NCBI GenBank assembly: GCA_024875585.1
Contig: GCA_024875585.1_4107.1
Source: a phage
DNA length: 64,000 nt
Reading direction: 5' to 3' (one strand)
Shown: positions 1 to 64,000 of the stretch, in pieces
How the letters are laid out: every line of letters starts with the position of its first letter
How positions within the stretch are numbered: position 1 is the stretch's first letter
The notes under the pieces: model-generated
Database searches by the model: none
What the model was told of the DNA's origin: nothing
Seen by the model: the letters and a program-made list of their open reading frames with translations, nothing else
Program-made: the position numbers and the translations under genes

Positions 1-49
1 CGCGATTGAGGATGTTTAAAGTATTTTTGCAAAAAGTAATAAAAAGTAC

Positions 50-77
50 TTGCACGATTAAGAGATTAGAGTATAAT
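50..77 (+). promoter_or_regulatory. sigma70-type promoter, class I (AAAAAGTACTTGCA...TATAAT)
   Basis: -35-like TTGCAC, ~16 nt spacer, -10 TATAAT; module recurs >10x in window. Confidence 0.6.
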
Positions 78-122
78 TAATTACATCAAGACAAGACACC
101 TTAACTAACTGAGGATATAAAG

Positions 123-275
123 ATGAATACTTATGAACTGGATTGTTTTACTTTACAAGTAATGTCAGTATGCAGTAAAAAAGATTGGTCATCAAAGGAA
201 TTTAAAGCAGTTATTGCGTGTGCAAAACACGGCAAGACTATCAATGAAACGGCATCAATCATTGATAAACTTTAA
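123..275 (+). CDS. hypothetical small protein (50 aa)
   Basis: ATG with GAGG SD downstream of class I promoter; below ORF-track size cutoff. Confidence 0.5.
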   Translation: MNTYELDCFTLQVMSVCSKKDWSSKEFKAVIACAKHGKTINETASIIDKL

Positions 276-283
276 AAAATAGT

Positions 284-312
284 TTGACAATAGTTTTAAG
301 TACTGCGATAAT
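284..312 (+). promoter_or_regulatory. sigma70-type promoter, class II (TTGACA-N17-GATAAT)
   Basis: TTGACA 284-289, GATAAT 307-312; AGTACTG immediately upstream of -10. Confidence 0.6.
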
Positions 313-345
313 ACATACATCAACTACTGAATAGGAATAAAAACA

Positions 346-573
346 ATGGCTATCGTAATCACTCGCGTAACTGGTACTACTGGCACTGCTTCAACTGTTG
401 CTGTAATTACTAATAAGAAAGGTGCAGAATTACATTTTGCAATGGATAAATGGGCCGTTAATGAGTTTGGTCAGTGGGCAAGTGTAGAATACATTGAAAC
501 CTATCAAGTGCCATCGATTAGCTTAACTGATTTAGGTGTAGAACGTATCCTTTGTCTGGATGAATTAAATTAA
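346..573 (+). CDS. hypothetical protein (75 aa)
   Basis: ORF with SD AGGAATAAAAACA-ATG after class II promoter. Confidence 0.7.
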   Translation: MAIVITRVTGTTGTASTVAVITNKKGAELHFAMDKWAVNEFGQWASVEYIETYQVPSISLTDLGVERILCLDELN

Positions 574-581
574 AAAAGTAC

Positions 582-609
582 TTGCAAAGTAAATCGAATA
601 AAGTATAAT
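582..609 (+). promoter_or_regulatory. sigma70-type promoter, class I
   Basis: TTGCAA / TATAAT, 16-nt spacer. Confidence 0.6.
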
Positions 610-621
610 ACATTACATCAA

Positions 622-642
622 GGGGAGAAAATGGTTCTCCCC
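622..642 (+). promoter_or_regulatory. 5' leader hairpin (GGGGAGAA-loop-TTCTCCCC)
   Basis: perfect 8-bp inverted repeat between promoter and SD; same structure in >10 leaders with compensatory changes. Confidence 0.6.
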
Positions 643-660
643 ACTAAGAGGAAACTAAAA

Positions 661-804
661 ATGAAAACTTGTCAATGTGGTAAAAAATCTATTACTGGTT
701 TGAAACGGGGCGTTTCACTTTGCCAGTACCATTATAATTTACAAGTATGGGGTAAAGAATGGGCCGACCAGGTTGAAGCATCAAAGAAAGCAAAAAGTAA
801 GTAA
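661..804 (+). CDS. hypothetical small Cys-containing protein (47 aa)
   Basis: ATG after SD AAGAGGAAA; MKTCQCGKK...; below track cutoff. Confidence 0.55.
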   Translation: MKTCQCGKKSITGLKRGVSLCQYHYNLQVWGKEWADQVEASKKAKSK

Positions 805-823
805 AATTATTATCACAGTACTA

Positions 824-852
824 TTGACATAGATTGATAGTACTGGCATAAT
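824..852 (+). promoter_or_regulatory. sigma70-type promoter, class III (TTGACA-N17-CATAAT inside CAGTACTA/TAGTACTG palindrome)
   Basis: TTGACA 824-829, CATAAT 847-852; flanked by inverted AGTACT hexamers. Confidence 0.6.
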
Positions 853-885
853 AGATTTTATCAAGACAACTAAGAGGAAATTAAA

Positions 886-1098
886 ATGGCTATCATTATT
901 AAAAACAAAGTTAATAAGACTATCGTTAAACTGGCAGAAGTGAAAGAAGGTTATAAAGTATCTTGGGAGGGTTTTTATCGGACGTTTACTGATATTGACG
1001 ATGCAATCAATTACTACACTGATACGGTTAAAAACTTTGTTCGTGCTGATGTGGTTATGGCAGTGGCAACATATAAAGCATCAAAAGAAAGTAAGTAA
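886..1098 (+). CDS. hypothetical protein (70 aa); paralog of 3841..4020
   Basis: ORF, SD AAGAGGAAA; N-terminus MAII shared with 3841 ORF. Confidence 0.7.
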   Translation: MAIIIKNKVNKTIVKLAEVKEGYKVSWEGFYRTFTDIDDAINYYTDTVKNFVRADVVMAVATYKASKESK

Positions 1099-1118
1099 AA
1101 AATATTATCACAGTACTA

Positions 1119-1147
1119 TTGACATAGATTGATAGTACTGGCATAAT
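1119..1147 (+). promoter_or_regulatory. sigma70-type promoter, class III (second copy)
   Basis: near-identical to 806-870 module. Confidence 0.6.
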
Positions 1148-1180
1148 AGATTTTATCAAGACAACTAAGAGGAAATTAAA

Positions 1181-1525
1181 ATGGCTAACATCAATACTAT
1201 AGCAGCACAAAATATCAACCTGTCTTCTGTTGAAGTTGTACACATTGCCGCCCGGCGTTGGTTCCAGGCGTCTTATGGTAATACGTATTTCTCTTTAACG
1301 GTAGATGTTGAAATCAATGGCGAATTTATTGAAGTAGTAAACGTGCCGTTCCAATATGGCTACGGGGATCATTTTGACACTGTAGCAATGGAAGAATTAA
1401 GCAAGGTTATTAATATGGAAGGTAAAGAGTTTTTACGCGGTTCTTATCTTTCCCGTTTTTGCCGTGATAATAATATTACTGTTTATAGTTCTGTTAGTGA
1501 TGTTAAACGCAAAAAAGATCTTTAA
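1181..1525 (+). CDS. hypothetical protein (114 aa); paralog of 7222..7545
   Basis: ORF+SD; shares YGYG core and C-terminal VKRKKD with 7222 ORF. Confidence 0.7.
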   Translation: MANINTIAAQNINLSSVEVVHIAARRWFQASYGNTYFSLTVDVEINGEFIEVVNVPFQYGYGDHFDTVAMEELSKVINMEGKEFLRGSYLSRFCRDNNITVYSSVSDVKRKKDL

Positions 1526-1539
1526 TTAGCTTTACTTTA

Positions 1540-1566
1540 TGCAGATACTTTGATACAGTGTCTGCA
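1540..1566 (+). repeat. inverted repeat TGCAGATACTT...CAGTGTCTGCA
   Basis: ~10-bp stem with one wobble; no T-tract, so regulatory/processing site rather than clear terminator. Confidence 0.35.
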
Positions 1567-1605
1567 TAGGGGAAAGAAATTAAATCAACTTAAGAGGATA
1601 GTAAA

Positions 1606-1875
1606 ATGAAAAATATCAGTACTTTAATCGATGCAGGTACACATGTTCGTCGGTCTATGGTTGCAACCAGTTCTACAAAACAAGTAGCGAGCGGTTATCT
1701 TGTATTTGTGCACGATGGTAAACTCCTGGAACGTTCAATCAATTTTGATGTTAAAAACAATTGCCGTTTTATTATCTTTAAGCGTGAGCAATATAAAATT
1801 GATTTACCAGCGAAGCCCATTAGTGGGGCGTACAACGTTCAATCATTGTTTGAGCGTCAACCATACACCTATTAA
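1606..1875 (+). CDS. hypothetical protein (89 aa)
   Basis: ORF with SD AAGAGGATAG. Confidence 0.65.
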   Translation: MKNISTLIDAGTHVRRSMVATSSTKQVASGYLVFVHDGKLLERSINFDVKNNCRFIIFKREQYKIDLPAKPISGAYNVQSLFERQPYTY

Positions 1876-1926
1876 TCAAAACAACGTTAGCGGTCGATTT
1901 AGGCCGCTTATACTGGGGATTATATA

Positions 1927-2199
1927 ATGAATACTAATCAAGTACTGAATGAGATTGAAAGCATCATTAAACCGATGAAGCGTACTGATGCTATGTTAAC
2001 ACCGGAAGAATGCCGCCTTTATGAGCGTTACAGCGTCGAACAAGTCCAGGCAATGGCTATGGCTACCCCAGCCGTTAAACAGCCTGAGAACGCGTTACAG
2101 GACGTTACAGGGGATTATATCATCAATCCAGTACTAGGGAAGATGGAAGCAATCACCGAAGAACAAAAAGACTACTTAAGCCAGTACTTAAAAGGTTAA
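1927..2199 (+). CDS. hypothetical protein (90 aa)
   Basis: ORF; weak SD. Confidence 0.55.
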   Translation: MNTNQVLNEIESIIKPMKRTDAMLTPEECRLYERYSVEQVQAMAMATPAVKQPENALQDVTGDYIINPVLGKMEAITEEQKDYLSQYLKG

Positions 2200-2204
2200 T
2201 TAAT

Positions 2205-2414
2205 ATGCTTACTGTACAGGATAAGATCGACATCTTAAAGGTTAATATGTATGTGATTGATGCAGATCCTGAAAAAGTATTTGCATACGATGATTCTAAT
2301 CGTAGTCCTTTTTATTGTAGTCATGTAGTTGGATATGTGCCGTTATCGTATGTTATCGAAAGAGTGGTTGATTCAGCATACAAACATTTTTTAGAAAATA
2401 GTACTTGCAATTAG
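2205..2414 (+). CDS. hypothetical protein (69 aa)
   Basis: ORF 5 nt after previous stop; SD AAAGG. Confidence 0.55.
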   Translation: MLTVQDKIDILKVNMYVIDADPEKVFAYDDSNRSPFYCSHVVGYVPLSYVIERVVDSAYKHFLENSTCN

Positions 2415-2432
2415 TTTTTAGTACTGTATAAT
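2405..2432 (+). promoter_or_regulatory. sigma70-type promoter, class I
   Basis: TTGCAA / TATAAT; followed by leader hairpin 2446-2464. Confidence 0.6.
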
Positions 2433-2482
2433 GTTTTACATGAAGGGGGGAAATGATTCTCCCCAATAACAGGAGAAACAAA

Positions 2483-2635
2483 ATGAAACAATACAACGCT
2501 CGGTTTGATGTTACTATCGGCAACGGCAAAGGTCAATTCTCTTTCAGTACTCGTAAGAGTTATACAGAAAACTTCTTGCGTAATTGTGCACTGACCGCCG
2601 CACAAATTAAACATTATTTTCAGGCTAAAAAATGA
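2483..2635 (+). CDS. hypothetical protein (50 aa)
   Basis: start moved from track 2453 (ATG inside leader hairpin) to ATG after SD AGGAGAAACA. Confidence 0.6.
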   Translation: MKQYNARFDVTIGNGKGQFSFSTRKSYTENFLRNCALTAAQIKHYFQAKK

Positions 2636-2721
2636 AATCATTAGCTTATTATAGCTCGGCCCTGGTCGGTGCATTGATCGCGGCATTGTTAGTAGCTTAT
2701 CTATTCTTTATGGTGATTTAA
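2632..2721 (+). CDS. small hydrophobic membrane peptide (29 aa)
   Basis: ATGA stop/start overlap; MKSLAYYSSALVGALIAALLVAYLFFMVI. Confidence 0.45.
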   Translation: MKSLAYYSSALVGALIAALLVAYLFFMVI

Positions 2722-2859
2722 ATGAATCCTAACGGTATAATTTACAGTACTCCTAAAACGAAAGCAGATAAAGCGGAAGCACGTAAAGCGAAAGTAAAGG
2801 AGTACATCAAGCAAGGTATGACACGAAAGGCGGCGATTCTAAAAGCTAAAAATAAATGA
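2722..2859 (+). CDS. small basic protein (45 aa)
   Basis: ATG one nt after previous stop; Lys/Ala-rich. Confidence 0.45.
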   Translation: MNPNGIIYSTPKTKADKAEARKAKVKEYIKQGMTRKAAILKAKNK

Positions 2860-2955
2860 AAAAAAGTGGTTGACTTCGGTCAGCCATTTTGCTATTATAT
2901 ATTCATTGAGAGATAGCTCACTAGCCCACAGGGTGCGGGAGTGTATCTATTATAT
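2860..2955 (+). repeat. repeated intergenic element copy 1 (terminator hairpin + embedded TTGACT-N17-TATTAT + conserved tail)
   Basis: ~95-bp sequence repeated at 6270, 9275, 11565; hairpin GGTTGAC-TTCG-GTCAGCC then T-run. Confidence 0.65.
2867..2890 (+). terminator. rho-independent terminator
   Basis: stem GGTTGAC/GTCAGCC, TTCG loop, ATTTTG tail. Confidence 0.6.
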
Positions 2956-3002
2956 AAGTATTGAGTACTGAAAACTATTTTAAAAGTACATGTAGAAAGT
3001 AC

Positions 3003-3030
3003 TTGTAAACTATGTTTAAAGGCGTATAAT
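3003..3030 (+). promoter_or_regulatory. sigma70-type promoter, class I
   Basis: TTGTAA / TATAAT; leader hairpin GGGAAACGGTTTCCC follows. Confidence 0.55.
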
Positions 3031-3082
3031 GTTTTACATCGAGAGCGGGAAACGGTTTCCCCTAGTAATAAGGAATAAAATC

Positions 3083-3424
3083 ATGACTATTGCAATTGTA
3101 CAATCTAACTTTGAAAACGAAATCATCGCCCAAGCACTGCGTTTAAATGATGGTCGGGCCGAAATTAATTACGGTTTCAATTCAGGCGGTTGTGAAAAAT
3201 ATCAGTACTTTATAACTGCTGATGGCGGTGTCCTGGGTATTAATACAGTTATTGTAAACATTCAGAAAATTAATTTCAATGATCCAGACGATAGCCAGTT
3301 TTACATTGTAGGCGTAGACGTGAACTATGAGGATGACTCACTAACTGATGATTACACTGGCGAGAAGTTAGAAAGTGCATACGGTGAAGATGATTATCAG
3401 TCAGTACCGGAAGATTTTGAATAA
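3083..3424 (+). CDS. hypothetical acidic protein (113 aa)
   Basis: start moved from track 3029 to ATG after SD AAGGAATAAAATC. Confidence 0.65.
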   Translation: MTIAIVQSNFENEIIAQALRLNDGRAEINYGFNSGGCEKYQYFITADGGVLGINTVIVNIQKINFNDPDDSQFYIVGVDVNYEDDSLTDDYTGEKLESAYGEDDYQSVPEDFE

Positions 3425-3438
3425 TATTAAAAAATAGT

Positions 3439-3466
3439 TTGACAATAGATTATAGTACTGTATAAT
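3439..3466 (+). promoter_or_regulatory. sigma70-type promoter (TTGACA-N16-TATAAT)
   Basis: TTGACA 3439-3444, TATAAT 3461-3466. Confidence 0.6.
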
Positions 3467-3485
3467 AGTTTACATCAAGGGCGAC

Positions 3486-3528
3486 GGGAAGTTTTAAAAA
3501 CTTCCCTATAGGGAGAATAGTTCTCCCC
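3486..3528 (+). promoter_or_regulatory. tandem 5' leader hairpins (GGGAAGTTT-TAAAA-AACTTCCC and GGGAGAA-TAG-TTCTCCC)
   Basis: two perfect inverted repeats in leader; same pair at 5580-5623 and 9763-9804. Confidence 0.6.
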
Positions 3529-3548
3529 ACTAACAGAGAGAAAACAAA

Positions 3549-3761
3549 ATGGCTAATATCTGCACTGTACTGAAAAATGCAAAACAAGTTTTATTTTCTG
3601 ATCACGATCATTTAAACAAGGATATTACTGGCGTTCGGAATATCAAAGATGTAAAACGTGTTATGGGTATCTATTGCAATATGAAACGTGTCGGCACGTT
3701 CGGTAATAAATTTCTATACCAGGCGGGGGATTACAATTTTACACTGACTATCATTAACTAA
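3549..3761 (+). CDS. hypothetical protein (70 aa)
   Basis: ORF+SD after structured leader. Confidence 0.7.
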   Translation: MANICTVLKNAKQVLFSDHDHLNKDITGVRNIKDVKRVMGIYCNMKRVGTFGNKFLYQAGDYNFTLTIIN

Positions 3762-3780
3762 AAATATTATCACAGTACTA

Positions 3781-3809
3781 TTGACATAGATTGATAGTAC
3801 TGGCATAAT
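3781..3809 (+). promoter_or_regulatory. sigma70-type promoter, class III (third copy)
   Basis: TTGACA 3781-3786, CATAAT 3804-3809. Confidence 0.6.
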
Positions 3810-3840
3810 AGATTTTATTAAAACAACTGAGGAAATTAAA

Positions 3841-4020
3841 ATGGCTATCATCGCAAAAACTGAAATCATCGGCCTGGATTCTATCATCATGACGTTTGAA
3901 GATCAAAAAGGTATGTATGTAGTTTCCTATGGTGATTATGTTCGGGAGTATGAAACGGTAGACGAAGCCTTTGAAAGTTACATTCGCCAGGTGAATAAAG
4001 CATACGACGATTACCGCTAA
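3841..4020 (+). CDS. hypothetical protein (59 aa); paralog of 886..1098
   Basis: ATG after SD GAGGAAATTAAA; below track cutoff. Confidence 0.6.
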   Translation: MAIIAKTEIIGLDSIIMTFEDQKGMYVVSYGDYVREYETVDEAFESYIRQVNKAYDDYR

Positions 4021-4047
4021 AATATATTACCAGTACTATCAAAGCTA

Positions 4048-4075
4048 TTGACAACGTTTGATAGTACTGTATAAT
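4048..4075 (+). promoter_or_regulatory. sigma70-type promoter (TTGACA-N16-TATAAT)
   Basis: TTGACA 4048-4053, TATAAT 4070-4075. Confidence 0.55.
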
Positions 4076-4121
4076 AAGTTTTATCAACTGTAGTTAACTT
4101 AACAAAAGAGAGAGAAACAAA

Positions 4122-4265
4122 ATGATCGCACTGGATTCATTCATCGATGCAGTTCTGGCAAAAACTGGCGAGGATCTGACCGCAGAACAATACGCAATGA
4201 TCGAGCAATGCCAGCAAGACGGTAAATCGGTGAAAGATACTGTTAAGATTATCCGCAAGATGTAA
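4122..4265 (+). CDS. hypothetical small acidic protein (47 aa)
   Basis: ATG after SD AAGAGAGAGA; below cutoff; hairpin follows. Confidence 0.55.
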   Translation: MIALDSFIDAVLAKTGEDLTAEQYAMIEQCQQDGKSVKDTVKIIRKM

Positions 4266-4371
4266 GATTATAAGCCCATTAGTTAACGCTGGTGGGCTTT
4301 AATCATTTACCCTATACAATGCCAGTACTAAACCGTTTATCTCGTTAGAATGCATTACAGGACGTTTGACA

Positions 4372-4569
4372 ATGATTAGCATGAAATCAGTACAAAAACA
4401 AATAGAAACATTATCAAAAATTAAACGTAAACAGTACTCATTAGAATATAATATCAATGGTAACTATCATCTAATGAAAGAGAATAATTTTATCGTCATT
4501 GATGAATCATTGCAAATTATTAGTATAGTACTGAAAGCATTAATTAATGATAGAAAAAGGTTAAAATAA
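4372..4569 (+). CDS. hypothetical protein (65 aa)
   Basis: track ORF starts at TTG 4366; first ATG used; start uncertain. Confidence 0.4.
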   Translation: MISMKSVQKQIETLSKIKRKQYSLEYNINGNYHLMKENNFIVIDESLQIISIVLKALINDRKRLK

Positions 4570-4826
4570 TGGCAGTAGGATTCGCGAAAGATGGAGCCGA
4601 GCAAGATGAGATTAACGCAGTTATTCAAGCCGCCGTTAACCACGCTAGAAAGCAAATTAACGCACAAATAGAATCACTGATACATTGCCTCGACTGCGGC
4701 GATAAAATCCCTGAGAATCGCCGACAGGCTGTTAAGGGATGTAAGTACTGCATAACCTGCCAGGAAGATCATGATAGTACTTTTAAAAGAGATCCGCGTA
4801 ATTGTTGGCATAGATCTATGAGATAA
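4569..4826 (+). CDS. DksA/TraR-family C4 zinc-finger protein
   Basis: CLDCGDKIPENRRQAV-x5-CITCQ, the CxxC-x17-CxxC spacing of TraR/DksA proteins. Confidence 0.65.
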   Translation: MAVGFAKDGAEQDEINAVIQAAVNHARKQINAQIESLIHCLDCGDKIPENRRQAVKGCKYCITCQEDHDSTFKRDPRNCWHRSMR

Positions 4827-4833
4827 AAAGTAA

Positions 4834-4861
4834 TTGACAGTACTGAAAGATAGTGTATAAT
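4834..4861 (+). promoter_or_regulatory. sigma70-type promoter
   Basis: TTGACA 4834-4839, TATAAT 4856-4861. Confidence 0.55.
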
Positions 4862-4890
4862 GTTTTATATCTTAACTGAGGATAGAAATC

Positions 4891-5247
4891 ATGGGAATAC
4901 AACATATCACGCGGACCACTGACAATGGCGAGATCACTGGTTATCAAGTACAGGGCAAAGTAGCACAATTGCAGTACTGGTTTGTTAAACGTGGAATCAT
5001 TGCACCGGATCTTGATTATGACCGTGTAGCGTTTATTGATTCTCTTTATGTTGATCCTGATAGTCGGGGCAATGGTGAAGGTAACGAATTAATGAATGCC
5101 TTTATTGATGCTGCCGATGATTCAGATTGTATCATTTTAGAATGCGATACGGGAGAAGATAACGCCTTCAATCTTAAAGAATGGTACGAAGGTTTCGGAT
5201 TCGAAGTACTGATCGATAGTGAATATCCTATCATGATTTTATCATAG
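4891..5247 (+). CDS. GNAT-family N-acetyltransferase (putative)
   Basis: FIDSLYVDPDSRGNGEGNELMNAFID resembles GNAT motif A (acetyl-CoA binding loop). Confidence 0.5.
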   Translation: MGIQHITRTTDNGEITGYQVQGKVAQLQYWFVKRGIIAPDLDYDRVAFIDSLYVDPDSRGNGEGNELMNAFIDAADDSDCIILECDTGEDNAFNLKEWYEGFGFEVLIDSEYPIMILS

Positions 5248-5261
5248 TACTAAAAAAGTAA

Positions 5262-5289
5262 TTGACAGTACTATCAGATAGTGTATAAT
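5262..5289 (+). promoter_or_regulatory. sigma70-type promoter
   Basis: TTGACA / TATAAT; leader hairpin GGGGAAACATCTTCCCC 5302-5318. Confidence 0.55.
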
Positions 5290-5330
5290 GTTTTACATAG
5301 AGGGGAAACATCTTCCCCTACTAAGAGGAA

Positions 5331-5525
5331 ATGAAAATGGAAAAATTATCAAGTATTTTAGTACAAGATGATTTTGGTAATCCTGGAAGTGCTATCATTG
5401 TTCGGGGTAATAAAGCAACGTTTGTTATTGCTGGTGGACCTGTACAGCGTAGCATTAAAAACAATGCTGTTACTATTAATAATGTACGCTATCGCTTAGA
5501 TAAAGAATTGATTCATAAACTTTAA
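5331..5525 (+). CDS. hypothetical protein (64 aa)
   Basis: ORF+SD TAAGAGG. Confidence 0.65.
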   Translation: MKMEKLSSILVQDDFGNPGSAIIVRGNKATFVIAGGPVQRSIKNNAVTINNVRYRLDKELIHKL

Positions 5526-5532
5526 AAAGTAC

Positions 5533-5560
5533 TTGCAATTAGTTTTTAGTACTGTATAAT
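5533..5560 (+). promoter_or_regulatory. sigma70-type promoter, class I
   Basis: TTGCAA / TATAAT; two leader hairpins 5580-5623. Confidence 0.6.
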
Positions 5561-5640
5561 AGTTTACATGAAAGGCAACGGGAAGTTTAAAAACTTCCCT
5601 AAAGGGGGAAATGATTCTCCCCACTAAGAGGAAAGAAAAA

Positions 5641-5853
5641 ATGCAAGGTCAACTAATCGTTCGTAAATGGTCTGATACTAATGAAAAACCGTGGGATGTA
5701 CAATACATCGGACCGGATGGGGTATCACGTTATCAGCCAGGCGTAACGCATAGTACTGAGCAATATGCCGCCGCTCATCGTGAACGCCTGTTAGAATCTA
5801 TGCAACAGGGTTTAGGTGAAAAATTCATTCAAGATCATTGGCTGAAAGATTAA
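5641..5853 (+). CDS. hypothetical protein (70 aa)
   Basis: start moved from 5611 (inside hairpin) to ATG after SD AAGAGGAAAG. Confidence 0.65.
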   Translation: MQGQLIVRKWSDTNEKPWDVQYIGPDGVSRYQPGVTHSTEQYAAAHRERLLESMQQGLGEKFIQDHWLKD

Positions 5854-5860
5854 AAAGTAC

Positions 5861-5888
5861 TTGTGTAGTATAGAAAATAAAGTATAAT
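5861..5888 (+). promoter_or_regulatory. sigma70-type promoter, class I
   Basis: TTGTGT / TATAAT; leader hairpin 5902-5918. Confidence 0.55.
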
Positions 5889-5939
5889 GTTTAATACAGG
5901 AAGGGGAATAGTTCCCCTCCTAACAAAAAGGAAAGTAAC

Positions 5940-6113
5940 ATGATTCATGTAGAATTGTCAGTACTGAGAGATTTGTTTTATCGGATGGGTACTACTGGCG
6001 AATATCCGAAGGGTGATACTGCAAAACTTTTTGTATCTCTCGACTTATGGCAACGCGAACAATTAGTAATGTCGTGGCGTAAAGGTAAAGCAGATCGCGA
6101 GGTGAAAGCATGA
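5940..6113 (+). CDS. hypothetical protein (57 aa)
   Basis: ATG after SD AAAAGGAAAG; below cutoff. Confidence 0.5.
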   Translation: MIHVELSVLRDLFYRMGTTGEYPKGDTAKLFVSLDLWQREQLVMSWRKGKADREVKA

Positions 6114-6259
6114 AAGAATTTTTATTCGAAGTAGTTTTTATTGGTGTAAGTAGTCACCAATTGATTCGCTCAAGTGGTTATAATGTTTGCCAGGCATGGA
6201 ATAACATTAAACAAATGTACCCGAACGCTATCACATATCGCAACCCAAAACAAGTTTAA
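6110..6259 (+). CDS. hypothetical protein (49 aa)
   Basis: ATGA overlap with previous ORF; below cutoff. Confidence 0.4.
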   Translation: MKEFLFEVVFIGVSSHQLIRSSGYNVCQAWNNIKQMYPNAITYRNPKQV

Positions 6260-6269
6260 AAATAATTAA

Positions 6270-6362
6270 AAAAAGGATTGACTTCGGTCAGTCCTTTTTG
6301 CTATTATATATTCATTGAGAGATAGCTCACTGACCCATAGGGTGCGGAAGTGTATCTATTAT
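6270..6362 (+). repeat. repeated intergenic element copy 2
   Basis: hairpin GGATTGAC-TTCG-GTCAGTCC carries a compensatory pair change relative to copy 1. Confidence 0.65.
6274..6299 (+). terminator. rho-independent terminator
   Basis: stem + TTTTTG. Confidence 0.6.
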
Positions 6363-6412
6363 ATGCTGGTGGGTGTATTATCTAGTACTGAAAACTATTT
6401 GATAAAAAGTAC

Positions 6413-6440
6413 TTGCATTGTACTTAGAATCAAGTATAAT
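6413..6440 (+). promoter_or_regulatory. sigma70-type promoter, class I, with no ORF downstream
   Basis: TTGCAT / TATAAT; followed by ~80 nt without ORF before the next promoter. Confidence 0.5.
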
Positions 6441-6446
6441 GTTTTA

Positions 6447-6525
6447 CATCAGGACGGGGAACGAAATAAGTAAATCCCTGTTAAGTAGCCCAGGAGTAAG
6501 GCATACGAAAAACTCCCCTGATAAA
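6447..6525 (+). ncRNA. candidate small RNA or leader-only transcript
   Basis: promoter-driven ORF-free segment with GGGGA...TCCCC pairing potential. Confidence 0.25.
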
Positions 6526-6530
6526 ATAGT

Positions 6531-6559
6531 TTGACAATAATTTTAAGTACTGATAAAAT
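6531..6559 (+). promoter_or_regulatory. sigma70-type promoter, class II (second copy)
   Basis: TTGACA 6531-6536, A/T-rich -10. Confidence 0.5.
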
Positions 6560-6591
6560 AATCACATCAACTACTGATAAGGAAACATAAA

Positions 6592-6867
6592 ATGCGGGTT
6601 CTTCTGACAGCTAACGAAATCGAGCAAGTACTTACTACTAACCTGGAACAATGGAAACGTGAAGCAGATATCCAGGCGGTTCAATTGTTAAATGAGAAGT
6701 TAACGCCGGATGATTTAAGTAAGATTGTAGATCCTCAATTCTACGAAGATATTCACGACACCGCGTTAAGCGTCGAGGATGTACTAGATAAGCACTACAT
6801 TGATACTAATTTACAGGGTTACGGTCGTAAAAATTTTATTACTATTCACGACATTTACAATAATTAA
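6592..6867 (+). CDS. hypothetical protein (91 aa)
   Basis: ORF+SD TAAGGAAACA. Confidence 0.7.
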   Translation: MRVLLTANEIEQVLTTNLEQWKREADIQAVQLLNEKLTPDDLSKIVDPQFYEDIHDTALSVEDVLDKHYIDTNLQGYGRKNFITIHDIYNN

Positions 6868-6870
6868 GTA

Positions 6871-6898
6871 TTGACAAAGTATCTTAGTACTGTATAAT
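6871..6898 (+). promoter_or_regulatory. sigma70-type promoter, class IV (GTATTGACAAAGTATCTTAGTACTGTATAAT)
   Basis: TTGACA / TATAAT; leader hairpin 6913-6931. Confidence 0.6.
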
Positions 6899-6952
6899 AG
6901 TTTACATCAAGTGAGGGGAATGGTTCCCCTCCTAACAAAGAGAGAAATAAAA

Positions 6953-7135
6953 ATGGCTAAGTGCACTATCTGTAAGAAAGAAATCGTATTAGTTCCAAGT
7001 GCCCGTGAGCGTGCCGCTCGGTTCGGTGGCAAAGCGTCAGACTATACAAAAATGTTTACTACTCATGCAAATTGCCAGGTAGCAAAACGTTCACAAGAAA
7101 GCGTAGAATTAATGCGTAAACTTTCCAAAAAATAA
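6953..7135 (+). CDS. small Cys-containing protein (60 aa), possible zinc-binding
   Basis: start moved from 6911; MAKCTICKK...HANCQ. Confidence 0.6.
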   Translation: MAKCTICKKEIVLVPSARERAARFGGKASDYTKMFTTHANCQVAKRSQESVELMRKLSKK

Positions 7136-7138
7136 GTA

Positions 7139-7166
7139 TTGACAAAGTATCTTAGTACTGTATAAT
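7139..7166 (+). promoter_or_regulatory. sigma70-type promoter, class IV (second copy)
   Basis: near-identical to 6868-6900; leader hairpin 7181-7200. Confidence 0.6.
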
Positions 7167-7221
7167 AGTTTACATCAAGTGAGGGGAAACGGTTCCCCTC
7201 CTAACAAAGAGAGAAATAAAA

Positions 7222-7545
7222 ATGACTATGATCCTTGCCCAGAAAGTAGAACTGAAAATTGTAACTTCCTTTGACATTAAAGTTAATCGCTGGACTGATC
7301 GGAACGGTAATACTTACCACTCTTGCTACGTGTCTGCATTGATTGGTGATCGTTGGGAAGACTTGGGACACGAAACCTTTACATACGGTTATGGTACGCA
7401 AGGCGAATACACTGGTTTGGAGATCATTAAAGAAACCGTTATAGGTTTCAACCCGAAAGAAAAAGTTATTCACCGCATCGAAAAAGAGATTAACAAAGAA
7501 ATAACAGTTCGCTACTACGATGTAAAACGTAAGAAAGACATGTAA
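7222..7545 (+). CDS. hypothetical protein (107 aa); paralog of 1181..1525
   Basis: ORF+SD; FTYGYG and C-terminal VKRKKD shared. Confidence 0.7.
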   Translation: MTMILAQKVELKIVTSFDIKVNRWTDRNGNTYHSCYVSALIGDRWEDLGHETFTYGYGTQGEYTGLEIIKETVIGFNPKEKVIHRIEKEINKEITVRYYDVKRKKDM

Positions 7546-7567
7546 TAGAATCCATTTAAAGTACTAT

Positions 7568-7596
7568 TTGACATTACACAGATAGTACTTTATAAT
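7568..7596 (+). promoter_or_regulatory. sigma70-type promoter
   Basis: TTGACA-N17-TATAAT. Confidence 0.55.
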
Positions 7597-7640
7597 AGAC
7601 TCTAACTTGTAGTACTAACTTAACTAATAGGATGTATACC

Positions 7641-8036
7641 ATGATTACTAAATTCTACGCTACCCGTGAAGCTGCCCGTATTGTTGCACGCGAGGAAGGA
7701 GCGGCATTTAAAGACATGGGCAAAGATGCACCGAAAGGCCAACGCTGGAGCGTACAGTTCAAAGAAATCTCTGATATTGTGAATTCACCTGAACCAGTAC
7801 TGACAGCAGCAGAACAGAAGAAAGCTGATGAACTGGCGGCAATTCTTAACGCTCAAGATGAATTCGTCGAGGGTGCTGATATCCAGGTTGTAGTAAATTC
7901 GAATGCATGGACTCACGCGGATCATCTGGCTAACCTGAAGCGTCCAAGCGTACTGATTCGCAACCAGAAAGAGATCCGTCATGACCGTAAGGGTAATCGT
8001 GTAACAGTATACAGTAAACGCCGCCAGGTTATCTAA
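7641..8036 (+). CDS. hypothetical protein (131 aa), GC-richer than neighbours
   Basis: ORF; start ATG 7641 or 7632; host-like codon usage by eye. Confidence 0.6.
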   Translation: MITKFYATREAARIVAREEGAAFKDMGKDAPKGQRWSVQFKEISDIVNSPEPVLTAAEQKKADELAAILNAQDEFVEGADIQVVVNSNAWTHADHLANLKRPSVLIRNQKEIRHDRKGNRVTVYSKRRQVI

Positions 8037-8058
8037 TAACTTGCAGTTCTAACAACAC

Positions 8059-8083
8059 GGCGGGATCTGTTCCCGCCTTTTTT
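8059..8083 (+). terminator. rho-independent terminator
   Basis: GGCGGGA-TCTGT-TCCCGCC then TTTTTT. Confidence 0.75.
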
Positions 8084-8098
8084 ACAGGATAAACTAAA

Positions 8099-8353
8099 AT
8101 GATTAAGGTAAAACTATCTAAAGATAATATCTTGCGGGTACACTATAAAGCCCCTCAGAGAATCATCACAAAGGCCGTACAGCTTGCGAATGAGTTTATT
8201 AATGGTAATCTATTACCTAGGAAGTTAAGCAACGGAAAACTGCGTGTAATCGATGTAGACACTAACAACAGAATAGTAATAGAGAATACCGGAAAGATAA
8301 ACCTATATGAACACCAACAATATAATAAGAAAATAAAACTAATTAGTCGTTGA
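8099..8353 (+). CDS. hypothetical protein (84 aa)
   Basis: ORF+SD AGGATAAACTAAA. Confidence 0.65.
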   Translation: MIKVKLSKDNILRVHYKAPQRIITKAVQLANEFINGNLLPRKLSNGKLRVIDVDTNNRIVIENTGKINLYEHQQYNKKIKLISR

Positions 8354-8378
8354 CAGTACTCAAATGTTTTAGTACTAT
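8350..8378 (+). promoter_or_regulatory. sigma70-type promoter (TTGACAGTACTCAAAT...TACTAT)
   Basis: TTGACA-N17-TACTAT. Confidence 0.5.
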
Positions 8379-8407
8379 ATATCTATACCAACACGGAGAG
8401 AAACAAA

Positions 8408-8626
8408 ATGAAATTATCTAAAATCGAAAAGAAAACTATTGACGTAGCTATCCAACATGGTTACACATTTCGTAATGATTTACATTTTACCAATTTTCAA
8501 CAAGGGTATCGTACTATTAAAAAACTAATTGACAAAGGTTTATTAGTTAAAGTAGACAACGGCAACGGCGTTGAATATCAACCAACACAGGACGCATTTA
8601 ATTTTAAGAAATATAATATTATCTAA
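8408..8626 (+). CDS. hypothetical protein (72 aa)
   Basis: ORF+SD CGGAGAGAAACA. Confidence 0.65.
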   Translation: MKLSKIEKKTIDVAIQHGYTFRNDLHFTNFQQGYRTIKKLIDKGLLVKVDNGNGVEYQPTQDAFNFKKYNII

Positions 8627-8655
8627 TTGACAGTACTCAAATATTTTAGTACTAT
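8627..8655 (+). promoter_or_regulatory. sigma70-type promoter (copy of 8350 module)
   Basis: TTGACAGTACTCAAAT...TACTAT. Confidence 0.5.
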
Positions 8656-8682
8656 ATCTATACCAACACAGGAAAAAACAAA

Positions 8683-9267
8683 ATGCGTAATTATACTAAA
8701 TTCATCCGTACACTGTCAGAAATGGAAACCAACAAAGAGATCTTGACAGCTTGTCGGTTAGCTGGTCTGGAGATCATCGGTGCGGGGTCTTCCCGTATTG
8801 TATTCGCTTTAAATGATCGGTTAGTGATTAAGGTCGCGAATTGTGATGCAGGTGTAGAACAAAATGAAACAGAATGTAAAGTATGGAATTTTTTAGATTA
8901 TGACCGCCCTCAGTTGAAACAGTTCTTTGCTAAAGTACATATGCATTTAAGCGATCCTGATAATATGTTTATTGTTATGGATCGGTTGAGTACTGCAAGT
9001 AAAGGCAGTGTAAAGCACGTTAATGCGTGCAACGAATTAAAGTACAATATTAAACGTAATGCCATTGAACGCCAACACCGCTTTGCTGATGCACTACAAC
9101 ACGTAGATGATACATTATCAACACTAACGATTAGAGATATCAGAAAACAGAATATCGGCCAGGATCGAAATGGACTGATTAAAGTACTTGATTATGGTTT
9201 AACCCGCAATATCTGGAATCAGTACTATAAAAAGCGTGATGTAGCAGCAAGTAAGGTAACACGATAA
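8683..9267 (+). CDS. putative protein kinase-like protein (194 aa)
   Basis: IGAGSSRIVF...VIKVA (Gly-loop + Lys), RDIRKQNIG (catalytic-loop-like), LDYGL (DFG-like); from memory, unverified. Confidence 0.4.
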   Translation: MRNYTKFIRTLSEMETNKEILTACRLAGLEIIGAGSSRIVFALNDRLVIKVANCDAGVEQNETECKVWNFLDYDRPQLKQFFAKVHMHLSDPDNMFIVMDRLSTASKGSVKHVNACNELKYNIKRNAIERQHRFADALQHVDDTLSTLTIRDIRKQNIGQDRNGLIKVLDYGLTRNIWNQYYKKRDVAASKVTR

Positions 9268-9274
9268 AAAAGAT

Positions 9275-9372
9275 TAAAAAAGGGATTGACTCCGGTCAGT
9301 CCCTTTGCTATTATATATTCATTGAGAGATAACTCACTGACCCATAGGGTGCGGGAGTGTATCTATTATATA
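9275..9372 (+). repeat. repeated intergenic element copy 3
   Basis: hairpin GGGATTGAC-TCCG-GTCAGTCCC + conserved tail. Confidence 0.65.
9282..9307 (+). terminator. rho-independent terminator
   Basis: stem + TTTG. Confidence 0.55.
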
Positions 9373-9407
9373 AGTATTGAGTACTGAAAACTATTTTTAA
9401 AAAGTAC

Positions 9408-9435
9408 TTGCAATGTACTTAGAATCAAGTATAAT
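9408..9435 (+). promoter_or_regulatory. sigma70-type promoter, class I
   Basis: TTGCAA / TATAAT; leader hairpin 9450-9468. Confidence 0.6.
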
Positions 9436-9489
9436 GTTTTATATCGAGAGGGGGAAATGGTTCTCCCCAATACAATAAGGAATAAAATC

Positions 9490-9711
9490 ATGACTACAAT
9501 GACTTGCATTTACGCTTCCAATCTTCTGAATGATGCGGCCTTTAATGTTGATTCAGAATATCAATGTTATCGGGATGAAAATAAAAAAGTTTTTGTAGTT
9601 GATAATAATGGTTTCCATATTGAATTGCAATCCGGCTTCACTGGCGTTGATGGTAAATCAGTATGGGGCGTACAGGATGATAAAGGTACATATCATTTTA
9701 AACGTAATTAA
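9490..9711 (+). CDS. hypothetical protein (73 aa)
   Basis: start moved from 9457 to ATG after SD TAAGGAATAAAATC. Confidence 0.65.
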   Translation: MTTMTCIYASNLLNDAAFNVDSEYQCYRDENKKVFVVDNNGFHIELQSGFTGVDGKSVWGVQDDKGTYHFKRN

Positions 9712-9714
9712 GTA

Positions 9715-9742
9715 TTGACAAAGTATCTTAGTACTGTATAAT
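9715..9742 (+). promoter_or_regulatory. sigma70-type promoter, class IV
   Basis: TTGACA / TATAAT; two leader hairpins 9763-9804. Confidence 0.6.
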
Positions 9743-9826
9743 AGTTTACATCAAGGGCAACGGGAAGTTTTTAAAACTTCCCTATAGGGAGAATAGATCT
9801 CCCCGATACTAAAAGGAAACAAAAAT

Positions 9827-10099
9827 ATGTCTAGCTACTCCGCTACTATGATCATTAAAGATATGAACGGTAATCCTACTGCTGCTGGTGGATCATTTGG
9901 AAACATTAACTTAGATGGTCGGTTAACCATGCAATCAGCCATCAATGCAGCGAAAGAAGTTTTTAAGAATGAATGCACTGTAAGTAAGCTGGATTATATG
10001 GGATTCGCTATCGAGAAAACTAATCGTTTTGTGAACTACAAAAATCCACTGATGATTGATACCAACCTGAAAGCTAACGAAGTGGAATACTTATTATGA
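9827..10099 (+). CDS. hypothetical protein (90 aa)
   Basis: ORF+SD AAAAGGAAACA. Confidence 0.7.
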   Translation: MSSYSATMIIKDMNGNPTAAGGSFGNINLDGRLTMQSAINAAKEVFKNECTVSKLDYMGFAIEKTNRFVNYKNPLMIDTNLKANEVEYLL

Positions 10100-10287
10100 C
10101 AGTTGAAGAAGTTAAAAAAGTACTGGCAGTTCTACGCTATCATAATCATTGCAAGGTGAAGAATGATCCTGATTATCTTGATTCATCCCTTGAGGAAGAC
10201 ACATTAAACGCAATAAGCTATATGCAAACATTATTAAAACGTATGACCGAAAAGAATAGACCGGACTATATCGGAAATAAAATTTAA
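10096..10287 (+). CDS. hypothetical protein (63 aa)
   Basis: ATGA overlap with upstream gene. Confidence 0.55.
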   Translation: MTVEEVKKVLAVLRYHNHCKVKNDPDYLDSSLEEDTLNAISYMQTLLKRMTEKNRPDYIGNKI

Positions 10288-10294
10288 AAAGTAC

Positions 10295-10322
10295 TTGCAT
10301 TGTAGTTAGATTAACGTATAAT
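10295..10322 (+). promoter_or_regulatory. sigma70-type promoter, class I
   Basis: TTGCAT / TATAAT; leader hairpin 10337-10353. Confidence 0.6.
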
Positions 10323-10373
10323 GTTTTATATCGAGAGGGGAAATGGTTTCCCCTCAAGTCCAGGAGATACACA

Positions 10374-10637
10374 ATGAACACTATCGAAATCACTATCAAT
10401 GCTCACGTATACGACAACGTAGTACTGCAAACTACTATGACCGCTAATGATACCAGAACTTTGCGGAATACTGTTATAAGTGCCGTATGTGCTGCAATTG
10501 GTGATGTATCCCTGGAAAATGCAGAACATATCAACAACGGTTTCACTATGTGCAAACGTGATAACGCAAAACATATCATCGTAGAAGGTTACGGCGGTGT
10601 AGAATATAATCTTTATATGAAAAAAGTACTTGCATAG
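10374..10637 (+). CDS. hypothetical protein (87 aa)
   Basis: ORF+SD CAGGAGATACACA. Confidence 0.7.
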   Translation: MNTIEITINAHVYDNVVLQTTMTANDTRTLRNTVISAVCAAIGDVSLENAEHINNGFTMCKRDNAKHIIVEGYGGVEYNLYMKKVLA

Positions 10638-10657
10638 TAACTAAAACAAAGTATAAT
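10629..10657 (+). promoter_or_regulatory. sigma70-type promoter, class I (overlaps 3' end of previous CDS)
   Basis: TTGCAT / TATAAT; leader hairpin GGGGGAG-ATATC-CTCCCCC. Confidence 0.55.
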
Positions 10658-10704
10658 GTTTTGCATAGGGGGAGATATCCTCCCCCACTAAAAGGAGTAC
10701 TAAA

Positions 10705-10929
10705 ATGGCTAACTTTGATGAACTGATGCGGGAAGTAGCTACCCTGGCAGAAGAGAAGAAATCATTTGATTCTATCTATAACACCTCTTACCGTGATTCA
10801 GTACTGGCATGTAACCAGGATCAAAAAGATGAACTAATCGCCACCTATCATGAAGCGTGGAAGTATTACCGCCAATGGGAGAAAGAAGAAAGTGAGTCTA
10901 CCATTGACGGCCTCAATAATCTAATCTAA
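10705..10929 (+). CDS. hypothetical acidic protein (74 aa)
   Basis: ORF+SD AAAAGGAGTAC. Confidence 0.7.
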   Translation: MANFDELMREVATLAEEKKSFDSIYNTSYRDSVLACNQDQKDELIATYHEAWKYYRQWEKEESESTIDGLNNLI

Positions 10930-10947
10930 AGTTTTATTTCAGTACTA

Positions 10948-10976
10948 TTGACATAGATTGATAGTACTGATATGAT
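10948..10976 (+). promoter_or_regulatory. sigma70-type promoter, class III variant
   Basis: TTGACATAGATTGATAGTACTGA-TATGAT. Confidence 0.55.
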
Positions 10977-11004
10977 AACTTTACTAACTACAAGGGGAAA
11001 CATC

Positions 11005-11262
11005 ATGGAACAATTCACACAATATCGGGTAAATCCTCAAGCTATGGCATACGTAGAAGACCATAAAACGTTACCAGTACAAACACCAATTAAAGGCCAT
11101 ATCTATCGTGCAATGTCATGGAATCCGGCCCAGGATGGCTATAAAACCGTAGCCGTGGGTATGTACTGCGGTAATGGTGAATGGTTTGATCCTAACAATC
11201 CGATTGCACTTGATAGTACTGAAAAAATGAAATGGGCCGACTACATCGAAGATATTTCATAA
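11005..11262 (+). CDS. hypothetical protein (85 aa)
   Basis: start moved from 10972 to ATG after SD CAAGGGGAAACATC. Confidence 0.6.
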   Translation: MEQFTQYRVNPQAMAYVEDHKTLPVQTPIKGHIYRAMSWNPAQDGYKTVAVGMYCGNGEWFDPNNPIALDSTEKMKWADYIEDIS

Positions 11263-11268
11263 AAATTA

Positions 11269-11297
11269 TTTGACAGTACTAACCAGTAATGTATAAT
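11269..11297 (+). promoter_or_regulatory. sigma70-type promoter
   Basis: TTGACA-N17-TATAAT; leader hairpin with covarying GCGGGGG/CTCCCGC. Confidence 0.6.
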
Positions 11298-11352
11298 GTT
11301 TTACATAGAGCGGGGGAATAGTTCTCCCGCCAATAGTTTGGAGTAAAACATT

Positions 11353-11553
11353 ATGTCTATCGCTATCGCCCTGGTCGAAGTACTGAAAGAAGCTAAAGCC
11401 AACCTTATCGATGTACAGATTAAGGAATTGCAAAATGGCTTAATCGGCTGTACTTGTACCGCTGGTGGCCCGTCAGACTATCGGGAATTCGAATCACTTG
11501 AATCGATGGTCCGTTATCTTACAATCATCGTAGAAGATTGGAGAATCATCTAA
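11353..11553 (+). CDS. hypothetical protein (66 aa)
   Basis: ORF+SD TTTGGAGTAAAACATT. Confidence 0.65.
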   Translation: MSIAIALVEVLKEAKANLIDVQIKELQNGLIGCTCTAGGPSDYREFESLESMVRYLTIIVEDWRII

Positions 11554-11564
11554 CAAAAAAAAAG

Positions 11565-11660
11565 AATAAAAAGGGATTGACTCCGGTCAGTCCCTTTGCT
11601 ATTATATACGCATAGACAAAAACTAGCCCACAGGGTGCATAGGTGTATCTAAAATATATA
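11565..11660 (+). repeat. repeated intergenic element copy 4 (diverged tail)
   Basis: same hairpin as copy 3; downstream half partly diverged. Confidence 0.55.
11573..11598 (+). terminator. rho-independent terminator
   Basis: GGGATTGAC-TCCG-GTCAGTCCC + TTTG. Confidence 0.55.
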
Positions 11661-11716
11661 GTTAATAACGGTGAGTAACCATCTGCTGGTGGAGTGAAAA
11701 CTATTAATAAAAAGTA

Positions 11717-11746
11717 TTGACAAAGTATATCAGTACTGCAATAATG
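11717..11746 (+). promoter_or_regulatory. sigma70-type promoter
   Basis: TTGACA, AGTACTG, A/T-rich -10. Confidence 0.45.
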
Positions 11747-11799
11747 TATCTCGTAGGGCGGCAATGGTGCGACGGCCCACAAAGTTAGGAGATACACAA

Positions 11800-12132
11800 A
11801 TGAGTACTTCAATCGCTATCGTTAAAGCTTTCATCCGTACCAACGTTTCATCTGTATTCATTGACGGATTGGATCGGGAAGTAGAATACTCAATCATTAT
11901 CGCACAAACGGCAAACGGTGCTCGGTACATCCTTAATGATAGTGAAGCAAATCACTACTACTTCACTAAAGCCACTGGCTTTAAACGCATCGATGCTGAT
12001 GTAGTATACGCTAAGATGAATAAGCTGGTAGATAAGATTAACACTAAAGGTACTATCGATTTACAGTACTGGACCGAAACCGATCCAGAATATGGATCTC
12101 ACCGCTACCTGAATCCAGGTATTAAAATGTAA
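11800..12132 (+). CDS. hypothetical protein (110 aa)
   Basis: start moved from 11764 to ATG after SD TTAGGAGATACACAA. Confidence 0.65.
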   Translation: MSTSIAIVKAFIRTNVSSVFIDGLDREVEYSIIIAQTANGARYILNDSEANHYYFTKATGFKRIDADVVYAKMNKLVDKINTKGTIDLQYWTETDPEYGSHRYLNPGIKM

Positions 12133-12138
12133 AAAGTA

Positions 12139-12167
12139 CTTGTGTAGCACTTAGATTTAAGTATAAT
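12139..12167 (+). promoter_or_regulatory. sigma70-type promoter, class I
   Basis: TTGTGT / TATAAT; leader hairpin 12182-12200. Confidence 0.6.
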
Positions 12168-12221
12168 GTTTTTCATAGAGAGGGGGAAATGGTTCTCCCT
12201 CATAAATTAAGGAGTTTTATC

Positions 12222-12623
12222 ATGACCTTCTCAATCACTTCCTTCGCTGACGTTTTAGTACTGGCTCGGACTTTTGGCAAAGCTGGCCTTGAGCACGCTG
12301 TAAGTAATGGTTATATGCACCCGGAATATTGCCGCATTATCGGTAGCTGCAAACGTTGGGCCGTGTCCCGTAATATTGAGATTGAAAACTTCAATGATGG
12401 TAACAACGAATATACAGTTGATGCAGTATTCGAATCCGTTGATCTCGGCGGTATCTATAACACTAACCTGAATGATGTGCGTATCGTTCGCACGGGGTTC
12501 GGTGCTTATGATGTATCTATCCGTGAAGCGATGGACAAGGGATACATTAGCAAGGATCAGTTAGCTTACATTATGCAGCAGACTAAAGAGCGTAATGAAG
12601 CACGCACTATCTTAGGTCTGTAA
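12222..12623 (+). CDS. hypothetical protein (133 aa)
   Basis: start moved from 12189 to ATG after SD TAAGGAGTTTTATC. Confidence 0.65.
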   Translation: MTFSITSFADVLVLARTFGKAGLEHAVSNGYMHPEYCRIIGSCKRWAVSRNIEIENFNDGNNEYTVDAVFESVDLGGIYNTNLNDVRIVRTGFGAYDVSIREAMDKGYISKDQLAYIMQQTKERNEARTILGL

Positions 12624-12648
12624 GCATTACACATCACTAAACATCATA

Positions 12649-12666
12649 GGCCGCTCTCTAGCGGCC
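12649..12666 (+). repeat. palindrome GGCCGCT-CTCT-AGCGGCC
   Basis: perfect 7-bp inverted repeat, GC-rich, no T-tract. Confidence 0.35.
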
Positions 12667-12691
12667 TTAACTATATCAGGAGTACATACAC

Positions 12692-12901
12692 ATGATCTAT
12701 ACAGTATACAGCGTTCTAGGCACTATTGCAGGTGTACACGATAACGTCGATGATACTATGAGTACAGTACTGCAACAGGTTCCACTAAAGCCTAAGACAG
12801 TTAAGAAGATGACCGCACGACTAACCAGGGCGACGGCTGGCGTGGAAGTATGGCAGGACTACGGGGATACACAGGTAATCGTAAGCGTAACGAGGGATTA
12901 A
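12692..12901 (+). CDS. hypothetical protein (69 aa)
   Basis: ORF+SD CAGGAGTACATACAC. Confidence 0.6.
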   Translation: MIYTVYSVLGTIAGVHDNVDDTMSTVLQQVPLKPKTVKKMTARLTRATAGVEVWQDYGDTQVIVSVTRD

Positions 12902-12929
12902 TACGTAAAATGATTTAGTACTGATTCAG

Positions 12930-12995
12930 AAAAAAGTCAAGGCGTTTTTAAAATTATGCGTTAAAAAAATGCATAGGTAATCCCTTGACTTTTTT
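12930..12995 (+). repeat. large inverted repeat AAAAAAGTCAAGG...CCTTGACTTTTTT
   Basis: 13-nt arms ~40 nt apart enclosing smaller palindromes; sits between early module and Family A array. Confidence 0.5.
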
Positions 12996-13150
12996 GAAAT
13001 AAAAGGGATTGGACTATGGCAAAATGCGTAGGGGGGCTAAAGTGCGGGTAACTTAGCGGCTTCGATAAAGGGGTATTACGAATAAAATGTTATTGACTTT
13101 TTATATAAATCGTATAAAATATGATTGATAATAATTTTAAGGGAGTCCCT

Positions 13151-13348
13151 GTGCGTATTTTAACTCAAGCAGAACACCACGAAAGACTTATCAATAACAT
13201 GGCTATGATAATGTATAAGTCCCATGACCGTGGTATTGCCTATAAGCGTGAATTAGTACTGGAACTATTCATTGGAACTAACTTTCAGGAAAGGTATGTC
13301 AACGATTGGATTTGGTATTTAATTGAAGATATAACGAGTAAACTATGA
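13151..13348 (+). CDS. Family A small paralog (LGTNYQE-motif protein)
   Basis: motif FIGTNFQERYV; start set to GTG after SD AAGGGAG (track 13121) by alignment to paralogs. Confidence 0.55.
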   Translation: MRILTQAEHHERLINNMAMIMYKSHDRGIAYKRELVLELFIGTNFQERYVNDWIWYLIEDITSKL

Positions 13349-13539
13349 TCATTTTAAATAAAGAAGAATATCAAGAACTGTTACGTAAAAACTTTGTAAA
13401 GATTTATAATACAGACACACACGTAGAACGAATGGAGTTATACCTTTTGATTACATTGGGAACTAACTATCAGGAAAGATGGGTGATTCAATATATGGAT
13501 ACATTGAAAAATAAAATATTGTCCACGAGGAAACAATGA
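13345..13539 (+). CDS. Family A small paralog
   Basis: LGTNYQERWV; ATGA overlap. Confidence 0.65.
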   Translation: MIILNKEEYQELLRKNFVKIYNTDTHVERMELYLLITLGTNYQERWVIQYMDTLKNKILSTRKQ

Positions 13540-13745
13540 AAACTATAACACGAACCCAATCATACGGACTTATCTTGAAATACATGGACTTAATGGTGGA
13601 TATCAGCAAAGACCTGCCTAAAACTGCAATTGAAGTTGCAAGAGCAGAGATCCGCATGTTGGCTGTACTGAACACAAACCATCAGGAAGAGTATGTTGAC
13701 GATTGGATTCGATTTTTAATAGAAGATATTAAGAGTAAACTATGA
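13536..13745 (+). CDS. Family A small paralog
   Basis: LNTNHQEEYV; ATGA overlap. Confidence 0.65.
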   Translation: MKTITRTQSYGLILKYMDLMVDISKDLPKTAIEVARAEIRMLAVLNTNHQEEYVDDWIRFLIEDIKSKL

Positions 13746-13954
13746 TTATATTAACACCTGAAGAATATAAGAAACGTTTTAATTCTGTCCAGACTGAAAT
13801 ATTACTTATATACCTTTCAAATGCAGATCTTAACTTATCAAGGGTAATGGAGAAGGATTTACTTATGGGTGCATTTTTGGATACAGACTTTCAGGAGTAT
13901 TATGTAGGGGAATACTTTATTGCACTTCAGAACCACATTAAGAGTAAACTATGA
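13742..13954 (+). CDS. Family A small paralog
   Basis: FLDTDFQEYYV; ATGA overlap. Confidence 0.65.
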   Translation: MIILTPEEYKKRFNSVQTEILLIYLSNADLNLSRVMEKDLLMGAFLDTDFQEYYVGEYFIALQNHIKSKL

Positions 13955-14166
13955 TTATTCTAGAAAAATCATATCAATATACTGAACGCATCGCTGCCAG
14001 ACAACTTGAAATCCTCATAATATACGAAGAGACTTCTGATTTAAACTTAGCCGAGGTATTGGAAAATGAAATACTTTTGGGTGCATTCTTGGGAACAGAC
14101 TATCAGGAGTATTATGAGGAAAAGTATTTGTCATCTCTTGAGAAATACGTCAGGAGCAAACTATGA
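13951..14166 (+). CDS. Family A small paralog
   Basis: FLGTDYQEYYE; ATGA overlap. Confidence 0.65.
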   Translation: MIILEKSYQYTERIAARQLEILIIYEETSDLNLAEVLENEILLGAFLGTDYQEYYEEKYLSSLEKYVRSKL

Positions 14167-14390
14167 AACATTTAAGTAATATAGAGAAGAATAAAATTAT
14201 CATTGCTGTAATAAACAAATATTTTACACTTCCACAAAAAGAATGTTTATCTATAAGGGAACACAGGATAAACACCACCGAGATTCGCATGTTGGCTGTA
14301 CTGGGGACTAACTTCCAAGAAGGCTATGTTCATGAGCACATCGTTGCACTCACTAATTACATAATGGACAAATGTAATGAACATCATTAA
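14163..14390 (+). CDS. Family A small paralog
   Basis: LGTNFQEGYV; ATGA overlap. Confidence 0.65.
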   Translation: MKHLSNIEKNKIIIAVINKYFTLPQKECLSIREHRINTTEIRMLAVLGTNFQEGYVHEHIVALTNYIMDKCNEHH

Positions 14391-14601
14391 TAACTTTGAA
14401 TACGAGGCCCGTGCTAAGAGTGCCAGAAAAAAAGAGAACACCATTTACTTCACTATGATGTACTTACAATGGACTGAAATTGAAGAAAAGGTTGCTGAAG
14501 TATGGATGTTGGAATTCATGGGGACGCAGTATCAGAATAGGTTTGCGGGTGAGTATATCAATGTTCTTATGAAACAAATAGAAAGGAAGGAAAAGAACTA
14601 A
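14377..14601 (+). CDS. Family A small paralog
   Basis: MGTQYQNRFA. Confidence 0.6.
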   Translation: MNIINNFEYEARAKSARKKENTIYFTMMYLQWTEIEEKVAEVWMLEFMGTQYQNRFAGEYINVLMKQIERKEKN

Positions 14602-14690
14602 TGGAGGGATGCTGTACTTTATTGGAACTTTTATATATTCATGAACACATAGTTGCCCTCACAAATCTAATAAAGGATAAATGTAAATGA
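14601..14690 (+). pseudogene. internally deleted Family A remnant (29-codon mini-ORF)
   Basis: MEGCCTLLELLYIHEHIVALTNLIKDKCK matches N-terminal bit plus C-terminal helix of the 14163 member; keeps stop/start overlaps on both sides. Confidence 0.5.
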
Positions 14691-14944
14691 AACACTTGAC
14701 TGATGATGAACATGAAACTATAATTCGTAAACTAACCCCCATCACAAGGATAGTCTACGGTGATCCCAGCCTCACATGGAACCAAATGCGAGCTAAAGTT
14801 AATGAGCTATGGTTGCTGTACTTTATGGGGACTCAATATCAAGATAAGTTTTGCACAGAATATATCGAACAATTAACGAATGTTATACAGGATAAACTAA
14901 ATGAACGAATTGTGGAAAAATATGAAAACTTTATCAAGCATTGA
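14687..14944 (+). CDS. Family A small paralog
   Basis: MGTQYQDKFC. Confidence 0.6.
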   Translation: MKHLTDDEHETIIRKLTPITRIVYGDPSLTWNQMRAKVNELWLLYFMGTQYQDKFCTEYIEQLTNVIQDKLNERIVEKYENFIKH

Positions 14945-15173
14945 GTATCAGACTGCCCTCTTCTCTCTTCTAAACACCCTCCGCACGAACAATAAACTTT
15001 ATAATTCCCGTGAAGCTGATATTGTCAACGCTGATGTATATCTTAATAAATTTATAGGGACTAACTATCAAGAACTGTTTGTTTTACGATATATCTCTGC
15101 ACTAAGAAACGAAATATCAGATAAAACCCGCCAAGCCAGAAGAGAATGGAAGAGACAATGCAACAAAGACTAA
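14901..15173 (+). CDS. Family A small paralog
   Basis: FIGTNYQELFV; start uncertain (overlaps previous ORF). Confidence 0.55.
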   Translation: MNELWKNMKTLSSIEYQTALFSLLNTLRTNNKLYNSREADIVNADVYLNKFIGTNYQELFVLRYISALRNEISDKTRQARREWKRQCNKD

Positions 15174-15409
15174 ATCACAAAATGTATTGTAAACTATTAC
15201 AGAATCTAGGACAAAAACACTATGATACAGTATCTGAAATATTACCCTATGATATCATGCGTTTAATTCATAGTGAGGCAGAGATGCTTGTACTGATGAC
15301 CGGTACTGATAAAACAGCAATCACCAGATCGATAGAGCAATATATTGATGCACACTGTCAATGTATTAGAACTGAGATATGGAGGCGAGTAAATGAAAGT
15401 ACTGAATGA
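15146..15409 (+). CDS. Family A small paralog (divergent)
   Basis: degenerate motif MTGTDKTAIT; start uncertain. Confidence 0.5.
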   Translation: MEETMQQRLNHKMYCKLLQNLGQKHYDTVSEILPYDIMRLIHSEAEMLVLMTGTDKTAITRSIEQYIDAHCQCIRTEIWRRVNESTE

Positions 15410-15608
15410 GTATCAGTATCATTGGAGGTTACAAACTATAAGAGGGAAAGTTGTTAGTATTTCTTTAGATAAGTCTATTGCACAAGAGGACAAATGTGTT
15501 ATAATAGCTGAAATGAAGTTGGGTGTATTTGTAGGAACAAACTATCAAAACATCTACACTGACGTATTATTAAGTGCCTTACGCAACAAGGTGTTATCCA
15601 GAGAATGA
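15393..15608 (+). CDS. Family A small paralog
   Basis: FVGTNYQNIYT. Confidence 0.6.
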   Translation: MKVLNEYQYHWRLQTIRGKVVSISLDKSIAQEDKCVIIAEMKLGVFVGTNYQNIYTDVLLSALRNKVLSRE

Positions 15609-15823
15609 GAAAATTAATAGGTTACGAATATGTTAAGCTTCTGAAAACCTGTAGTATTAGCAGGGTAAAGATTCAATCTGATAAGAGTATTCCTGTTGAA
15701 CTAAAGTACGCAATGATGGCTGAACTTTATGTAGGTGCACTATTGGGGACAAACTATCAACAAATGTATGTAGACCTATGGGTTGACGCACTACTGAAAG
15801 AGGTCCAAAGTAAATGCAAATGA
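15605..15823 (+). CDS. Family A small paralog
   Basis: LLGTNYQQMYV; ATGA overlap. Confidence 0.65.
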   Translation: MRKLIGYEYVKLLKTCSISRVKIQSDKSIPVELKYAMMAELYVGALLGTNYQQMYVDLWVDALLKEVQSKCK

Positions 15824-16035
15824 TTCATTTATCTTACTATGAATATCAAAAACGTTTAAATGCATCAAGGGATATAAGGATTAAAATCTACAATAACAAA
15901 AGATTGAAATCTGAAGCCAAAAAAATCAAAATGATAGAAGCTGAATTATGCAACTTCCTTGGGACGAACTATCAGGATGATAAGGTAACAAACTATCTTA
16001 GAGAACTAATGATTAGTATCAAGAGTAAATGTTAG
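15814..16035 (+). CDS. Family A small paralog
   Basis: FLGTNYQDDKV. Confidence 0.6.
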   Translation: MQMIHLSYYEYQKRLNASRDIRIKIYNNKRLKSEAKKIKMIEAELCNFLGTNYQDDKVTNYLRELMISIKSKC

Positions 16036-16039
16036 GCAG

Positions 16040-16297
16040 ATGTACATGAAAATGATTAAATTATCTCAAGCAAAATATAAAGAACGCCTGGTGAAAATTG
16101 CACCTAGACTTAATGAAATCCATCACGGAGAAGTCATTAAACACGGAAATAAGATGATTATGAAACTTGAGTTAAAGGTGGGTGCATTCATAGGAACAAA
16201 CTATCAGGAGTATTATGTAGATGAATACATAATCGCACTTAAGAGATACATTGGAAGAAAACTATATCTACAAACTAAAGAATTGTATTGCAAATAA
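16040..16297 (+). CDS. Family A small paralog
   Basis: FIGTNYQEYYV. Confidence 0.6.
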   Translation: MYMKMIKLSQAKYKERLVKIAPRLNEIHHGEVIKHGNKMIMKLELKVGAFIGTNYQEYYVDEYIIALKRYIGRKLYLQTKELYCK

Positions 16298-16578
16298 ATG
16301 CAAGGATAATGAATATGAAAATGATCAATTTAAGTAAAGATGAATATACCGAGCGTATGACAAAAATTACGCACAAACGTAATACAATCTATCACAACCC
16401 AGAAATTCAACACAGTAAGAAAATGATTATGATGCGTGAGTTAAAGATGGGTGTATTCTTAGGAACAAACTATCAAGATACAGAAGTAAATCGCTTAATC
16501 GCGGAGTTACTACTGGAAATCAGAGGTAAGCTGTACTTTCATCAAATGACCCAACCACTGAGGTGTACTAAGAAATGA
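16288..16578 (+). CDS. Family A small paralog
   Basis: FLGTNYQDTEV; start among several nearby ATGs. Confidence 0.55.
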   Translation: MQINARIMNMKMINLSKDEYTERMTKITHKRNTIYHNPEIQHSKKMIMMRELKMGVFLGTNYQDTEVNRLIAELLLEIRGKLYFHQMTQPLRCTKK

Positions 16579-16790
16579 TCAACATCACATTGCAAGAAAG
16601 ATTCATCCGAATCAACTATGCAATTACCAAATTAGATGCTACTATAGGATTCCAAAGTCTACCGTTCCAAACAAGAATGATATTAGAGTGCGAAGCTAAA
16701 TTGGGTGTACTGTTAGGAACGCAACACCAACAACGATATGTGGAAATCTGGATTGATCTTTTAACCCAAAATGTACATGAGAAAATGTAA
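16575..16790 (+). CDS. Family A small paralog
   Basis: LLGTQHQQRYV; ATGA overlap. Confidence 0.65.
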   Translation: MINITLQERFIRINYAITKLDATIGFQSLPFQTRMILECEAKLGVLLGTQHQQRYVEIWIDLLTQNVHEKM

Positions 16791-17027
16791 ATGAAAAATG
16801 AAATGATATACTTAACGAATGAAGAGTTTCAAGAGAAGATGTTAAAAATCTATGATAATACTCTTGAGTACGTTCCAAATCAATCAATATATGAAGTGTC
16901 TGCGAATGTATTATTTCAGAAGCTACCATACGTTCTTGGAACGGATAAACAAGAATTTATGGTCAAAAATATGATTGAACATCTTATGATGAGTATTAAG
17001 GAAAAAGTGAATGCAAAAGAAAAATGA
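16791..17027 (+). CDS. Family A small paralog
   Basis: VLGTDKQEFMV. Confidence 0.6.
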   Translation: MKNEMIYLTNEEFQEKMLKIYDNTLEYVPNQSIYEVSANVLFQKLPYVLGTDKQEFMVKNMIEHLMMSIKEKVNAKEK

Positions 17028-17274
17028 AATGATATACTTAACACCTGCTGAGTTAACAGAAAGACTAGTTAAATCCAGAAGATATACAAATCAACTTCCT
17101 CACAACCCAAATCAAACCCCAGCGGAAAGGAGTGCAGAAGTTTTATTCCAATCACTACCATACCTTCTTGGAACTAATAGACAAGAGTATCATATCGAAC
17201 GTATAATTAAATATCTTAAAATTACTATTAAGGAAAAAGTAAATGCTCAAGAATTTAAAAATCCTAACAGTTAA
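17011..17274 (+). CDS. Family A small paralog
   Basis: LLGTNRQEYHI; near-duplicate N-terminus of the 16791 member. Confidence 0.6.
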   Translation: MQKKNEMIYLTPAELTERLVKSRRYTNQLPHNPNQTPAERSAEVLFQSLPYLLGTNRQEYHIERIIKYLKITIKEKVNAQEFKNPNS

Positions 17275-17485
17275 TGAATATCATAAGATTGTAATGAAAA
17301 CTAATAGTGCAATTTCTAAAAAATCAAACCCAAAGTACATACTGGAACACACATTTGAAGAACGTCAATTAGCTTTAGTTGAAGCAAAACTTCTTGCACT
17401 ATTAGGAACAAACTATCAGGAAGAATACATCAGAAAACTAATATACCTTTTAACTAAACACATCAGGAAAAGAAAAAAAGCATGA
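17243..17485 (+). CDS. Family A small paralog
   Basis: LLGTNYQEEYI. Confidence 0.6.
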   Translation: MLKNLKILTVNEYHKIVMKTNSAISKKSNPKYILEHTFEERQLALVEAKLLALLGTNYQEEYIRKLIYLLTKHIRKRKKA

Positions 17486-17712
17486 AGCACTTGACAGATG
17501 ATGAACATGGGCTTATAGTAATGGATGTAATCAACATCGAATACAAAAAGTTGATACGCTATCGTTGTTATGAAGATAAGCAACTAGTTCTAGCAGAACA
17601 GAAGTTGTTTCGACTCTTAAACACAAACTTCCAAGCACAATACGAAGAATCGTATATGTACCTTTTGGCGAGGAAAGCAAAAAGAGATTATGAAAATTTT
17701 AAGCAAAGGTGA
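17482..17712 (+). CDS. Family A small paralog
   Basis: LLNTNFQAQYE; N-terminus MKHLTDDEH shared with 14687 member. Confidence 0.6.
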   Translation: MKHLTDDEHGLIVMDVINIEYKKLIRYRCYEDKQLVLAEQKLFRLLNTNFQAQYEESYMYLLARKAKRDYENFKQR

Positions 17713-17911
17713 TTCAGTAATATTACTTATAGAGAGTTCAAATAAATTCTTAAACATAACACTGTCTGATATAGATGAAGATGATAAAGAAGTACTGAGA
17801 GCAGATTTAAGAGTACTGTTACATCTCGGAACAAACCTACAAGAAGAATATGTAGAGTACTACATTGATGAACTTAAAGAATCAGTACTGAGAAGATGCA
17901 AATGCGAATGA
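17690..17911 (+). CDS. Family A small paralog
   Basis: HLGTNLQEEYV. Confidence 0.6.
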   Translation: MKILSKGDSVILLIESSNKFLNITLSDIDEDDKEVLRADLRVLLHLGTNLQEEYVEYYIDELKESVLRRCKCE

Positions 17912-18123
17912 TTACCGACGAAGAATACCTAACAATTATAAATGGATTGTTTTTGAAGTTGTTTGTTATTAACACATCAGATATACCAGATATGGATAAA
18001 ATTATTAAGAGAAATGAAATCTATGTTCTAGCTACCCTGGGAACTAACTATCAAGAATGCAATATTAATGATTATATTAATACACTTAAAGGAGCGATTG
18101 AACTAAAATGCCAAAACCACTAG
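17896..18123 (+). CDS. Family A small paralog
   Basis: TLGTNYQECNI. Confidence 0.6.
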   Translation: MQMRMITDEEYLTIINGLFLKLFVINTSDIPDMDKIIKRNEIYVLATLGTNYQECNINDYINTLKGAIELKCQNH

Positions 18124-18323
18124 GAACAGCAGAATACATTGAACTCATGGGATTACACTTCTCATCCTTTCAGAAACTTATGCGAGAATCAAAGAATGAT
18201 TTAGAATATACCATCAGAGGTTCAGATTTAAGAATGCTTCTCACCCTAGACACAGATTCCCAAGAGAGATTTGTCAATGAGCATATTAGAGCACTTTTAA
18301 TGGAAATTAAAAGTAAACTATGA
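18108..18323 (+). CDS. Family A small paralog
   Basis: TLDTDSQERFV. Confidence 0.6.
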   Translation: MPKPLGTAEYIELMGLHFSSFQKLMRESKNDLEYTIRGSDLRMLLTLDTDSQERFVNEHIRALLMEIKSKL

Positions 18324-18535
18324 AGGTAATATCAAACCAAGAGTACTTGGCACTATTCAGGAAGAATAATCACAAATATATGGCACTTGATTCAAGAACT
18401 GATATAGGGGAACTTGAAAAAAATCTTTTGCGTTCAGAGATGATAGTACTGACACTCTTAGGAACACAACATCAAGAGAGAACTGTTGATTCATATATTG
18501 AGATTCTTAAGAAGCTTATACAGGAAAAACTATGA
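18320..18535 (+). CDS. Family A small paralog
   Basis: LLGTQHQERTV; ATGA overlap. Confidence 0.65.
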   Translation: MKVISNQEYLALFRKNNHKYMALDSRTDIGELEKNLLRSEMIVLTLLGTQHQERTVDSYIEILKKLIQEKL

Positions 18536-18762
18536 GAATCATAACACAAACAGACATATTTAAGTTAGCAAGGGAACATACATCTGAAATTGATGCTATA
18601 GTATCAAAAAGTTACAATGACCCTTATACACAAGATGTGCACTACAATGAATTATGGGTGTATATACTTTTAGGTACAAATTATCAAGAGCAAGCAGTAC
18701 AGAAGTATTTGGCAGCTTTAAGTACTGCTACTGCTAATAGTATAGGTATTAAAAAATGCTAG
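18532..18762 (+). CDS. Family A small paralog
   Basis: LLGTNYQEQAV; ATGA overlap. Confidence 0.65.
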   Translation: MRIITQTDIFKLAREHTSEIDAIVSKSYNDPYTQDVHYNELWVYILLGTNYQEQAVQKYLAALSTATANSIGIKKC

Positions 18763-18992
18763 TACTGACAGAACTAGAAATGTATCATAGATTTAATAAG
18801 TACTATCATTTACTTAAGCCTATACAGAGGATTAAATGTCCATTTGAAGAGAAACAGGTATTAATTTATGAGCATAAGTTATTTGTATCATTAGGTACGA
18901 ATGAACAAGAGTATTATTTGAAGTTGTACTTAATTACTTTAATTGAATTGATTAATCACAAAACACAGAAAGCTAAGAAATCTAAAAAATGA
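18756..18992 (+). CDS. Family A small paralog
   Basis: SLGTNEQEYYL. Confidence 0.6.
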   Translation: MLVLTELEMYHRFNKYYHLLKPIQRIKCPFEEKQVLIYEHKLFVSLGTNEQEYYLKLYLITLIELINHKTQKAKKSKK

Positions 18993-19327
18993 AAACTAAT
19001 ATTCAACTCAAGGTATACATATCTTATGAATCTATATACATCAAATGCAGTCTATGTAAAGATGTAATGGATTATAAAGGTAAGCCATTCACAATTACTT
19101 ACAGTCTAACAGGAGGCTTTTATATATCTTTTGTTGATTACGAAAATAAAATATACAAGCACATTGATATTAAAGATTTAAGTACCTTGTCAGATGAGGA
19201 ATACTTTCAAGAATCATTAGTATGGGATTTAGAGTTTCCTATGACATTAGTACACAAAATGATAGTACTAATGAAAGAAACTAAACCTGAGCCGAGTGGT
19301 TATGAAGAATTCATTATTGAGTATTAA
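18989..19327 (+). CDS. Family B paralog (E-E-x-F-Q-x-S-L-V-x-D motif protein)
   Basis: motif EEYFQESLVWD; first Family B member, embedded in Family A array. Confidence 0.6.
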   Translation: MKTNIQLKVYISYESIYIKCSLCKDVMDYKGKPFTITYSLTGGFYISFVDYENKIYKHIDIKDLSTLSDEEYFQESLVWDLEFPMTLVHKMIVLMKETKPEPSGYEEFIIEY

Positions 19328-19339
19328 GAGTACTGATAT

Positions 19340-19555
19340 ATGAAAAGATTATCATACAAAGATTACAGTAAACTTATCAGTACTTTACAACCAGAAATTA
19401 GAAGAATTAATTATCTTCCTATACCCAACGAAGAACGTGTAGTACTGAAAAATGAGTTAATATTAAAACGCACAGTAGGTACTAACTATCAAGATAATAG
19501 TGTTTGCGATTTAATTAGAGGGTTAATGATCACAATAAAGGCCAAGTGCTATTGA
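19340..19555 (+). CDS. Family A small paralog
   Basis: TVGTNYQDNSV. Confidence 0.6.
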   Translation: MKRLSYKDYSKLISTLQPEIRRINYLPIPNEERVVLKNELILKRTVGTNYQDNSVCDLIRGLMITIKAKCY

Positions 19556-19561
19556 CAGTAC

Positions 19562-19590
19562 TTGACGGAGCTTTTCATTACTGATATAGT
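19562..19590 (+). promoter_or_regulatory. sigma70-type promoter (TTGACG-N17-TATAGT)
   Basis: TTGACG 19562-19567, TATAGT 19585-19590, TG at -15/-14. Confidence 0.5.
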
Positions 19591-19619
19591 ACACTAACGT
19601 TAATCATAGGGTAGAAATT

Positions 19620-19865
19620 ATGTTAAAATTTTTAAATTTCCTTATCGTCTTGTGTATTGTTCTTGGGATTGCACCGTTTGTACTGGTGTATATGGATTCA
19701 GATGAAATGCAAAAGATGAATTGCACAAAGACGGGACAGAGTAGAGAAGAGACGATTCTTATGCCTGTTACTGTTATTGTTAATAATATGCCCATTACAA
19801 ACATGGTCCCTACCCTAACGACAACGTACCAGTACTCTTGTACAGACGGGGAGAGGTGGAGATGA
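19620..19865 (+). CDS. small membrane protein (81 aa)
   Basis: N-terminal hydrophobic helix FLNFLIVLCIVLGIAPFVLVY. Confidence 0.5.
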   Translation: MLKFLNFLIVLCIVLGIAPFVLVYMDSDEMQKMNCTKTGQSREETILMPVTVIVNNMPITNMVPTLTTTYQYSCTDGERWR

Positions 19866-20182
19866 AATTTAATATAGCAAAAACATCGAATGTATGTATA
19901 TTTGGTTATGCAGAAGAGTTAGGTGATATTGACATTCTTTTGTACAAAAAGGATGGTGTTATGCATTTCAAGTACCAGGATGAAGAGGCAGACAATTATC
20001 TTTTGCCTAATTTAGTACAAATGCAGGAAGAGGAATTATTCCAGTACAGCTTAGTATATGACATTGATATTTGCACGATGCCAGTACTAATTAATATTCA
20101 AAAAGTGATGCTCGATGTGTTTGATAGGCTAATACAAGGCACACAAGGAAGAACCATATATGTCAATGTACAAGACAATTAA
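19862..20182 (+). CDS. Family B paralog
   Basis: EELFQYSLVYD; start moved to ATG after SD GAGGTGGAG (track 19838). Confidence 0.6.
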   Translation: MKFNIAKTSNVCIFGYAEELGDIDILLYKKDGVMHFKYQDEEADNYLLPNLVQMQEEELFQYSLVYDIDICTMPVLINIQKVMLDVFDRLIQGTQGRTIYVNVQDN

Positions 20183-20375
20183 TCAAGAATGGAAGAATCA
20201 AAAGTACAGAGAATTCAATAGGAATTTTACAAAAGACGAATTGAATATAAAAACAACAGAATTTGATATGTTTATTTTTCTCGGAACACGTTCTCAGGAG
20301 CAATTTGTTCATTATTATATAAATTCGTTGCGAGCGGAGATAGTATGCAAAACAAAGGGTATTATAAAAAGGTAA
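20160..20375 (+). CDS. Family A small paralog
   Basis: FLGTRSQEQFV. Confidence 0.55.
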   Translation: MSMYKTINQEWKNQKYREFNRNFTKDELNIKTTEFDMFIFLGTRSQEQFVHYYINSLRAEIVCKTKGIIKR

Positions 20376-20611
20376 ACCAACATTTGTACGCTACAAAGTA
20401 CAGGGATTTTTGTTTAAAGGGTGGTGATGAAGATTTTTCTTTGCGATTATCAGAATTTAATCTGTTATTTTATCTTGGTACATCGGAACAAGAAGAAATG
20501 GCACAGAAATTTCTCAATCACCTTGTACAAAAAATTAATATGCAAATTTTGATGCTTAAGTTACAGGATGAGATAAATGAATATGAACCCAACAATAGTA
20601 CAGGATCTTAA
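20345..20611 (+). CDS. Family A small paralog
   Basis: YLGTSEQEEMA. Confidence 0.55.
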   Translation: MQNKGYYKKVNQHLYATKYRDFCLKGGDEDFSLRLSEFNLLFYLGTSEQEEMAQKFLNHLVQKINMQILMLKLQDEINEYEPNNSTGS

Positions 20612-20972
20612 ACAAGTAATATTCCTTTTGAATACAAGAAGTGAATTGTATACAGAGTTTAAAGAGATTAATGCATTTTATCAGAATTTTGTAATTCAAG
20701 AGTTCAGTGATTTAATTACAGATGCATTATTTGAATTATCGGAAAAATACAAAGGAACAGAGTTCAGTGTTAAAAATGTATTACGTTCTTTATCAACGCG
20801 TATAATAAAATTAGATCATTTCAAATTTGAAAATAAAGATTTATTCAGTCACAATCCAAGTACAGCTTTATATTTTATTCCTGATTCAGACAAAAATCAT
20901 CCTATTCATTACGGATGGATTTTGTCGTACATAGTACAAGGAAAGGAGTATCCTATTAAATGGAACGATTAG
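20577..20972 (+). CDS. hypothetical protein (131 aa)
   Basis: ORF; no family motif recognised. Confidence 0.5.
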   Translation: MNMNPTIVQDLKQVIFLLNTRSELYTEFKEINAFYQNFVIQEFSDLITDALFELSEKYKGTEFSVKNVLRSLSTRIIKLDHFKFENKDLFSHNPSTALYFIPDSDKNHPIHYGWILSYIVQGKEYPIKWND

Positions 20973-21120
20973 GGCGATTAGATTATTACACAATTAATAC
21001 AAATTATTTGTTGCGTAATATAAAATCCGATTACAAAATATGGATAAAGAACAGAGATAGCATGTGTTATGAATTTTATTTAGATTATGCTATCAAACGA
21101 TTTTTAAGAGAAGAACATTA

Positions 21121-21324
21121 GTGCAAAATAGTAATACGATAACATTAAATGCATTACAGGATTCATTATTAGATAGTATTAAGATGTATTACAATATACA
21201 TTTGAGGGGTGGCATTGATGATTATAATTATTATTTGAGTTTAATTGTAATTGAGCACCTTTCAGTACAGGACAGGATTTTACATCCTACAAATCCTAGG
21301 TATCCATCGATAGGTAAATTATGA
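21121..21324 (+). CDS. hypothetical protein (67 aa)
   Basis: track ORF with non-ATG start; weak. Confidence 0.35.
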   Translation: MQNSNTITLNALQDSLLDSIKMYYNIHLRGGIDDYNYYLSLIVIEHLSVQDRILHPTNPRYPSIGKL

Positions 21325-21878
21325 ATGAGATAGAGTTATTAGCACACAAGATAAGTACAATAATGCTTATCCTCAATAACAACCATCCTATATCGCAGAT
21401 AGATGGAATCCTGAGTCAGAGGACAGGTGGTAGTTTATATTTGTCCCTAAACGCAAATATCGCAAGGAAATACATTGACATTGGTGATGTTGATGCTGAA
21501 ATCGAATGTGATACAACTGGAATTGTTGATGTAGGTGCATTAATCAGTTCAAATCCTGTATCAGTATCCCCGTTGACCAAAGGTGTTAGTACAGGATTCG
21601 AAGGATATTTGTGGTATAATGCTAATGATAATTATTTTATATATCAGCATTCTAATACAAATTATGATGAAGATAAATTTGAGTTCATTGACCCTTATGA
21701 TGAAGCTGGAGTATTTCAACAATCATTAATCACAAAACCACATCAAATGATGTATCTAATGTTATTCAGTACAATGAATTTGAATCCATTAATTAATGGT
21801 TTAAAGTTTTATATTCAATTGAATTTGGTTCATGTAGTTTATGATTTATTAATGCAAGGATATAGTTATGAAGTATAA
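21321..21878 (+). CDS. Family B paralog
   Basis: AGVFQQSLITK; ATGA overlap. Confidence 0.6.
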   Translation: MNEIELLAHKISTIMLILNNNHPISQIDGILSQRTGGSLYLSLNANIARKYIDIGDVDAEIECDTTGIVDVGALISSNPVSVSPLTKGVSTGFEGYLWYNANDNYFIYQHSNTNYDEDKFEFIDPYDEAGVFQQSLITKPHQMMYLMLFSTMNLNPLINGLKFYIQLNLVHVVYDLLMQGYSYEV

Positions 21879-22170
21879 AATGATGTATACTCCAGATATG
21901 ATTTATGTTGAATTAGAAGACGATGACGACGGCTGGAATTTGATTTATTCAATTAGTTCAGGTTGGTACATGGCACATTTAAATGATAACAAAGTTACAG
22001 ATTATTTTGTAGATTTCAACACCTTATCCGATGAAGAATTGTTTCAACAACAATTAGTGATTGATACAGGTGGTTATGATGTGTTATTATTAAAAAAGAT
22101 ACAGAAAGCTGTTATTGATTTTAAGCCCAATATGTTGCAAAGGAAATATTATGACATCGAAGTACAATAA
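21868..22170 (+). CDS. Family B paralog
   Basis: EELFQQQLVID. Confidence 0.6.
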   Translation: MKYKMMYTPDMIYVELEDDDDGWNLIYSISSGWYMAHLNDNKVTDYFVDFNTLSDEELFQQQLVIDTGGYDVLLLKKIQKAVIDFKPNMLQRKYYDIEVQ

Positions 22171-22504
22171 TGTATTTGATATTAAGAAATTAAAAGAATG
22201 GGTTTATAGTATTGAAATTGAAGCAATTCCTTATCATAGATACAAACAATATGATTTATGTAATATAGATATTCGTGAGTTGTACGCATATTATCAGAGT
22301 GCATTAGAGATGCATAAGATATTTTTGAGTTCAAATTACATGACACGTTGTAATGATGCTTTTAAAGAATTTAATAATTATAATTTAGTACAAAAATATG
22401 TCGTATCAAAGTACATGTACAATCAAGGAATTAAAGGTTGTATTGAATTCAATTCGGTCTTTGCTTTAGTTGAGATAATTTTATGCAGTACATGTCTGAT
22501 TTAG
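22151..22504 (+). CDS. hypothetical protein (117 aa)
   Basis: start moved to ATG after SD AAAGGA (track 22115); no clear family motif. Confidence 0.45.
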   Translation: MTSKYNNVFDIKKLKEWVYSIEIEAIPYHRYKQYDLCNIDIRELYAYYQSALEMHKIFLSSNYMTRCNDAFKEFNNYNLVQKYVVSKYMYNQGIKGCIEFNSVFALVEIILCSTCLI

Positions 22505-22980
22505 AGTTTAGTTTAGATGCTGCTTTTAAATTTGTACACAAGATAGAAACAATATATCGTACATTATGTGCAATACGATTAGTAACATCTGAACTTGATG
22601 TTGGTAAAAGGTATCAGGTATGGAATAACACATTTCTAGACAAAGAGCGTTGTTCAACTGGGTTTAATATTTTATCATTTAATCCAAGTAATTGTTACCC
22701 AGAGAAGCATGAGCGTTATCCGAATGATGACATGTGGTTTGAGTACAAAGAAGATGGTGATATGTCGTTCATTGAAGTTCCTGATGATTTTAATGCACAA
22801 GATTTAACAGAAGAATGGTGGTTCCAGCAGAATTTAGTCCACGATGATATTGATTTATTTTTTTATGTAGTATTTAAAATGCTTTATCACAACAAGATAG
22901 TACAAGATAGTGTATTTTTTTCATGTCTATATATTGATGATTTGTACAATGAAATTCAAATCAACATGCCTGTATCGTAA
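22483..22980 (+). CDS. Family B paralog
   Basis: EWWFQQNLVHD. Confidence 0.6.
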   Translation: MQYMSDLEFSLDAAFKFVHKIETIYRTLCAIRLVTSELDVGKRYQVWNNTFLDKERCSTGFNILSFNPSNCYPEKHERYPNDDMWFEYKEDGDMSFIEVPDDFNAQDLTEEWWFQQNLVHDDIDLFFYVVFKMLYHNKIVQDSVFFSCLYIDDLYNEIQINMPVS

Positions 22981-23005
22981 GATATGGGCTTTTTTTGTTT
23001 TGGTA

Positions 23006-23034
23006 TTGACATAGAAGTACAAAACTGTTATCAT
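23006..23034 (+). promoter_or_regulatory. sigma70-type promoter (TTGACA-N17-TATCAT)
   Basis: internal promoter in Family B array; strong SD AAAGGAGG follows. Confidence 0.55.
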
Positions 23035-23060
23035 GGGTAATCATTTTAAAGGAGGAATTT

Positions 23061-23594
23061 ATGGCGAGTTTTATGGTTCCAAGTACATACGAAGATGCAT
23101 CAAGTGCAGTGCATAAGGTTCATCATATTTTTAATTTAATTATTAATGCATCAAAAAATAAAATGTATGCACCTCTAGTGAAATTTAATAAAAATGAGGA
23201 AATTTTTGTTAGTACAGAACAAACGATTTTTCCATATTTCAATAAAGATAGATTATGGTTCATGCATTCAGTTGCATTACAAAGATATAATATAACAAGA
23301 TCCAACGAAAATCATAATCCAGGATATTTGCATATATCGTTATACCATCCCGATATTGGAGAGGATGTATATTTTCAGTACAGCACAGTACACTGCCATG
23401 AAGATATCTTTGCTGCTATGCTTATTGCTAAACTGAACACCGTTGATTTGGAGTACCACAAATACAATAATAAATCATTTAAGATCATAATCCCTGCATT
23501 CATAGCTCTTTATGATTATGTGGTGCATAACAAAAAAGATGATACATATGCTTTCAATGAAGAGTATTTGGATTTTTTTAAGGAGAACATATGA
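23061..23594 (+). CDS. Family B paralog
   Basis: DVYFQYSTVHC; SD AAAGGAGG. Confidence 0.65.
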   Translation: MASFMVPSTYEDASSAVHKVHHIFNLIINASKNKMYAPLVKFNKNEEIFVSTEQTIFPYFNKDRLWFMHSVALQRYNITRSNENHNPGYLHISLYHPDIGEDVYFQYSTVHCHEDIFAAMLIAKLNTVDLEYHKYNNKSFKIIIPAFIALYDYVVHNKKDDTYAFNEEYLDFFKENI

Positions 23595-24136
23595 GCAGTA
23601 CAACAGTACAGAAAGCAATGACATTCAATGAAATTGGTGCATTTAAAGATAAGATTATTGATAGTATTGAATATTTGATTTGTTGTAACATCAATAAGAT
23701 AGATGTATATAACAAGGTAAATGGTTCATATCACACAATGTACATGACAAACAACAATGGAACTATTCCATTTATTTCGGATAGTACAATATGGTACGCA
23801 TGTGATACAACAAAATACACAGCAGGTTCGTATGTGTTAGGGACACATAAGGAATTAATTATTCCTGAGCATTGTATACAAGAAGAAGAATATTTTCAAA
23901 TGCAGTTAGTACACGCACCATTAGAGATGGTTGCTTTATATATGATACCTTATATCTCTAAATGTGTTCATGAGAATAAAGCTCCATGGAATCATGAATT
24001 TGGTTCGTTGAAGTTATTGTATAATGTTTTAGCACAATATTATGATTACAGACACGAGGGTACAATCAGCGATGTATGGGATTTTGAATCACTAAGGGTG
24101 AAAACATACACAGGTGAATTATATGTCCAGAATTAA
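23591..24136 (+). CDS. Family B paralog
   Basis: EEYFQMQLVHA; ATGA overlap. Confidence 0.65.
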   Translation: MSSTTVQKAMTFNEIGAFKDKIIDSIEYLICCNINKIDVYNKVNGSYHTMYMTNNNGTIPFISDSTIWYACDTTKYTAGSYVLGTHKELIIPEHCIQEEEYFQMQLVHAPLEMVALYMIPYISKCVHENKAPWNHEFGSLKLLYNVLAQYYDYRHEGTISDVWDFESLRVKTYTGELYVQN

Positions 24137-24737
24137 AATGTGTGATTTGATGCAGTACAGTAAAATTGCAATTCCAGTACTTAATAAAGTTCTTGATGCA
24201 TTCATTGCAAAATACCCTGAGAATTCAGAATTACGTATTCCGTTTCGTGTACCAGACATAGATGATACATTCTATGTAAATGTCAGTACACGTGGTATTA
24301 CATTGCAGCAGAAATACAGGGATACAGAATACTATGGAATAAAGTTGGATTCGGGGCAGGGTTCTAAATCATCCTATGATTTTTTTGTTCCTAATAATAT
24401 AGAGTCATGGGAAACAAACATTTCAAAGAAAGATGAAAATGATGTTCCTATTAGTGGTGAATTAAGCAATAAAGTTTTTTATTATTACGAAACTGATAAA
24501 TTCCCTGAAGAGTTATATTACAATTCAGAAATGAGTGAAGATGTAGATGCATTCATGTTTCAATTATCTTTAGTACAGGATATAATTAATGTTCAAGAGT
24601 TAAGAGCAGAAATCAATTTAGCTAAAGAGTTGTCGGACATGTTGCCACCGTTTAGTATGATTTTTTGTGAAGGAGGTTATTTTACAAAAGAAGTGTTTGA
24701 ACATTTCGTAGATGTTGTAAAAGGGTTGGATATATAG
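24123..24737 (+). CDS. Family B paralog
   Basis: DAFMFQLSLVQD; start moved to first ATG (track 24114 GTG). Confidence 0.6.
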   Translation: MSRIKMCDLMQYSKIAIPVLNKVLDAFIAKYPENSELRIPFRVPDIDDTFYVNVSTRGITLQQKYRDTEYYGIKLDSGQGSKSSYDFFVPNNIESWETNISKKDENDVPISGELSNKVFYYYETDKFPEELYYNSEMSEDVDAFMFQLSLVQDIINVQELRAEINLAKELSDMLPPFSMIFCEGGYFTKEVFEHFVDVVKGLDI

Positions 24738-24738
24738 T

Positions 24739-24969
24739 ATGCTTACTGATGATATTAAACAAAAATACCGTAAGTTTGATTGGTTCACCGACAGTTTCCA
24801 GCTTGAATTACTGTATTTGAATATAAGTGAGACATTATGTGCAGAAACACAAGATGAATTTGATGACAGAGTTCTTAACATAGTAATGCTTTCTTGCTTT
24901 AAACACTTTGGTTATTTTTCGAACAGGATTAAGGTACAAAATGCATCAACACAAGCATCATTCATATGA
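24739..24969 (+). CDS. hypothetical protein (76 aa)
   Basis: ORF immediately after previous stop. Confidence 0.45.
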   Translation: MLTDDIKQKYRKFDWFTDSFQLELLYLNISETLCAETQDEFDDRVLNIVMLSCFKHFGYFSNRIKVQNASTQASFI

Positions 24970-25456
24970 TTTTGCAATTAACATTATGAAGTTCATTCGA
25001 GCGTTGGAGGATGGGAAGCTTAGTCATAAGTACAGGAAAGAGGGTAACAATTGGTTCAGAAATGATTCCGAGTTCAGGAGTCATAACATCGTGTATAGCA
25101 ATCAGTACAGTGCTAATTACCTACAAGATGTAGTGATGTGTTTTGAATATGTATTGCAGTTCAGGGGTACAATCCAGAATGAATTAATGGATCACATGTA
25201 CATCCGATACCTTCCAATGCATAAAGATGAAAATGCATTATTAGGTTCAATATACCAACGAGTAAGGGAAATTGAGTGCAGGGATATATTAGATACAGAA
25301 GAATCGTATTTCCAGCAATCTCTTATTACTGCACCTGATTCATTACAGGCACATAATTTGTTTAATACATTACGTCAGAACATCAGTACAGACATATTTT
25401 TGTCATTATTGGATTATGATACATTTGTCAAAGATTTAGAGGAAATAGGTTTATGA
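24908..25456 (+). CDS. Family B paralog
   Basis: ESYFQQSLITA. Confidence 0.6.
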   Translation: MVIFRTGLRYKMHQHKHHSYDFAINIMKFIRALEDGKLSHKYRKEGNNWFRNDSEFRSHNIVYSNQYSANYLQDVVMCFEYVLQFRGTIQNELMDHMYIRYLPMHKDENALLGSIYQRVREIECRDILDTEESYFQQSLITAPDSLQAHNLFNTLRQNISTDIFLSLLDYDTFVKDLEEIGL

Positions 25457-25809
25457 GTATATTTTCGGTTTATATAGTAAACGTCCACAACGATGGTAGT
25501 TTAATTGAATTTGATCTAGTTGATAACGATGATAATGCATATGGTATTAAAGTGCAGGGAGATGAAGTGCAGTTCACTACAAGAACAAATTTTGAAAATC
25601 CAGTCCAAGTTCCTAATTTCATAGAAGATGAAGCTGCACGATTCCAATACGAAACGATATACGAGAATGTACATATGCATACTGTTATGCAACAAAGTTT
25701 AGTTCAATTAGTTCCTTTGTTTAAACAAAATATATATGTACATGAATTGTCGATTAATGACGTTCGCAGTTCCGTTTTGTTCGGTTCCAGGGATACCGAT
25801 GATATGTAA
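25453..25809 (+). CDS. Family B paralog (degenerate motif)
   Basis: HTVMQQSLVQL; ATGA overlap. Confidence 0.55.
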   Translation: MSIFSVYIVNVHNDGSLIEFDLVDNDDNAYGIKVQGDEVQFTTRTNFENPVQVPNFIEDEAARFQYETIYENVHMHTVMQQSLVQLVPLFKQNIYVHELSINDVRSSVLFGSRDTDDM

Positions 25810-25818
25810 GGAAGTGTT

Positions 25819-26367
25819 ATGAGTTTATTAGATACATTAGAAAAAGACCGAAGTGCAATTAAACGATTAAAAAAGCAAATTCAAAAGATTGTATACAACG
25901 TTGATAAGTTTGAGGTTCCTGGGAGAGTAGGTGATATTTCCCATACTGAGATCAAATCCCTTAAGTCAGATTTGTTGGTTAAAAATAAAAATGAGTTGAT
26001 TTTAGTTTTGAGTTCAGATATGATGGGGGTAAGATATGGTTTTAATTCAGTATCAGTGCATCCTAAGAGTGAAGGGATATATCTATCACAGGGTTTCAAT
26101 AGCAACGAGCAGAAGTGTTTTTACGATGCTGTACATGAACCTTTGAAGTTTACGAGAAGTGAAGCTCAAGCGTTATTAGAGCTATCAGACGAGAGTTTGT
26201 TTCAGTACAGTACAATGTACGACAATGACAAGCTTCGTTGTATGTACGCAGTGAAGCATTATGCACATGAGTTCTCTGGATTTGAATACCTTTTAGTTAG
26301 AACCAATACAATGTATCTTGATATGTTAGAAGAATACATCGATAAAGTTGTTAATGAGTATCACTAA
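25819..26367 (+). CDS. Family B paralog
   Basis: ESLFQYSTMYD. Confidence 0.6.
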   Translation: MSLLDTLEKDRSAIKRLKKQIQKIVYNVDKFEVPGRVGDISHTEIKSLKSDLLVKNKNELILVLSSDMMGVRYGFNSVSVHPKSEGIYLSQGFNSNEQKCFYDAVHEPLKFTRSEAQALLELSDESLFQYSTMYDNDKLRCMYAVKHYAHEFSGFEYLLVRTNTMYLDMLEEYIDKVVNEYH

Positions 26368-26528
26368 TGAAAGAGTTATTTGAAGATCAGTTCAATACCT
26401 ATGTGGATAATATTCTTTATTCCAATCGTGCCAGTCAACGAGGAAATCGTGCTTACAATATTGATTACCTATTAGTGGTACTGAGTTCACAGTACACACA
26501 CGCTGTACAGAGGATGTATTATGAATAG
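26367..26528 (+). CDS. hypothetical small protein (53 aa)
   Basis: TAATG-coupled ORF below cutoff. Confidence 0.35.
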   Translation: MKELFEDQFNTYVDNILYSNRASQRGNRAYNIDYLLVVLSSQYTHAVQRMYYE

Positions 26529-26724
26529 TTATCACGATATTGCAAAGGAGAAGTTGGAGTGTAGTTTAGATTACGGTTTAAATAATTTTCTTACATGCAC
26601 AATGTACAGGGATGAAGATTATGAACAATCCGTAATTTCGTTGCATAGATATTTCGAAATAATTTACGCAAGATATCTTAGAAGGTTAAACGGGATAGGG
26701 GATTGGAATTATGATTACGTTTGA
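26521..26724 (+). CDS. hypothetical protein (67 aa)
   Basis: ORF. Confidence 0.45.
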   Translation: MNSYHDIAKEKLECSLDYGLNNFLTCTMYRDEDYEQSVISLHRYFEIIYARYLRRLNGIGDWNYDYV

Positions 26725-26965
26725 AGAACCAGAAACAATGAGTCCATATACGATGAAAGGTTTTGAATTCATGATGGATTCGATTTTGAAGAATTCGTGT
26801 TTAGTACACAATCCTGGATGTGCTACAGTGAGGGAATATCAGGACAATGCATTGCATCGTGTAATGAATATGTACAGGAATACGAGCCGTAAGCTTTGTG
26901 CGATTAAAAGGATTAAAGAAATCAAGGCTTCTAAGATGAATAAAATCAATCCGTGTGATTTTTGA
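26711..26965 (+). CDS. hypothetical protein (84 aa)
   Basis: ORF. Confidence 0.45.
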   Translation: MITFEEPETMSPYTMKGFEFMMDSILKNSCLVHNPGCATVREYQDNALHRVMNMYRNTSRKLCAIKRIKEIKASKMNKINPCDF

Positions 26966-27001
26966 AATCTTCGTATTCATATATCATAAGGTTTAATAAA
27001 A

Positions 27002-27730
27002 ATGAAATATAAAGAATTTTGTATAAAAACATGGATGTACACTGGTGAATTGCTTACGTGCTGTAATTTGTACAAGCGTGATGTAAACTTCACAAAGGAC
27101 AAAGTTATCAAGTATGAAAATTCTCAATTTTATTTGATGGATTTTAGTACTGGGTTTCATGGTAAATCAACCGAGATGCTGGATTATACATTAATGGATG
27201 AGGCGGCACTATTTCAAGAATCATTAGTATTTGATAAGAAGTACATCTGTACATTAGAAGAGATGATTGAAATTCAGAATAAAATTAAATGTGTTCACAG
27301 GGAATGTATTGATAAATGGTGTAAAACGGGTGAAACTGATTTTAGTAATCATTTTAATCTAGGAGAAAGAGTGATGGAATTTGATTTTTTAATATCAGTG
27401 CATACATTCAAGAATACACATCAGTACTTTTGTAATTTAAACAAAGGTGATTTAATGCACAGTGCGAATGAGTATATTCATTTTATGGATGGTAAATTCA
27501 CATTCATTGATTACAGTTCATTACAATATCCACATCAAGATATGCCGGACTATACAATAATGAATGAGGCTGAACTATTTCAAGCTTCATTAGTATTTGA
27601 CAAGAAGTACATCTGTACATTTGAAGAAGTAATTACTATACAAAATGAAATGAAGGAGTATGCATCTTTGAATAAACCCAATGAAGGTATTAATCAAGAA
27701 TACAAATTCAATATAGAGATTCCAAAATGA
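27002..27730 (+). CDS. Family B paralog with internal tandem duplication (two motif modules)
   Basis: MDEAALFQESLVFDKKYICTLEE and MNEAELFQASLVFDKKYICTFEE in one ORF. Confidence 0.6.
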   Translation: MKYKEFCIKTWMYTGELLTCCNLYKRDVNFTKDKVIKYENSQFYLMDFSTGFHGKSTEMLDYTLMDEAALFQESLVFDKKYICTLEEMIEIQNKIKCVHRECIDKWCKTGETDFSNHFNLGERVMEFDFLISVHTFKNTHQYFCNLNKGDLMHSANEYIHFMDGKFTFIDYSSLQYPHQDMPDYTIMNEAELFQASLVFDKKYICTFEEVITIQNEMKEYASLNKPNEGINQEYKFNIEIPK

Positions 27731-28086
27731 CATATGATTACTCTATGTACTATTATAAGTTACCTAAAGGATGGGACTTGTGCTGTAATCTTATTAAGGG
27801 AGACTCGGAACATGAGTTGAATTTATATATGCACTACAAAGATTCTTGTTTTAAATTTATTCATGTATCACATGATGACTATGACTATGAATCTGAGAGT
27901 CTTATAGATTATACAGTACTGGACGATGGCGAACTATTTCAGGAAGCATTAGTGTTTGATAAGAATAAGTACTCCTGTACATTTGAAGAAATGGTTTCTT
28001 TGCAAACTGAAATGAAGAGATTTGAAAAAGAAAACGTATTTAATCCATCCCCATCAAGAACGAATAATTATTATTTCAATATATGA
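27727..28086 (+). CDS. Family B paralog
   Basis: GELFQEALVFDKN; ATGA overlap. Confidence 0.6.
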   Translation: MTYDYSMYYYKLPKGWDLCCNLIKGDSEHELNLYMHYKDSCFKFIHVSHDDYDYESESLIDYTVLDDGELFQEALVFDKNKYSCTFEEMVSLQTEMKRFEKENVFNPSPSRTNNYYFNI

Positions 28087-28095
28087 GATTATAAA

Positions 28096-28578
28096 ATGAC
28101 ATTACAGAGTTCATTGGAAAAAGCAAAGAAGATCCATGAGTACATGAATATGGCAAAAGAAGGTTCAGTTTACGGTGTTTTCAAAGACACAAGTACTCAA
28201 TATTTTGTGCCGGATAACCTCCTTTATAATGACTACTCAGATACAGAAACGTGCGTACTGGATACCGACCCTAAAGATTATGAATGTTTCATTGATATGC
28301 ATTATGAGTACATGGTCTATATTAATGATGCAGATATTACCATCTACAGTACTGACTGCAATTCCGATGATATTATAATTCCTAGTGAAGTTCTGAATGG
28401 CCCGTGGGATAGTGAAGAGTATTACTTCCAACAAAGTACTGTATACAATGAAGAAGTACTTGATGTTATTATAATTATGTGGTACTTTAAAAATATTGGT
28501 TCTGATAACTTCTATTTCGATTACAGATACGTAAAGAAAGCTATAGATAACGATATTAATAAACCACACGGGGGTTGA
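28096..28578 (+). CDS. Family B paralog, subfamily B1
   Basis: EYYFQQSTVYNEE...IIMWYFKNI; N-terminus MTLQSSLEKAKKIHEY. Confidence 0.65.
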   Translation: MTLQSSLEKAKKIHEYMNMAKEGSVYGVFKDTSTQYFVPDNLLYNDYSDTETCVLDTDPKDYECFIDMHYEYMVYINDADITIYSTDCNSDDIIIPSEVLNGPWDSEEYYFQQSTVYNEEVLDVIIIMWYFKNIGSDNFYFDYRYVKKAIDNDINKPHGG

Positions 28579-28579
28579 A

Positions 28580-29050
28580 ATGAGTTTAGAAAGAGCATTA
28601 GAGATTGCGAAGTTAATTGATTTATGCAGCAAAGAAATTGTATCAAATTGTCTCAATGGATATCTATTCAAGGAAGGTAAATCATATTGTCGAATGAGAT
28701 ACGATGACAGTAGTGAGTATATTCACATGTATGAAGAAGACCTTGATGATTCCGAAATAACACTGAATGGGTGTGATGTTAATCTGGAAGATAATTACAT
28801 TTACTTCAGTCGTGGTGCTGATATTTTAATACAAGAAACATCAATTCAACATGTGAATCCAGATGTATATCTTCCATATTCAGTACTGGATAATGACTGG
28901 GGAAGTGAAGAGGTTTACTTTCAGCATAATACTATCTACGATGAAGATGTGCTTGACAAGCTTGTCATTCTGTGGTACTTTAAGAACACTGATACTCCCA
29001 ACTTCTATATGGATTTGGATCTACTACGAGTTATAAAAGAGGATATATGA
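28580..29050 (+). CDS. Family B paralog, subfamily B1
   Basis: EVYFQHNTIYDED...ILWYFKNT. Confidence 0.65.
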   Translation: MSLERALEIAKLIDLCSKEIVSNCLNGYLFKEGKSYCRMRYDDSSEYIHMYEEDLDDSEITLNGCDVNLEDNYIYFSRGADILIQETSIQHVNPDVYLPYSVLDNDWGSEEVYFQHNTIYDEDVLDKLVILWYFKNTDTPNFYMDLDLLRVIKEDI

Positions 29051-29490
29051 GTTTAGCAAGTGCACTTAAACTGGCACACAAAATACATCACTTCCACGAT
29101 AACATAAAAAGTGGGTTCTATGGTGATAAAGTAAGTGCATTGGGTAATGAGTATTATCTATCAGGTATAAAGACATACTCTGATGATATTTTACTTATGG
29201 GACATGATAAAGACAATACTATACAGTACTCTTCATGTAGTCAATATACTAGTTTTATGGTATATATTCCAGGTACTAAGATTACGTTTGACACATCAAA
29301 TTCACCTGTTGACTTCGGGGTACTTGATGGCCCGTGGGGTACTGAAGAGTATTACTTCCAACAGAGTCTTATTTTCAACCAAGAAATTCTTGATTCCTTG
29401 GTTGTTTTGTGGTACTTTAAGGAATTGAATTTTGAACCATTCTTTCTTGACTGGGGAGCATGTGAGTATTTAAGTACAGGGGATTTGTAA
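29047..29490 (+). CDS. Family B paralog, subfamily B1
   Basis: EYYFQQSLIFNQE...VLWYFKEL. Confidence 0.65.
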   Translation: MSLASALKLAHKIHHFHDNIKSGFYGDKVSALGNEYYLSGIKTYSDDILLMGHDKDNTIQYSSCSQYTSFMVYIPGTKITFDTSNSPVDFGVLDGPWGTEEYYFQQSLIFNQEILDSLVVLWYFKELNFEPFFLDWGACEYLSTGDL

Positions 29491-29978
29491 TGTCGTTACA
29501 AAGTGCATTAAAAGAAGCAAAGAAAATCCATGAGTACATGATTATGGTACAAGAAGGTTCAGTCCCAGGTGTGTATAAAACATCTGATACTGAATTTTTT
29601 GTAAAAGACCGTGACGATTATGATGAGTCAGAGATATGTGCAGAAACGTTAGTACTGCACACTGATACTGGTGATAGTGATAACTGTGAATATCATATGT
29701 ACAATCAGTACATTAGTTATTGCCGTAATGAAGATATTACCATCTACAACACAGATATTGATGCTGATGACACTATCATTCCGTATTCAGTACTGGAAGG
29801 TCCGTGGGATAGTGAAGGGTATTACTTTCAGAATAGTACTATCTACAATGAAGAAGAACTGGATGTTATTGTGATTATGTGGTACTTTAAAAGTATTGAC
29901 TCCAGTAGTTTCTATTTTGATTATGAATATGTAGAGAATACAGTAGGAGAAGGTAATGTCATTACAAAGTGCTCTTGA
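29490..29978 (+). CDS. Family B paralog, subfamily B1
   Basis: GYYFQNSTIYNEE...IMWYFKSI. Confidence 0.65.
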   Translation: MSLQSALKEAKKIHEYMIMVQEGSVPGVYKTSDTEFFVKDRDDYDESEICAETLVLHTDTGDSDNCEYHMYNQYISYCRNEDITIYNTDIDADDTIIPYSVLEGPWDSEGYYFQNSTIYNEEELDVIVIMWYFKSIDSSSFYFDYEYVENTVGEGNVITKCS

Positions 29979-30402
29979 AAAAGCAAAAGAAATACATGGA
30001 TACTTTGAAGATATAAAGGCAGGAAAGTTCAAAGAAGTATACAAAGCCGAGAACGGTAACTACTACAAAGATGAAATATATAATAATTCCGTTGGTGTAA
30101 GGGTTATTCTTGAGTTGAATTCCAATAGTCCTGTGTCGTTTTCTGAATACAATAGAGATGCAGAATTCATTAGTTATGTTGAAAATGGTAGCATTCGTTT
30201 TATTAATAGACAAAAACCATTAATTTTGAATTATGAAGTTCTGGATGGTCAGTGGGATAATGAAGAGTATTACTTCCAAAACAGTACTGTATACGACGAT
30301 GAAGTACTTGAAGCATTAGTTATTATGTGGTACTTCAAGAGTATTAACTGTCCTCGATTTTATTTGGATTTCGAAGAACTTGGTAAAGATCCAGAGGTAT
30401 AG
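29956..30402 (+). CDS. Family B paralog, subfamily B1
   Basis: EYYFQNSTVYDDE...IMWYFKSI. Confidence 0.65.
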   Translation: MSLQSALEKAKEIHGYFEDIKAGKFKEVYKAENGNYYKDEIYNNSVGVRVILELNSNSPVSFSEYNRDAEFISYVENGSIRFINRQKPLILNYEVLDGQWDNEEYYFQNSTVYDDEVLEALVIMWYFKSINCPRFYLDFEELGKDPEV

Positions 30403-30403
30403 A

Positions 30404-30718
30404 ATGAAAAACTTATTCAGTGTTCAGTACGTTCCAGGTGAAATTAGTTTATTGTATCTCTTTGACCATGATAATTCATTATTACTAGTAGTAAAGAAAT
30501 GTCAAGCTAGTTCGTTTGTTGAATACATTCACGATAATGAATATATACCTGATTTTTTAGAGTGCGATTATTACGATGATCATGAATCATTTATTTTTCA
30601 GGAATCGCTAGTATGGGACAAATCGATTAACTTCTTTACGTTAATTGAATTACAAAAGCAAGTGAAGTATCATTGGGATTATTTAATTACACAGGATTAC
30701 ATTGAGATAGAAATATAA
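30404..30718 (+). CDS. Family B paralog
   Basis: SFIFQESLVWD; start moved to ATG after SD GAGGT (track 30380). Confidence 0.55.
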   Translation: MKNLFSVQYVPGEISLLYLFDHDNSLLLVVKKCQASSFVEYIHDNEYIPDFLECDYYDDHESFIFQESLVWDKSINFFTLIELQKQVKYHWDYLITQDYIEIEI

Positions 30719-30960
30719 TGACTAAAAATGAATTTGATTCACTTTGTACTGTTTATAATTCATTAACAGAAATACCTAACTTTATTAGTTATATTTCAGC
30801 TTTAAATCACATTATGCATAGTTTTGAACAATCGTTTGAAGAGAAATATGCTGGAAGAAAAGTTCTATGTCATATGCCAATGTACTTAGGAGATGGTGAG
30901 CCTTACACTACAAGTACTACATGTGAAATAAAAAATATAATATATTATTGGGTACTATAG
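30718..30960 (+). CDS. hypothetical protein (80 aa)
   Basis: ATGA-type overlap; no family motif. Confidence 0.45.
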   Translation: MTKNEFDSLCTVYNSLTEIPNFISYISALNHIMHSFEQSFEEKYAGRKVLCHMPMYLGDGEPYTTSTTCEIKNIIYYWVL

Positions 30961-31021
30961 AATTCACAGTATCCAATGGCGGTAGTTATATGTACTTTAG
31001 AGATGGAGTGGTTGAATTATT

Positions 31022-31471
31022 ATGAGTTACGAAAGTGCAATCAAGAAAGCAAATGATATTCTACGCGTCGTTCAATTCTTCAAAGAAAATCCTGAATACG
31101 TAGATGATAAAAACCAAGAGCACGATGAGAGATTGAGACGAAAAATTATCTCTTTATTTGACACTAATAAAGATAATTGGAGTCTAATTGAGTTAGCATA
31201 CGATTATATTTCATTGAACCGAAATGATGATGTAGTTAAGATAGAAAGGCATGAGTCAGAAGAATCTTTTAGAATTTCAGATATTTTATCCCTGAGTACT
31301 GAAGAAGGGTACTTCCAGGGTAGCACTCTTTATAATGAAGAAACACTTGACAATCTATGCACATTCAGTGTAATATATCAGAAATCTGTACTAGATATAT
31401 TTTATCTTGACACTGCTGAACTGCATACCCTAACCAATTTTGTTACTACCGAAGAGGCTACATTCGAGTGA
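31022..31471 (+). CDS. Family B paralog (B1-like)
   Basis: EGYFQGSTLYNEE; N-terminus MSYESAIKKAND. Confidence 0.6.
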   Translation: MSYESAIKKANDILRVVQFFKENPEYVDDKNQEHDERLRRKIISLFDTNKDNWSLIELAYDYISLNRNDDVVKIERHESEESFRISDILSLSTEEGYFQGSTLYNEETLDNLCTFSVIYQKSVLDIFYLDTAELHTLTNFVTTEEATFE

Positions 31472-32004
31472 TGAAAGTTAACATTAATGACTTTGATGCA
31501 TTACAAGATTTATCAAAAAAGATTCGCACCATCGTACCAGTACTTAAAAAATGCAGTACTGGTTTAATCGATCCTAGTTCTGTTGTCAATGAGAAGTACA
31601 ATTTTCATCGTGTATTACAGGGGACAGGTGCATTTCAGAAGTGTGAGGTACGTGAGAAACATGTAATTGATACATCGTTGTTTTCTATTGGTGCACCTGT
31701 GTCAAACAATACTATTTTCCTGGATGCCGCTGGAAATATTCAACAATTAACATTTAAGAAAAGGAAAAAGAATAATAACATTGGTGTGTACGAGATGAAG
31801 TGGGGACAGCCAGAGTTGATGCGTGACATTCACATTCCTAAGTACAATTTCAATGCATTTGAAGAACAGTGTTTTCAACTTTCTTGTACTGACCCTGACT
31901 ATGCTATCATTCAATTCTATATGGAATTGCAGATTGCATTTAATAGTAATTTGTATATTAACTTATTGGCAATGAACATAGATGAAGTATTCAAAAACAT
32001 TTAA
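31471..32004 (+). CDS. Family B paralog (divergent)
   Basis: EEQCFQLSCTD; start at ATG overlapping previous stop. Confidence 0.5.
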   Translation: MKVNINDFDALQDLSKKIRTIVPVLKKCSTGLIDPSSVVNEKYNFHRVLQGTGAFQKCEVREKHVIDTSLFSIGAPVSNNTIFLDAAGNIQQLTFKKRKKNNNIGVYEMKWGQPELMRDIHIPKYNFNAFEEQCFQLSCTDPDYAIIQFYMELQIAFNSNLYINLLAMNIDEVFKNI

Positions 32005-32200
32005 TCGAATTGAATACATGAGAACTGTGAGAGCGGTGTGGAATATATGGTACACTACTAAACCAAAAATGGATTACCATGATTTTAAGCTCTTGTTCTT
32101 TGTTGGCTCTAACAAACAGGATGTTGCAATGAAGGGTTATATTCAGCACTTACAGGAACTAATCCAGAAGAGAATATATGAAAATAATAGACCAAAATGA
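31982..32200 (+). CDS. Family A small paralog (displaced into Family B array)
   Basis: FVGSNKQDVAM. Confidence 0.5.
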   Translation: MKYSKTFNRIEYMRTVRAVWNIWYTTKPKMDYHDFKLLFFVGSNKQDVAMKGYIQHLQELIQKRIYENNRPK

Positions 32201-32369
32201 CATTGCTAAACTATTCAATATATATTCTACTAGAATGATGCAAACAGATTCATATAGTACTAAATTCAAAGAGTTGAAAGTACTGATGTACTTGGGAACA
32301 CAATATCAGGAACAAGTTATTTTAGAATATATTAATTCATTAAAGAAGGATATCCGTGATGTACGATGA
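32178..32369 (+). CDS. Family A small paralog (displaced into Family B array)
   Basis: YLGTQYQEQVI. Confidence 0.55.
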   Translation: MKIIDQNDIAKLFNIYSTRMMQTDSYSTKFKELKVLMYLGTQYQEQVILEYINSLKKDIRDVR

Positions 32370-32919
32370 TTTAGATCTTGCGTTTGAACGCATGAAAATT
32401 TTAATGCAATGCAATGAAATGCATGAGACAATCCGTCGCACCAAAGGGATTGAATATACAAGTAAACTATTCTCATACGAAAGTCGTCGAGGGATGGATC
32501 ATTTTTACTGCACTGATTGTTCAAAGTTTTCAGTACTGAAATATTATCATCCTACTGTTTCCAATAATAGTTTAATATCCACATATGACGGTGATCTGTT
32601 TAGTGTAATGTATGACACATTACATCCATCAATTTCAATATATAAAGATTGCGATAGTAGTCTATCGTATATAATTGAAGATTACTTATCTCCTAATACT
32701 GAAGAGAATATATTTCAAAACAGTGTATTGCATGATGAATTAAGTATAAAATGCATCTATATGTTCAATAAGTTAAAAGAATACGTTGATAATAATTACT
32801 TAATTGATGAGTTAGCTGTGTTTTCGGTTTCAGTTTTCAATACAAATGATGTTGATATGAAATACTATAACGAAATTTGTAAAGTACATAACATGTATAA
32901 GGAACTCTTATGCTACTAA
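32359..32919 (+). CDS. Family B paralog
   Basis: ENIFQNSVLHD; start at ATG (track GTG 32356). Confidence 0.55.
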   Translation: MYDDLDLAFERMKILMQCNEMHETIRRTKGIEYTSKLFSYESRRGMDHFYCTDCSKFSVLKYYHPTVSNNSLISTYDGDLFSVMYDTLHPSISIYKDCDSSLSYIIEDYLSPNTEENIFQNSVLHDELSIKCIYMFNKLKEYVDNNYLIDELAVFSVSVFNTNDVDMKYYNEICKVHNMYKELLCY

Positions 32920-33512
32920 ATGCCAATAAATGTTGTAGTGCAAATGTGCATTTGTTTTTTAAGAAATTGGCAAATGATATTATATATATGCAGGAAATGA
33001 TTTACCACAAACGAACAGATTTAGAAAAAGCATTAGGACAGTTCTCATTTATGCTTGATGGTGATATATTTCTACATGGTGATACATTGCGAACAGTACT
33101 GGACGGAAATTCAAATAGAAGTTTCATTTGTACAAATAATAAATTTTCTTCCCCGATGTGCCGTACTTTTTATAATCCTGATTCGGACTTATATCAAGTG
33201 TCGTATTCTAAAGGTGCAATTGAATCATCATATTGTGATAGTTCAGCTTTAGGTAAAAGTCGTCCATATATGCAATCATTTGAAATTGAACTCATCAGTA
33301 CTGATGAAGATGCAATGTTCACAAATGATATAACGATGGATCGTGAATCGGCAATGATATATATTACAAATTCTATGCATACATTCTTTCAACGATTAGA
33401 ATTTGATAATGTATATATATCAAATGTAAATATTTTCAATGATCTGTGTCAGTACTTGAAAAGTGTTTGTGATTTTGATGAAAGCTATTGTAAGCTTTAT
33501 ACTGAGGTATAA
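32910..33512 (+). CDS. hypothetical protein (200 aa), possibly divergent Family B
   Basis: ORF+SD; motif not clear. Confidence 0.5.
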   Translation: MLLNANKCCSANVHLFFKKLANDIIYMQEMIYHKRTDLEKALGQFSFMLDGDIFLHGDTLRTVLDGNSNRSFICTNNKFSSPMCRTFYNPDSDLYQVSYSKGAIESSYCDSSALGKSRPYMQSFEIELISTDEDAMFTNDITMDRESAMIYITNSMHTFFQRLEFDNVYISNVNIFNDLCQYLKSVCDFDESYCKLYTEV

Positions 33513-33517
33513 AACAA

Positions 33518-33880
33518 ATGAACACATTAAGTATTACATACTATACAACTAAAAAATTAGTTACTTGTTTAATATCATTGAAGTCAAAAAATGATGATAT
33601 GTTTGATATGGCTGCATATGAATTAGAATTATCAGAAGATGGTTTCAAGATCTATGAAGTATATAGCTATGTTCGTGAAGATGTAATTGACACTACACTA
33701 ATGCAAGAGGATGAGTTATTCCAAGAAAGTTTAGTATGGGATAATAAGTACGATTGTAACTTTGATTTCTTATGTTTAATCCAAAAAGAAATGAAAAGAA
33801 TCTTTGATAATTATCCAATCAAACGTTTCAGTACTGCACCTGAGCAATATAAAAGGATTATATTCACCTATGAAGATTGA
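33518..33880 (+). CDS. Family B paralog
   Basis: DELFQESLVWD. Confidence 0.6.
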   Translation: MNTLSITYYTTKKLVTCLISLKSKNDDMFDMAAYELELSEDGFKIYEVYSYVREDVIDTTLMQEDELFQESLVWDNKYDCNFDFLCLIQKEMKRIFDNYPIKRFSTAPEQYKRIIFTYED

Positions 33881-34247
33881 ATTTGAAGTTATTACATATA
33901 GTATAGGTGATGGTATCCGTTGCTACGTACAAGCAAGGCATATTGTTCCTGATGATAAACTGTCACCCAAAAGTTTCCTTATTACACAAGAACTCTTAGA
34001 TATTAACAGAGAGAACAAGTATACATATTATCTCACTAAGGGTTATTGTGGTTCGCGTGGATTTAATATTGTAGCTGTTTCTAGAGATGAAATTGATGAT
34101 TTAACTGAGTACGGTGAAGAAGAGATGTTCCAGTACAGTACTGTTTTTAATGAACTGGATGTGTTTCTGTTACGAAAAATACAACACATTATGCAAGAAT
34201 GTTTGCATCATAAGAGAGGTATTGTATGCGACGTGAATCTGAATTAG
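33870..34247 (+). CDS. Family B paralog
   Basis: EEMFQYSTVFN; start moved to ATGA-overlapping ATG (track 33804). Confidence 0.55.
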   Translation: MKIEFEVITYSIGDGIRCYVQARHIVPDDKLSPKSFLITQELLDINRENKYTYYLTKGYCGSRGFNIVAVSRDEIDDLTEYGEEEMFQYSTVFNELDVFLLRKIQHIMQECLHHKRGIVCDVNLN

Positions 34248-34567
34248 TTAAAGTAATGTACGCTACTCATATTAAACTACTACTTGTGAAATTTGATTAT
34301 AATATAAAACATAATGATTTCTATACGTTGATTCGTGATGAAAATTCATTCTCATTGCGATGCAACAATATACAGTGGACGATAAGTGATTTTACTTCAC
34401 TTGACGAGGGTGAATTATTTCAAGAATCATTAGTTTTTAATAGTAATATAAAAGTTGATATAGAAGCAATTAAACAGTATCAAATATTATTAAACAAAAT
34501 TATTGATTGTTATCCATGTGAAATAGGTGGTCATATGCAGTTCAAATCAAAAATGTACGAGTTATGA
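34226..34567 (+). CDS. Family B paralog
   Basis: GELFQESLVFN. Confidence 0.6.
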   Translation: MRRESELVKVMYATHIKLLLVKFDYNIKHNDFYTLIRDENSFSLRCNNIQWTISDFTSLDEGELFQESLVFNSNIKVDIEAIKQYQILLNKIIDCYPCEIGGHMQFKSKMYEL

Positions 34568-34574
34568 GGTCTTT

Positions 34575-35111
34575 ATGTTAGATAAAAAAATGAACACTGG
34601 AACTCTATACAATCATCTTAAGTTGGATACTTTCGAATCAGCTATCAGTACTGCACAAGATATTATCGATATTATTAAGTACATTAAAGAAAATAAGTTA
34701 AAATGTGTGAAAACACCCGAACGTACAATGTATAAAGATGACTGTATTCACGTATCTGTTGTTAATCCAAAAGATAAGGATGGTAATAGAGATTTCTATA
34801 ATAACAGTGAGCAGTTCGAATGTGAATATGATCCAGAATTCAGAGGTGGTTTCATGTGTTACAGTATGAAGGATACCTCACACATTGAGATACGTTCATC
34901 TAAAGGTGGCATACGTACATTAGAGTTCATTGATATAGTTTTAAATCAGGAATACTACTTTCAACTATCATTATTGTTTCCTGCATACGATTTAGGAGTT
35001 CTATTCATGTATAAGTACTTTCATGAGCACTGGAATGAAGACTTCTATCTGGACTTAGAAGATTACCAATTAGTTTGGGAAGAAATGGTAGAACTTCGCA
35101 ACCACTCTTGA
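34575..35111 (+). CDS. Family B paralog
   Basis: QEYYFQLSLLF; start moved to ATG after SD (track 34527). Confidence 0.55.
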   Translation: MLDKKMNTGTLYNHLKLDTFESAISTAQDIIDIIKYIKENKLKCVKTPERTMYKDDCIHVSVVNPKDKDGNRDFYNNSEQFECEYDPEFRGGFMCYSMKDTSHIEIRSSKGGIRTLEFIDIVLNQEYYFQLSLLFPAYDLGVLFMYKYFHEHWNEDFYLDLEDYQLVWEEMVELRNHS

Positions 35112-35137
35112 CACCCACCGATTTTTTGTGATATAAT
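35108..35137 (+). promoter_or_regulatory. promoter with TGTGATATAAT extended -10
   Basis: TTGACA 35108-35113, ~18-nt spacer, TATAAT; leader hairpin CCCTTTA...TAAAGGG 35138-35160. Confidence 0.5.
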
Positions 35138-35170
35138 CCCTTTATATTAATTTTAAAGGGTTATAACACA

Positions 35171-35647
35171 ATGTCCAACGAACTCACATTCACCAATGCA
35201 CAAAAAATAGCAAAAGACATTATCAGGGTTTATAAATTCCTTGCGAATGTTACTGAAGATTTTTTAATTGATAAAAATAAAGTTATTAAGCGAAATGGAT
35301 ACCTTTCCTTTATGGATGGGTTGCTCTATAGTTCAGATGAGTCAGCTTGTAGTATTAGAGTACTTGATACTGTACCAAGTGGTGATTTTATTTCATACCA
35401 TTTTCCAAGTTCAGATAAGTTCAAATACTACAATAGTATTCTCATAGCAGAAGACTTTGATACGATTGTAATTAACACTGAAGAAGAGTTCTTCCAGTAC
35501 AGTACTGTGTACCCAGAGAGGATTGTTTTCAGTTCAGTGATTTACACTACCCTTAAAAATGAACTAAATTCCGATAGTGATCATTTCTACTTGGACCTGA
35601 ATAATATCGATTGTATTATTGAGTACATGGAGAAAAATGGTTTATGA
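35171..35647 (+). CDS. Family B paralog
   Basis: EEFFQYSTVYP. Confidence 0.6.
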   Translation: MSNELTFTNAQKIAKDIIRVYKFLANVTEDFLIDKNKVIKRNGYLSFMDGLLYSSDESACSIRVLDTVPSGDFISYHFPSSDKFKYYNSILIAEDFDTIVINTEEEFFQYSTVYPERIVFSSVIYTTLKNELNSDSDHFYLDLNNIDCIIEYMEKNGL

Positions 35648-36147
35648 TTACTACAGAATATGATTACAATAGTGTCCTTGAATTTGCAGAAAATATATAT
35701 CGTATTGCAAAGGAGTTCAGAAGTCCTGAGCCGTTTGGTGGTATGTTCGAATACGATGAGTTTAGTTCATCAAAAGGAAGACTTGCATTTACTAATGGTA
35801 GAGGTAATCAAATCTACACAGAGTACTTTGATGACAATGACTTTCATCACAAAGCCGAATACATTTCATATTGCCCTGGGTCTGATTTGAAGATTCATAT
35901 TGAAAGAGATATAGAAAATGTATTTGTTCCATATACTGATTTAGTCTTCATGTCAGAGGAAATGTACTTTCAGGAATCATTGATTCATGATACAAAAGTA
36001 CTTAATACTATATTATTATATGGTACACTACTTAATCATTACAAATACAATCAAAGATTCTTTTTAGATTTAGTAGTATACCATCAATGTGTGGATTATT
36101 TGAATGCAAAATCAGACAACAATTCAGTACATGACCGATGGTTCTGA
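35644..36147 (+). CDS. Family B paralog
   Basis: EEMYFQESLIHD; ATGA overlap. Confidence 0.6.
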   Translation: MITTEYDYNSVLEFAENIYRIAKEFRSPEPFGGMFEYDEFSSSKGRLAFTNGRGNQIYTEYFDDNDFHHKAEYISYCPGSDLKIHIERDIENVFVPYTDLVFMSEEMYFQESLIHDTKVLNTILLYGTLLNHYKYNQRFFLDLVVYHQCVDYLNAKSDNNSVHDRWF

Positions 36148-36466
36148 ATACTTTGTTTCAAGATATGTAATAAATCACAACCATTATGTAACCTATATTC
36201 CAGAGTACAATCAATTTTATATCCAGATTTATCAACATAATGGAAAGAGAAATGATATATATTCAGAAATAAAAATCCCTGATTATAGTTCTTTATCAGA
36301 AGAGGAATTGTTTCAGGAGAGCACTATCAGTACTGAAGATGTGTACGAAATAATGGAGTACCAGAAGGTACTTAAACATTTTCATGAAACAAATGATATA
36401 CAAATAGATATTGTTAAACCGTGGTGTTACAATACATATGAGGTAAATTATGTTAGAAATGATTAA
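36104..36466 (+). CDS. Family B paralog
   Basis: EELFQESTIST; start uncertain. Confidence 0.55.
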   Translation: MQNQTTIQYMTDGSEYFVSRYVINHNHYVTYIPEYNQFYIQIYQHNGKRNDIYSEIKIPDYSSLSEEELFQESTISTEDVYEIMEYQKVLKHFHETNDIQIDIVKPWCYNTYEVNYVRND

Positions 36467-36863
36467 AATTATGCAACGCTGTCTTATTGACAAATACGGG
36501 ATATATGGATATCGTTTAAGTGCTCCTATTGACAAAAATAAAACAACCTATGTAAGCTATAATGCTGTACAAGGGTTTGATATATTCATTAGTACTAATT
36601 ATCAAATCAAACAAGCTAAAGATGTGTCTATAATGACCCCTGATGAGTTATTTCAGTACAGCTTAGTTCTTCCTACATGTATCGATTTACAACGTCTAGG
36701 AGCGATACAGAAGGTTTTACGCGAACATAAAGTACAACCCAATAAAGTCACGCACATTCCAGAAACAATCTTCAAAACTATAGAAGTAGAAACCCCTGAT
36801 TATATGTTAAGTGATGATGAATTCTACGAGAAGCACTTCCCTGGTAAAGTTTGGAGAGACTAA
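36450..36863 (+). CDS. Family B paralog
   Basis: DELFQYSLVLP. Confidence 0.6.
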   Translation: MLEMIKIMQRCLIDKYGIYGYRLSAPIDKNKTTYVSYNAVQGFDIFISTNYQIKQAKDVSIMTPDELFQYSLVLPTCIDLQRLGAIQKVLREHKVQPNKVTHIPETIFKTIEVETPDYMLSDDEFYEKHFPGKVWRD

Positions 36864-37345
36864 TGAACCGAAAGTACAGAGAAACTATGAAGTTCGCTAA
36901 GGAGTGTTTAGAGACATTTGATTTCATTTTCGATAACAAAGACTCACTTGGTCATTACTTCGTAATTACAAAAAAAGAAGATGAGAGATACAAGTGTCAA
37001 AGATTAGGATACAGTATTGAGTTATCCTTAATGAGTGATGGTATGATAAACTCCATATATGAATCTGGTAAGACAGATTACATTTCATTTAGATCATGGA
37101 GTGATAATATAATGTTCTTGAGTCCTAATGGAAGTAAATATCCATTCATTAATGATTTATCAGAAGAAAGTTACTTTCAAAACAGTTTAATTTATACAGA
37201 AAAAGAACTCAAAATGTTATTCATAATGTCGTACTTTAAAAAGTACTGTAAATTTAAATCATTATCTTTTGAGATTTCTGCGATGAAAGTATTCATTAAA
37301 AATGTAAAAGAATTAAAGAGGGCTTTTAATGTACATAGAAAATGA
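36863..37345 (+). CDS. Family B paralog
   Basis: ESYFQNSLIYT; start at TAATG overlap (track 36851 TTG). Confidence 0.55.
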   Translation: MNRKYRETMKFAKECLETFDFIFDNKDSLGHYFVITKKEDERYKCQRLGYSIELSLMSDGMINSIYESGKTDYISFRSWSDNIMFLSPNGSKYPFINDLSEESYFQNSLIYTEKELKMLFIMSYFKKYCKFKSLSFEISAMKVFIKNVKELKRAFNVHRK

Positions 37346-37871
37346 GAATGTAAAATGCATCACTGACATTTGTATAAAATTAATGAAAATTTTCATTAAC
37401 CCAAAATACAAGACTCGTTCTTTACGTCATAATATTGATGAGCATTGTACCATTAATATCCTAGGTAGTATTCTTGATGTAAAATATGATGGTAAACTGT
37501 TATTCGGTATAAGAGAAGAGAAAATGGATGATGCATTCTTTTCTTGTAAAGATAAATTTGAACCTTCTGATTATAAAGTAATTATTCGTGATGATAGCAT
37601 CTATATTAGTAGTGATTATTCAAATTACTTCGATAAAATATACACTGAAAACGTTGATTACCATTATGAAATGCTAGATTTACCAGTAACAGACATTGAT
37701 ATGGAGAGAATCAAATTTTCATTATCAGATAATGAGTACTTAGGTATACAAACATATTATTCACTACAAGGAAAGATTCCACCTGCTATGTATATAAGGA
37801 TTGAGATTGGTAATGTATTCAATGATAAGGTTATATCAATTGCTGATAAAATATTGAGGGTTGAATTATGA
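37329..37871 (+). CDS. hypothetical protein (180 aa), possibly divergent Family B
   Basis: ORF+SD AAAGAGGG; motif not clear. Confidence 0.5.
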   Translation: MYIENENVKCITDICIKLMKIFINPKYKTRSLRHNIDEHCTINILGSILDVKYDGKLLFGIREEKMDDAFFSCKDKFEPSDYKVIIRDDSIYISSDYSNYFDKIYTENVDYHYEMLDLPVTDIDMERIKFSLSDNEYLGIQTYYSLQGKIPPAMYIRIEIGNVFNDKVISIADKILRVEL

Positions 37872-38431
37872 ATGGCCATGATTACCAATTCCATAGACTA
37901 GAATTTAGACACTGTGTTGCATATGCAAAAACATTAATGTGCATCATTGACACTCTTTCATCCGAACAATTTTGTAAGGATAATGATTTATTGCTGAAAA
38001 AAGGTCGTATAACATCATCCGATATCGGTATTGAACTATTTGTTGAAATCAGTGTTGATACCGGAGACAGTACAAGGGCTGGTTGTATAGGTCATATTGG
38101 TACACATTGTTTCACATGGAATCCAAATACAAGTCAAGTTAGAATTGATTATAGAAATTCACGTTGGGTTGATCTTAGTACTGAATCAGATTTAGAATCA
38201 GTTATGTTCCAGCTAAGTTTAATTCACGATCCTAATGAACTTCTTTATATTATTACTTTCAGTTATCTGTTACAAAACTACGATAGTCCATCAGGGTTTT
38301 TCATAGAATCAGATATAGATGAAATTATGGAAGAGATTCCTAGTTTAAAGAATATTCTGGAAGAAAAAGATTTCTATAAGGACTTCAGAGATTTATACGA
38401 CATGCACTTGGAGTTATTTAAGAATGGATAA
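37868..38431 (+). CDS. Family B paralog
   Basis: SVMFQLSLIHD; ATGA overlap. Confidence 0.6.
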   Translation: MNGHDYQFHRLEFRHCVAYAKTLMCIIDTLSSEQFCKDNDLLLKKGRITSSDIGIELFVEISVDTGDSTRAGCIGHIGTHCFTWNPNTSQVRIDYRNSRWVDLSTESDLESVMFQLSLIHDPNELLYIITFSYLLQNYDSPSGFFIESDIDEIMEEIPSLKNILEEKDFYKDFRDLYDMHLELFKNG

Positions 38432-38942
38432 AGATGATATTCTAATTAGACTAGTTCAGAGTTTGATAAAGTTCGCAAATAATGATATCAATACATACAA
38501 AGTAGGTGATATTGAATTCAAATCATTTGGTATGTACGGTGATGACGAAACATATTATGCTTCAATGAAATTTCAAGAATTTCACGAGATGTTAATATCG
38601 TTATCATACGAAGATGTTGACCCAAGATGGAGTTCCAGTATTTCACTATCGAGAATGGTAATTCGTAGTAAGCATCGTTACATTTCGTCAAAGAATACTC
38701 CTAACTTGATTAATATTGTGTTGAATGAAAATACAAACCCCCTATCTAAACATGATATCGTACCTTTAACCGATGAAGCAATTTTTCAATTGCGTACTAT
38801 TTGTGATGAAGATGTGATATCATGTATGAAAATTTATGAGAAAGTTGGGGGTGATATTCCCATGAACTATTACCTAACTATAGATGAAACGTATCTCCAA
38901 GATGATGTTCTGGCGTACATTGACAGTGTTTTACCAAAATAA
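38424..38942 (+). CDS. Family B paralog
   Basis: EAIFQLRTICD. Confidence 0.55.
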   Translation: MDKDDILIRLVQSLIKFANNDINTYKVGDIEFKSFGMYGDDETYYASMKFQEFHEMLISLSYEDVDPRWSSSISLSRMVIRSKHRYISSKNTPNLINIVLNENTNPLSKHDIVPLTDEAIFQLRTICDEDVISCMKIYEKVGGDIPMNYYLTIDETYLQDDVLAYIDSVLPK

Positions 38943-38964
38943 AGACCCGTTATGGGTCTTTTTG
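38943..38964 (+). terminator. rho-independent terminator
   Basis: AGACCCG-TTA-TGGGTCT then TTTTTG. Confidence 0.7.
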
Positions 38965-38974
38965 TGTTTATGGC

Positions 38975-39003
38975 TTTACAAGAGCATTCAGGTGTGTTAT
39001 ACT
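38975..39003 (+). promoter_or_regulatory. sigma70-type promoter (TTTACA-N17-TATACT)
   Basis: follows terminator; SD GGAGG downstream. Confidence 0.45.
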
Positions 39004-39030
39004 TGATTTCAAATAGAGTTGGAGGAATAT

Positions 39031-39594
39031 ATGAGTACTGAATTAATTAAAGAAGTTACCTTACTTCTGAAGCATTGTTTTAAGTTCATTCCTGATACTG
39101 GTTCACGCCAGTACATTAAAGTTAATGAGAAATATAACATCAATATCCTTGTATCTGAAACTGCGAGCAGCTATGCTAACATTGAGTTGGATTCTGAAGA
39201 AAAATATACAGTATTACAAATCATAGCAGATGTACAACGTAAACAAGATTATCGTTCTTCATTTGACAACGATTATCTGTGTGTTTGCTCAAACTTCAGT
39301 GAGAATAAAATTGTGTATAAGAATTTATACACACATGAAGTGATTGATACATATAATTATAAAATTTCATCTGATGAATACAATGTTCTAATGTTCAACG
39401 CAAACCTTTTGTATGATGCCAGTACTGTACGCTGTTTAGAGTTAGCATATAAAATTCCAAAGATCATGGAAAGAAAAGATTTGATTCACTTTAAAACTAT
39501 TTTAAAATACAGTACAAAAGAATTAGAAGATTTAGTACAGGCTCTTAAGAATTTCATTAATGAACATGTACCTGTTAAATTAGAGGACTTATAA
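39031..39594 (+). CDS. Family B paralog (degenerate motif)
   Basis: YNVLMFNANLLYD; start at ATG after SD GGAGG (track TTG 39019). Confidence 0.55.
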   Translation: MSTELIKEVTLLLKHCFKFIPDTGSRQYIKVNEKYNINILVSETASSYANIELDSEEKYTVLQIIADVQRKQDYRSSFDNDYLCVCSNFSENKIVYKNLYTHEVIDTYNYKISSDEYNVLMFNANLLYDASTVRCLELAYKIPKIMERKDLIHFKTILKYSTKELEDLVQALKNFINEHVPVKLEDL

Positions 39595-40178
39595 TGCAAG
39601 TTGAACACATTCAAATTATGAAATTGATGCATGACATTGCGGAACTATCTGATAAGTACGATATTACTGTTCATGAGCCTATTGGAAATTATCGACTTAA
39701 AATTGAAAACAAATCACCACATCGTTTTGGTTCTGTAACTCTTGAATATTATAAAGTTTACGGTTATGAAACGGCAAAAAAAGGTTTCTGGGATACTATG
39801 GCAATGTATATCCGTACATCAAGACGTAGAGAACAAATCGGTTCAATCACGCCACATATGATATTTGTCAATGCTGTACACAGTGATATTAATCGAATTG
39901 TTGAATCTAATTTTGGTGACGTTGAGAACGATACATATTTAGAAATTCCACCAGAACTAGATCAATGTGAAGACATTCGTGAAGCATACATTTTCCAGAG
40001 ATCATTACTTGACAACTTCAATGAGTTTGAGTACTTGATGCTTTGCTATGAAACTGCAAAAGCTATTAAGACTGGGGAATTGGTAATGTATAATAATTTC
40101 ATTAACTGCAAATCCGATACACTTAAAGAGTTACACACTGCCATAAAAAACATCAAGGATACATATGAACGCTTATAG
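39594..40178 (+). CDS. Family B paralog
   Basis: EAYIFQRSLLD. Confidence 0.55.
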   Translation: MQVEHIQIMKLMHDIAELSDKYDITVHEPIGNYRLKIENKSPHRFGSVTLEYYKVYGYETAKKGFWDTMAMYIRTSRRREQIGSITPHMIFVNAVHSDINRIVESNFGDVENDTYLEIPPELDQCEDIREAYIFQRSLLDNFNEFEYLMLCYETAKAIKTGELVMYNNFINCKSDTLKELHTAIKNIKDTYERL

Positions 40179-40743
40179 TTACATGACAGAACGTCATCAG
40201 ATATTATATGATATCAGTACTAAAATGTTATCAATTGTTAGTAGTGCGAAAGAAATTGAAAAACAATACCTCATCCGTGATGTAGCAATTTCATCTAAAT
40301 GTTGGTCCAATGAATATTACGATCATGGTATTCTTACTATTTCTGGGGCTAGAAATATTTGTATTGTAAAAAATAAGAAAAAATGCAATGAAGAGTGTGA
40401 GATTAGTTCTGATATCCAAATAAAGGATGATGGAAGCTTTTCTCATCATCCATTCCATATTAGTACTATTGGTGTTTTATATAATATTAAAGTACTATTC
40501 GGTGATGAAGAGTATGTGTTAAAAGCTATCAATCCAGAATCAAGTACAGTTGAAGAAGAACTGTTCCAGATGAGCACGGTTATACCTGAAGAGGTTCTTA
40601 GTACTGTTATTTTTTGTAGTTTAATTTATCATGAATACAAAAAGAACCAGTTCGATTTCCACATGTTAGGAACGTACATCTTCAATAATTTGAGCGTAGA
40701 TCGTTTAAAAGCATTAAATTCAGCGATGGATAAGGTTCTATAA
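40165..40743 (+). CDS. Family B paralog
   Basis: EELFQMSTVIP. Confidence 0.6.
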   Translation: MNAYSYMTERHQILYDISTKMLSIVSSAKEIEKQYLIRDVAISSKCWSNEYYDHGILTISGARNICIVKNKKKCNEECEISSDIQIKDDGSFSHHPFHISTIGVLYNIKVLFGDEEYVLKAINPESSTVEEELFQMSTVIPEEVLSTVIFCSLIYHEYKKNQFDFHMLGTYIFNNLSVDRLKALNSAMDKVL

Positions 40744-41171
40744 TGACAAGAGATGATTGTTTGTACATATGGGATGTAGTTGAAAATACACTTTCAAATC
40801 CAGAAAATTATAAAACACAAAAAAGACAGCGACACAAAACATGGATAGATTTGTTCGTTGAGGACATACATGCAGTGACTATTTGGGATTCACCGAGGGC
40901 ATCAGCATCTACTCTATTGGACAATGAATGCATTGATTGCATTAATTCCACTTTTCATCTACACGGTTCTACAATTTTTGGTACATTTCTGGATATTGAA
41001 AATAAAGATGATATTGATTCACTTGCGTTACAATATCAAGTACTGTATAATACTAAATTAATTTACGATTTAGTACTAGCTTCTTATGTGTATAAATTAA
41101 TGATGAAATATAATCACATTTCAGTATCAGTTTATACCAAGGATATTCTTTCATTAAGAGACAAAACATGA
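40743..41171 (+). CDS. hypothetical protein (142 aa), possibly divergent Family B
   Basis: degenerate DSLALQYQVLYN. Confidence 0.45.
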   Translation: MTRDDCLYIWDVVENTLSNPENYKTQKRQRHKTWIDLFVEDIHAVTIWDSPRASASTLLDNECIDCINSTFHLHGSTIFGTFLDIENKDDIDSLALQYQVLYNTKLIYDLVLASYVYKLMMKYNHISVSVYTKDILSLRDKT

Positions 41172-41677
41172 GTTTATTAAATGCACGAGAATTAGTTGAG
41201 ATGTATGAGATCTTATCTTCATATAAAAATTCCCCAAAAGATGTAATTCTCAACAAAAAGTTCCATGTCAATGTTGATCATATGAAAAATATAGATATGA
41301 TTTCTTTAGTGGAAAGTAGTAAATCGGGTCTTGAGCGTGATATCATGCGTTTGATTTATATTACCAAACCATCATATACCAATGATAGTTCAATTAGTAA
41401 TGAGACGTTTTTGTACACTCCTTATACTGATTGTACTTTAGTTTCAGTGTCTAATCAGAAACAAGATAATTTCCAATTCATCTATACCAGTACTGACAAC
41501 ATTGAAGAAGTTGAATTCCAAAACAATACATTAAGTCCATGTGGTAGTGTTATAACTTTTATGTCGTATCTATGGTCATCTAAAACAAGTGCAATTGTAT
41601 ATAGTTCTAATTACACACAAGATAGTATTGTTGAATCATATAAAGCTCTGAAGGAATACTATGAAAATAACAAATGA
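41168..41677 (+). CDS. Family B paralog
   Basis: EVEFQNNTLSP; ATGA overlap. Confidence 0.55.
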   Translation: MSLLNARELVEMYEILSSYKNSPKDVILNKKFHVNVDHMKNIDMISLVESSKSGLERDIMRLIYITKPSYTNDSSISNETFLYTPYTDCTLVSVSNQKQDNFQFIYTSTDNIEEVEFQNNTLSPCGSVITFMSYLWSSKTSAIVYSSNYTQDSIVESYKALKEYYENNK

Positions 41678-42242
41678 TTTTTTTAAATGTTTAGTACACC
41701 CTATGCTTAGTGTTATGAAAAAATTACAGAATCTACCGGAAGACAACGATTACAAGTTTAATCGTTTTGATTCAGATGTGTTTTGTATTGAAATGGAAAT
41801 TAATAATAATCGTAATTTGCATTTAAAATTCAAAGAATCGTCAAGTCCGTATTACAACTTTGATATGAATTTTAAAATAGATACTGACATTGAAGAAAAC
41901 GTAATATCAAATCATACTAGCAAAAATGGTTTTAAGCATAGAACTACTATGTACAATAATAAAAATAGTATTATATCTAAATGGTTTCACCAATTCACCA
42001 AAATTGGTGAAATTGAATATAGTGATTTTGGTGAAGAGCAATACTTTCAGTTGAGTACAATTCATGAACTTCCACCATATGATTATGTTAAAACATGGTT
42101 TGATATTCATAATATAATTGATGATGCAATCAAACTTCCATTTGGGGTATCAATATCATATACTGCTCCTAAAACATTTGTTTTTACGGAAGATATGATT
42201 ATGAAAAAGATATGGGCAATTATCCCACTTATGATGGATTAA
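41661..42242 (+). CDS. Family B paralog
   Basis: EQYFQLSTIHE; start uncertain. Confidence 0.55.
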   Translation: MKITNDFFKCLVHPMLSVMKKLQNLPEDNDYKFNRFDSDVFCIEMEINNNRNLHLKFKESSSPYYNFDMNFKIDTDIEENVISNHTSKNGFKHRTTMYNNKNSIISKWFHQFTKIGEIEYSDFGEEQYFQLSTIHELPPYDYVKTWFDIHNIIDDAIKLPFGVSISYTAPKTFVFTEDMIMKKIWAIIPLMMD

Positions 42243-42248
42243 ATTTAT

Positions 42249-42274
42249 ACCAGGGGTTGACTCTGGTATTTTTG
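42249..42274 (+). terminator. weak terminator hairpin overlapping TTGACT promoter-like box
   Basis: ACCAG-loop-CTGGT then ATTTTTG. Confidence 0.35.
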
Positions 42275-42303
42275 TATGATACATTATCCTAAAGGAGAAT
42301 TTT

Positions 42304-42855
42304 ATGAACTACAATCATGATCTTTTTACATTATGTGCATCAAAATGTGTTGATGGTTGGGCAGATAAAATCAATACCATAATTCATCGATATCTCGTCT
42401 TTAGTTCCCGTGCACGAAGTGAGGGGGCTATGGATTTCAAATATACACTATCTATTGATGGTGTAACTATCCATGCAGACGAAGAACGTCTGAGCATTAA
42501 TTTGTATGATTCCTGTGTATTTGCTATTCACCAAAAGATGGGGAAAGGATGGGGTTGTAATAACATTAACTCCAAAGCTATCTTTTGGGTTGGTCACCAT
42601 CAGACAGTACTTGATCCTTCAATTAAATCTAATCTTTTATCCGATAATATGGTTTATGATTTATTGTACTCCGAAGAACAACATTTTCAATTAAGTACAT
42701 TGCATGATCTGGCACAGTACGAGGATTGTTACAAAACATTAGAACTATGCCATTCCCTTGAACTCAAAGATAAATTGATACAAGTTTACCCTTCATTCTT
42801 TCATGAAGAAGTACAATGCACACTAGAACATATTTTATATGGGTACGACAAATGA
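42304..42855 (+). CDS. Family B paralog
   Basis: EQHFQLSTLHD; SD AAAGGAGA. Confidence 0.65.
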   Translation: MNYNHDLFTLCASKCVDGWADKINTIIHRYLVFSSRARSEGAMDFKYTLSIDGVTIHADEERLSINLYDSCVFAIHQKMGKGWGCNNINSKAIFWVGHHQTVLDPSIKSNLLSDNMVYDLLYSEEQHFQLSTLHDLAQYEDCYKTLELCHSLELKDKLIQVYPSFFHEEVQCTLEHILYGYDK

Positions 42856-43454
42856 GAAAAAGTTATCAAGAAACTATTGACCTAATTAGAGAAGTTATTA
42901 AAGTGGCTCCTGGTGCGATAGCATTCAAGAAGTCCCTATATAAAAAGTATGGCTCCATGTCAAATATGTGTTGTCAAAAGAAACGTAGTAAATTCACTAC
43001 GCAGTACTGGCATGATTCTATTATCCTTAGTAATGAACATCAGCGTATTTTAACACTAGAATCTGAACCTAATGAGTACGAGGAAGGAAACATTTGTGTA
43101 CCTGATTATGATGAAATTAACTTCAACTGCGGTGATTTTGAAACAACATTATTACTTCACGAGGGTTATCCAGAAGGTGATGTATTAGCTGAGTACAATC
43201 CAAAAACTAAAATTCTCAAAAGAGGAATCCAGTTCACTATTAATAACAAAGATGATGTTGAAGCAGCACTAATGCAACTGAGTACAAGTGAACCTATTAC
43301 TATTAGTGTAGAAGAGTTATGGGGAATTATTTCAGTCCTCAATGAATGCTACAAAGTAAAATCATTGCGTAATCACACCCTTATATTGCATACTAATATG
43401 GCAAATATAAAATGTAAGCACATTCAAGAAATGGCGGTTCCAGATGGACTTTAA
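42852..43454 (+). CDS. Family B paralog (degenerate motif)
   Basis: AALMQLSTSEP; start at ATGA-overlapping ATG (track 42816). Confidence 0.5.
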   Translation: MRKSYQETIDLIREVIKVAPGAIAFKKSLYKKYGSMSNMCCQKKRSKFTTQYWHDSIILSNEHQRILTLESEPNEYEEGNICVPDYDEINFNCGDFETTLLLHEGYPEGDVLAEYNPKTKILKRGIQFTINNKDDVEAALMQLSTSEPITISVEELWGIISVLNECYKVKSLRNHTLILHTNMANIKCKHIQEMAVPDGL

Positions 43455-44037
43455 AGAAATTGAAAGTAAATTAAAGTACTTCAAAGATATCAAACTTCTT
43501 TGGGAAAAGTATAAAATTGATTACAAATTCAGTGATGATGAGACAATAAAATCCATTGATATTAATATCAAAATCAAGTTCAAGAATAATAATTATGGTG
43601 AAGTAAGCTTAAATCATACTGGTGTATCACTCAGGGACTATGATGGTTCAACACTCGCATATTTCGACTTCATTCCAGAACCAGGTGAAACACTACTTAG
43701 TGAGATAAATTCCTATGATATGGAAATATTCGGCGGGAATCCGTTACTGTTCCGACTGTCTGAAGAGTGGAGTGAAGAATACTACACTTACAAAGATGGT
43801 GTAGTACTTGACATTAATGGAGAAGTTGTGAATGACTTGGAAGAACGTTTGTTCCAAGAATTGTGTGTTTCAAATACTTCATATGCATACAATCATATCC
43901 TTGACATGTTTGATTTATATAGTAAAATAGATGCTGAAATGAATGCACATGGTATTCATTACCTTACAATTAACGACTATGCACAACTCGAAACCGCTGT
44001 GACAGCATTGTCTAAAGTACTGAAAATAGGAACGTAA
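43444..44037 (+). CDS. Family B paralog
   Basis: ERLFQELCVSN. Confidence 0.55.
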   Translation: MDFKEIESKLKYFKDIKLLWEKYKIDYKFSDDETIKSIDINIKIKFKNNNYGEVSLNHTGVSLRDYDGSTLAYFDFIPEPGETLLSEINSYDMEIFGGNPLLFRLSEEWSEEYYTYKDGVVLDINGEVVNDLEERLFQELCVSNTSYAYNHILDMFDLYSKIDAEMNAHGIHYLTINDYAQLETAVTALSKVLKIGT

Positions 44038-44038
44038 T

Positions 44039-44452
44039 ATGAAACTGTACCATGCGAGTACTGTAAAAATTGATAACTTTTATATCCCGTATGGTGGCCT
44101 TCATATGGGAGGCAAACATAGTGCTTTGGAAGCTGCATTACGCAAGCTAAGAAGCCCACTGAACGTTGTTGATGCTGATACAGTATACTTGCATACCTTA
44201 GAAGTGGACATTGATAACGTGCTTCTGTGTGAAGATTTAGGTAGTGATGATGAGTGGCGTTCACTTATTGAGAATTGCACTGCTCAAGGTTATGATGCTG
44301 TTCAGTACAAAAATGATTACGAGCCAGACAATGTTCCTAGCTTTATGATTTGGGATGCATCTAAAGTTCGCATCATTGAAGTTGATGCTATGCATATGGA
44401 TGATGCTGAAATGATTATCGAAGATTTTCTTGATGAATATGAAGGTGTATAA
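44039..44452 (+). CDS. hypothetical acidic protein (137 aa)
   Basis: ORF; no family motif. Confidence 0.55.
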   Translation: MKLYHASTVKIDNFYIPYGGLHMGGKHSALEAALRKLRSPLNVVDADTVYLHTLEVDIDNVLLCEDLGSDDEWRSLIENCTAQGYDAVQYKNDYEPDNVPSFMIWDASKVRIIEVDAMHMDDAEMIIEDFLDEYEGV

Positions 44453-44988
44453 TGTCTGACCCGATGGTAGCACTGGCACGTACTAAATTACTATTAAAGA
44501 TTGGTGAGATATTCACAGATCTTCTGTGCAATAAAATTGATATTACCGAGCTAGATATTAAGCAACCGTGGGAAGTGAGTATGTTCTCGGCGTTTCACCG
44601 ATTGTCATATAAAGGTGAAAGTGTTCTTGATTTTAACCCCAAAGCTAAATTCATAGATTATGCCGCGTTGTACAGAGCATTGCACCGAAATAGTTATTCA
44701 GGTTGTATAACAAATAACTTTGAACGAATTCAAGTTCAAACTGCATCACATGAGTTCAATGATTTACTCTATCCAGAATTTAATCTAACTGAAGAATTAC
44801 TTTTTCAGTACTCGTTAATTCTCACAAATCTAGAATCACTCGAGTACTACACAAAGTTAGTAGATATTTTTATGAATACACGACTTTCAAAAGATATTGT
44901 GATATTCTGGTATACAGAGCATGTTACGGAGGAATTGCTTACTGAATTTCTTCTAAATATGACAGCTATAAAGGAGAAGTTATGTTAG
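44452..44988 (+). CDS. Family B paralog
   Basis: ELLFQYSLILT; ATGA-type overlap. Confidence 0.6.
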   Translation: MSDPMVALARTKLLLKIGEIFTDLLCNKIDITELDIKQPWEVSMFSAFHRLSYKGESVLDFNPKAKFIDYAALYRALHRNSYSGCITNNFERIQVQTASHEFNDLLYPEFNLTEELLFQYSLILTNLESLEYYTKLVDIFMNTRLSKDIVIFWYTEHVTEELLTEFLLNMTAIKEKLC

Positions 44989-45455
44989 ATATTTTAGGAA
45001 ACATCGATACTGCAAATTATTTTATCCAAGACGCACTGTTTAATACACTACAAAAAGGTTTAGAAGTTCGTCACAATGTATACCAAGGTGATGGTTATTT
45101 CGTTGATATTGTTGAGGCACGAAAGAATACGTTTAATCTTAACATTACGACGCTTGGAAGACAGAACATTGCACGAATTTTAGTAAGTAAAGATGAAATA
45201 GTACTGAGATACAGTGCTAAGTTTATGTTGACGTACAAGAAAAAAACTGACATGTTCAGTACTAATTTATTTGATGAGCCATTTGACCTTGAAGATATTG
45301 AAGCTACCTTCTTTACTCAAAGTACTATGGTAAAATACACTGATGTTCAATTTTCATCAGACGTTATGTCTGAAACATTACAAATGATCAAGGTATTATT
45401 TTATGCATTTGAGCAATTCAGAGAAGAAAGAAATAAGGTTAACAACCACAGATGA
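44982..45455 (+). CDS. Family B paralog
   Basis: EATFFTQSTMVK. Confidence 0.55.
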   Translation: MLDILGNIDTANYFIQDALFNTLQKGLEVRHNVYQGDGYFVDIVEARKNTFNLNITTLGRQNIARILVSKDEIVLRYSAKFMLTYKKKTDMFSTNLFDEPFDLEDIEATFFTQSTMVKYTDVQFSSDVMSETLQMIKVLFYAFEQFREERNKVNNHR

Positions 45456-45816
45456 ACTAATAGAGGCGATCACTAAGGATTCAAAATACCATAAAGGTAT
45501 TCGTCTATACTTTATAGATAATGGTTCGATGGAAGGTACATACATTTATGGTTCACAATCATTGTCTTATGATGCAATGCCAGATAAACATGTTAAAATC
45601 TTTCTAGGTTCAAGTAATAAAACTTTCTTGACAATTAATGATAACAGTGTTATTATGAATTCCCTGGGTCATGACAAAGTAGAAATTGACCTAAACACAT
45701 TAGAAGAAATGGATTTTTTTCAATACGAGTGTTTAGGCGTTGACTTACATGGTATCAGTAGTGATATGATAAAATCATTAATTAAATATTTCGAAGGTGT
45801 TTATAAATGTATCTAA
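45403..45816 (+). CDS. Family B paralog
   Basis: EMDFFQYECLG; overlaps previous ORF by ~50 nt, start uncertain. Confidence 0.5.
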   Translation: MHLSNSEKKEIRLTTTDELIEAITKDSKYHKGIRLYFIDNGSMEGTYIYGSQSLSYDAMPDKHVKIFLGSSNKTFLTINDNSVIMNSLGHDKVEIDLNTLEEMDFFQYECLGVDLHGISSDMIKSLIKYFEGVYKCI

Positions 45817-46313
45817 CTAAATCGATGAAAAATTCATTAGATAATATAAAGAGTGTAATTAGTGGTGAGTATATTGCTAGTGTAACACAAACTGCTGACC
45901 AGATACAAAGTAGTTCTAGTGATTGTACTGTGATTCTCGGTTTACACAGTCTACGTTTATCAATAGTAAATAATATTGACAACACTGCTATTGTAATCAC
46001 ACCATGTCATATTCAAAATGAGAATGGTGTATATCTTCATCACATGGGAACAGTATTTTACATTTTCAATACAAACAATACACTCGAAACAATTATCAAA
46101 GAATATAATACACTTAACATTGATCCGGGTGAATTATTTCAGATGAGTACGTTGTATTCATGTGATTTTACAGATACCTCACATATTTTACCATTTTTCT
46201 TGGAAATTCTAAAGAAAATGGAAAAATTAAATCGTGAATACAATAAAAAAATGGTTCCAGAAGCTATATTAAATATTACTGATGCTATGAAAAAATATAA
46301 AGCAGTGCCTTAA
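45807..46313 (+). CDS. Family B paralog
   Basis: GELFQMSTLYS. Confidence 0.6.
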   Translation: MYLTKSMKNSLDNIKSVISGEYIASVTQTADQIQSSSSDCTVILGLHSLRLSIVNNIDNTAIVITPCHIQNENGVYLHHMGTVFYIFNTNNTLETIIKEYNTLNIDPGELFQMSTLYSCDFTDTSHILPFFLEILKKMEKLNREYNKKMVPEAILNITDAMKKYKAVP

Positions 46314-46357
46314 TAAAAAAACGCACATGGAGTGCATATGAAGATCAAGGATAGATC

Positions 46358-46831
46358 ATGGAGATTAAAACTGTTGAAAATGGGAAAATTGATGACATTT
46401 TAGACTTGGACGCATTCAAAGTTCATGATATAATGTTTAATGTGAAGGACATTATTCAATGTCTGTTTTTATGCAGCAAGACTATGCATGATTTTTTTCA
46501 CAACCCGAATACTAATGTTTTTATACTTACAATCAGTACTGAAAACTCGTTCATCATGGGTATGCCCATGAGTACAAATGAACAGTATATTGATTGTGTT
46601 ATTCGCAATAATGATTGTATTACCCCACAATCTGAAGTTCGCAAAAAGAAAAACACTTACACAATCAAAGATGATAAAATCATGATGTGTTGCAGTAAAG
46701 GATTTATATTGGACAATTTCATCGTCAAAGATAGTTATCATGACTTTAAAATTTCCGAAAATCAATCCAATGTAGTTCTTTATGCTAGTGATATCGAAAG
46801 TTTAACAGTCAAAGATCCTAGTTTGGAGTAA
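46358..46831 (+). CDS. hypothetical protein (157 aa)
   Basis: ORF; no family motif. Confidence 0.55.
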   Translation: MEIKTVENGKIDDILDLDAFKVHDIMFNVKDIIQCLFLCSKTMHDFFHNPNTNVFILTISTENSFIMGMPMSTNEQYIDCVIRNNDCITPQSEVRKKKNTYTIKDDKIMMCCSKGFILDNFIVKDSYHDFKISENQSNVVLYASDIESLTVKDPSLE

Positions 46832-46833
46832 GT

Positions 46834-46965
46834 ATGGCTAAGAAAGTAAACAATTTCGTACAGAAACACATGAATGAGTTTAACAAGCCTCAGACACATG
46901 TGGATCGTAAAAAAGAAATGAAAAATGGTAAAGTAAAACACAAGTCGAGATTTATTCTCGACTAA
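46834..46965 (+). CDS. small basic protein (43 aa)
   Basis: ATG after SD GGAG; MAKKVNNFVQKHM...; terminator hairpin overlaps 3' end. Confidence 0.45.
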   Translation: MAKKVNNFVQKHMNEFNKPQTHVDRKKEMKNGKVKHKSRFILD

Positions 46966-46971
46966 TTTTTT
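46944..46971 (+). terminator. rho-independent terminator
   Basis: GTCGAGA-TTTAT-TCTCGAC then TAATTTTTTG. Confidence 0.5.
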
Positions 46972-46994
46972 GTCTAAATTTTTGAGGATTGTAT

Positions 46995-47843
46995 ATGTTG
47001 GACATTTCAGATTTTCTTAATTTTAAAAAGTATTCAGTACTTGAACATATCAACGAATTTCTGAATTCCCCAACACCATTTGGTATCAGTACATCAGATT
47101 CATACGATGGATATAGAATCTTCCCATGCAATGACTTTCAAATTTCTGTCAAAAAAGGTTTTACAAAAGAAGTTGCAATTCGTGATGTAGTAATGTATAG
47201 CGATTCTTCTATTTCTTACTGTCATGATGTGAACAATTTTGAATCTCTTTCAACACCTAATTGTTCATACTACAAATCCCATGACACGATGATGTATAAA
47301 GAACAACATATCAATGGTGTTTCGTTCTACAAAACTAGCAGTGATAAATCATATACATCTAGAGATGATTTTGGAAAATACACATGTACTATGCACACGG
47401 ATAATGAAAAAACAAATTACACTCATTCATTCGAGTCCAAATTCCAAGAGAGTGAAGTTTCAAATATCACTATACAAGAACAGGTTTCAGAAGGCATTGT
47501 ATATCGTAGTACTGCATTCTTTCGCATGAAAGATGTTGCCACAGGCAGACCAATGATGTACAATATTGACATATACATGAAAGGTGATATATCAGAAGTA
47601 GTGATTAGTACTGGTTATCGTGAAAAATATACAGTTACAATGGAATCACCAGATGCATCGTTAGTTCACCTCTTTAACAATTTATATACATTCCAATTCG
47701 AACTTAGTTTAGACTACAATGAATATCAAATATTCGATATATTAAAAAGTAATATTATTAATAAGTTAGAATATTACTACAAGTTAGGTGGTAAGATGTG
47801 CATAGTTAATACTATGTTACATAACATAAAAGAAACATTATAA
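46995..47843 (+). CDS. hypothetical protein (282 aa), possibly divergent Family B
   Basis: start at ATG after SD GAGGA (track TTG 46989); C-terminal YTFQFELSLDY. Confidence 0.55.
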   Translation: MLDISDFLNFKKYSVLEHINEFLNSPTPFGISTSDSYDGYRIFPCNDFQISVKKGFTKEVAIRDVVMYSDSSISYCHDVNNFESLSTPNCSYYKSHDTMMYKEQHINGVSFYKTSSDKSYTSRDDFGKYTCTMHTDNEKTNYTHSFESKFQESEVSNITIQEQVSEGIVYRSTAFFRMKDVATGRPMMYNIDIYMKGDISEVVISTGYREKYTVTMESPDASLVHLFNNLYTFQFELSLDYNEYQIFDILKSNIINKLEYYYKLGGKMCIVNTMLHNIKETL

Positions 47844-47859
47844 ATCTGGAGGATTTGGT

Positions 47860-48153
47860 ATGGATACTAAATTCAAAATTATTTTTAAAACTAAGCCGTA
47901 TATTCCACATACAGCAGAACGTTTTATACCACATGATGCAGAGGAAATTATTCATCAAGATGGTACAAAGTTATATCTAGTGCCATGTTCATATGAACGT
48001 GCAGTAGAAATGTTACTCATGAATTCTAAATTATGTACAAACAAGTACATTAGTTACTTATATAATGAACATATTTTAGATTTTAATGATGAAAATATGT
48101 TTATTCTGGCAATTGAAGATTTTAATAATTGGTACAACATTATTAAAATCTGA
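47860..48153 (+). CDS. hypothetical protein (97 aa)
   Basis: ORF+SD GGAGGA. Confidence 0.65.
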   Translation: MDTKFKIIFKTKPYIPHTAERFIPHDAEEIIHQDGTKLYLVPCSYERAVEMLLMNSKLCTNKYISYLYNEHILDFNDENMFILAIEDFNNWYNIIKI

Positions 48154-48160
48154 TAAAATA

Positions 48161-48190
48161 TTGTGAACATATTAAATCTTTATGATATAA
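48161..48190 (+). promoter_or_regulatory. promoter with TGATATAAT -10 inside inverted repeat GTGAACAT...ATGTTCAC
   Basis: TTGTGA, ~18 nt, TATAAT; 8-bp inverted repeat flanks the -10; T-run follows. Confidence 0.45.
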
Positions 48191-48223
48191 TGTTCACATC
48201 TTTTTTTGATAATGGAGATATAG

Positions 48224-48610
48224 ATGAATACAAGTTCAATCCTAAAAGCAATTGGTGGTGTTTTACTTATTGAAGTGAAAGGTGAACCAAAACTGTGCTG
48301 TTTGGAAGATATGAAGAATACAAAACACTTCAGTACTGGTCAGATTTTTAATGCCATTCGTGTTCTAAATGATAAATCAATCGCTGATTATGGTAAAGTT
48401 TGGCCTGTATATCAAAACGCAGATGGTGATATCAGTTCTGACTGGAAAACCATTGAAGCAGTCCGACAAAGTTGTGATAGCGACTGGGACTTCATTGTAG
48501 AAGTATGTGACCAACTTCAAGAAGATGTACCAGAAATTGTGGAACGAAAGGAAGTTCTGGCAAATCTAGAAAAGTTCCGTCATGGAACACTACCATATGA
48601 TACAATCTAA
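48224..48610 (+). CDS. hypothetical protein (128 aa)
   Basis: ORF+SD AATGGAGATA. Confidence 0.65.
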   Translation: MNTSSILKAIGGVLLIEVKGEPKLCCLEDMKNTKHFSTGQIFNAIRVLNDKSIADYGKVWPVYQNADGDISSDWKTIEAVRQSCDSDWDFIVEVCDQLQEDVPEIVERKEVLANLEKFRHGTLPYDTI

Positions 48611-48660
48611 TCTACTTATTAAAAAATAGCTAGTTAACATTATATAAAAAGGAATTTAAA

Positions 48661-48966
48661 ATGGAAGATAATGGAATGAAATTTGATATGTTTGAGGGTG
48701 TACCTGAGTTTGATTTTAACAAACTAGAAAATGGTGAAGAGTCAGAACTCGTTAGTGTTACACTTAAAGCAGATTCTAAAAAGAAATATTCATCAACGGT
48801 ACGTTCACGTTCACAAGAAGAATATGAATCTTTCATTGAAAGTATTCATTATGAAACATTATATCATAAAGATGGAACTCCATATGAAGTACGTGTAACA
48901 GTACTGAAGCCTGAAGTGAATCCAATGGAAAATCTACGTCCTGTTTACTGCTGGGCAAGTCACTAA
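48661..48966 (+). CDS. hypothetical protein (101 aa)
   Basis: ORF+SD AAAAGGAAT. Confidence 0.65.
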   Translation: MEDNGMKFDMFEGVPEFDFNKLENGEESELVSVTLKADSKKKYSSTVRSRSQEEYESFIESIHYETLYHKDGTPYEVRVTVLKPEVNPMENLRPVYCWASH

Positions 48967-48975
48967 TAAACCAAT

Positions 48976-49004
48976 GGACGGGATTTCATATCTCGTCCTT
49001 TTTT
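48976..49004 (+). terminator. rho-independent terminator
   Basis: GGACGGGA-loop-TCTCGTCC then TTTTTTAT. Confidence 0.65.
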
Positions 49005-49017
49005 ATATGGAGATTTT

Positions 49018-49872
49018 ATGAAACTTTATCTAATAGTTGACTATAATAAAGAATATGCTGGAAATTTTTCTGAAGATTCAGAAGGACATTGTACCTCTAC
49101 TAATGTTAATGTGCGTTCCAGTAATACACATGAGCATGAATCAATTACTAATCTAAAAAATTTCATCACATATCGAGCCTTTGAAACCAATTTTTGTCGT
49201 TCGAGATATTCTAAGTTTGAGTACCCATTAATTGATGTTCCTGATGAATTGATGTTCCAGCTAATGTTAACTGGAGTTCAAGATTATGATTATATTGCTT
49301 ATAATCACATAACAAAGAAGATTTACATTGGAACATCAGTACACGATACTTCCATGTATGCATCATGCCCAGATGATCGAATGAAGCATAGAAATTCATA
49401 CTATAGTGGATCAGTTGGTTCAAATAATTCATCAAATAAAAATTCATTCTTTGAGTACGTGTATGATTACCATCACGAGAAAAAAGAACGTGAAGATTAC
49501 TGTATAGAGATTGATAGTACTAATGGATATGAAGACGTAAAAGAAGCTCTTATGCCATACATTATAGAAAAATACTACAAAGATTTTCAGTACTGTAGTA
49601 ATTTTCTAATCAGAAATTCTATTCAAATCGGTCGTCAATCCACTGCATACGCTATGTACTACAGTGATTCTCCAGTTGTAGCAGGAAATGAAAGGGGTGA
49701 TATCCTACCAATTCCACGTGAAGATATGACATTCATTTTTACATCTTTTATTGAGGATGATGAATTGTACGTTAAAAATAAGCATCGTTTCATGCCAAGT
49801 AAAATTGAGATTATTAGAAGCATCAGTGTTGATATATTAACCAATTTTACTGAAAAAACTGAATATAACTGA
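49018..49872 (+). CDS. Family B-related protein (284 aa)
   Basis: DELMFQLMLTG motif near N-terminal third; SD ATGGAG. Confidence 0.6.
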   Translation: MKLYLIVDYNKEYAGNFSEDSEGHCTSTNVNVRSSNTHEHESITNLKNFITYRAFETNFCRSRYSKFEYPLIDVPDELMFQLMLTGVQDYDYIAYNHITKKIYIGTSVHDTSMYASCPDDRMKHRNSYYSGSVGSNNSSNKNSFFEYVYDYHHEKKEREDYCIEIDSTNGYEDVKEALMPYIIEKYYKDFQYCSNFLIRNSIQIGRQSTAYAMYYSDSPVVAGNERGDILPIPREDMTFIFTSFIEDDELYVKNKHRFMPSKIEIIRSISVDILTNFTEKTEYN

Positions 49873-49902
49873 GACAAAATAGAAGTTAATGATATAATGT
49901 GA

Positions 49903-49931
49903 GGTGACAGTATATACTGTCACCTTTTTTT
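49903..49931 (+). terminator. rho-independent terminator
   Basis: GGTGACAGTATATACTGTCACC then TTTTTTT; preceded by TGATATAAT box. Confidence 0.7.
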
Positions 49932-50500
49932 AATCCTGAAAGGTTCCTATAAGGAAATGATTAAAAGCCTAATCCACTCGAAAATGTAGAGGGTAGATGA
50001 GTAGTCCTTTCAGTACGAACAGCAGATGAAACCCGTTAGATGATGGCATAGTTTGAACCACTCACGGCAATGCGGCTGTATAAAGAACTCCAATAGGATA
50101 AAGAGAGTTCCTAGATAGACATATAAGGATCGCACCTTACCAATTATCTAAGGGAGATTTCATAAGAAATATGCGGTCGGAATTATACAATATAGTTGCG
50201 TCCAAATTTTGTGAAATCAAATACAAGTACTGGTCATATGGTATTTGTATTATGTGTCGGGATGTTTAAGACCGACGACCGTTGCTACAAGAACCGCGAT
50301 AGAGAGAAACAGAGCAACCCGCTTTCGTCTCGTAAGAGAATTCGTGATATGAACTATGTGAAGGCCACCAGCGTCAAACTTTTTTGTTCTTTCCCCTGCG
50401 GGGGGGGATGAAATATGCTCAAGCAAACCTCGTCAATATTAATTAAAAGACTTTATAATACTTGTAGAATTGTACATGCACCGCATGGAGAATTCTACTG
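49932..50500 (+). ncRNA. candidate structured non-coding RNA / ORF-free GC-richer region
   Basis: ~570 bp with no RBS-preceded ORF, visibly higher GC than flanks, several local hairpins; identity unknown. Confidence 0.3.
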
Positions 50501-51097
50501 ATGTTGATTACATCAACATCACGTATATTCATTGATGTTTCCATAGGAATAATGATGGCATTTATTAAAAAAGAAAAAACTATTACTTATAAAACTTTGA
50601 ATTTTGATGATTGTATTAATCAATCACAGGACGAAAATATTTTTACTGGATATGTGGTTATTAAAGAAAAAGGATGCATTTCTTATATAAAGGAATTGCA
50701 AAATGGCATTGAAGTCACTTCAGTTAAATTACTTCCTACACAAAAACCAACAATATCAAAAGCCCAGTACGGTAATTATTTCGAGGAAAGATACAGTAAT
50801 AATTTAATAAGTGTTAAAGCTCATATTGTAAAAGGAGAACTAGAAGGAGAATATAGAAAATTCAACCCACAAGGAAAATGTGTTTGGGTTAAATACTACA
50901 ATTCAGGTGTTGATATAACATCTGAAATTATAGAGTTCTTAGGGTTGTCATGTACACCTGAAACTCTTCATGACTACAAATTTAATACTGAAGAAGAGTT
51001 TAATCTGATGATGCGTTATGGATCACATTTTAAATTTTTATATGAATATAACGTTGACAGTAGTATTTTTGATAAAATAGTACATAACTGTCTATAA
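50501..51097 (+). CDS. hypothetical protein (198 aa), possible MORN/YwqK-like repeats
   Basis: ORF+SD GGAGAA; GEYRKFNPQGKCVWVKYYNSG repeat-like segment. Confidence 0.55.
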   Translation: MLITSTSRIFIDVSIGIMMAFIKKEKTITYKTLNFDDCINQSQDENIFTGYVVIKEKGCISYIKELQNGIEVTSVKLLPTQKPTISKAQYGNYFEERYSNNLISVKAHIVKGELEGEYRKFNPQGKCVWVKYYNSGVDITSEIIEFLGLSCTPETLHDYKFNTEEEFNLMMRYGSHFKFLYEYNVDSSIFDKIVHNCL

Positions 51098-51113
51098 CAA
51101 AAGGATTTATATA

Positions 51114-51635
51114 ATGTCGAAGAAGGATACTTCGAATAAGCACTCAGTTCATTTCAGTACTGGAAAAGATAACTGGACAACCCCAAAAGATTTTTTTGAA
51201 GATTTAGATGAGTTATGGGGATTTACACTTGATGCTGCTTGTGTAGATGAGACTGCATTGTGTGATAATTTTTTCACTCCAGAAGATGATTCACTGTCAC
51301 AGGATTGGGGAAATAATATAGTTTGGTTGAATCCACCATATAGTGACTTAAAAACATGGTTATCTAAAGCTGTAGATGCATATAATAACGGAGCAACTGT
51401 AGTTATTCTTGTACCCTCAAGAACCGATACAATTGCTTTTCAGGATTATGCTGCTAAAATATGTGATTGTATTTGTTTTATTAAGGGAAGATTGCGATTT
51501 GGTATACCAGAAGAACCCGATAAGAAAACTGATTCAGCACCATTTCCTTCGTGTCTGATAGTTCTGGATAAGTACTTAACCACTGCTAAAATCAATTGTC
51601 TTAAATCTCTCGGATTGGTGATGAAGAATTTATGA
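51114..51635 (+). CDS. dam: DNA N6-adenine methyltransferase (phage Dam family)
   Basis: WTTPKDFF...FTLDAAC...VWLNPPYS: catalytic NPPY motif and upstream blocks typical of the small phage Dam family. Confidence 0.8.
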   Translation: MSKKDTSNKHSVHFSTGKDNWTTPKDFFEDLDELWGFTLDAACVDETALCDNFFTPEDDSLSQDWGNNIVWLNPPYSDLKTWLSKAVDAYNNGATVVILVPSRTDTIAFQDYAAKICDCICFIKGRLRFGIPEEPDKKTDSAPFPSCLIVLDKYLTTAKINCLKSLGLVMKNL

Positions 51636-52165
51636 AAGAAACATGTATATTATCATTTATGAGATGTAACCCAGTCCACAATGGACATGGTTTAGTTTTT
51701 GAAAAGGCCAAAACATTACAAGAACAGTACAATGCTGATTTAAAAATTTATCTAAGCACTAGTACTGACAATATAAAAAACCCACTACCACCTGAACTAA
51801 AAATGTATTATACAGAGGGATTCTATCCTTCAGTGCAAGAGAACATCTACACAGAGGACAATCTATTTGATATAATGAGAGAACTGGATGGAAAGTACTT
51901 AGATGTTCTCTTCATATGTGGTTCTGACCGTATTGATTCTTTTCAGAAAACCCTTGACACTTACAATGGGAAGTTGTATAATTTTTGTAATATAAAAGTA
52001 ATTCAAGCAGGTATTGACCGCCAATCAAGTCGATATAGCTCAACACAAATGCGTAAGTTTGCCAAAAATGAAGATTTTGATAGTTTTCGTGAGTTTTTGC
52101 CTGGAAATGACGAGAACTTAAAAATTCAATTATTTGAAGATGTTATAAAATACATGAGGAAATAA
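51632..52165 (+). CDS. nucleotidyltransferase, NMN/NaMN adenylyltransferase-like
   Basis: N-terminal HNGH (HxGH) and C-terminal SSTQMR (SxTxxR) motifs of cytidylyltransferase-fold enzymes; ATGA overlap with dam. Confidence 0.55.
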   Translation: MKETCILSFMRCNPVHNGHGLVFEKAKTLQEQYNADLKIYLSTSTDNIKNPLPPELKMYYTEGFYPSVQENIYTEDNLFDIMRELDGKYLDVLFICGSDRIDSFQKTLDTYNGKLYNFCNIKVIQAGIDRQSSRYSSTQMRKFAKNEDFDSFREFLPGNDENLKIQLFEDVIKYMRK

Positions 52166-52167
52166 TT

Positions 52168-52461
52168 ATGTCAGTACTGTTCAAAACTAATCCAGTACTT
52201 TGGGAACAAAATGAACAATCAGGATTTCGTTCCATCCATGTTGAATACAAAGGTAATACAGTAGTTGCAATTATTGCTAACAAAACTCTAGGAAAATGGA
52301 CCGCACAGGTTGTTCCTATGGGCTATTCTTATACATCTGATGAGGTTCAATTTTTAGCTGAACTTTATCGTCAAGTTCCTTTTATTATTAATGTGTTAGA
52401 AGGCAATGATACATTATCACATGAAGATGTGATTGATTTTCTTGGAAACTTACATGTGTGA
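52168..52461 (+). CDS. hypothetical protein (97 aa)
   Basis: ORF 3 nt after previous stop. Confidence 0.6.
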   Translation: MSVLFKTNPVLWEQNEQSGFRSIHVEYKGNTVVAIIANKTLGKWTAQVVPMGYSYTSDEVQFLAELYRQVPFIINVLEGNDTLSHEDVIDFLGNLHV

Positions 52462-52741
52462 TGAAATAAATCTTACAGGATATTTTTTACAAGAATCTAT
52501 GATCAAATTTAGTGAACATTTCCCAGTACTGGATGGTATCGAAATGTGGCATGTCAAACCACTGTTTCACACTTTCAGTAAAGAGCACAAAATGTTATTG
52601 ACTGAAGCGAGTAAATCAAATAACATATGTGAAATCAAAATTGGTGTAAATGTCTATAAAGGGATGGTTATCTTTTTTGACAATAACAGCAACTACTTTT
52701 ATATTGTTAAGGAGCAATACGTTGACAAATACAAATACTAA
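52454..52741 (+). CDS. hypothetical protein (95 aa)
   Basis: first ATG of track ORF 52433. Confidence 0.45.
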   Translation: MCDEINLTGYFLQESMIKFSEHFPVLDGIEMWHVKPLFHTFSKEHKMLLTEASKSNNICEIKIGVNVYKGMVIFFDNNSNYFYIVKEQYVDKYKY

Positions 52742-53330
52742 TACATACTTCCGTTATCTTCGTTTAGGTCTTTCCCTTCGACCAATCCGTGGAAAGTGTG
52801 ATTCACTCGCAGACCTTGACTATGCATATGCATTACATCATGAGGGTGTACAGTATGTATTGGGTGATTATGGTGAATTTGAAGAAACAAATGACAGTAC
52901 TGGAATTAATGCTGGTGTAGAAAATCTCAACAACATTGCAAACAGTTCGCGTCATGATATTGTGTTACAGATTCAAAACTTTATTGAGCAACACACTGGT
53001 AAACGTGTTTGGTGTTATGTCGGAACTGATGCACAAATGTCTATTTCATTCGGTAATGATGACGGATATGTCGCACAGCTAATTATGGATTTTGAATCTG
53101 AAGAGAAGTTTTTAGAATTTAAAGATAAAATCATCAAATCACTCGTTGATATGGGTATCCCAGAAGATAAAATGCCAGAAGTTCAAAACATTGATGAATT
53201 TGTTTTGATTCCATCTGATGAGAAATACGATGCTATGTTTTCTGCTCTTAATATTCCAGGAGTCATTGTGGAGTACTTTGATGATGGTGATGATAGCATC
53301 TATATCGATTTAGATGACGATGATGAATAA
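52722..53330 (+). CDS. acidic protein with poly-Asp C-terminus (~202 aa)
   Basis: candidate TTG start 7 nt after AAGGAG (track 52650); ends DLDDDDE. Confidence 0.45.
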   Translation: MTNTNTNTYFRYLRLGLSLRPIRGKCDSLADLDYAYALHHEGVQYVLGDYGEFEETNDSTGINAGVENLNNIANSSRHDIVLQIQNFIEQHTGKRVWCYVGTDAQMSISFGNDDGYVAQLIMDFESEEKFLEFKDKIIKSLVDMGIPEDKMPEVQNIDEFVLIPSDEKYDAMFSALNIPGVIVEYFDDGDDSIYIDLDDDDE

Positions 53331-53335
53331 TATAT

Positions 53336-53362
53336 AGCCCGACATAAGTTCGGGCTATTTTT
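53336..53362 (+). terminator. rho-independent terminator
   Basis: AGCCCGA-CATAAGT-TCGGGCT then ATTTTTG. Confidence 0.75.
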
Positions 53363-53374
53363 GTAAGGGGAAAT

Positions 53375-53650
53375 ATGAATTATAAATTTCTACAATATAC
53401 ATACACAATATTATTTGATTTACATCACAATGGACGATATATCAACACAATACGAGAAAACACATTTACTCATATGTTATGGATTGATTACTTAGAAACG
53501 ATTCGTGCATATTTTGTTAATACTGAGATAATCATTCGTGGTAAAAAACAGAAGATTCAACATGTTAATAGTTATGGTGGTAAATTAACTCTAACATTTA
53601 CCGATAATAATACTAATGAAATATGTTGTATCGAGTTGGTGAACATATGA
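53375..53650 (+). CDS. Family C small protein
   Basis: N-terminal FLQYTYTILFDL, C-terminal GGKLTLTFTD; SD AAGGGGAAAT. Confidence 0.6.
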   Translation: MNYKFLQYTYTILFDLHHNGRYINTIRENTFTHMLWIDYLETIRAYFVNTEIIIRGKKQKIQHVNSYGGKLTLTFTDNNTNEICCIELVNI

Positions 53651-53913
53651 ATTATAAAGATTTCCAATTAACATATAAGATTATTCGCAATCTAGCACAC
53701 AGCAATAATAGCCCTAGTCTAGAAGACACATGCACAGAAATGATCCATACGATTCGTGCAAAGATTGAAGAAAATTTCAGTACTGTTATTATTAATGATG
53801 ACCATGCAGAATTTTCTGATATAATCATTAGACGTGATGGTAAAGTTGAGGTTCAGTACTACACTGATTTTGGATTTACAAGTGTACCGTTGGAGATATT
53901 CCCTTGGGATTAA
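53647..53913 (+). CDS. Family C small protein
   Basis: MNYKDFQLTYKII; start at ATGA overlap (track 53623). Confidence 0.55.
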   Translation: MNYKDFQLTYKIIRNLAHSNNSPSLEDTCTEMIHTIRAKIEENFSTVIINDDHAEFSDIIIRRDGKVEVQYYTDFGFTSVPLEIFPWD

Positions 53914-54215
53914 ATTTAAATGATATACAATTCACTTATAAGGTACTATATGATTTGTATGATGCATACCTTGTTAGTAACAAAATAGGTTCACATAACC
54001 CAACCAAAGAACAATCATTTATTGATTTATATATTGAGTACTTAGATTCTATTGAAAACTATCTCAAAAAGAATTACAGTACTTTTATCGATGGAAATGA
54101 TACATTCGATTTCTATGGTGTGCAATCATATGATGGTATAATCCATGTTCAATTTCAGGAAAGAACCGATAGGGAATTTATCGAAATTAAAGTTGTGAAG
54201 TTGGTGAATTTATAA
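53904..54215 (+). CDS. Family C small protein
   Basis: LNDIQFTYKVLYDLY; non-ATG (TTG) start, uncertain. Confidence 0.45.
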   Translation: MGLNLNDIQFTYKVLYDLYDAYLVSNKIGSHNPTKEQSFIDLYIEYLDSIENYLKKNYSTFIDGNDTFDFYGVQSYDGIIHVQFQERTDREFIEIKVVKLVNL

Positions 54216-54225
54216 GAGGTTACAT

Positions 54226-54537
54226 ATGTTATTAAATGATATACAATTTACATACAAATTTTTGTATATCCAATTCGCAACGGTTGATGCTGGTGAATAT
54301 ATCTACAGTGAAGTTTATCGTTCGATATGGATAAAGTTTTTAGATGAATTACATGAATATTACCATGATTTGCGTATAGTTCGTAATAATAAAATATACA
54401 AATTCCGCGATATTGTTAGTCATAGCGGTAAGCTACGATTGGAATTAAGTACTGATAGTGATGTTGATTGGATTGGTGTAAATTTACTGGAGTTGGAGAA
54501 TGAAAAGCAACTTAAAGGAAATACAAGTATTTTATAA
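54226..54537 (+). CDS. Family C small protein
   Basis: MLLNDIQFTYKFLY. Confidence 0.6.
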   Translation: MLLNDIQFTYKFLYIQFATVDAGEYIYSEVYRSIWIKFLDELHEYYHDLRIVRNNKIYKFRDIVSHSGKLRLELSTDSDVDWIGVNLLELENEKQLKGNTSIL

Positions 54538-54784
54538 ATTCTTATACTTGTCATATGTTAAAGATGAGTACTATGAAAGTGTGTATTATTTTTTATGGCA
54601 ACATTACCGTACTATAGTAAGAGATTTATATCTAGGAAAATCTATCATATACAATGGTGAAAAATGTACATGTACGGATGTAGTTAGTTTTAATGGTTCT
54701 TTAACACTGTGTTTCAGATGCGATAATAATAGTGGGTCATTTTCATTAAACGTATATCAGTTAGAAGGAATAAATTTTGAATAA
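54500..54784 (+). CDS. Family C small protein
   Basis: LKEIQVFYKFLY; SD GGAGA. Confidence 0.55.
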   Translation: MKSNLKEIQVFYKFLYLSYVKDEYYESVYYFLWQHYRTIVRDLYLGKSIIYNGEKCTCTDVVSFNGSLTLCFRCDNNSGSFSLNVYQLEGINFE

Positions 54785-54977
54785 GTGTCCATATTGTAAC
54801 AGTACTCAATTAGCTCGTTTCCGTTTAGATTCAGACTGGGCAACTGGTGCTGGGGATTTCTTCCCTATTAATGATGATGCGGAATACACCGAAGAACAAC
54901 ACAAAGATTTTGATAAATCATGGCGACCGGACATTGAGTGCATTTATTGCCTTAATTGTGAGCGTGTCCATGACTAA
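54777..54977 (+). CDS. small zinc-ribbon protein (66 aa)
   Basis: CPYC-x44-CIYCLNC; TTG start, uncertain. Confidence 0.4.
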   Translation: MNKCPYCNSTQLARFRLDSDWATGAGDFFPINDDAEYTEEQHKDFDKSWRPDIECIYCLNCERVHD

Positions 54978-55233
54978 AGCTGAACTAATAGTTCATACAT
55001 ATAAAATGATATCAAGTACTGAGTTATCATATAGTGAAGATAATCCGGTACTGGATTATTTTGTGGAATTATTGAAAGACCATTATATTGGTAAATCACT
55101 GAATCTTAATAATATTAATTTCACTGTAAAGGATGTAGCACCAGGTAAAAACGTACTAATAGTATGTGTTACTTCATCTGATAACCCAGTATACCCAATA
55201 TCAATAACTTTTGAGATATTAGGGGATGTATGA
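54970..55233 (+). CDS. Family C-like small protein (87 aa)
   Basis: start moved to ATG 54970 (track 54847); MTKAELIVHTYKMI. Confidence 0.5.
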   Translation: MTKAELIVHTYKMISSTELSYSEDNPVLDYFVELLKDHYIGKSLNLNNINFTVKDVAPGKNVLIVCVTSSDNPVYPISITFEILGDV

Positions 55234-55520
55234 ATATCATTTTAATACAAAAAACATATACTCTACTAATGAAAGAATATGCTAATACTTATGATGAAAG
55301 GTGTAGTGCAATTCATAATATGTATGAATTTATTACTCAAGAGTACAGGGATTATATATATGCTGCGTTAGTGGGTAGATATTTCAGTACTAGAAAATAC
55401 CCAAAACTTCAAATAGTTGATGTTTCTTTTTATTTCAATGGTCATATTACTATTCATAGTTTAGACCAAGATTCAACAACGTACTTAAACTTTTCATTTG
55501 ATGAGGTAACATTTTTATGA
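55230..55520 (+). CDS. Family C small protein
   Basis: LIQKTYTLLMKEY; ATGA overlap. Confidence 0.55.
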   Translation: MNIILIQKTYTLLMKEYANTYDERCSAIHNMYEFITQEYRDYIYAALVGRYFSTRKYPKLQIVDVSFYFNGHITIHSLDQDSTTYLNFSFDEVTFL

Positions 55521-55699
55521 GAACAGTATTTTTTATCTGGAGTCTTTTTTCATTGGCAGTACTGACAGTTTCAGGTGCTTATTCATTTTTAACAATGAAC
55601 ACATGGTATGTTAATTTACTATTCCCAATTGTTGGTGTTGGTTTAGGATTTAGTTTACATAGTGTATGTAAGGATTACAATGACAAATACAACAAATGA
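55517..55699 (+). CDS. small membrane protein (60 aa, two predicted TM helices)
   Basis: FFIWSLFSLAVLTVSG and LLFPIVGVGLGFSL hydrophobic runs. Confidence 0.5.
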   Translation: MRTVFFIWSLFSLAVLTVSGAYSFLTMNTWYVNLLFPIVGVGLGFSLHSVCKDYNDKYNK

Positions 55700-55964
55700 A
55701 GTTCTTATTGCTGAAACAATGAAGATGATTTACTTTATTACTACGGCACAGGATTTGTCTTATCCAGTGAAATCGTTACTTAGGTCAATGTATCTTGATA
55801 TTGTAAAAGAATATTATAAATCTAAACACAGAAGCATTATTAGTGTTTATCGTGATTATGAAAGGATTCGTATTTTATTCTGGAACAAGAATCGAGTACG
55901 TTCTGAATGTGATCTAGTAGATTTTAAATTAGAGAATCTTTATTGCTATAAACAGGAACAATAG
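55680..55964 (+). CDS. hypothetical protein (94 aa)
   Basis: start moved to ATG after SD AAGGA (track 55662). Confidence 0.5.
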   Translation: MTNTTNEVLIAETMKMIYFITTAQDLSYPVKSLLRSMYLDIVKEYYKSKHRSIISVYRDYERIRILFWNKNRVRSECDLVDFKLENLYCYKQEQ

Positions 55965-55973
55965 TTTAATTCA

Positions 55974-55982
55974 TGATATAAT
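55974..55982 (+). promoter_or_regulatory. TGATATAAT extended -10 box
   Basis: same 9-mer as at 35129, 48183, 49892, 63747; no clear -35. Confidence 0.35.
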
Positions 55983-56022
55983 AAAGGGTAAGGAACAATA
56001 ATTAACACAAGGAGTGTGTGAA

Positions 56023-56751
56023 ATGCTTGACCGTATCCGTTTCGCTACAGAGATGGCGAATGAATTAAACATGGCAAATTTCCAAATGTTAACATCAGTA
56101 ATGGCTGAACATGCATGTGCTTATTCTGTAAGTGGTGTGCAGTGTGGTCAGGAGAATATGTTAGCAGATGTTTATAGTGAAGTACAAAGTAAGCAATATA
56201 GTGTAAAGACTTACAAGGACAAGTTTGTAAGTCTTTACATGAATGAAGATATTAAAGAAGATCGTAAATTCACTGATTTTATTATTGAACGTCGAGTATC
56301 GGGTGTATCTAATCCTAATGCATCAAGTGATGAAGTCTTTGCGGAAGTACTTCAAGATATATATGAAAATGAATTGAAAAGTAAGAATCATTACAATGTA
56401 CGTGAAACTAGCACAGTGCTCTTGGGATATGATGAAGACGAACAATATTATTATTTCCGTATGACTGAAGTTCCATTTGAATATAAATCACCAAACACCA
56501 CATCAGTTAAAGAATTTACTGAAAAAAGTAAAAATTACATGAAACATGAAGGTAATCGCTGTAGTGTGAATGGTTATGATGAAAATGGTGTTCATGTTTA
56601 CGAGTGGATTCATCCTAACTGTCAGACATACACCCGTTGCTTGAAAAAACGTTATAATTTAGAAGAGCATGACTCATTCTATTTTAAGGTAAAGAAACAA
56701 GATTACCGTCGCCCTGATGATTCTGAATTAATGGGGATGGTCTATTTCTAA
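56023..56751 (+). CDS. hypothetical protein (242 aa)
   Basis: ATG 8 nt after SD AAGGAG (track GTG 56014). Confidence 0.65.
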   Translation: MLDRIRFATEMANELNMANFQMLTSVMAEHACAYSVSGVQCGQENMLADVYSEVQSKQYSVKTYKDKFVSLYMNEDIKEDRKFTDFIIERRVSGVSNPNASSDEVFAEVLQDIYENELKSKNHYNVRETSTVLLGYDEDEQYYYFRMTEVPFEYKSPNTTSVKEFTEKSKNYMKHEGNRCSVNGYDENGVHVYEWIHPNCQTYTRCLKKRYNLEEHDSFYFKVKKQDYRRPDDSELMGMVYF

Positions 56752-56761
56752 AGGAATCGTC

Positions 56762-57046
56762 ATGGATTTATACTCACATGCTTGGACATTCGAACAGTAT
56801 ATTTCATTATATAATGAAATTTACAATACTGATATGTCATACTGCAATTATTTTCGCAATATGATCGATGAATATTCAAAGGAATTTAATAGTTTATACC
56901 TTTATGTTAATAAAGAAGTTACACATAAGACTATGAATAAAACAGGTACAATTGATGAAATTTCATTTGATTCCTATGGTGTGTATTTCTATATTACATT
57001 TTCTGATGATACTTTAGGTATACACACTTATAGTGAGTTAAAATAA
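56762..57046 (+). CDS. Family C-like small protein
   Basis: C-terminal DSYGVYFYITFSDD. Confidence 0.55.
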   Translation: MDLYSHAWTFEQYISLYNEIYNTDMSYCNYFRNMIDEYSKEFNSLYLYVNKEVTHKTMNKTGTIDEISFDSYGVYFYITFSDDTLGIHTYSELK

Positions 57047-57053
57047 AAATATA

Positions 57054-57077
57054 GGCCAGCGTTTGCTGGTCTTTTTT
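57054..57077 (+). terminator. rho-independent terminator
   Basis: GGCCAGC-GTTT-GCTGGTC then TTTTTT. Confidence 0.7.
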
Positions 57078-57090
57078 CGCAGGTACAAAG

Positions 57091-57393
57091 ATGATCAGTA
57101 TAGATTTAATTGATAGTACTATAAAAATGTTGGCTGATTTAGTGAGACAATCCAATGAAACTTTATACCAATCAATGTATAAAATGTTTGACCGATACAT
57201 CAAGGATTGTAACATATCATTATATGGACTTGCTGTTGATATAGACGATTACTATGGTATTAATACTTCATATGAAACAGGAATTTTAATTGGTATTAAT
57301 ATAAAGATGGGATATTATCCTTATTACTGTATAGGATTACCAGATAATACGTTGGTAGAATATCCAGCCAGTACTATTAAATTAAGAGGATAA
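57091..57393 (+). CDS. hypothetical protein (100 aa)
   Basis: ORF after terminator. Confidence 0.55.
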   Translation: MISIDLIDSTIKMLADLVRQSNETLYQSMYKMFDRYIKDCNISLYGLAVDIDDYYGINTSYETGILIGINIKMGYYPYYCIGLPDNTLVEYPASTIKLRG

Positions 57394-57400
57394 AACTAAA

Positions 57401-57979
57401 ATGAATGTATTAGAATTAAGTACGAAGCTGATTAGTATGCGTAACGAGTGGTACGATTGGTTTTATAATGGTACTGATATGGATTTTTCAAAATATCCAT
57501 TTATGGAATCAGGATGTGATTCAAGATACCGCTGGTTGAGCAAAAGTGGTTCTGGTTTATTCATTCGTGTTGATGATAGTGGTCGAGGAATTATAAAAGA
57601 TTTCATTCAAGTTGAAGAACTCGTCTATGATAATTGGGGTGATAACGATCCATACCTTGGAAATATGATTTATGTAAGTGAAAATGATTGCATATTCGTT
57701 ATCCAGCGTCATGGTGATTCTATGTTTTATGTAGCGGACAACAATACACCTGACGGTGCAGCAGCCGATGGACTTATGCCTAAGATTGATATATTGGAAT
57801 TTGGATTACCTGAGCATTTTCAGATTAGTACTTTATACGATATCCCACCACTTGAGTTCTTTGAAGAATTTAAATTATACTACAATGAACTTCAAAAATT
57901 GAGTTCTGAACATCGAATTGAAATAACAGTCAAGTACATAGATGGGACAAAATTAACCGATACGGGGATAGAATTTTGA
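57401..57979 (+). CDS. Family B paralog (distal copy)
   Basis: PEHFQISTLYDIPP. Confidence 0.55.
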   Translation: MNVLELSTKLISMRNEWYDWFYNGTDMDFSKYPFMESGCDSRYRWLSKSGSGLFIRVDDSGRGIIKDFIQVEELVYDNWGDNDPYLGNMIYVSENDCIFVIQRHGDSMFYVADNNTPDGAAADGLMPKIDILEFGLPEHFQISTLYDIPPLEFFEEFKLYYNELQKLSSEHRIEITVKYIDGTKLTDTGIEF

Positions 57980-58665
57980 TTAAAGATTTAGATAGAATTT
58001 TATATGTACTAAGGGGTGTAATTACATTACATCCACACATCAATCGAATTGAAAGTACATTTCAGTTGGAGTCAAGAGAAACTCAATATTCACATATATC
58101 AAATGTAGTTGGCTCACTTAGTACTGAAGACTCGCCTTACGATATTTGTGTATGTGAAGTACAACCAAGTTCGGATCTTGGATTTGCTATTTTTGATAAA
58201 AATCAAAATCTCATTAGTATGTTTCAGTGCAATAATCCTTTTTGGAAAACATGCCTGTATCCAGAGTGGGCTATGCTTGATCCAACCAAGAGCACCATTA
58301 AAGTTTATGACTCTAAAAATGATGAAGTCGTTATTGATTTGGATGAGTCAATGTCCGAGGAAGAACACTTTCAGCTAATGATGATGCGTGCTATGCCTGA
58401 ATACAATGCAATGATTAACACTGTGCAATACATTAAGGATACCATGCCATCATTGCGTACACATGAGTTTTGTCATCCGGTATTGTATGAACATTTAGAT
58501 TTAGATTTCAGTACTATTAAATTTAAAGATAGTGTCATTGAGTATATCCAAGAGGTTACTAAATTCGATTTCATTAGTACAATGAATAATAACCCTGAAA
58601 CAAATTTCAGACGACAATACAATGAATCTTTGTCTAATGGACGTGATACAAGTTGGTGGAAATAA
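57976..58665 (+). CDS. Family B paralog (distal copy)
   Basis: EEHFQLMMMRA; ATGA overlap. Confidence 0.55.
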   Translation: MIKDLDRILYVLRGVITLHPHINRIESTFQLESRETQYSHISNVVGSLSTEDSPYDICVCEVQPSSDLGFAIFDKNQNLISMFQCNNPFWKTCLYPEWAMLDPTKSTIKVYDSKNDEVVIDLDESMSEEEHFQLMMMRAMPEYNAMINTVQYIKDTMPSLRTHEFCHPVLYEHLDLDFSTIKFKDSVIEYIQEVTKFDFISTMNNNPETNFRRQYNESLSNGRDTSWWK

Positions 58666-58666
58666 T

Positions 58667-58930
58667 ATGAATATTCAAGATAGATTACAATTACTATACA
58701 CTATTGAACAGGCTGCTTTTGAACTTGTTAATAAAATCTCCGAAGAACTTCCCAAAGGAACTATAGTTCGTGTACGTGAGAGGGATTATGAATCTGGAGA
58801 AATTGAAGAACTAGTACTGACCGTGAATAAAGTAACATACTATGAATCTGAGTTGGCTATCCAATGTAGATCGGAAGATGGTAAAATATACTATTATGAC
58901 ACTGGTGTAGATATAGAGGTAATAAAATGA
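58667..58930 (+). CDS. hypothetical small protein (87 aa)
   Basis: start moved to ATG after SD GGTGGA (track 58622). Confidence 0.55.
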   Translation: MNIQDRLQLLYTIEQAAFELVNKISEELPKGTIVRVRERDYESGEIEELVLTVNKVTYYESELAIQCRSEDGKIYYYDTGVDIEVIK

Positions 58931-60069
58931 CCCTTTTGCAAATATATGAAGATTTAATGCACTTGTGCAATACAAACGATGCGTTCTTTTATGTGGATCA
59001 TAAAAGTCCTGCTGGTGGAACGTATCGTGTATTCAGTTATCGTCTAGCATCATATACTGATTTCATGCAACCCAATGCATTAGAAACCCGTGGATCTATG
59101 TGGGAAATTGATGAAGAAGGTAATATGATTCGTTGTGCTGCTCGTACTATGAAAAAGTTCTTTAATGCTTACGAGAATCCTGCTACAATGTTCCCTGCTA
59201 ACACCACATGCGATGACATTGCAGTAGTGATGCCTAAATTGGATGGTTCAGTGATCAGTACTTACCGTGACAATGATGGTGAGATTCGTTGTAAATCACA
59301 TACTGCATTGTATTCTGACCATGCGATTAACAGTACTCGACTTATTAACGAGAACCAGAATCTATATCAGTACATCGATGAAGCTGAACGTTTAGGTTAC
59401 ACAGTTAATATGGAGTATACAAGCCCAGAGTACCGAATTGTATTACCGTATCAGGTAGAACAATTGTTTGTGCTGAACGTTCGTCATCGTGTAAGTGGTG
59501 AGTTGCTATGTGGTAAAGCATTACGTGATAAGTTTCCATGTCTTTCACAGTACAGCACTAATATGACAGGAAAAGATATTCATCACACTTTTCCTGTGCG
59601 AAATTCATTCCGTGAAAGCGTTGATGAAGTTCATAAAATGCTTGACATTGAGGGTTTTGTTTGCATTTTAAAAGATGGGACAATGTGTAAAATAAAGACT
59701 GACTGGTACAGTTCATTACATCTTACAAAAGATAGTATTATTATTGATTCTCATTTATATGAAGCTGTATTAAATGGTTCAAGTGATGATTTAAAACAAT
59801 TGTTCAGTTCTGACGAATATGCTATGCAAAAGATATTAAGAATGGAACAGTTGGTTTTTTCGTGCTATAATGCATTACAAGATGAAGTAGAAAGCTTCGT
59901 CAATGAACACAAGCACTTAGAGCGAAAGGAATTCGCATTGAAGGTTCAGACGTGCTTATCTAGTGAACTGAATCGTCAGGGCTTGGCATTTGCAATGTAT
60001 AATAATAAGAAAGTTGATTACAAAGATACACTTATCAAATACATGAAAATTATACTAAAAGATTTTTAG
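58927..60069 (+). CDS. rnlA: RNA ligase 1 (T4 Rnl1-like, ATP-dependent)
   Basis: FFY.D..S..G.TYR.FSY..ASY N-terminal block, nucleotidyl-lysine motif PKLDGS, and overall colinearity with T4 Rnl1 from memory. Confidence 0.85.
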   Translation: MTLLQIYEDLMHLCNTNDAFFYVDHKSPAGGTYRVFSYRLASYTDFMQPNALETRGSMWEIDEEGNMIRCAARTMKKFFNAYENPATMFPANTTCDDIAVVMPKLDGSVISTYRDNDGEIRCKSHTALYSDHAINSTRLINENQNLYQYIDEAERLGYTVNMEYTSPEYRIVLPYQVEQLFVLNVRHRVSGELLCGKALRDKFPCLSQYSTNMTGKDIHHTFPVRNSFRESVDEVHKMLDIEGFVCILKDGTMCKIKTDWYSSLHLTKDSIIIDSHLYEAVLNGSSDDLKQLFSSDEYAMQKILRMEQLVFSCYNALQDEVESFVNEHKHLERKEFALKVQTCLSSELNRQGLAFAMYNNKKVDYKDTLIKYMKIILKDF

Positions 60070-60099
60070 TACTAACTAGCCTAAGCACAAGGAGAAGTG

Positions 60100-60354
60100 A
60101 TGGCTAAACCTAAGTATAAAAATGACGGTTCCCTTTCTCCAACTGAGTTCAGGAAAATACAACAAGAAATCGATGAATTACAGCACAAACGCTCAATGAA
60201 AGGTGTGAAGATAAGTAAGAAGAGAATCGAGAATACTTTCGGATGTAGTAGTACTGAATATAAGAAGAAAAGGAAACCGAAGGGTGTTAAGCCGAGAATA
60301 CATGATGTAACTCGCTATACATCAAAACGTGAAAATAAATTTGATCCACTATAA
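60100..60354 (+). CDS. small basic protein (84 aa)
   Basis: ATG after SD AAGGAGAAG; Lys/Arg-rich. Confidence 0.55.
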   Translation: MAKPKYKNDGSLSPTEFRKIQQEIDELQHKRSMKGVKISKKRIENTFGCSSTEYKKKRKPKGVKPRIHDVTRYTSKRENKFDPL

Positions 60355-60363
60355 GGAGTTCAT

Positions 60364-60594
60364 ATGAAAGTTGAAGTTCAGCATAGTATTGTTCAAGATA
60401 TGTCTGTAGTTAAATTTCTTTCATTAAAAGATTACTTTAGATGTATCAAGTTCCTAGAAGAATCTCATTTAAAATGGACTCCATTAAAGTACAGTTCATC
60501 CAAAGACACTGCTAGTATTCGTTGTGATGAAGCTGTACTCGTAAAAATCTCTAAAAGATTTGGGATAGGTAAAGTGAATGAGCACAGTAAATGA
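60364..60594 (+). CDS. hypothetical protein (76 aa)
   Basis: ORF+SD AAGGAG. Confidence 0.6.
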   Translation: MKVEVQHSIVQDMSVVKFLSLKDYFRCIKFLEESHLKWTPLKYSSSKDTASIRCDEAVLVKISKRFGIGKVNEHSK

Positions 60595-60832
60595 ACTAAA
60601 ATACTACAACAAAATTGCGGATACGTTTATTACTCATTTATATGAAGAATTCAGTAGTATCCGCAAGGAATATACAGGTAAATGTATTTTATATAGTTCT
60701 TATCTTAGTGGAAGAATTGAACGTGCTTACATTACTAAAGTGAAGTTTTCTGATGATTATCAATTACTATTTGAATTGGATGATTGTTTAGTCATTGAAG
60801 CTGATTTAATAGTAGATGTGCTGAACAATTGA
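60578..60832 (+). CDS. hypothetical protein (84 aa)
   Basis: ORF overlapping upstream gene by 17 nt. Confidence 0.5.
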   Translation: MSTVNELKYYNKIADTFITHLYEEFSSIRKEYTGKCILYSSYLSGRIERAYITKVKFSDDYQLLFELDDCLVIEADLIVDVLNN

Positions 60833-60838
60833 GGACAT

Positions 60839-61153
60839 ATGAATAAAGAACTTGCATATAAGGGTATCGAAAAGCTAAAGTTCGTTGAAAAGGAACTAAT
60901 AGAATCAGTTGAAACAATGGTTGAAGATTACGTTTTTGATTTTAAGAAAACATTAATTGGATGTAAAGTCAAATGCTGGGATCATACCATTAGAGAATGG
61001 TTCAGTGCTATAATTCTTGATGTTAAAGTATCTCGAACTGGTATTGGTAACTTAGTAAATGGTGAATGCTTTGTATACACTGAATACAATAACGGTACAA
61101 GACACCTTTCAAAAGGATGGCACAATCTCGAAGATGTAGAATTCATTGAGTAA
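60839..61153 (+). CDS. hypothetical protein (104 aa)
   Basis: ORF+SD GAGGACAT. Confidence 0.6.
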   Translation: MNKELAYKGIEKLKFVEKELIESVETMVEDYVFDFKKTLIGCKVKCWDHTIREWFSAIILDVKVSRTGIGNLVNGECFVYTEYNNGTRHLSKGWHNLEDVEFIE

Positions 61154-61165
61154 CAAGGAGTAATA

Positions 61166-62098
61166 ATGCCAACTATCACCTTAACAATTGGGTTGCCTGG
61201 GTGTGGTAAAACTACATGGGCAGTGCAAGAGATTAAAAACGCCAAATCTAAGACTATCAACATCAACCGTGATGATATTCGTGAATCTATGGCGGGGTCA
61301 CATGATGCTTACAAATTCAACGATGCTAATGAGCAGTACGTAACTACTTTACAGTTCAGTGCAGCAAATTTAGCAGCAGAGAATGGTTGGAACATCATCA
61401 TATCCGATACGAACCTTAAACAACATTTCCGTGATCTCTGGAAAGTATGGGCTAAAGATAATGATTATGATTACAAAGAAAAGAACTTCTATGATGATTT
61501 TGTACCTAATGAAGACCGTGGTGCAGATGTTCATGAATTCTTTAAGATTAAAGAGTTCGTAAAACTTTGTAAGAAATATAACCGCCAGCGTGAGCGTTCA
61601 GTACAAGATAATATCATTGACACTATGGCAGATACTTACTATTATAGTAAAGCAATGCACATTGGTTACTATGGTAATTCAAGAGAAGCCGCTGTTATCG
61701 TTGATATTGACGGAACTCTTGCTCATAAATGGGGTCGTAATCCTTACGATGAAAGTACTGTACTACAAGATACACCAGATGAAGAAGTTATTTTGTCTAT
61801 TATCGCTGAAGCAGTTTTCCATAAACGTAAGATTATTGTAATGAGTGGGCGTACTGAAGGGTGTCGTGCAGACACAGAACAGTGGCTTAAGAATTGGGGT
61901 GTTCCTTACGATGCATTGTTTATGCGAGGCATCGATGATAAACGACCCGATGATGTGGTAAAATATGAGTTGTATATGAATAACGTCGTGCATCATTACG
62001 ATGTTAAAAAAGTATACGATGACAGATCACAAGTCGTATTCATGTGGCGTAAACTACTTGGATTAAAAGTGATGCAAGTTGCAGAAGGAAATTTCTGA
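61166..62098 (+). CDS. pseT: polynucleotide 5'-kinase / 3'-phosphatase (T4 Pnk-like)
   Basis: P-loop GLPGCGKTT, NINRDD, and HAD-phosphatase motif DIDGTLA; colinear with T4 Pnk from memory. Confidence 0.85.
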   Translation: MPTITLTIGLPGCGKTTWAVQEIKNAKSKTININRDDIRESMAGSHDAYKFNDANEQYVTTLQFSAANLAAENGWNIIISDTNLKQHFRDLWKVWAKDNDYDYKEKNFYDDFVPNEDRGADVHEFFKIKEFVKLCKKYNRQRERSVQDNIIDTMADTYYYSKAMHIGYYGNSREAAVIVDIDGTLAHKWGRNPYDESTVLQDTPDEEVILSIIAEAVFHKRKIIVMSGRTEGCRADTEQWLKNWGVPYDALFMRGIDDKRPDDVVKYELYMNNVVHHYDVKKVYDDRSQVVFMWRKLLGLKVMQVAEGNF

Positions 62099-62105
62099 CA
62101 CAAAA

Positions 62106-62129
62106 GGGATCAATGTATGATCCCTTTTT
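62106..62129 (+). terminator. rho-independent terminator
   Basis: GGGATCA-ATGTA-TGATCCC then TTTTTC. Confidence 0.75.
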
Positions 62130-62147
62130 CTTTTAAGGTATATTATA

Positions 62148-62324
62148 ATGAATGTAAAAACACAGATGTTATTACAAAAAGAATACTTAGAAAATATAGA
62201 AATGTTCTATAGATTGTCTTTATACGAAAATAAACATAAAAAATATAACTTTTCTAAACAACTAACCACAAGTACTAATGATTATCTATTTTCATCAATG
62301 TTTTATGTGAGAGGTTTATTATAA
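62148..62324 (+). CDS. hypothetical small protein (58 aa)
   Basis: ORF below cutoff; TAATG overlap with next gene. Confidence 0.4.
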   Translation: MNVKTQMLLQKEYLENIEMFYRLSLYENKHKKYNFSKQLTTSTNDYLFSSMFYVRGLL

Positions 62325-62581
62325 TGGATAAATTTCACACAGATATAACACAGATAGGTAATCTTATCAATAGTCTAATTACTGATTTAGAAGAAAAGTA
62401 CTTAGGTCGAAATGTATACGTTGAAATGTATGAAACATATGGTGTTATTGATATGATTTATTACAGTGCATTGAAGTGTGAAATACGTTTAACAGTATGT
62501 TTGTTTGAAAAAGATACATTCAACAGAAGTACTGCAATTCGTCAGGTTGGTGTAGATGACATTGAATTATATGAGGAATAA
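62324..62581 (+). CDS. hypothetical small protein (85 aa)
   Basis: ORF; resembles neighbours (KYLGRNVYVEMY). Confidence 0.55.
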   Translation: MDKFHTDITQIGNLINSLITDLEEKYLGRNVYVEMYETYGVIDMIYYSALKCEIRLTVCLFEKDTFNRSTAIRQVGVDDIELYEE

Positions 62582-62835
62582 TGATGTTTGAACAGGACGT
62601 AGAGCTATTCAAAAGACATATTGAATATTTGACTGTTTTAGAGAATGATTTAACCACAAAATACAAAGGAATTAGAGTCCAGTGTTGGTATGATGACTGG
62701 GATTATAAAAGGGAACTTACTATTGACCGAATTTATTTCAGTGATGGTGTACTGAATGTACATGGTGTAAATGATTTTGGTCATTCATATACATATTCTA
62801 ATAATGCTAAATTTAAAAGGATCTGCAATGAATGA
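62581..62835 (+). CDS. hypothetical small protein (84 aa)
   Basis: ORF; KYKGIRVQCWY resembles neighbours. Confidence 0.55.
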   Translation: MMFEQDVELFKRHIEYLTVLENDLTTKYKGIRVQCWYDDWDYKRELTIDRIYFSDGVLNVHGVNDFGHSYTYSNNAKFKRICNE

Positions 62836-63130
62836 ATATTATCATAATTTATTCGATTACATAAAACTAATAGATGATCTTTCTTTTGAATTTCTCAGTA
62901 CTGAAAAAGTTGATGAACCTCTCTATTATGATTGTATTAGTTCACTGTGTTTAGATGAAAAAGAGATATTAGCAAATAACTTACCATCCACGGTCTGTGT
63001 AATCAATGGTTCCAAGGCTGTGGTGTCTGAGGTTAATTTTCATAAATCACTTAATACAATTGTTTACAAGTTCGATAACACTTGGTTTAATCACGTAACT
63101 AGTAATATTAAATCTGTGAGATTTTTATGA
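62828..63130 (+). CDS. hypothetical protein (100 aa)
   Basis: start moved to first ATG (track 62771). Confidence 0.5.
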   Translation: MNEYYHNLFDYIKLIDDLSFEFLSTEKVDEPLYYDCISSLCLDEKEILANNLPSTVCVINGSKAVVSEVNFHKSLNTIVYKFDNTWFNHVTSNIKSVRFL

Positions 63131-63423
63131 ATATAAAAAAATTATTTGAACAAGTAAATTTATTGTACTTGTGTTCAGACGGCTCAGATAAGGAATATAG
63201 TGAAGTTTATTTAGAACTATTTAGAACTGAAATACATCTAATTCGAAGATACCTAATTGATAACAAAACTGAAGTAAAAGTTAGATACCATAATGGTACT
63301 TTAAAGAATGGTATAATTATTGGATTGATAGTTACAAGAATGTCCAGTAATATTAAAGTTGCAGTAAGATTAATGACTGATGATGGTGTCTACACAATAG
63401 AAGCTAATGAGATTATATATTAA
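63127..63423 (+). CDS. hypothetical protein (98 aa)
   Basis: ATGA overlap. Confidence 0.55.
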   Translation: MNIKKLFEQVNLLYLCSDGSDKEYSEVYLELFRTEIHLIRRYLIDNKTEVKVRYHNGTLKNGIIIGLIVTRMSSNIKVAVRLMTDDGVYTIEANEIIY

Positions 63424-63729
63424 ATGGATATACAAACATTCAATAAACTAAAGTACTATGATAATGGTTTTGTATTAATAATTAACGAACTTGATAGTAT
63501 ACCATACGAATATCATAATCAAGTAATGAATATAGTAAAAAATATATGTGAAGAACTAAAAAGTATATTTAAAAATGAATATGTTTATGATTTAGGTAAT
63601 AATAGAACAAAACTATACATAAAGAAATTCTGGGGAACACATTGTGGTTTGATGGTCGATTTGGGTTTAAGTTTAGACAATAATTTCGAATCATGTTCAT
63701 TATATTTGGACGAAATGAGAATCTCATGA
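63424..63729 (+). CDS. hypothetical protein (101 aa)
   Basis: ORF directly after previous stop. Confidence 0.55.
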   Translation: MDIQTFNKLKYYDNGFVLIINELDSIPYEYHNQVMNIVKNICEELKSIFKNEYVYDLGNNRTKLYIKKFWGTHCGLMVDLGLSLDNNFESCSLYLDEMRIS

Positions 63730-63746
63730 GACATAAGGACATTCGG

Positions 63747-63766
63747 TGATATAATTTGATTATATC
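63747..63766 (+). promoter_or_regulatory. TGATATAAT -10 box within palindrome GATATAAT-TTG-ATTATATC
   Basis: extended -10 consensus embedded in perfect 8-bp inverted repeat; SD AAGGAG follows. Confidence 0.4.
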
Positions 63767-63786
63767 ATTAATAAGGAGAGGTTGAA

Positions 63787-64000
63787 GTGAATGGGTCGTT
63801 TTTAGAAATACTAGAAAAGACAACTGGGATGCTTTCAAGTTCACTAATGCACATTTTCAGTACTAGTAATTTTTACGATTCGCGTGTGTTAGATGTAATT
63901 TGTAATAGCTATGTTGAATGTGTGTCTAATACAATATGTCCATTTAACGCTTATTCAAATGATGGTGTTGAAAAGTTTATTATATCCAAGATTCAATGTG
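63787..64000 (+). CDS. hypothetical protein (5' partial, runs off window)
   Basis: GTG 8 nt after SD AAGGAGAG; open frame to window end; adjacent ATG frame stops after 4 codons. Confidence 0.4.
   Translation, partial: MNGSFLEILEKTTGMLSSSLMHIFSTSNFYDSRVLDVICNSYVECVSNTICPFNAYSNDGVEKFIISKIQC

Follow-up and report, generated by a model that had tools for sequence, protein, structure and literature searches.

The boxB element of the lambda nut site is a hairpin with a GNR(N)A pentaloop, and the put RNA of phage HK022 consists of two specific stem-loops, which bind the zinc domain of the RNA polymerase beta' subunit and act in cis without a protein. Among the stabiliser hairpins at the 5' ends of bacterial and phage mRNAs is the ompA leader. 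The PeSLs of T4-like phages are elements of about 100 bp, made up of a sigma-70 promoter and terminator stem-loops; they recur between early ORFan genes, where they mediate shuffling (Arbiol et al. 2010, PMC2839356; Comeau et al. 2014, PMC4122927). For the Pseudomonas jumbo phage PA5oct, two highly transcribed non-coding RNAs with RNA-seq support, ncRNA001 and ncRNA002, were reported in the long terminal repeat (PMC7318152).

The DNA analysed here, a stretch of 64 kb (the window), is that of an Asteriusvirus-like (PBECO4/121Q/G17) jumbo coliphage. Phages are being isolated for therapy from the Rak2-like jumbo group (Asteriusvirus, Alcyoneusvirus, Mimasvirus, Eneladusvirus and relatives), in which most predicted gene products are without a functional assignment; in phage phAPEC6 the share is 83% (PMC7247149). 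No literature description of the early programme of Rak2-like jumbo phages was found beyond predicted promoters. In relatives, the counterpart of the region discussed below lies inside a direct terminal repeat of about 21 kb carrying early genes.

Four cassettes in the window

The initial annotation had placed a repeated intergenic element at four sites, and sequence reading and alignment located it at each of them (2860-2960, 6269-6368, 9276-9376 and 11567-11665; copies 1 to 4). The core motifs CCCAYAGGGTGC and TTGACTYCGGTCAG both occur four times in the window, where 0.05 and 0.28 occurrences are expected respectively, which excludes chance as the origin of the repeats. No fifth copy was found in the 64 kb with either motif or with a covariance model (R1). 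The element had been described as a single unit of about 95 bp; the repeat is real, but two independent modules lie inside it, a terminator with a built-in promoter (module 1) and a predicted RNA motif of about 50 nt (module 2). They are separable, as terminator-promoters were found without the RNA and the RNA was found behind ordinary promoters. Copy 4 is a divergent, short variant with a 5-nt deletion, lacking the first hairpin of the RNA and reading GCATAGGTG and TCTAAAATAT, so the consensus proposed earlier for the tail suits copies 1-3 only.

Sequence conservation extends about 100 bp past the element, into a second, ordinary early promoter on the plus strand, outside the RNA motif. Behind copy 1 this promoter (3003-3030) is predicted to drive the gene at 3083-3424; behind copies 2, 3 and 4 it was located by alignment and promoter scan at 6413-6440, 9408-9435 and 11717-11745.

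A predicted terminator with a built-in promoter

Module 1 is an intrinsic terminator with a UNCG cap (loop TTCG or TCCG, as cUNCGg), with TTGACT in its 5' arm and TGnTATTAT 17-18 nt further on; all copies are on the plus strand. In copy 1, the hairpin (2863-2890; 12 bp, cUUCGg loop, U-run) is predicted to end the unit of the ORF at 2722-2859, and the embedded sigma-70 promoter (2870-2898) consists of TTGACT (2870-2875), a 17-nt spacer and TG-n-TATTAT (2893-2898), scoring 10/12 with TG in the promoter scan. The same scans detected hairpin and promoter after the ORF at 6110-6259 in copy 2 (6270-6299, 13 bp, UUCG loop; promoter 6278-6307), after the ORF at 8683-9267 in copy 3 (9279-9306, 12 bp, UCCG loop; promoter 9286-9314) and after the ORF at 11353-11553 in copy 4 (11570-11597, 12 bp, UCCG loop; promoter 11577-11605). 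The spacing of 17 nt given earlier for TTGACT and TATTAT is that of copies 1, 3 and 4, but copy 2 has 18 nt. TG precedes every −10 box of the four copies, forming an extended −10. That the terminator doubles as a promoter is upheld at the level of prediction, with a hairpin and U-run passing the terminator scan and hexamers of 10/12 with an extended −10. Predicted transcript starts fall near 2905 (an A), 6314, 9321 and 11612.

The paired substitutions reported for the stem are present: GGTTGAC/GTCAGCC in copy 1 becomes GATTGAC/GTCAGTC in copies 2-4, replacing a G-C by an A-U pair, and a second compensatory change, from U-A to G-C, lies lower in the stem. The region of copy 1 (2860-2960) folds with z = −3.8. 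The cassettes represent four of the 5-6 plus-strand terminators detected in positions 1-14000. Terminators with TTGAC in one arm, which is always the 5' one, were also found, with a wide variety of stems, in phages of Klebsiella, Pectobacterium, Salmonella, Serratia and Erwinia.

Structure of the RNA motif

Module 2 has the order 5' hairpin (hairpin 1), RCCC-loop-GGGU hairpin (hairpin 2), GC, purine-rich stretch and YRYCY tail. Hairpin 1 has a stem of variable sequence which is nevertheless paired, a purine-rich GNR(N)A-like loop and a 3-nt linker to hairpin 2; the latter is invariant as RCCC-(3-4 nt)-GGGU and is followed by GC and six purine-rich nucleotides. The R1 match of copy 1 (2904-2952; 62.5 bits, E = 2.6e-18) comprises hairpin 1 at 2907-2920 (UGAG-AGAUAG-CUCA), hairpin 2 at 2924-2934 (GCCC-ACA-GGGU), GC, the purine stretch at 2937-2942 and the tail GUAUCU at 2943-2948. 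Copy 2 (6313-6361; 64.1 bits) has its hairpins at 6316-6329 and 6333-6343 and its tail at 6352-6357, and copy 3 (9320-9368; 63.6 bits) at 9323-9336, 9340-9350 and 9359-9364. The short subtype of copy 4 (11611-11654; 39.1 bits, E = 4.4e-10) has no clear hairpin 1, with hairpin 2 at 11626-11636 and the tail at 11645-11650. Chi sites were observed at 6365-6372, directly 3' of the motif in copy 2, and at 11685-11692 in the spacer 3' of copy 4.

Folding of the aligned tail, a check which the initial annotation had put forward, showed conserved secondary structure with compensatory changes at all four pairs of hairpin 1. In the R1 family alignment, 94% of the helix 1 cells are paired, both-sided changes occur at every one of the four pairs, and 113 cells are doubly changed, compared to 39 ± 4 in shuffles; controls with a slid helix were at most 59% paired. 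A scan not fitted to R1 gave 29 distinct hairpin 1 stems of at least 4 bp, such stems being present in 61% of the copies and in 26% after shuffling. Helix 2 (RCCC/GGGU) is 98.7% paired with a loop variable in length and sequence. Its variation consists of a single double change, CCU/AGG, and of A-U alternating with G-U; being nearly invariant, it is neither proved nor disproved by covariation. The YRYCY tail is an alternative partner for the GGGUG of hairpin 2 and varies by transitions only, which keep this pairing through G-U and U-G. In equilibrium folding of copies 1-3 of the window, one long irregular hairpin was favoured over hairpin 1. A complementary motif was not enriched in the 64 kb.

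Copies 1-3 also have a minus-strand TATAAT (about 2952-2957 in copy 1) and CTATTATATA on both sides of the core, as would be expected of a minus-strand small RNA using the hairpin as its terminator, or of a miniature transposable element between CTATTATATA direct repeats. This explanation is already disfavoured and highly improbable: both features are limited to the Asteriusvirus copies, relatives having TATCTATAGTTTA and similar sequences with neither a minus-strand −10 nor a flanking repeat, and the sense strand invariably carries the conserved promoter.

Distribution among Rak2-like phages

When other phage genomes were searched, as had also been suggested, R1 gave 80 copies in the window and seven Rak2-like loci, only four of them in the window. 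All copies are confined to the terminal-repeat region of about 20 kb in these eight loci, with at least 10 per terminal repeat on both strands; a figure of at least 20 per packaged genome applies only if both repeats are counted. The short subtype of copy 4 was also found in K64-1, RaK2, 7t3, Hallingskeid and vB_Ec-M-J. A specific 21-base pattern had no match in 185,579 bacterial and archaeal genomes, and its IMG/VR matches were only contigs of 345-378 kb. With Rfam 15, no match in the window reached the gathering threshold; at E <= 10 only spurious sub-threshold matches appeared (patAB leader, 23.5 against 92 bits; MicX, 20 against 75 bits). No literature on the family was found. As a predicted RNA family it has no earlier description, and it was encountered in this group of giant phages only.

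The proposal that the tail is a transcript agrees with the position of the predicted promoters, since in 77/80 copies the core is preceded, at a distance of 21-29 nt, by the end of a sigma-70 −10 box, whichever the strand and whether or not the promoter is embedded in a terminator. A promoter score of at least 9/12 was obtained for 74/80 R1 matches and for 14% of random windows, and in 50/80 the −10 is of the extended type. With respect to its promoter, the motif has a fixed orientation in 79/80 copies, with the sense strand of the core predicted to be transcribed. In relatives, minus-strand copies contain no ORF and are followed, 34-40 nt past the core, by an intrinsic terminator, giving stand-alone promoter-RNA-terminator units of about 100 nt, for example at 14316-14365 and 21697-21745 in locus L001, 16653-16696 in L004 and 8257-8306 in L003. 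In the window, no terminator lies between the RNA and the next promoter in any of the four copies, which consequently do not qualify as stand-alone small-RNA genes. The choice offered earlier, a small RNA family or a mobile cassette, was right in part on both counts, given these stand-alone units and one swap of the RNA module between identical flanks in two close phages (copy 2 and vB_Ec-M-J 14068).

This swap would fit a purely PeSL-type regulatory and recombination cassette, in which the tail is a generic 5' stabiliser or processing site of read-through mRNA, kept by gene conversion among the copies and not by a specific RNA function. T4-like PeSLs likewise combine promoter and terminator and are repeated between early ORFan genes, the genes flanking the cassettes are unrelated ORFans, and the hairpin starts where a stabiliser classically would, 2-3 nt from the 5' end. 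However, phage genera that share only 33-38% of their proteins, according to the authors of the CBB study (PMC5259590), have the 12-mer CCCAYAGGGTGC and the YRYCY tail in constant form, and gene conversion within a genome cannot account for conservation between genera. Hairpin 1 subtypes are likewise common to several genera, stand-alone minus-strand copies have no mRNA to stabilise, and terminator-promoters without the tail exist. A cassette of this kind alone is considered quite unlikely.

Convergent pairs of copies, with centre-to-centre spacings of 68-70, 79-81 and 87 bp, occur at the left, non-coding end of the repeat, and some of them enclose a Fur-box-like palindrome. The invariant 12-mer might just as well be a DNA site to which a protein binds. 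Fixed spacings, the palindrome, a core that is invariant instead of covarying and the restriction to the terminal repeat are all compatible with a DNA-level site, CCCAYAGGGTGC...GTATCT, bound near promoters by a phage or host protein, with the hairpin as a cruciform or single-strand DNA; it might be an early-promoter regulator, an R-loop or origin element, or a pause site for DNA entry. We regard this as improbable, since a symmetric DNA site does not need the strict orientation to the promoter, the covariation of hairpin 1 includes G-U pairs, which form in RNA and not in duplex DNA, and the tail transitions preserve the pairing with GGGUG through G-U and U-G.

The same pairs and minus-strand units bear on a role in processive antitermination, in which the motif would be a leader acting in cis as lambda nut and HK022 put do. 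The nascent RNA would stay on the polymerase, by itself or together with a phage factor specific for the loop of hairpin 1, downstream early terminators would be read through, and a second, longer transcript class would arise from the embedded promoters. The motif is always promoter-proximal and has two adjacent hairpins, and the loops GCGAA-A, GAGAA-A, A-GAACA-A and GCGUA-A fit the boxB pentaloop; AGAUAA/AGAUAG and GGACACAA fit it poorly, and the short subtype is without hairpin 1. Its location directly after most plus-strand terminators of the region would be sensible if only re-initiated polymerases resist termination. Against this, no boxA (CGCUCUUUA-like) is conserved among 77 distinct aligned copies, and no arginine-rich N-like protein was found among the ORFs of the 64-kb window (of a genome of about 350 kb), in which the sole Arg-rich segment is one spurious 35-aa ORF. 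Minus-strand copies terminate about 40 nt later with no downstream genes, convergent pairs lie in non-coding DNA, and each early gene of the window already has its own promoter. Antitermination is rated as unlikely.

Proposed function and significance

Based on these sequence features, the motif most probably represents a family of small RNAs abundant in early infection. The best explanation, with a probability of roughly 0.5, is a small RNA of the early phase that is encoded in many copies, starts from terminator-embedded promoters and acts as an RNA product. The UNCG-capped hairpin with its U-run would stop the upstream early transcription unit. The DNA of this terminator contains a near-consensus host sigma-70 promoter, with the −35 TTGACT in the 5' arm and loop and the extended −10 after the U-run, so that host RNA polymerase would re-initiate about 15 nt downstream of the hairpin. 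The new transcript would start 2-3 nt before the structured RNA of about 50 nt, which would be the selected product, made within minutes of DNA entry. Its invariant CCC/GGGUGC core would most plausibly bind and titrate a host or phage protein, and the 5' hairpin may shield it from 5'-end-dependent decay. In the window copies, a read-through transcript would carry the RNA at its 5' end, to be either cleaved out in the AU-rich spacer or kept as a leader. In this proposal we infer transcription, the 3' end of the RNA, action in trans and the protein target.

A more far-reaching form is put forward tentatively: a new class of multicopy early riboregulator, with a variable 5' hairpin on a bistable scaffold (CCC and the YRYCY tail competing for GGGUG), present at 20 or more copies per packaged genome and common to all Rak2-like jumbo phages, which may seize a central host machine in the first minutes of infection. 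Candidates for capture or reprogramming would be RNA polymerase, a ribonuclease, a defence sensor or the ribosome. If this were true, all these phages would possess an RNA-based device for host takeover.

No other non-coding sequence in the examined terminal-repeat loci was as conserved as this motif, which sits, ten or more times per repeat, behind some of the best sigma-70 promoters of these regions. If transcribed, it is likely to be among the most abundant RNAs of early infection and would offer a clean handle on host takeover. Module 1 is a natural part of about 40 bp, predicted to insulate and restart transcription, with possible use in synthetic biology.

Comparison with known systems

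Lambda nut (boxA/boxB) and HK022 put resemble the motif as short promoter-proximal RNAs of one or two hairpins; they were compared by description, and Rfam gave no hit of this kind at E <= 10. The Rak2-like motif differs by the lack of a boxA and of an N-like protein in the window, by at least 10 copies instead of two, and by many copies without downstream genes. Like a stabiliser of the ompA type, the motif has a hairpin of free stem sequence that begins 2-3 nt after the predicted 5' end, but such a role leaves the invariant second domain and the stand-alone copies unexplained. The non-coding RNAs of PA5oct also lie in the terminal repeat, in a distant relative of the Rak2-like phages, but are single-copy and 236 and 451 nt long. 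They were rejected as homologues, with a best R1 score of 7.7 bits.

The PeSLs share a terminator stem-loop with a strong sigma-70-like early promoter, a size of about 100 bp and repetition between small ORFan early genes; they may also share recombination between copies, of which the single module swap is the one clear case seen here. The cassettes have the near-consensus early promoter (TTGACT, 17-18 nt, TGnTATTAT) and a predicted terminator stem-loop of 12-13 bp overlapping it at the −35 box. In PeSLs the stem usually lies between the −35 and −10 boxes or over the −10, whereas here the −35 box is inside the stem. PeSLs continue into a Shine-Dalgarno sequence and start codon; in the cassettes the promoter is followed by the RNA of about 50 nt and a second promoter in all four copies, while the plain PeSL layout of the terminator-promoter exists in relatives. 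The cassettes occur in Rak2-like jumbo phages, limited to the direct terminal repeat, and carry the PeSL concept, a regulatory cassette complete in itself, to phages outside the T4-like group.

A composite element in the early region

The initial annotation claimed one element shared by four intergenic sites, and site reads and alignment recovered it at all of them, on the plus strand at 2860-2960, 6269-6368, 9276-9376 and 11567-11665 (copies 1 to 4). As claimed, each copy follows a gene, with the stop codon of a small ORF directly 5' of it. CCCAYAGGGTGC occurs four times in the window (0.05 expected), as does TTGACTYCGGTCAG (0.28 expected), and neither was found outside the four copies in the 64 kb searched. 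The consensus first proposed fits copies 1-3, but copy 4 is a shorter, divergent variant. The paired compensatory substitutions reported between the hairpins are genuine in the alignment, with loops cUUCGg or cUCCGg. The four-copy feature is real, non-random and clade-wide; its interpretation as a terminator doubling as the promoter of a conserved tail was essentially right, but too narrow.

The terminator/promoter module consists of a stem of 12-13 bp, a UNCG loop and a U-run, with TTGACT, a spacer of 17-18 nt and TG-n-TATTAT. Folding of the 101-nt element gave z = -3.8 and -5.0. A terminator scan of positions 1-14000 yielded only five to six credible plus-strand terminators, four of which are these cassettes. 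The motif is not tied to one gene family, since the genes beside the copies are ORFans unrelated to one another. The early protein encoded at 8683-9267 (+), directly upstream of copy 3 (194 aa), gave weak, sub-threshold Pfam matches to protein kinase domains (E = 0.0013; 18.6 bits, cut-off 31.7); it may resemble early phage kinases such as T7 gp0.7.

When other phage genomes were searched, first with an HMM of the four copies and then by regex in relatives, the tail was matched in seven Rak2-like phages: Klebsiella K64-1 and RaK2, Pectobacterium CBB, Salmonella 7t3, Serratia BF, Erwinia Hallingskeid and E. coli vB_Ec-M-J. The copies in relatives lie on both strands, and in many of them the promoter ahead of the tail is an ordinary one outside any hairpin. 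Relatives also carry terminator hairpins with TTGAC in the 5' arm and a -10 box, which lack the tail and are directly followed by a ribosome-binding site. The two modules, terminator/promoter and RNA motif, can thus be separated, while within the window they are always joined.

Structure of the RNA motif

A covariance model, R1, was built from 16 geometrically uniform copies of the motif. It gave 80 matches in 305 kb of Rak2-like sequence and, in the window, exactly the four known copies. Helix 1 begins 2-3 nt past the predicted start site. In the R1 alignment, where conserved structure in the tail was looked for, it covaries at all four pairs and is 94% paired, with 113 double-change cells versus 39 in shuffles and at most 59% pairing in slid controls. 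A model-independent scan found 29 distinct hairpin 1 stems of at least 4 bp, the loops of which form a small number of purine-rich classes (GCGAAA, GAGAAA, AGAUAA, AGAACAA and GGACACAA).

Helix 2 is formed by RCCC, a loop of 3-4 nt and GGGU. The stem is invariant and the loop differs between copies in both length and sequence; a single CCU/AGG double change was seen, and the closing pair is A-U or G-U. Both helices make free use of G-U pairs. A purine-rich 6-mer follows 3' of the invariant GC. The tail after it varies only within YRYCY, by exactly the changes that retain pairing with GGGUG (96% over five pairs versus 31-66% in slid controls). This compatibility comes from one-sided changes only, and the resulting helix excludes helix 2 and is thermodynamically minor (median probability 0.01 versus 0.71 for hairpin 2); it is possibly an alternative second state of the RNA.

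The minimum-energy fold of copies 1-3 is a long single hairpin, in which the loop of hairpin 1 pairs with the tail. As a family feature it was rejected, being 67% paired versus 64% in shuffled sequences. Mutual information on a right-anchored alignment gave no long-range pair besides hairpin 1, the signal coming mostly from neighbouring columns and subfamilies.

Promoter coupling and proposed function

Of the 80 R1 matches, 74 have a sigma-70 promoter scoring 9/12 or more, compared with 14% of random windows, and in 77 of 80 the -10 box ends 21-29 nt 5' of the core, whatever the strand or promoter type. This comparative argument, to which the G-U pairs in both helices add, points to transcription of the RNA motif. 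It also bears on a DNA-level site, which is quite unlikely, as a site in duplex DNA is hard to reconcile with a fixed polarity and spacing relative to the promoter. A minus-strand RNA or a MITE is extremely unlikely: both the minus-strand small RNA and the MITE with target-site duplication were rejected, the features concerned being limited to the Asteriusvirus copies.

The copies occur in three contexts. Plus-strand copies, including all four in the window, are followed 37-79 nt later by the next promoter, with no terminator between (context A). After minus-strand copies AGTACT comes at about +21, with an intrinsic terminator following at +34 to +40 and no ORF (context B); by their sequence organization these copies appear to be ~100-nt genes that stand alone. 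Context C comprises convergent pairs, which occupy the non-coding left end of the repeat with core spacings of 68-70, 79-81 or 87 bp.

A nut/put-like antitermination leader is a doubtful possibility; no N-like arginine-rich protein was found in the window, and mainly because contexts B and C have no downstream mRNA, an RNA product is preferred over a cis-acting leader. The preferred reading, to which we give a probability of about one half, is an abundant early small RNA that would work as an RNA product, its invariant core probably binding a protein and hairpin 1 shielding its 5' end. Complementary target motifs were not enriched in the window. Likenesses to the 16S rRNA 3' end, the RfaH ops site and RegA/RegB sites were rejected, each fitting only some copies.

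A palindrome closely resembling the E. coli Fur box, GAGAATGATAATCATTT, lies between convergent motif pairs in relative loci L001 (~11350-11375), L004 (~5810-5840 and ~12085-12110), L005 (~1025-1055) and L006 (~2605-2640 and ~3150-3175); it is absent beside all four window copies.

Near-consensus sigma-70 promoters (AAAAAGTACTTGCA/TTGACA ... GTATAATGTTTTACAT) are also densely arrayed over positions 1-13100. There are more than 25, and downstream of each come a hairpin in the 5' UTR, GGGGGAAATGGTTCTCCCC, a ribosome-binding site and a small ORF (for example 2396-2463, 9399-9466 and 10286-10353). This array is a second repeated regulatory cassette family (repeat families D1-D6, D11 and D17). AGTACT occurs 200 times in the whole window versus 17 expected (e.g. 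at 2964, 2998, 6384, 6408, 9380 and 9403), often within a palindrome, CAGTACTG, that lies in promoter spacers immediately 5' of the -10 box, and also as AGTACTTGCA/AGTACTTGAC at the -35 box and about 21-29 nt past the RNA core. It is perhaps a regulator binding site or a motif of promoter context.

Location in the terminal repeat

At 88-96% identity, megablast groups the window with the ~350-kb Asteriusvirus coliphages (PBECO4, 121Q, G17, phAPEC6 and others). The counterpart of copy 1 in vB_Ec-M-J lies at 10.4 kb, within an annotated direct terminal repeat of 21,525 bp, and the CBB copies sit in its repeat of 22,456 bp; that of fEgEco12 is 20,993 bp, confirmed by restriction (PMC13070987). By offset, we infer that the window begins ~7.5 kb into the terminal repeat, which would end near 13,000-14,000, where the dense early-promoter array stops. 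Tandem paralogous genes with common repeats such as GGAACTAACTATCAAG and TGGGTGCATTCTTGGGAACAGACTATCAGG (families D7, D13, D15, D16 and D18) occupy 13100-19600, beginning about at this inferred end. No tRNA or tmRNA genes were found in the window.

Chi sites (GCTGGTGG) number eight in the window by sequence count versus 0.3 expected, at 4288, 5430, 6365, 9884, 11461, 11685 and 59011 on the plus strand and 50365 on the minus strand. Six of the eight, all plus-strand, cluster in the early region, and two of these lie in the spacers directly after copies 2 and 4. The polar excess recurs in the terminal-repeat regions of 7/7 relatives (6-14 plus-strand sites each), where some sites fall inside promoter spacers of minus-strand units. 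This pattern suggests RecBCD protection and recombination of linear ends.

In vB_Ec-M-J (L007), the terminal repeat opens with ~1.7 kb of non-coding DNA. Short direct repeats (GGCTAGATGG, GGACGGCTAAACGG) crowd this left end (1-1750, outside the window), along with two back-to-back Chi sites ~590 bp from the end. The RNA motif occurs there three times, once alone and twice in a convergent pair. A role of this left end as terminus, entry or replication control region is possible.

Distribution and comparison with known systems

In each genome sampled, every copy falls inside the terminal-repeat region of ~20 kb, and no RNA-motif copies were found in the flanking 15-50 kb. A 21-base pattern, CCCACAGGGTGC-N5-TGTATCTAT, had no matches in 185,579 bacterial and archaeal genomes; in IMG/VR it was clean, matching only contigs of 345-378 kb. 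A looser 14-base pattern gave mostly chance matches there, which were sorted with the covariance model, and R1 additionally matches one 109-kb fragment. The core had no BLAST match in 5,426 E. coli genomes, a database whose size leaves little sensitivity to short matches. Rfam 15 held no matching family, at gathering thresholds or at E <= 10, and nothing like the motif was found in the literature on the sequence itself, on RaK2/GAP32/CBB, phAPEC6 or fEgEco12. As far as these searches show, the RNA half would be an undescribed RNA family. The terminal-repeat ncRNAs of PA5oct were compared and rejected as homologues, and offer an analogy only.

The terminator/promoter half is a variant of an element type already known. 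The closest described system is the PeSL (promoter-early stem-loop) cassette of T4-like phages, a composite of a sigma-70 promoter and a terminator stem-loop that is repeated among ORFan early genes and serves as a recombination point (PMC2839356, PMC4122927). That the whole element is a plain PeSL cassette, its tail merely a stabiliser, is unlikely. At the locus of copy 2 the flanks in the window and vB_Ec-M-J are nearly identical and the subtype of the RNA module differs, which is consistent with PeSL-like recombination points.

Follow-up and report, generated by a model that had tools for sequence, protein, structure and literature searches.

The putL and putR sites of phage HK022 give rise to ~70-nt, ORF-less RNAs that act in cis as anti-terminators; there are two of these per genome, each heading an early transcription unit (PMC9378689). 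In T4-type phages, PeSLs join a stem-loop to a strong sigma-70-like early promoter, are located between small non-essential genes in plastic genome regions, and allow modules to be gained, lost and exchanged through recombination (PMC2839356, PMC4122927). Here we describe a phage locus in which a promoter is followed by a stretch without a gene, denoted Y hereafter, and then directly by a second promoter. All positions refer to the window, that is, the whole stretch of 64,000 nucleotides that was analyzed. We consider it quite likely that Y is a functional RNA element, and assign a probability of roughly 0.5 to the complete explanation, namely, a gene-less early transcription cassette with a cis-acting Y.

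An earlier note on this DNA claimed an orphan promoter followed by the promoter of the gene at 6592, and both promoters proved to be real. The locus contains the following features.

6270-6299, + strand: intrinsic terminator hairpin closing the preceding transcription unit (13-bp stem, then a T run).
6311-6392, + strand: "X" element, a long imperfect hairpin 3' of a terminator-embedded promoter (fold z = -5.2 over 6262-6412).
6413-6440, + strand: promoter 1 (the "class I" promoter of the earlier note), TTGCAT-16-TATAAT.
6448-6522, + strand: Y RNA core, 75 nt, conserved, predicted to form a closed three-way junction.
6523-6530, + strand: AU-rich tail AAAAUAGU that separates Y from the next -35 box, a possible endonuclease site.
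6531-6559, + strand: promoter 2, TTGACA-17-TAAAAT with a TG extension, serving gene 6592.
6592-6867, + strand: downstream gene, 91 aa, unknown function (phrog_14947).

Promoter 1 (-35 box TTGCAT at 6413-6418, 16-nt spacer, -10 box TATAAT at 6435-6440) is found in the context AAAAAGTACTTGCA...GTATAATGTTTTACATC, which also heads several gene cassettes of the window, for example, those at 9408 and 10295. Between promoter 2 (TTGACA at 6531-6536, 17-nt spacer, TAAAAT at 6554-6559) and the ATG at 6592 lie a short leader and an AAGGAAA Shine-Dalgarno sequence. A generic promoter scan of the window, which yielded 71 matches against 51 expected in shuffles, is by itself weak evidence; the promoter call is strong because the cassette context is repeated and is conserved in 38 copies elsewhere. 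Upstream, a -35 box TTGACT (6278) is embedded in the terminator hairpin, a module that recurs at 2863, 9279 and 11570, and the respective promoter (TTGACT-18-TATTAT, 6278-6307) precedes X. The 8 aligned copies of X share the invariant core CCCA..GGGTGC...TGTA.CTA; X is the upstream context of Y, yet is also present without Y. No Pfam family was found for the product of gene 6592, and this gene is outside the element, since the gene 3' of Y is a different one at other copies.

Sequence comparison indicates that the stretch between the two promoters is a discrete element and not a local accident. Y matches 105 places in 45 phage records from three lineages. Asteriusvirus-type genomes (the PBECO4/121Q group of E. 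coli jumbo phages) carry two copies, or three to four when the terminal repeats are counted, and in the records examined these two copies lie ~10 kb apart within a terminal repeat of ~21 kb that holds the early-gene array. A single copy is present in muut, outra, EmilieFrey, A73, W70, A7_1 and A5-4, that is, in a few Justusliebigvirus and Vequintavirinae phages. In 38 of the 38 copies examined, the -10 box ends exactly 7 nt 5' of AUCAGG, and this spacing is fixed even as 10 different promoter sequences serve these copies; the next -35 box, again in all 38, begins 4-14 nt after GAUAAAA. Flanking genes and promoter spacers vary from copy to copy. Both Asteriusvirus copies and the Vequintavirinae copies each open a unit, immediately 3' of a terminator. 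A terminator belonging to Y itself was found neither at 6523-6530 nor at any of the 38 copies.

Tandem promoters might simply boost or time the expression of gene 6592, with Y serving that gene alone as a long structured 5' UTR. As there is no terminator, any transcript from promoter 1 must enter gene 6592, and the Asteriusvirus genes 3' of both copies of Y have hairpin-less promoter-2 leaders. However, the genes 3' of Y differ between copies (phrog_14947, phrog_5162, phrog_13850, DUF7249 and an extra gene in 121Q), the promoter-2 leader has a hairpin of its own in outra, A73 and A7_1, and the conserved block stops at the -35 box of promoter 2, which makes an exclusive role in the expression of gene 6592 very unlikely. 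The proteins encoded next to Y are all PHROGs of unknown function or a DUF and give no functional clue.

The same stretch had been described in the earlier note as free of ORFs, start codons and Shine-Dalgarno sequences. Indeed, it contains no plausible gene or start codon, but a strong Shine-Dalgarno-like AGGAG motif (6492-6496) and a UAAGG are present. Mechanical ORFs over 6441-6530 are limited to 6418-6534 (+ strand, with a TTG start inside the promoter) and 6449-6565 (- strand). The copies of Y are 75, 77, 78, 79 or 80 nt long, and because homologous copies thus differ by 1-5 nt, the reading frame is not conserved. At the position where AUG would be expected after AGGAG, every copy has AUA/ACA or ACG, and a candidate micro-ORF reading AUA CGA AAA ACU CCC CUG AUA AAA UAG, or beginning with ACG, was rejected given that its frame is unconserved and it never has a start codon. 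Some records annotate Y as a 31-aa ORF, and the calling of this ORF across Y by some pipelines is what would speak for a micro-peptide. Its ATG, however, lies within the -10 box, 5' of the presumed transcription start and without a Shine-Dalgarno sequence, and the frame is broken in the 75-78-nt copies. The conserved frame, start codon and ribosome-binding site expected of a protein-coding micro-gene were not found in Y.

Structure prediction for this stretch, which the earlier note had suggested, yielded one three-way-junction minimum-free-energy fold for 14 of 14 variants, with z values from -1.2 to -3.6 (n = 14). Y is modeled as a closed three-way junction, possibly with a pseudoknot around the AGGAG motif, that consists of the following parts.

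6448-6453, + strand: helix P1, the 5' strand AUCAGG pairing with CCUGAU (6517-6522); predicted, invariant.
6455-6480, + strand: hairpin P2, leader-type GGGGAA...CCC, stem 6455-6460 with 6475-6480, loop 6461-6474.
6485-6506, + strand: candidate pseudoknot stem S1, GUAGCC (6485-6490) with GGC-A-UAC (6500-6506), including a covarying pair.
6493-6516, + strand: helix P3, GGAG (6493-6496) with CUCC (6513-6516); predicted, all positions invariant.

P1 includes the presumed first transcribed nucleotide (A6448, within a likely range of 6446-6448); it is invariant, hence without covariation support, and is missing from the minimum-free-energy fold when a long read-through RNA is folded. The variable loop of P2 always contains AAGUAA, and the only changes in the P2 stem are from G-C to G-U. 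The S1 loop, CAGGAGUAA, holds the Shine-Dalgarno-like AGGAG, and S1 is separated from P3 by GAAAAA (6507-6512), an invariant A-rich linker. At pair 46:58 of S1, 6 distinct sequences have C-G, 7 have U-A, and in 1 the pair is broken. Enforcing S1 keeps the energy within 0.2-3 kcal/mol of the minimum for 6 of the 7 variants tested; the exception is EmilieFrey, in which a C-A mismatch breaks the covarying pair and the enforced fold is 6.4 kcal/mol worse.

Variation is concentrated in the P2 loop, where 11 of 14 columns vary, with indels, versus 10 of 63 elsewhere (Fisher p = 1.2e-5). Among the ten variable columns outside the loop, two are G-C to G-U changes that leave the pairs intact in the + strand RNA only, two are covarying positions (C-G with U-A), and three come from differences in the length of G/C runs (two gap columns and one displaced). 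No variation was seen in P1, P3 and most of P2, which is neutral evidence on those helices. The covariation comes from a single pair, linked to a third nearby site, and may reflect one event; copies of Y in one genome appear to exchange sequence.

These patterns also bear on the possibility that Y acts as DNA, either as a protein-binding site or as an origin of replication. The block is well conserved and includes three AAGTA-like motifs, and the succession of a promoter and AT-rich DNA is, we presume, loosely similar to transcription-primed phage origins. Against a DNA-level role, the G-C to G-U substitutions preserve pairing solely in the + strand RNA, and the spacing of the AAGTA motifs shifts with the loop indels. 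Taken together, a DNA-level element and a micro-peptide are hardly credible as explanations of Y.

Y does not correspond to any RNA family that we could recognize. No match to Rfam 15 at the gathering thresholds was detected in the whole window, and a permissive search over 6380-6600 gave, at best, 17.3 bits (Lnt, threshold 55) and 16.7 bits (threshold 90), with chance-level E-values of 2.6-3.9. ARAGORN detected neither a tRNA nor a tmRNA gene in the window. We discarded a hammerhead-like interpretation of CUGAUAA/CGAAA, the order of the elements being wrong and no Rfam ribozyme model scoring. Exact and degenerate pattern scans of IMG/VR for Y recovered phage 121Q alone, the metagenome pattern scan found solely Asteriusvirus-like contigs, and no Y was detected by the covariance model in 80 IMG/VR loci with DUF7249/phrog_871. 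The Y pattern was absent from 185,579 bacterial and archaeal genomes, and a BLAST search of Y against 5,426 E. coli genomes, which is insensitive for short seeds, retrieved nothing; because neither search produced a match, Y neither copies nor mimics a host sequence at the level of similarity that these searches detect. No description of Y was found in a literature search on Asteriusvirus, phAPEC6, fEgEco12, non-coding RNAs of jumbo phages, and phage small RNAs.

The likeness to the usual leader hairpin with an insertion, also pointed out in the earlier note, holds. The first 15 nt of Y, AUCAGGACGGGGAAC, recur unchanged at the beginning of an ordinary leader of phage inny, AUCAGGACGGGGAACGGUUUCCCCCUCC; Y carries a ribosome-binding-like segment, UCCAGGAG; and the second-best match of the Y model in the window is the ordinary leader and ribosome-binding site of the gene at 10374. 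By sequence, Y looks like a derivative of an ordinary leader hairpin and the adjoining ribosome-binding region. Thus, the suggestion that this is a leader whose gene was deleted fits as an account of origin, given the 15 leader nucleotides and UCCAGGAG, but not as a private deletion scar of this genome.

Comparison of related phages shows how such a cassette can be gained. In phi92, the gene order is gp231-promoter-gp232, whereas outra has ~115 nt more at this position, and this surplus is a "-10...Y...-35 plus spacer" segment located inside the phi92 promoter. In inny, a protein-coding cassette occupies the spot where outra has Y. Judging from these alignments, the Y cassette is mobile and probably moves through recombination inside promoters, as do the PeSL cassettes of T4-type phages. 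The tandem arrangement of promoters, which the earlier note offered as a possible function, is real, but is best explained as a by-product of insertion inside a resident promoter, as seen in outra versus phi92.

An origin of this kind raises the question of whether Y is anything more than a neutral relic or a "selfish" empty cassette, that is, the inert footprint of an ORF deletion (leader, ribosome-binding site, a few codons and a stop) that persists and spreads just because promoter-flanked cassettes recombine easily. Apart from the leader-derived 15 nt and the ribosome-binding-like segment, this possibility is favored by the 3' end, UGAUAAAAUAG-TTGACAAT, which is the usual stop-codon/promoter junction of these cassettes, by the thin covariation support for the structure, and by the documented promoter-based shuffling of cassettes in T4-type PeSLs (PMC2839356). 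Nevertheless, Y is intact at two loci in every Asteriusvirus-type record examined, and the sole damaged copy belongs to a record flagged UNVERIFIED. Whole genes are gained and lost at these loci (PBECO4 gp247, the extra 121Q gene) while Y stays, and the promoter spacers beside Y are replaced or diverged with Y intact. Furthermore, the variation in Y is strongly non-uniform and pair-preserving, and Y was gained in other subfamilies, in different insertion contexts in Justusliebigvirus and Vequintavirinae. We regard an inert relic as quite improbable; probably, Y is a functional, undescribed phage RNA rather than debris.

The high identity of Y across lineages could reflect recent transfer instead of selection. 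A gene of the DUF7249/phrog_871 family is located 1-4 genes 3' of Y in three lineages, an association that is probably positional. Nucleotide identity is 85-97% for Y versus 66-80% for the nearby DUF7249 gene, but this comparison is weakened because Y of outra inserted separately beside a resident DUF7249 gene; for the same reason, use of this gene as a "linked neutral clock" was dropped.

If Y is functional, it could act in trans or in cis. The earlier note proposed, among other options, a small RNA, and this idea survives in part: Y is a sharply bounded module, found in 45 records from three lineages with loop-restricted, pair-preserving variation, which speaks for a functional RNA, but none of the 38 copies has a terminator. 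A trans-acting small RNA would have to be cut from a read-through transcript in the AU-rich tail, where AG|UUU would fit the RNase E motif, and would accumulate in the closed form and bind a protein or the ribosome. Candidates for the factor sequestered through the ribosome-binding-like or GGA motifs are CsrA, ribosomal protein S1 or the 30S subunit, a RegB-like nuclease, and a phage protein with affinity for leader hairpins. Several observations are compatible with such a role: the promoter is strong and early, with up to four copies of Y per packaged genome; the paired 5' end is predicted to be stabilizing; AAGUA-type motifs occur three times; and outside Asteriusvirus, Y has the sporadic, accessory distribution typical of host-takeover or anti-defense cassettes. 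There are also two invariant CAGGA motifs, one at the 5' end (CAGGACG) and one in the S1 loop (CAGGAGU), which presumably resemble the CsrB repeat CAGGA(U/C/A)G. However, a terminator or other defined 3' end, as expected of a small RNA gene, is found in 0 of 38 copies, and the ~60 near-invariant nucleotides exceed the needs of a two-site protein sponge. Nor is there an antisense target above chance in the 64-kb window, where the only 12-mer match is against the variable loop and 7 antisense 10-mers were found versus 5.2 expected from shuffles, or similarity in E. coli genomes, by a test insensitive for short seeds. Altogether, action in trans appears unlikely, albeit to a lesser degree than the relic.

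Action in cis, to which we commit with modest confidence, is itself tentative, at somewhat less than even odds. Under the preferred explanation, host RNA polymerase with sigma-70 would start at ~A6448 and produce the ~75-nt RNA Y; we infer the existence of this RNA, its start and its ends. Y would be compact and closed, with the first and last six nucleotides paired in P1, followed by the leader-type P2; the AGGAG motif would pair with the downstream CUCC (P3), and S1 probably would turn this region into a pseudoknot. Because nothing terminates transcription, Y would be the 5' domain of a longer transcript that runs over promoter 2 into the downstream early genes. Long read-through transcripts are expected because no copy of Y has a terminator, and finding long transcripts only, which the earlier note took as refutation of a discrete small RNA, would not disprove a function of Y because a cis role is compatible with them. 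Y would have evolved from a leader hairpin and ribosome-binding region with loss of the ORF, would now be kept by selection as an RNA, and would pass between phages as a small cassette via recombination inside promoter sequences.

At the head of an early unit, Y could modify its own polymerase, resulting in processive anti-termination of the kind seen with the put RNAs of HK022; alternatively, its role in cis could be that of a protective 5' domain of the read-through transcript. The layout fits a cis role because the copies have no terminators of their own and head units that follow a terminator. Gene 8099, in the unit headed by Y of the window, starts 20 nt after an intrinsic terminator, and read-through is needed for this gene because no promoter lies between the two. 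Conversely, the promoter directly 3' of Y makes an anti-terminator less obviously needed, and most genes of the array have promoters of their own. A specifically put-like anti-terminator is a rather unlikely version of the cis role. A long shot is that Y represents a new class of nascent-RNA elements, unrelated to put in sequence, that would act directly on E. coli RNA polymerase, a 115-nt, promoter-inserting plug-in or "terminator-proof" module in virulent coliphages; in an equally conceivable variant, the invariant core of Y would be a new small ribozyme or ligand-binding fold.

If functional, Y would be an unannotated RNA gene of the first minutes of infection in a whole genus of 350-kb coliphages, and the mobile early-gene cassettes of large virulent phages would carry RNA cargo besides small proteins. 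Some phages of this genus were isolated as therapy or biocontrol candidates, and present annotations skip Y or mis-call it as a 31-aa protein. Y could offer a compact system (75 nt, host polymerase, strong promoter) for the study of RNA-based transcription control or host-factor capture beyond lambdoid phages. If neutral, it would be a clean example of an empty cassette that persists and spreads by promoter-to-promoter recombination.

How Y relates to known systems depends on which feature is compared. In a cis-acting riboswitch or translational operator, an expression platform would act on the adjacent ORF. No such platform was found in Y, and Y is unlike these elements because no start codon follows AGGAG, a promoter intervenes, and the next ORF differs between copies. 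With GGA/AGGAG motifs in or beside hairpin loops near the 5' end of a presumably abundant transcript and no start codon, Y would resemble the CsrB/RsmZ sponges, but has only two GGA motifs, and its conservation extends far past these. Y presumably also resembles the Shine-Dalgarno-like 5' stabilizer of the early RNA of Bacillus phage SP82.

Compared with the ordinary leaders of these phages (the 10295 cassette of the window, inny_203), Y shares AUCAGGACGGGGAAC, the GGGGAA...CCCC hairpin, the Shine-Dalgarno segment UCCAGGAG, and, ahead of the next -35 box, a stop-like UGAUAA junction. It differs in lacking a start codon and an ORF, in its enlarged hairpin loop, and in the additional invariant segments GUUAAGUAG and UAAGRCAYACGAAAAA, which create the predicted S1, P3 and P1 pairings absent from ordinary leaders. 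Unlike those leaders, Y is conserved as a unit across lineages.

Like the put RNAs, Y is an ORF-less, structured RNA of ~70 nt directly 3' of an early promoter for host polymerase, present in two copies per genome, each heading an early unit with terminators downstream. The put RNAs consist of two long stem-loops, whereas Y is predicted to form a three-way junction or pseudoknot, and Y, unlike put, is immediately 5' of another promoter. No similarity between Y and put was detectable: a search of HK022 (20-32 kb) with the Y covariance model R1, filters off, run in this one direction, gave no hit better than E = 0.25 and none in the PL/PR region.

The affinity to PeSLs lies in the architecture and mobility of the cassettes. 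In the window at 1-12 kb and along the 21.5-kb terminal repeat of vB_Ec-M-J, there are more than 20 PeSL-like promoter/stem-loop units, and insertion, deletion or replacement of modules at the junctions is evident from phi92, outra and inny as well as from the extra genes in PBECO4 and 121Q. The PeSL-bearing phages are T4-type, whereas those with Y are not, the window phage being a relative of Asteriusvirus. The stem-loops of PeSLs are terminators, whereas Y and the leader hairpins lack U tracts, so that the stem-loops here are probably leaders rather than terminators. Finally, a PeSL is a regulatory joint between ORFs, whereas the whole cargo of the Y cassette is RNA.

Both promoters of the locus at 6404-6592 were found, and the stretch that separates them contains no plausible ORF start: the ORFs that can be listed mechanically either start inside promoter 1 or lie on the opposite strand. 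This confirms the claim of the earlier note that a class I promoter without an ORF stands directly before a second promoter. The note had also reported neither a start codon nor a Shine-Dalgarno sequence; the former is indeed absent, but a strong Shine-Dalgarno-like AGGAG at 6492-6496 was overlooked. Downstream of promoter 2, a hairpin-less leader precedes the ATG at 6592. The ORF-less element after promoter 1, denoted Y (core at 6448-6522), is probably a functional RNA element (probability of roughly 0.75). The features of the locus are as follows.

Features of the Y locus in the window
6413-6440, + strand: promoter 1; -35 TTGCAT (6413-6418), 16-nt spacer, -10 TATAAT (6435-6440)
6448-6453 with 6517-6522, + strand: helix P1 of the predicted fold, AUCAGG paired with CCUGAU
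6455-6480, + strand: helix P2 of the predicted fold, a leader-type hairpin
6485-6490 with 6500-6506, + strand: S1, a candidate further stem, possible pairing of GUAGYC with GRC-A-YAC
6493-6496 with 6513-6516, + strand: helix P3 of the predicted fold, GGAG paired with CUCC
6531-6559, + strand: promoter 2; -35 TTGACA (6531-6536), 17-nt spacer, -10 TAAAAT (6554-6559) with TG extension

The first ~12 kb of the window form a + strand array of small genes, almost every one with its own sigma-70-type promoter and most with a GGGGAA...UUCCCC leader hairpin, a Shine-Dalgarno sequence and an ATG. Region 5800-7200 is 85-92% identical to sequences in ~50 phage records, almost exclusively from jumbo phages of E. 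coli or Salmonella in the PBECO4/121Q group (genus Asteriusvirus). In vB_Ec-M-J, the early array is annotated within a 21.5-kb direct terminal repeat, outside of which the genes are tightly packed and lack individual promoters; in fEgEco12, a terminal repeat of ~21 kb was confirmed by restriction mapping (PMC13070987). A single hairpin is the rule for ordinary cassette leaders, whereas the cassettes at 3439-3530, 5533-5620 and 9715-9810 carry a two-hairpin type, GGGAAGUUUUAAAAACUUCCC then GGGAGAAUAGUUCUCCCC, which may be another leader variant produced by cassette recombination. Sharing of early-gene cassettes spans phage subfamilies: the protein of window ORF 346-570 is 87% identical to A73_33 of a Vequintavirinae phage (comparison record L002, 1677-1904), and in A73 and outra the promoter-plus-hairpin units are of nearly the same type as in the window. 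It seems that a single pool of cassettes supplies the early arrays of these coliphage groups.

When 6444-6528 was used as a BLAST query, Y was located at 105 places in 45 records. Asteriusvirus-type genomes carry two copies ~10 kb apart, copy A ~3.7 kb and copy B ~14.2 kb from the left genome end, or three or four copies where a record covers both terminal repeats; copy B is the one in the window, and copy A is expected just upstream of the window start. Single copies are present in Justusliebigvirus muut, outra and EmilieFrey and in the Vequintavirinae A73, W70, A7_1 and A5-4. Nothing similar was detected in 185,579 scanned bacterial and archaeal genomes or in E. coli genomes, IMG/VR yielded Y in phage 121Q only, a metagenome collection in Asteriusvirus-like contigs only, and no description was found in the published literature. 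Y is a candidate phage RNA, previously undescribed and narrowly distributed. The Justusliebigvirus gp231-gp232 region also shows ~91-95% identity in records labelled as Campylobacter, Pseudomonas and Serratia phages (MG065639 and related, OR584014, OK210077); these host labels may be unreliable, or the phage distribution unexpectedly wide.

The boundaries of Y are sharp in the 38 extracted copies (19 distinct sequences). Despite ten different promoter sequences, all 38 have a sigma-70-type promoter whose end lies exactly 7 nt ahead of AUCAGG, and a TTGACA -35 starts 4-5 nt past GAUAAAA in every copy (14 nt in the A7_1 type); no terminator follows Y in any of them. The flanking genes vary from copy to copy, and all neighbouring proteins lack a known function. 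The window Y, although at the B locus, is 96% identical to A-type copies compared to ~91% for B-type copies. Its promoter 2 is also atypical, with spacer ATAATTTTAAGTACTGA and a TG-extended -10 TAAAAT, whereas nearly all other Asteriusvirus B-locus copies seen have spacer ATAGAAAGTAAACGAG and -10 TATAAT (6531-6559 compared with records L006, L008, L010, L017 and L022; a similar TAAAAT type occurs in one other fetched copy). Together, these two features suggest that local gene conversion or replacement of a cassette has taken place here, and sequence exchange seems to occur between copies A and B.

Copies of Y are 75, 77, 78, 79 or 80 nt long, so that no reading frame is common to them. Several permissively annotated GenBank records place a 31-aa "hypothetical protein" precisely on copy A (JP4_CDS0265, L024 668-763; WPEC5_CDS0062, L025 12257-12352; M2K_0213, L027 10646-10741; L023 10261-10356). 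Its ATG lies within the -10 box (TATAATG), upstream of the transcription start, and the frame is broken in shorter copies; the call looks like over-annotation. Rfam gave no match at either gathering or permissive thresholds, tRNA and tmRNA were ruled out, neither being identified, and the search for antisense targets within the 64-kb window returned none above chance.

The window Y is predicted to fold at -20.1 kcal/mol (z=-2.3); all 14 variants tested share the same three-helix minimum-free-energy fold (z from -1.2 to -3.6), and an RNAalifold consensus was computed. In a possible elaboration of this model, AGGAG would sit in the hairpin loop of S1; this stem would combine with P3 and the invariant A-rich linker GAAAAA into an H-type pseudoknot that stacks on P1. 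With S1 imposed, the fold is only 0.2-3 kcal/mol less favourable in six of the seven variants tested, and 6.4 kcal/mol less favourable in EmilieFrey, which has a C-A mismatch at the sole covarying pair of Y (C-G in six distinct sequences, U-A in seven). The support that this pair lends is thin: both of its states are linked to a third nearby site and, given the apparent exchange between copies A and B, the covariation may represent just one event. No variation occurs in P1, P3 or the greater part of P2, so that covariation neither supports nor contradicts these helices. When the read-through RNA is folded to the next start codon, P2 and P3 are kept, and P1 is lost from a diffuse minimum-free-energy fold.

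Variation among 18 aligned distinct sequences is strikingly uneven: 11 of the 14 P2 loop columns are variable, with indels, against 10 of 63 elsewhere (Fisher p=1.2e-5), and AAGUAA is present in the loop of all variants. The ten variable columns outside the loop are distributed as follows.

Variable columns outside the P2 loop
Three: G- or C-run length (two gap columns, and one, G in muut and A elsewhere, displaced by an extra G)
Two: C-to-U opposite G in the P2 stem, with pairing retained in + strand RNA only
Two: the S1 covarying pair
Three, free: A/G in the junction before S1, C/U in the S1 3' strand, A/C in the A-rich linker

Because ~60 nt are near-invariant while one loop is nearly saturated with changes, this pattern points to a tertiary fold or an extensive surface for interaction, and away from a short seed or a few protein-binding motifs. 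The reading of Y as a trans-acting decoy for a protein or for ribosomes is one that we consider somewhat unlikely.

X, a second repeated ORF-less module, lies upstream of both Y copies in Asteriusviruses and is also found alone (window 2863-2990, 6270-6400, 9279-9390 and 11570-11700; L022 3440-3600, 10353-10480, 12020-12150, 14011-14140 and 17286-17400). Its first part is a strong intrinsic terminator hairpin that has a -35 TTGACT within its stem and TATTAT or CATAAT 17-18 nt on; after this promoter comes a conserved ~80-nt imperfect hairpin with the invariant core CCCA..GGGTGC...TGTA.CTA (fold z=-5.2 for window copy 6262-6412). X may be a further small RNA, or may serve as terminator and promoter insulator in one.

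The origin of Y can be traced by comparing related loci. The phi92 gp231-gp232 intergenic region (gp232 is a DUF7249 protein) has a single promoter and leader. In outra, the matched stretch is ~115 nt longer, with an extra segment inside that promoter: after its -35 and spacer come, in order, a -10, Y, another -35 with its spacer, and then the resident -10-proximal leader with the gene. At the same spot, inny carries a protein-coding cassette whose leader start, AUCAGGACGGGGAAC, is identical to the Y 5' end. The second-best window match of R1, the covariance model of Y, is the ordinary leader and ribosome-binding site of gene 10374 (UCCAGGAG...), and the Y 3' end, UGAUAAAAUAG-TTGACAAT, is the usual stop-codon/next-promoter junction of these arrays. 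On these observations, the most likely source of Y is a leader-RBS-ORF cassette from which the ORF was lost. The note's suggestions of a small RNA or an orphaned leader are thus borne out in part, Y being a candidate structured RNA of this probable origin. Judging from these alignments, Y now most likely spreads as a cassette by recombination inside promoter sequences, the behaviour reported for the promoter-early stem-loop (PeSL) cassettes of T4-type phages (PMC2839356). Such movement would explain why a promoter always follows Y; the tandem promoter proposed in the note is real, but cassette insertion accounts for it and no separate function has to be assumed. A neutral relic or a selfish empty cassette could show the same mobility; promoter 1 is swapped among the compared loci, and an additional gene separates X from promoter 1 in PBECO4 and promoter 2 from the 6592 homologue in 121Q. 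Y stays intact through this gene gain and loss, the sole damaged copy being in an UNVERIFIED-flagged record, and we regard this alternative as distinctly improbable.

The order terminator, promoter, Y, with no terminator after it, recurs in both Asteriusvirus copies and in the Vequintavirinae copies, and this syntax implies that Y would mark the start of a transcription unit and stay joined to the transcript. An intrinsic terminator (8059-8077 plus T6) stands 20 nt ahead of gene 8099-8353, in the unit headed by the window Y, and the interval contains no promoter; expression of the gene therefore needs some terminator read-through. This terminator is GGCGGGATCTGTTCCCGCC then TTTTTT, and vB_Ec-M-J has the same arrangement at 15793-15832. 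The near-invariance outside the loop and the unit-start syntax favour a cis-acting 5' RNA domain, a tentative reading to which we give somewhat less than even odds: transcription would start at about A6448, and Y would remain on the transcript, where it would either modify the host polymerase transcribing it, in a put-like manner, or form a protective 5' structure. Y would be of greater interest if it acted on RNA polymerase or had a new catalytic or ligand-binding fold.

As a candidate RNA, Y would belong with phage-encoded structured RNAs and mobile early cassettes. An anti-terminator role like that of HK022 put, proposed by analogy, is unlikely. The HK022 early region has no similarity to Y, and the likeness is functional and positional only, not one of homology: like put, Y is an ORF-less element of ~70 nt located just past early promoters, in two copies per genome (PMC9378689).

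Follow-up and report, generated by a model that had tools for sequence, protein, structure and literature searches.

A minimal protein-kinase-like gene in the putative early region of an Asteriusvirus jumbo phage

Can a protein of 194 residues, encoded among the tiny genes of a jumbo phage, be a kinase, and if it is, what kind of kinase would it be? The question is raised by the ATG-initiated open reading frame (ORF) at positions 8683..9267 of the window, by which we mean the whole stretch of 64,000 nucleotides that was analysed. The ORF is on the + strand, as are all the features given below, its end coordinate counts the stop codon, and on the opposite strand beneath it the ORF listing holds just a 51-aa ORF. 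The kinase call as such is not new, since GenBank records, a UniProt name and a paper already make it. The GenBank products are 'protein kinase domain-containing protein' (ph0011) and 'serine/threonine-protein kinase PknA' (Turkey3), the RaK2-like homologues in SE_PL, Muenster, Munch, fENko-Kae01 and K64-1 are called 'putative protein kinase' or 'protein kinase' there, the PBECO4 protein has a kinase-domain name in UniProt, and the paper on Sharanji mentions WNN14351.1, its orthologue of the 194-aa gene, as 'another protein kinase ... function is unknown' (PMC11895373). In the searchable literature we found no description of the minimal architecture, the family signature, the family size or the tandem-module proteins that are presented here, nor a paper reporting a phosphotransfer assay for the PHROG 4301 family.

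The region has 92-95% DNA identity to the Escherichia jumbo phages 121Q, PBECO4, G17, slurp01 and Sharanji (~350 kb) of Asteriusvirus, and by this identity the source of the window is an Asteriusvirus (121Q/PBECO4/G17-like) jumbo phage of Escherichia coli. Orthologues with 96-98.5% protein identity are present in about 30 Asteriusvirus phages, and homologues that are 35-40% identical occur in RaK2-like jumbo phages of Klebsiella, Salmonella and Erwinia. The dN/dS against four orthologues is 0.05-0.13, which shows that the ORF is protein-coding and under purifying selection. A locus search with a shallow alignment returned 121Q itself and one partial match, and nothing else; with a profile built from the close homologues, an exhaustive HMMER search reached 1793 cluster representatives (counted at 50% identity) at E<=0.001, of which 136 have E<=1e-10. 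The protein matches PHROG 4301 ('unknown function') with E=2e-42 and 146 bits, residues 2-188 falling on profile positions 12-185 of 225, and judged by this match it is a full-length member.

The motifs that the initial annotation had relied on, a glycine-rich loop followed by V-I-K-V-A, RDIRKQNIG and LDYGL, were all found at the places it had given and in the order of a kinase, and they are conserved in an alignment of 98 homologues with 20-90% identity to the 194-aa protein. The members of this alignment were picked at 150-265 aa and make up most of a set of 159 proteins. The glycine-rich (phosphate-binding) loop G33-A-G-S-S-R-I-V-F41 (8779..8805; IGAGSSRIVF is residues 32-41) is a strand-loop-strand (E30-34/E38-42) in the model described below, and both G35 and S36 are kept in 91/98 and R38 in 98/98, this invariant arginine occupying the third-glycine position of the canonical kinase G-loop. 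Within VIKVA (residues 48-52) the lysine of the beta3 'VAIK' motif, K50 (8830..8832), is likewise found in all 98, and in PKC-beta the AVK lysine is its aligned counterpart. The family has a motif of its own in alphaC, G57-x-x-Q60-N61-x-x-E64 (8851..8874; helix 55-73 of the model), where G57, Q60 and E64 never vary and N61 is found in 95 of the 98, and E64 is the presumed salt-bridge partner of K50.

The catalytic loop D152-I-R-K-Q-N157 (9136..9153), part of RDIRKQNIG (residues 151-159), was aligned with HRDxxxxN of MKK4 and PKC. D152 (nt 9136-9138) is retained in 95/98, and position 157 (nt 9151-9153) can be H, N, S or Q across the family; it is N in 9/9 sequences of the close-relative alignment, and in two thirds of the wider family, as represented by the 98 sequences, this D+5 asparagine is swapped for H, S or Q. 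The loop is without a lysine at D+2, has one at D+3 here, and has a near-invariant glycine at D+7 (G159, 97/98). The equivalent of the Mg-binding 'DFG' is D170-Y-G172 (9190..9198; LDYGL is residues 169-173 and D170 is nt 9190-9192), with D170 and G172 in 98/98 and Y or F between them in 95/98. Altogether R38, K50, G57, Q60, E64, D170 and G172 are invariant and G35, S36, A52, N61, D152 and G159 are conserved to at least 90% in the 98 sequences, and the family signature reads GxGSSR ... KxA ... GxxQNxxE ... D-x4-[NHS]-x-G ... D[YF]G. The beta3 lysine, the alphaC glutamate, the catalytic-loop aspartate and the DxG aspartate, which are required of the protein-kinase-like (PKL) fold superfamily, are all among the conserved residues.

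Taken alone, the 194-aa protein matches the Pfam model Pkinase (PF00069) with E=1.3e-3 and 18.6 bits, under the gathering threshold of 31.7, and only 4 of the 98 family members match this model at E<0.01. None of the close homologues has a precomputed Pfam domain, and an NCBIfam search with the 194-aa protein gave no meaningful match. The 60 matches listed by phmmer against PDB sequences are exclusively protein kinases, with alignments that keep the catalytic loop and the DFG in register; the 23 residues that run from RDIRKQNIG to the end of LDYGL were for instance aligned with 23 residues of MKK4. The closest sequence matches are the Hanks-type protein kinases BTK, MKK4, AKT and PKC. The structure predicted by AF2 with the 98-sequence alignment has a pLDDT of 94.7 and a pTM of 0.90, and supersedes a run with 9 close homologues in which the C-terminal half was poor (pLDDT 64.6). 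Foldseek against the PDB matched it, with a probability of 0.98-1.00, to MEK1, PknB, p38, PRPK, aminoglycoside phosphotransferases and the related SAICAR-synthase fold, and the structural matches are almost all protein-kinase-like. The bilobal ATP-binding fold that is required of a PKL protein, with an N-lobe sheet and alphaC, a hinge and a C-lobe core, is present in the model.

Profile and structure searches could have spoken against the kinase-like gene that was first proposed, had they not matched kinase folds, but they did match them and in register, and the kinase-fold reading therefore stands; that the protein has a kinase-like fold is in our view nearly certain. The initial annotation had also cautioned that the likeness might be a coincidence in an AT-rich ORF, and the weak E-values of the single sequence against Pfam (1.3e-3) and the PDB (7e-3) would be in line with that. 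Residues that are invariant in 98 homologues, a family of 1793 cluster representatives, a confident kinase-fold model and purifying selection are nevertheless too much to ascribe to chance, so that this caution can be laid aside and coincidence be held extremely improbable.

What makes the protein unusual is how little of a kinase there is. In the model, two helices (4-12 and 17-26) extend the protein at its N-terminus, ahead of an N-lobe with a three-stranded sheet, made of the G-loop hairpin (strands 30-34 and 38-42) and the beta3 strand with K50, and the long alphaC helix 55-73 that carries E64. Strand beta5 (96-100) leads into the hinge, and the C-lobe consists of the helices 108-120 and 129-145, which are the equivalents of alphaD and alphaE, and, past the D152...N157 loop, of a beta7/beta8 hairpin with strands 158-160 and 166-168. 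After D170-Y-G there is one short helix, 175-182, and then the C-terminus. Canonical kinases such as PKA have roughly 110 or more residues after the aspartate of this motif. Here there are 24, which is also the median across the 98 members, and with so few residues beyond the DYG aspartate there is no activation segment, no P+1/APE motif and no alphaF-alphaI (subdomains VIII-XI), neither in the sequence nor in the model. Related metagenomic proteins are tandem fusions with 2-4 complete modules per chain. The K, DxG and GSSR motifs recur in each module, and from one DxG it is about 20-70 residues to the start of the following module. The short tail of the family and these tandem complete modules show that the 194-aa protein is not a truncated gene call. 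Set beside the Hanks-type kinases (PF00069/PF07714), it has the G-loop, beta3 Lys, alphaC Glu, D-x4-N and D[FY]G in the same canonical order, but an arginine for the third G-loop glycine, the lysine at D+3 and not D+2, and no subdomains VIII-XI.

Is such a module active? Activity is not to be assumed, because alphaF, the hydrophobic anchor of canonical kinases, is missing, and the protein might be a pseudokinase or an incomplete kinase, which binds nucleotide and is inactive alone, and which serves as a scaffold or an inhibitor or has its active site completed by a partner or a host factor. Apart from the loss of alphaF and the activation segment, the tandem-module fusions hint at modules that cooperate, and there are precedents among the minimal effector kinases, i.e. 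Shigella OspG, E. coli NleH, Salmonella SteC and Pseudomonas HopBF1. These too have domains of about 200 residues with a depleted C-lobe, and differ in being secreted into eukaryotic cells and, for some of them, in having host activators. OspG/NleH, SteC and HopBF1 are used by a parasite inside its host, and minimal kinases can be activated by partners, OspG requiring E2~ubiquitin and SteC requiring phosphorylation (PMC13395416; PMC9950578). SteC keeps alphaF, and a construct of residues 210-375, which ends just past its DFG-equivalent, DGD, is inactive (PMC13395416). Our family profile weakly matches the SteC N-lobe (8jbi, E=0.0097). We found no specific sequence relationship to the effector kinases, and OspG, NleH and HopBF1 are set beside the 194-aa protein by description only. 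Against an inactive protein stand the (near-)invariance of K50, E64, D152, D170 and G172 in the 98 sequences, of which residues a pseudokinase has usually lost one or more, the low dN/dS, and the kinase gp0.7 of phage T7 (T7K), a similarly short module that is highly active (PMC13645617). We therefore think it quite unlikely that the protein is inactive on its own, and since the full catalytic set is conserved, we favour an active phosphotransferase, which the residues make likely.

The next question is what it would phosphorylate. A kinase that acts on something else than protein, be it a small molecule, a nucleotide, a lipid or a sugar, like the aminoglycoside phosphotransferases, Kdo kinase and choline kinase, would agree with the 'atypical' D-x4-[N/H/S] catalytic loop, which is without the lysine of Ser/Thr kinases, and there are weak matches of two family members to ABC1 and a match of one to AceK_kinase. 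The aminoglycoside phosphotransferases, RIO1/RIO2 and Bud32/PRPK also are without this lysine and without an activation loop, but they keep a helical C-terminal subdomain that the 194-aa protein is without. With 24 residues after the DxG aspartate there is no room for the C-terminal pocket subdomain of the APH and choline kinases, the likeness to folds of the aminoglycoside/choline-kinase type is confined to 128-129 aligned residues of 295-301, and the Pfam and NCBIfam models of atypical kinase-fold enzymes gave no match for the 194-aa protein. Moreover, its best sequence matches are the Hanks-type protein kinases named above, and the missing D-x-K lysine is not decisive, as T7 gp0.7 is also without it and is a proven protein kinase. 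An active enzyme with a non-protein substrate is for these reasons rather unlikely, and that the substrate is protein we put at an even chance. PADLOC reported a weak, generic-kinase likeness to PD-T4-6 (E=1.3e-4), which does not speak for a role in defence.

The comparison with T7 gp0.7 leads to the question whether the protein is simply the T7 kinase of a jumbo phage. Membership of the T7K family was rejected, since the PHROG scan matches 4301 and not 2828, the PHROG of T7K. An orthologue of gp0.7 in a jumbo phage would be in line with the short module and the early gene of either kinase, and when the profiles of the two families are compared with each other, 76 columns of the N-lobe align with a probability of 90.6% (E=1.3e-6). 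There are also structural matches of nearly full length in BFVD, to phage proteins named 'protein kinase' (183-186 aligned columns, TMq 0.53-0.56), and one of these, A0A7L7SMK1, is a T7K homologue according to the T7K paper (PMC13645617). On the other hand, the family profile gives T7K-family sequences 8.9 bits or less, which is below the 22-23 bits that it gives cellular kinases, hmmsearch between the PHROG 4301 and T7K families has E>=0.09 in either direction, and hhalign against T7 gp0.7 alone has a probability of 3.7%.

The hallmarks differ as well. T7K has D-P-[VL] replacing DFG, and a D-x-H-x-x-N catalytic loop (PMC13645617), and D213-P214 and H197 are invariant in the T7K alignment, whereas the 194-aa protein has DYG and D-I-R-K-Q-N, with no histidine at D+2. 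Its G-loop is GxGSSR and that of T7K is GNGHFS, the QNxxE motif belongs to its own family and not to T7K, and it is without the C-terminal shut-off or DNA-binding domain of T7 gp0.7. What they have in common is a module that ends some 20 residues past the DFG-equivalent, and an early gene read by host RNA polymerase, as inferred for the 194-aa protein. Relatives of the phage also carry a separate true T7K homologue. Sharanji has both WNN14351.1 and, ~46 kb from it, WNN14432.1, a protein of 224 aa with a BLASTP E=4e-8 to T7 gp0.7. Inside the window there is neither a paralogue nor a T7K-like gene, the family profile matching the 194-aa ORF alone, and the T7K-like gene of Sharanji is located towards the side that the window does not cover. 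Orthology to gp0.7 is accordingly very improbable. N-lobe homology and a structural match, together with distinct profiles and hallmarks, make T7K and the PHROG 4301 protein analogous minimal phage kinases of different families, and by this analogy T7 gp0.7 is probably what the 194-aa protein works like.

The initial annotation had the gene possibly expressed early, and its surroundings support this. A predicted sigma-70-type promoter-like site with TTGACA at 8627-8632, a spacer of 17 nt and TACTAT at 8650-8655 begins directly past the stop codon of an upstream 72-aa ORF and has 10/12 consensus matches in the sequence scan (8627..8655), and a Shine-Dalgarno-like AGGA (8670..8673) can be read 9 nt before the ATG. 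The called genes around the kinase gene are all on the + strand and mostly tiny, with a median of 74-75 aa in 1-21 kb, and between 3.4 and 11.3 kb there are nine sigma-70 promoters that fit the consensus perfectly (12/12), each of them on the + strand, besides many with 10-11/12 matches. A strong intrinsic terminator is found at 8059-8077. The annotated direct terminal repeat (DTR) of the close relative vB_Ec-M-J, 21.5 kb long, contains the orthologue, and two copies of the gene are found only in records of at least 366 kb, which span both repeats. For the related phage CBB, regions of short ORFs that are rich in RpoD promoters, the terminal repeat included, have been proposed as early genes (PMC5259590). 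Distant homologues on contigs of 109 and 149 kb stand in arrays of small unidirectional ORFs without Pfam matches, and three larger contigs with family members resemble large-phage DNA, while the contigs of two metagenomic members are too short to reveal their surroundings. From the promoter of the gene itself, the promoter-dense array of small ORFs, the DTR location in a relative and the proposal for CBB, early expression by the host polymerase is a well-founded inference, which has consensus promoter matches and the annotation of a relative as its basis.

Taken as a whole, we consider the best reading, with a little more than an even chance of being right, to be that of a minimal phosphotransferase that is active, made early, and probably a protein kinase of low specificity. 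Host RNA polymerase would transcribe the gene from its own sigma-70 promoter once the end with the terminal repeat enters the cell. In the enzyme, Lys50 and Glu64 would position the ATP phosphates, a role taken from canonical kinases, Asp170 would bind Mg2+, in this subfamily together with Asn157, Asp152 would be the catalytic base, and Arg38 may replace the absent catalytic-loop lysine in the contact with the gamma-phosphate. A low specificity is suggested by the absence of a peptide-docking platform (P+1, alphaF-alphaI) and by the precedent of T7K, which is hyper-promiscuous, phosphorylates most of the host proteome and disarms several defence systems (PMC13645617). The working form could be a homo-oligomer, as related proteins fuse 2-4 modules in one chain. 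As a Ser/Thr(/Tyr) kinase the enzyme might then act on host proteins, for take-over of the cell or against its defences, in a role analogous to that of T7 gp0.7 but separately evolved. This is the least certain step, and we regard a take-over or anti-defence role as possible but doubtful.

It is tempting to go further and see PHROG 4301 as a large lineage of 'half-C-lobe' kinases of about 200 residues, one that arrived independently of T7K at the strategy of a promiscuous early kinase against host defences, with Asteriusvirus deploying two minimal kinases, the modules being oligomeric and the fusions of 2-4 modules a covalent version of the same. We offer this as a conjecture, which in all its parts is rather more likely to be wrong than right. 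If the protein acts like T7K, broad phosphorylation would be a more general counter-defence strategy of phages, and jumbo coliphages that are considered for therapy would carry two such enzymes. The 194-aa protein is in any case a natural test of the minimum kinase fold needed for catalysis, having neither an activation loop nor alphaF.

Two minor features of the region can be added. The content of S+T+Y is 16-17% in the small ORFs of 1-21 kb versus 19.7% for 21-64 kb, a drop in the direction reported for phages that encode T7K, and because it is confounded by protein size and composition we do not count it as evidence. The other is found downstream of the gene. An Rfam scan of 6000-12500 gave no family at or above its gathering score, the single sub-threshold match, at chance level, being at 6209-6307 and outside the gene. 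A stem-loop with a 12-bp stem (9279..9306) begins 12 nt past the stop codon of the kinase gene, with an RNA fold of -19.5 kcal/mol and z=-3.8. It is one of four copies within the window, where 0.01 would be expected, and it contains the -35 element TTGACT (9286-9291) of the next promoter-like site, the -10 of which is TATTAT at 9309-9314. The stem-loop probably marks where the transcription unit has its 3' boundary.

The predicted minimal kinase gene (8683-9267, + strand) lies in a region of the window that is rich in promoters. Nine perfect 12/12 sigma-70 consensus promoters (TTGACA-16/17-TATAAT) are found between 3439 and 11297, all on the + strand and each with a small ORF directly downstream, and their density there is far above that of the remainder of the first 20 kb. 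On the + strand at 8059-8077, closely 3' of a 134-aa ORF (7632-8036), GGCGGGATCTGTTCCCGCC and the TTTTTT after it form a strong intrinsic terminator, whose position suggests a transcription-unit boundary upstream of a ParE-like ORF, a 72-aa ORF and the kinase gene. A second kind of element is a + strand stem-loop of 12-13 bp with the common core TTGACTYCGGTCAG, which occurs at 2863-2890, 6270-6299, 9279-9306 and 11570-11597; four copies of this stem-loop in the window are to be compared with 0.01 expected by chance, and the copy at 9279 has a folding energy of -19.5 kcal/mol (z=-3.8). The 5' arm of each stem-loop doubles as a -35 hexamer, with TATTAT 17 nt downstream, and the elements look like a terminator-like hairpin and a promoter combined in one cassette, placed between early genes. 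Similar elements, termed "promoter-early stem-loops", are known from T4-type phages.

The ParE-like ORF (84 aa, 8099-8353, + strand), two genes 5' of the kinase gene, matches the ParE-like toxin domain PF24732 above threshold (E=6e-11), and on the metagenomic contigs L017 and L018 the kinase homologue is likewise preceded, at a distance of about 3 kb, by a ParE_like ORF. The spacing immediately upstream of the kinase gene was compared between the window (8626-8683) and two comparison loci, L001 (5670-6000) and L002 (1169-1500). Only 56 nt, with a promoter within them, separate the 72-aa ORF from the kinase gene in the window, whereas an additional 80-aa ORF is situated between the two in the related phages Turkey3, Sharanji and vB_Ec-M-J; the difference amounts to the insertion or deletion (indel) of a single small early gene.

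At the DNA level the 5-kb region is matched best by phage CMSTMSU (MH494197.1; 99% coverage, 92.3% identity), in which the kinase copy at 116446-117023 is only 77% identical, in two pieces and unannotated; this may reflect a frameshift, a pseudogene or an error in sequencing. Sharanji also encodes, on the - strand at 66182-66856 (26183-26857 of the comparison locus L009), a 224-aa homologue of the T7 gp0.7 protein kinase (BLASTP E=4e-8), which has the motifs D-I-H-S-S-N and T-D-P-L and is without the shut-off domain. By sequence it is a predicted second minimal kinase, carried by relatives, located outside the window and unrelated to the product of the kinase gene.

Several metagenomic relatives of that product (P0021, P0026, P0027, P0028, P0031 and others, at loci including L005 and L016) consist of two to four complete tandem mini-kinase modules of about 190 aa in one polypeptide, the majority of which retain Lys, DxG and GSSR motifs of their own. 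Contigs that encode P0027 reach 185 kb in length; on the one examined, of 149 kb, its gene belongs to a small-ORF array and adjoins a metallophosphatase gene.

Downstream of the small-ORF region of the window, at about 21300-46800, there is a long series of some 55 ORFs on the + strand that are alike in size (median 164 aa), which may be a paralogous gene array; on L017 the kinase homologue is followed by a comparable series of ORFs, of 150-200 aa. Ser, Thr and Tyr together make up 16-17% of the predicted proteins in the small-ORF region (1-21000) and 19.7% at 21000-64000, a confounded comparison, but in the same direction as the depletion reported for early proteins of phages that encode a T7 gp0.7-type kinase.
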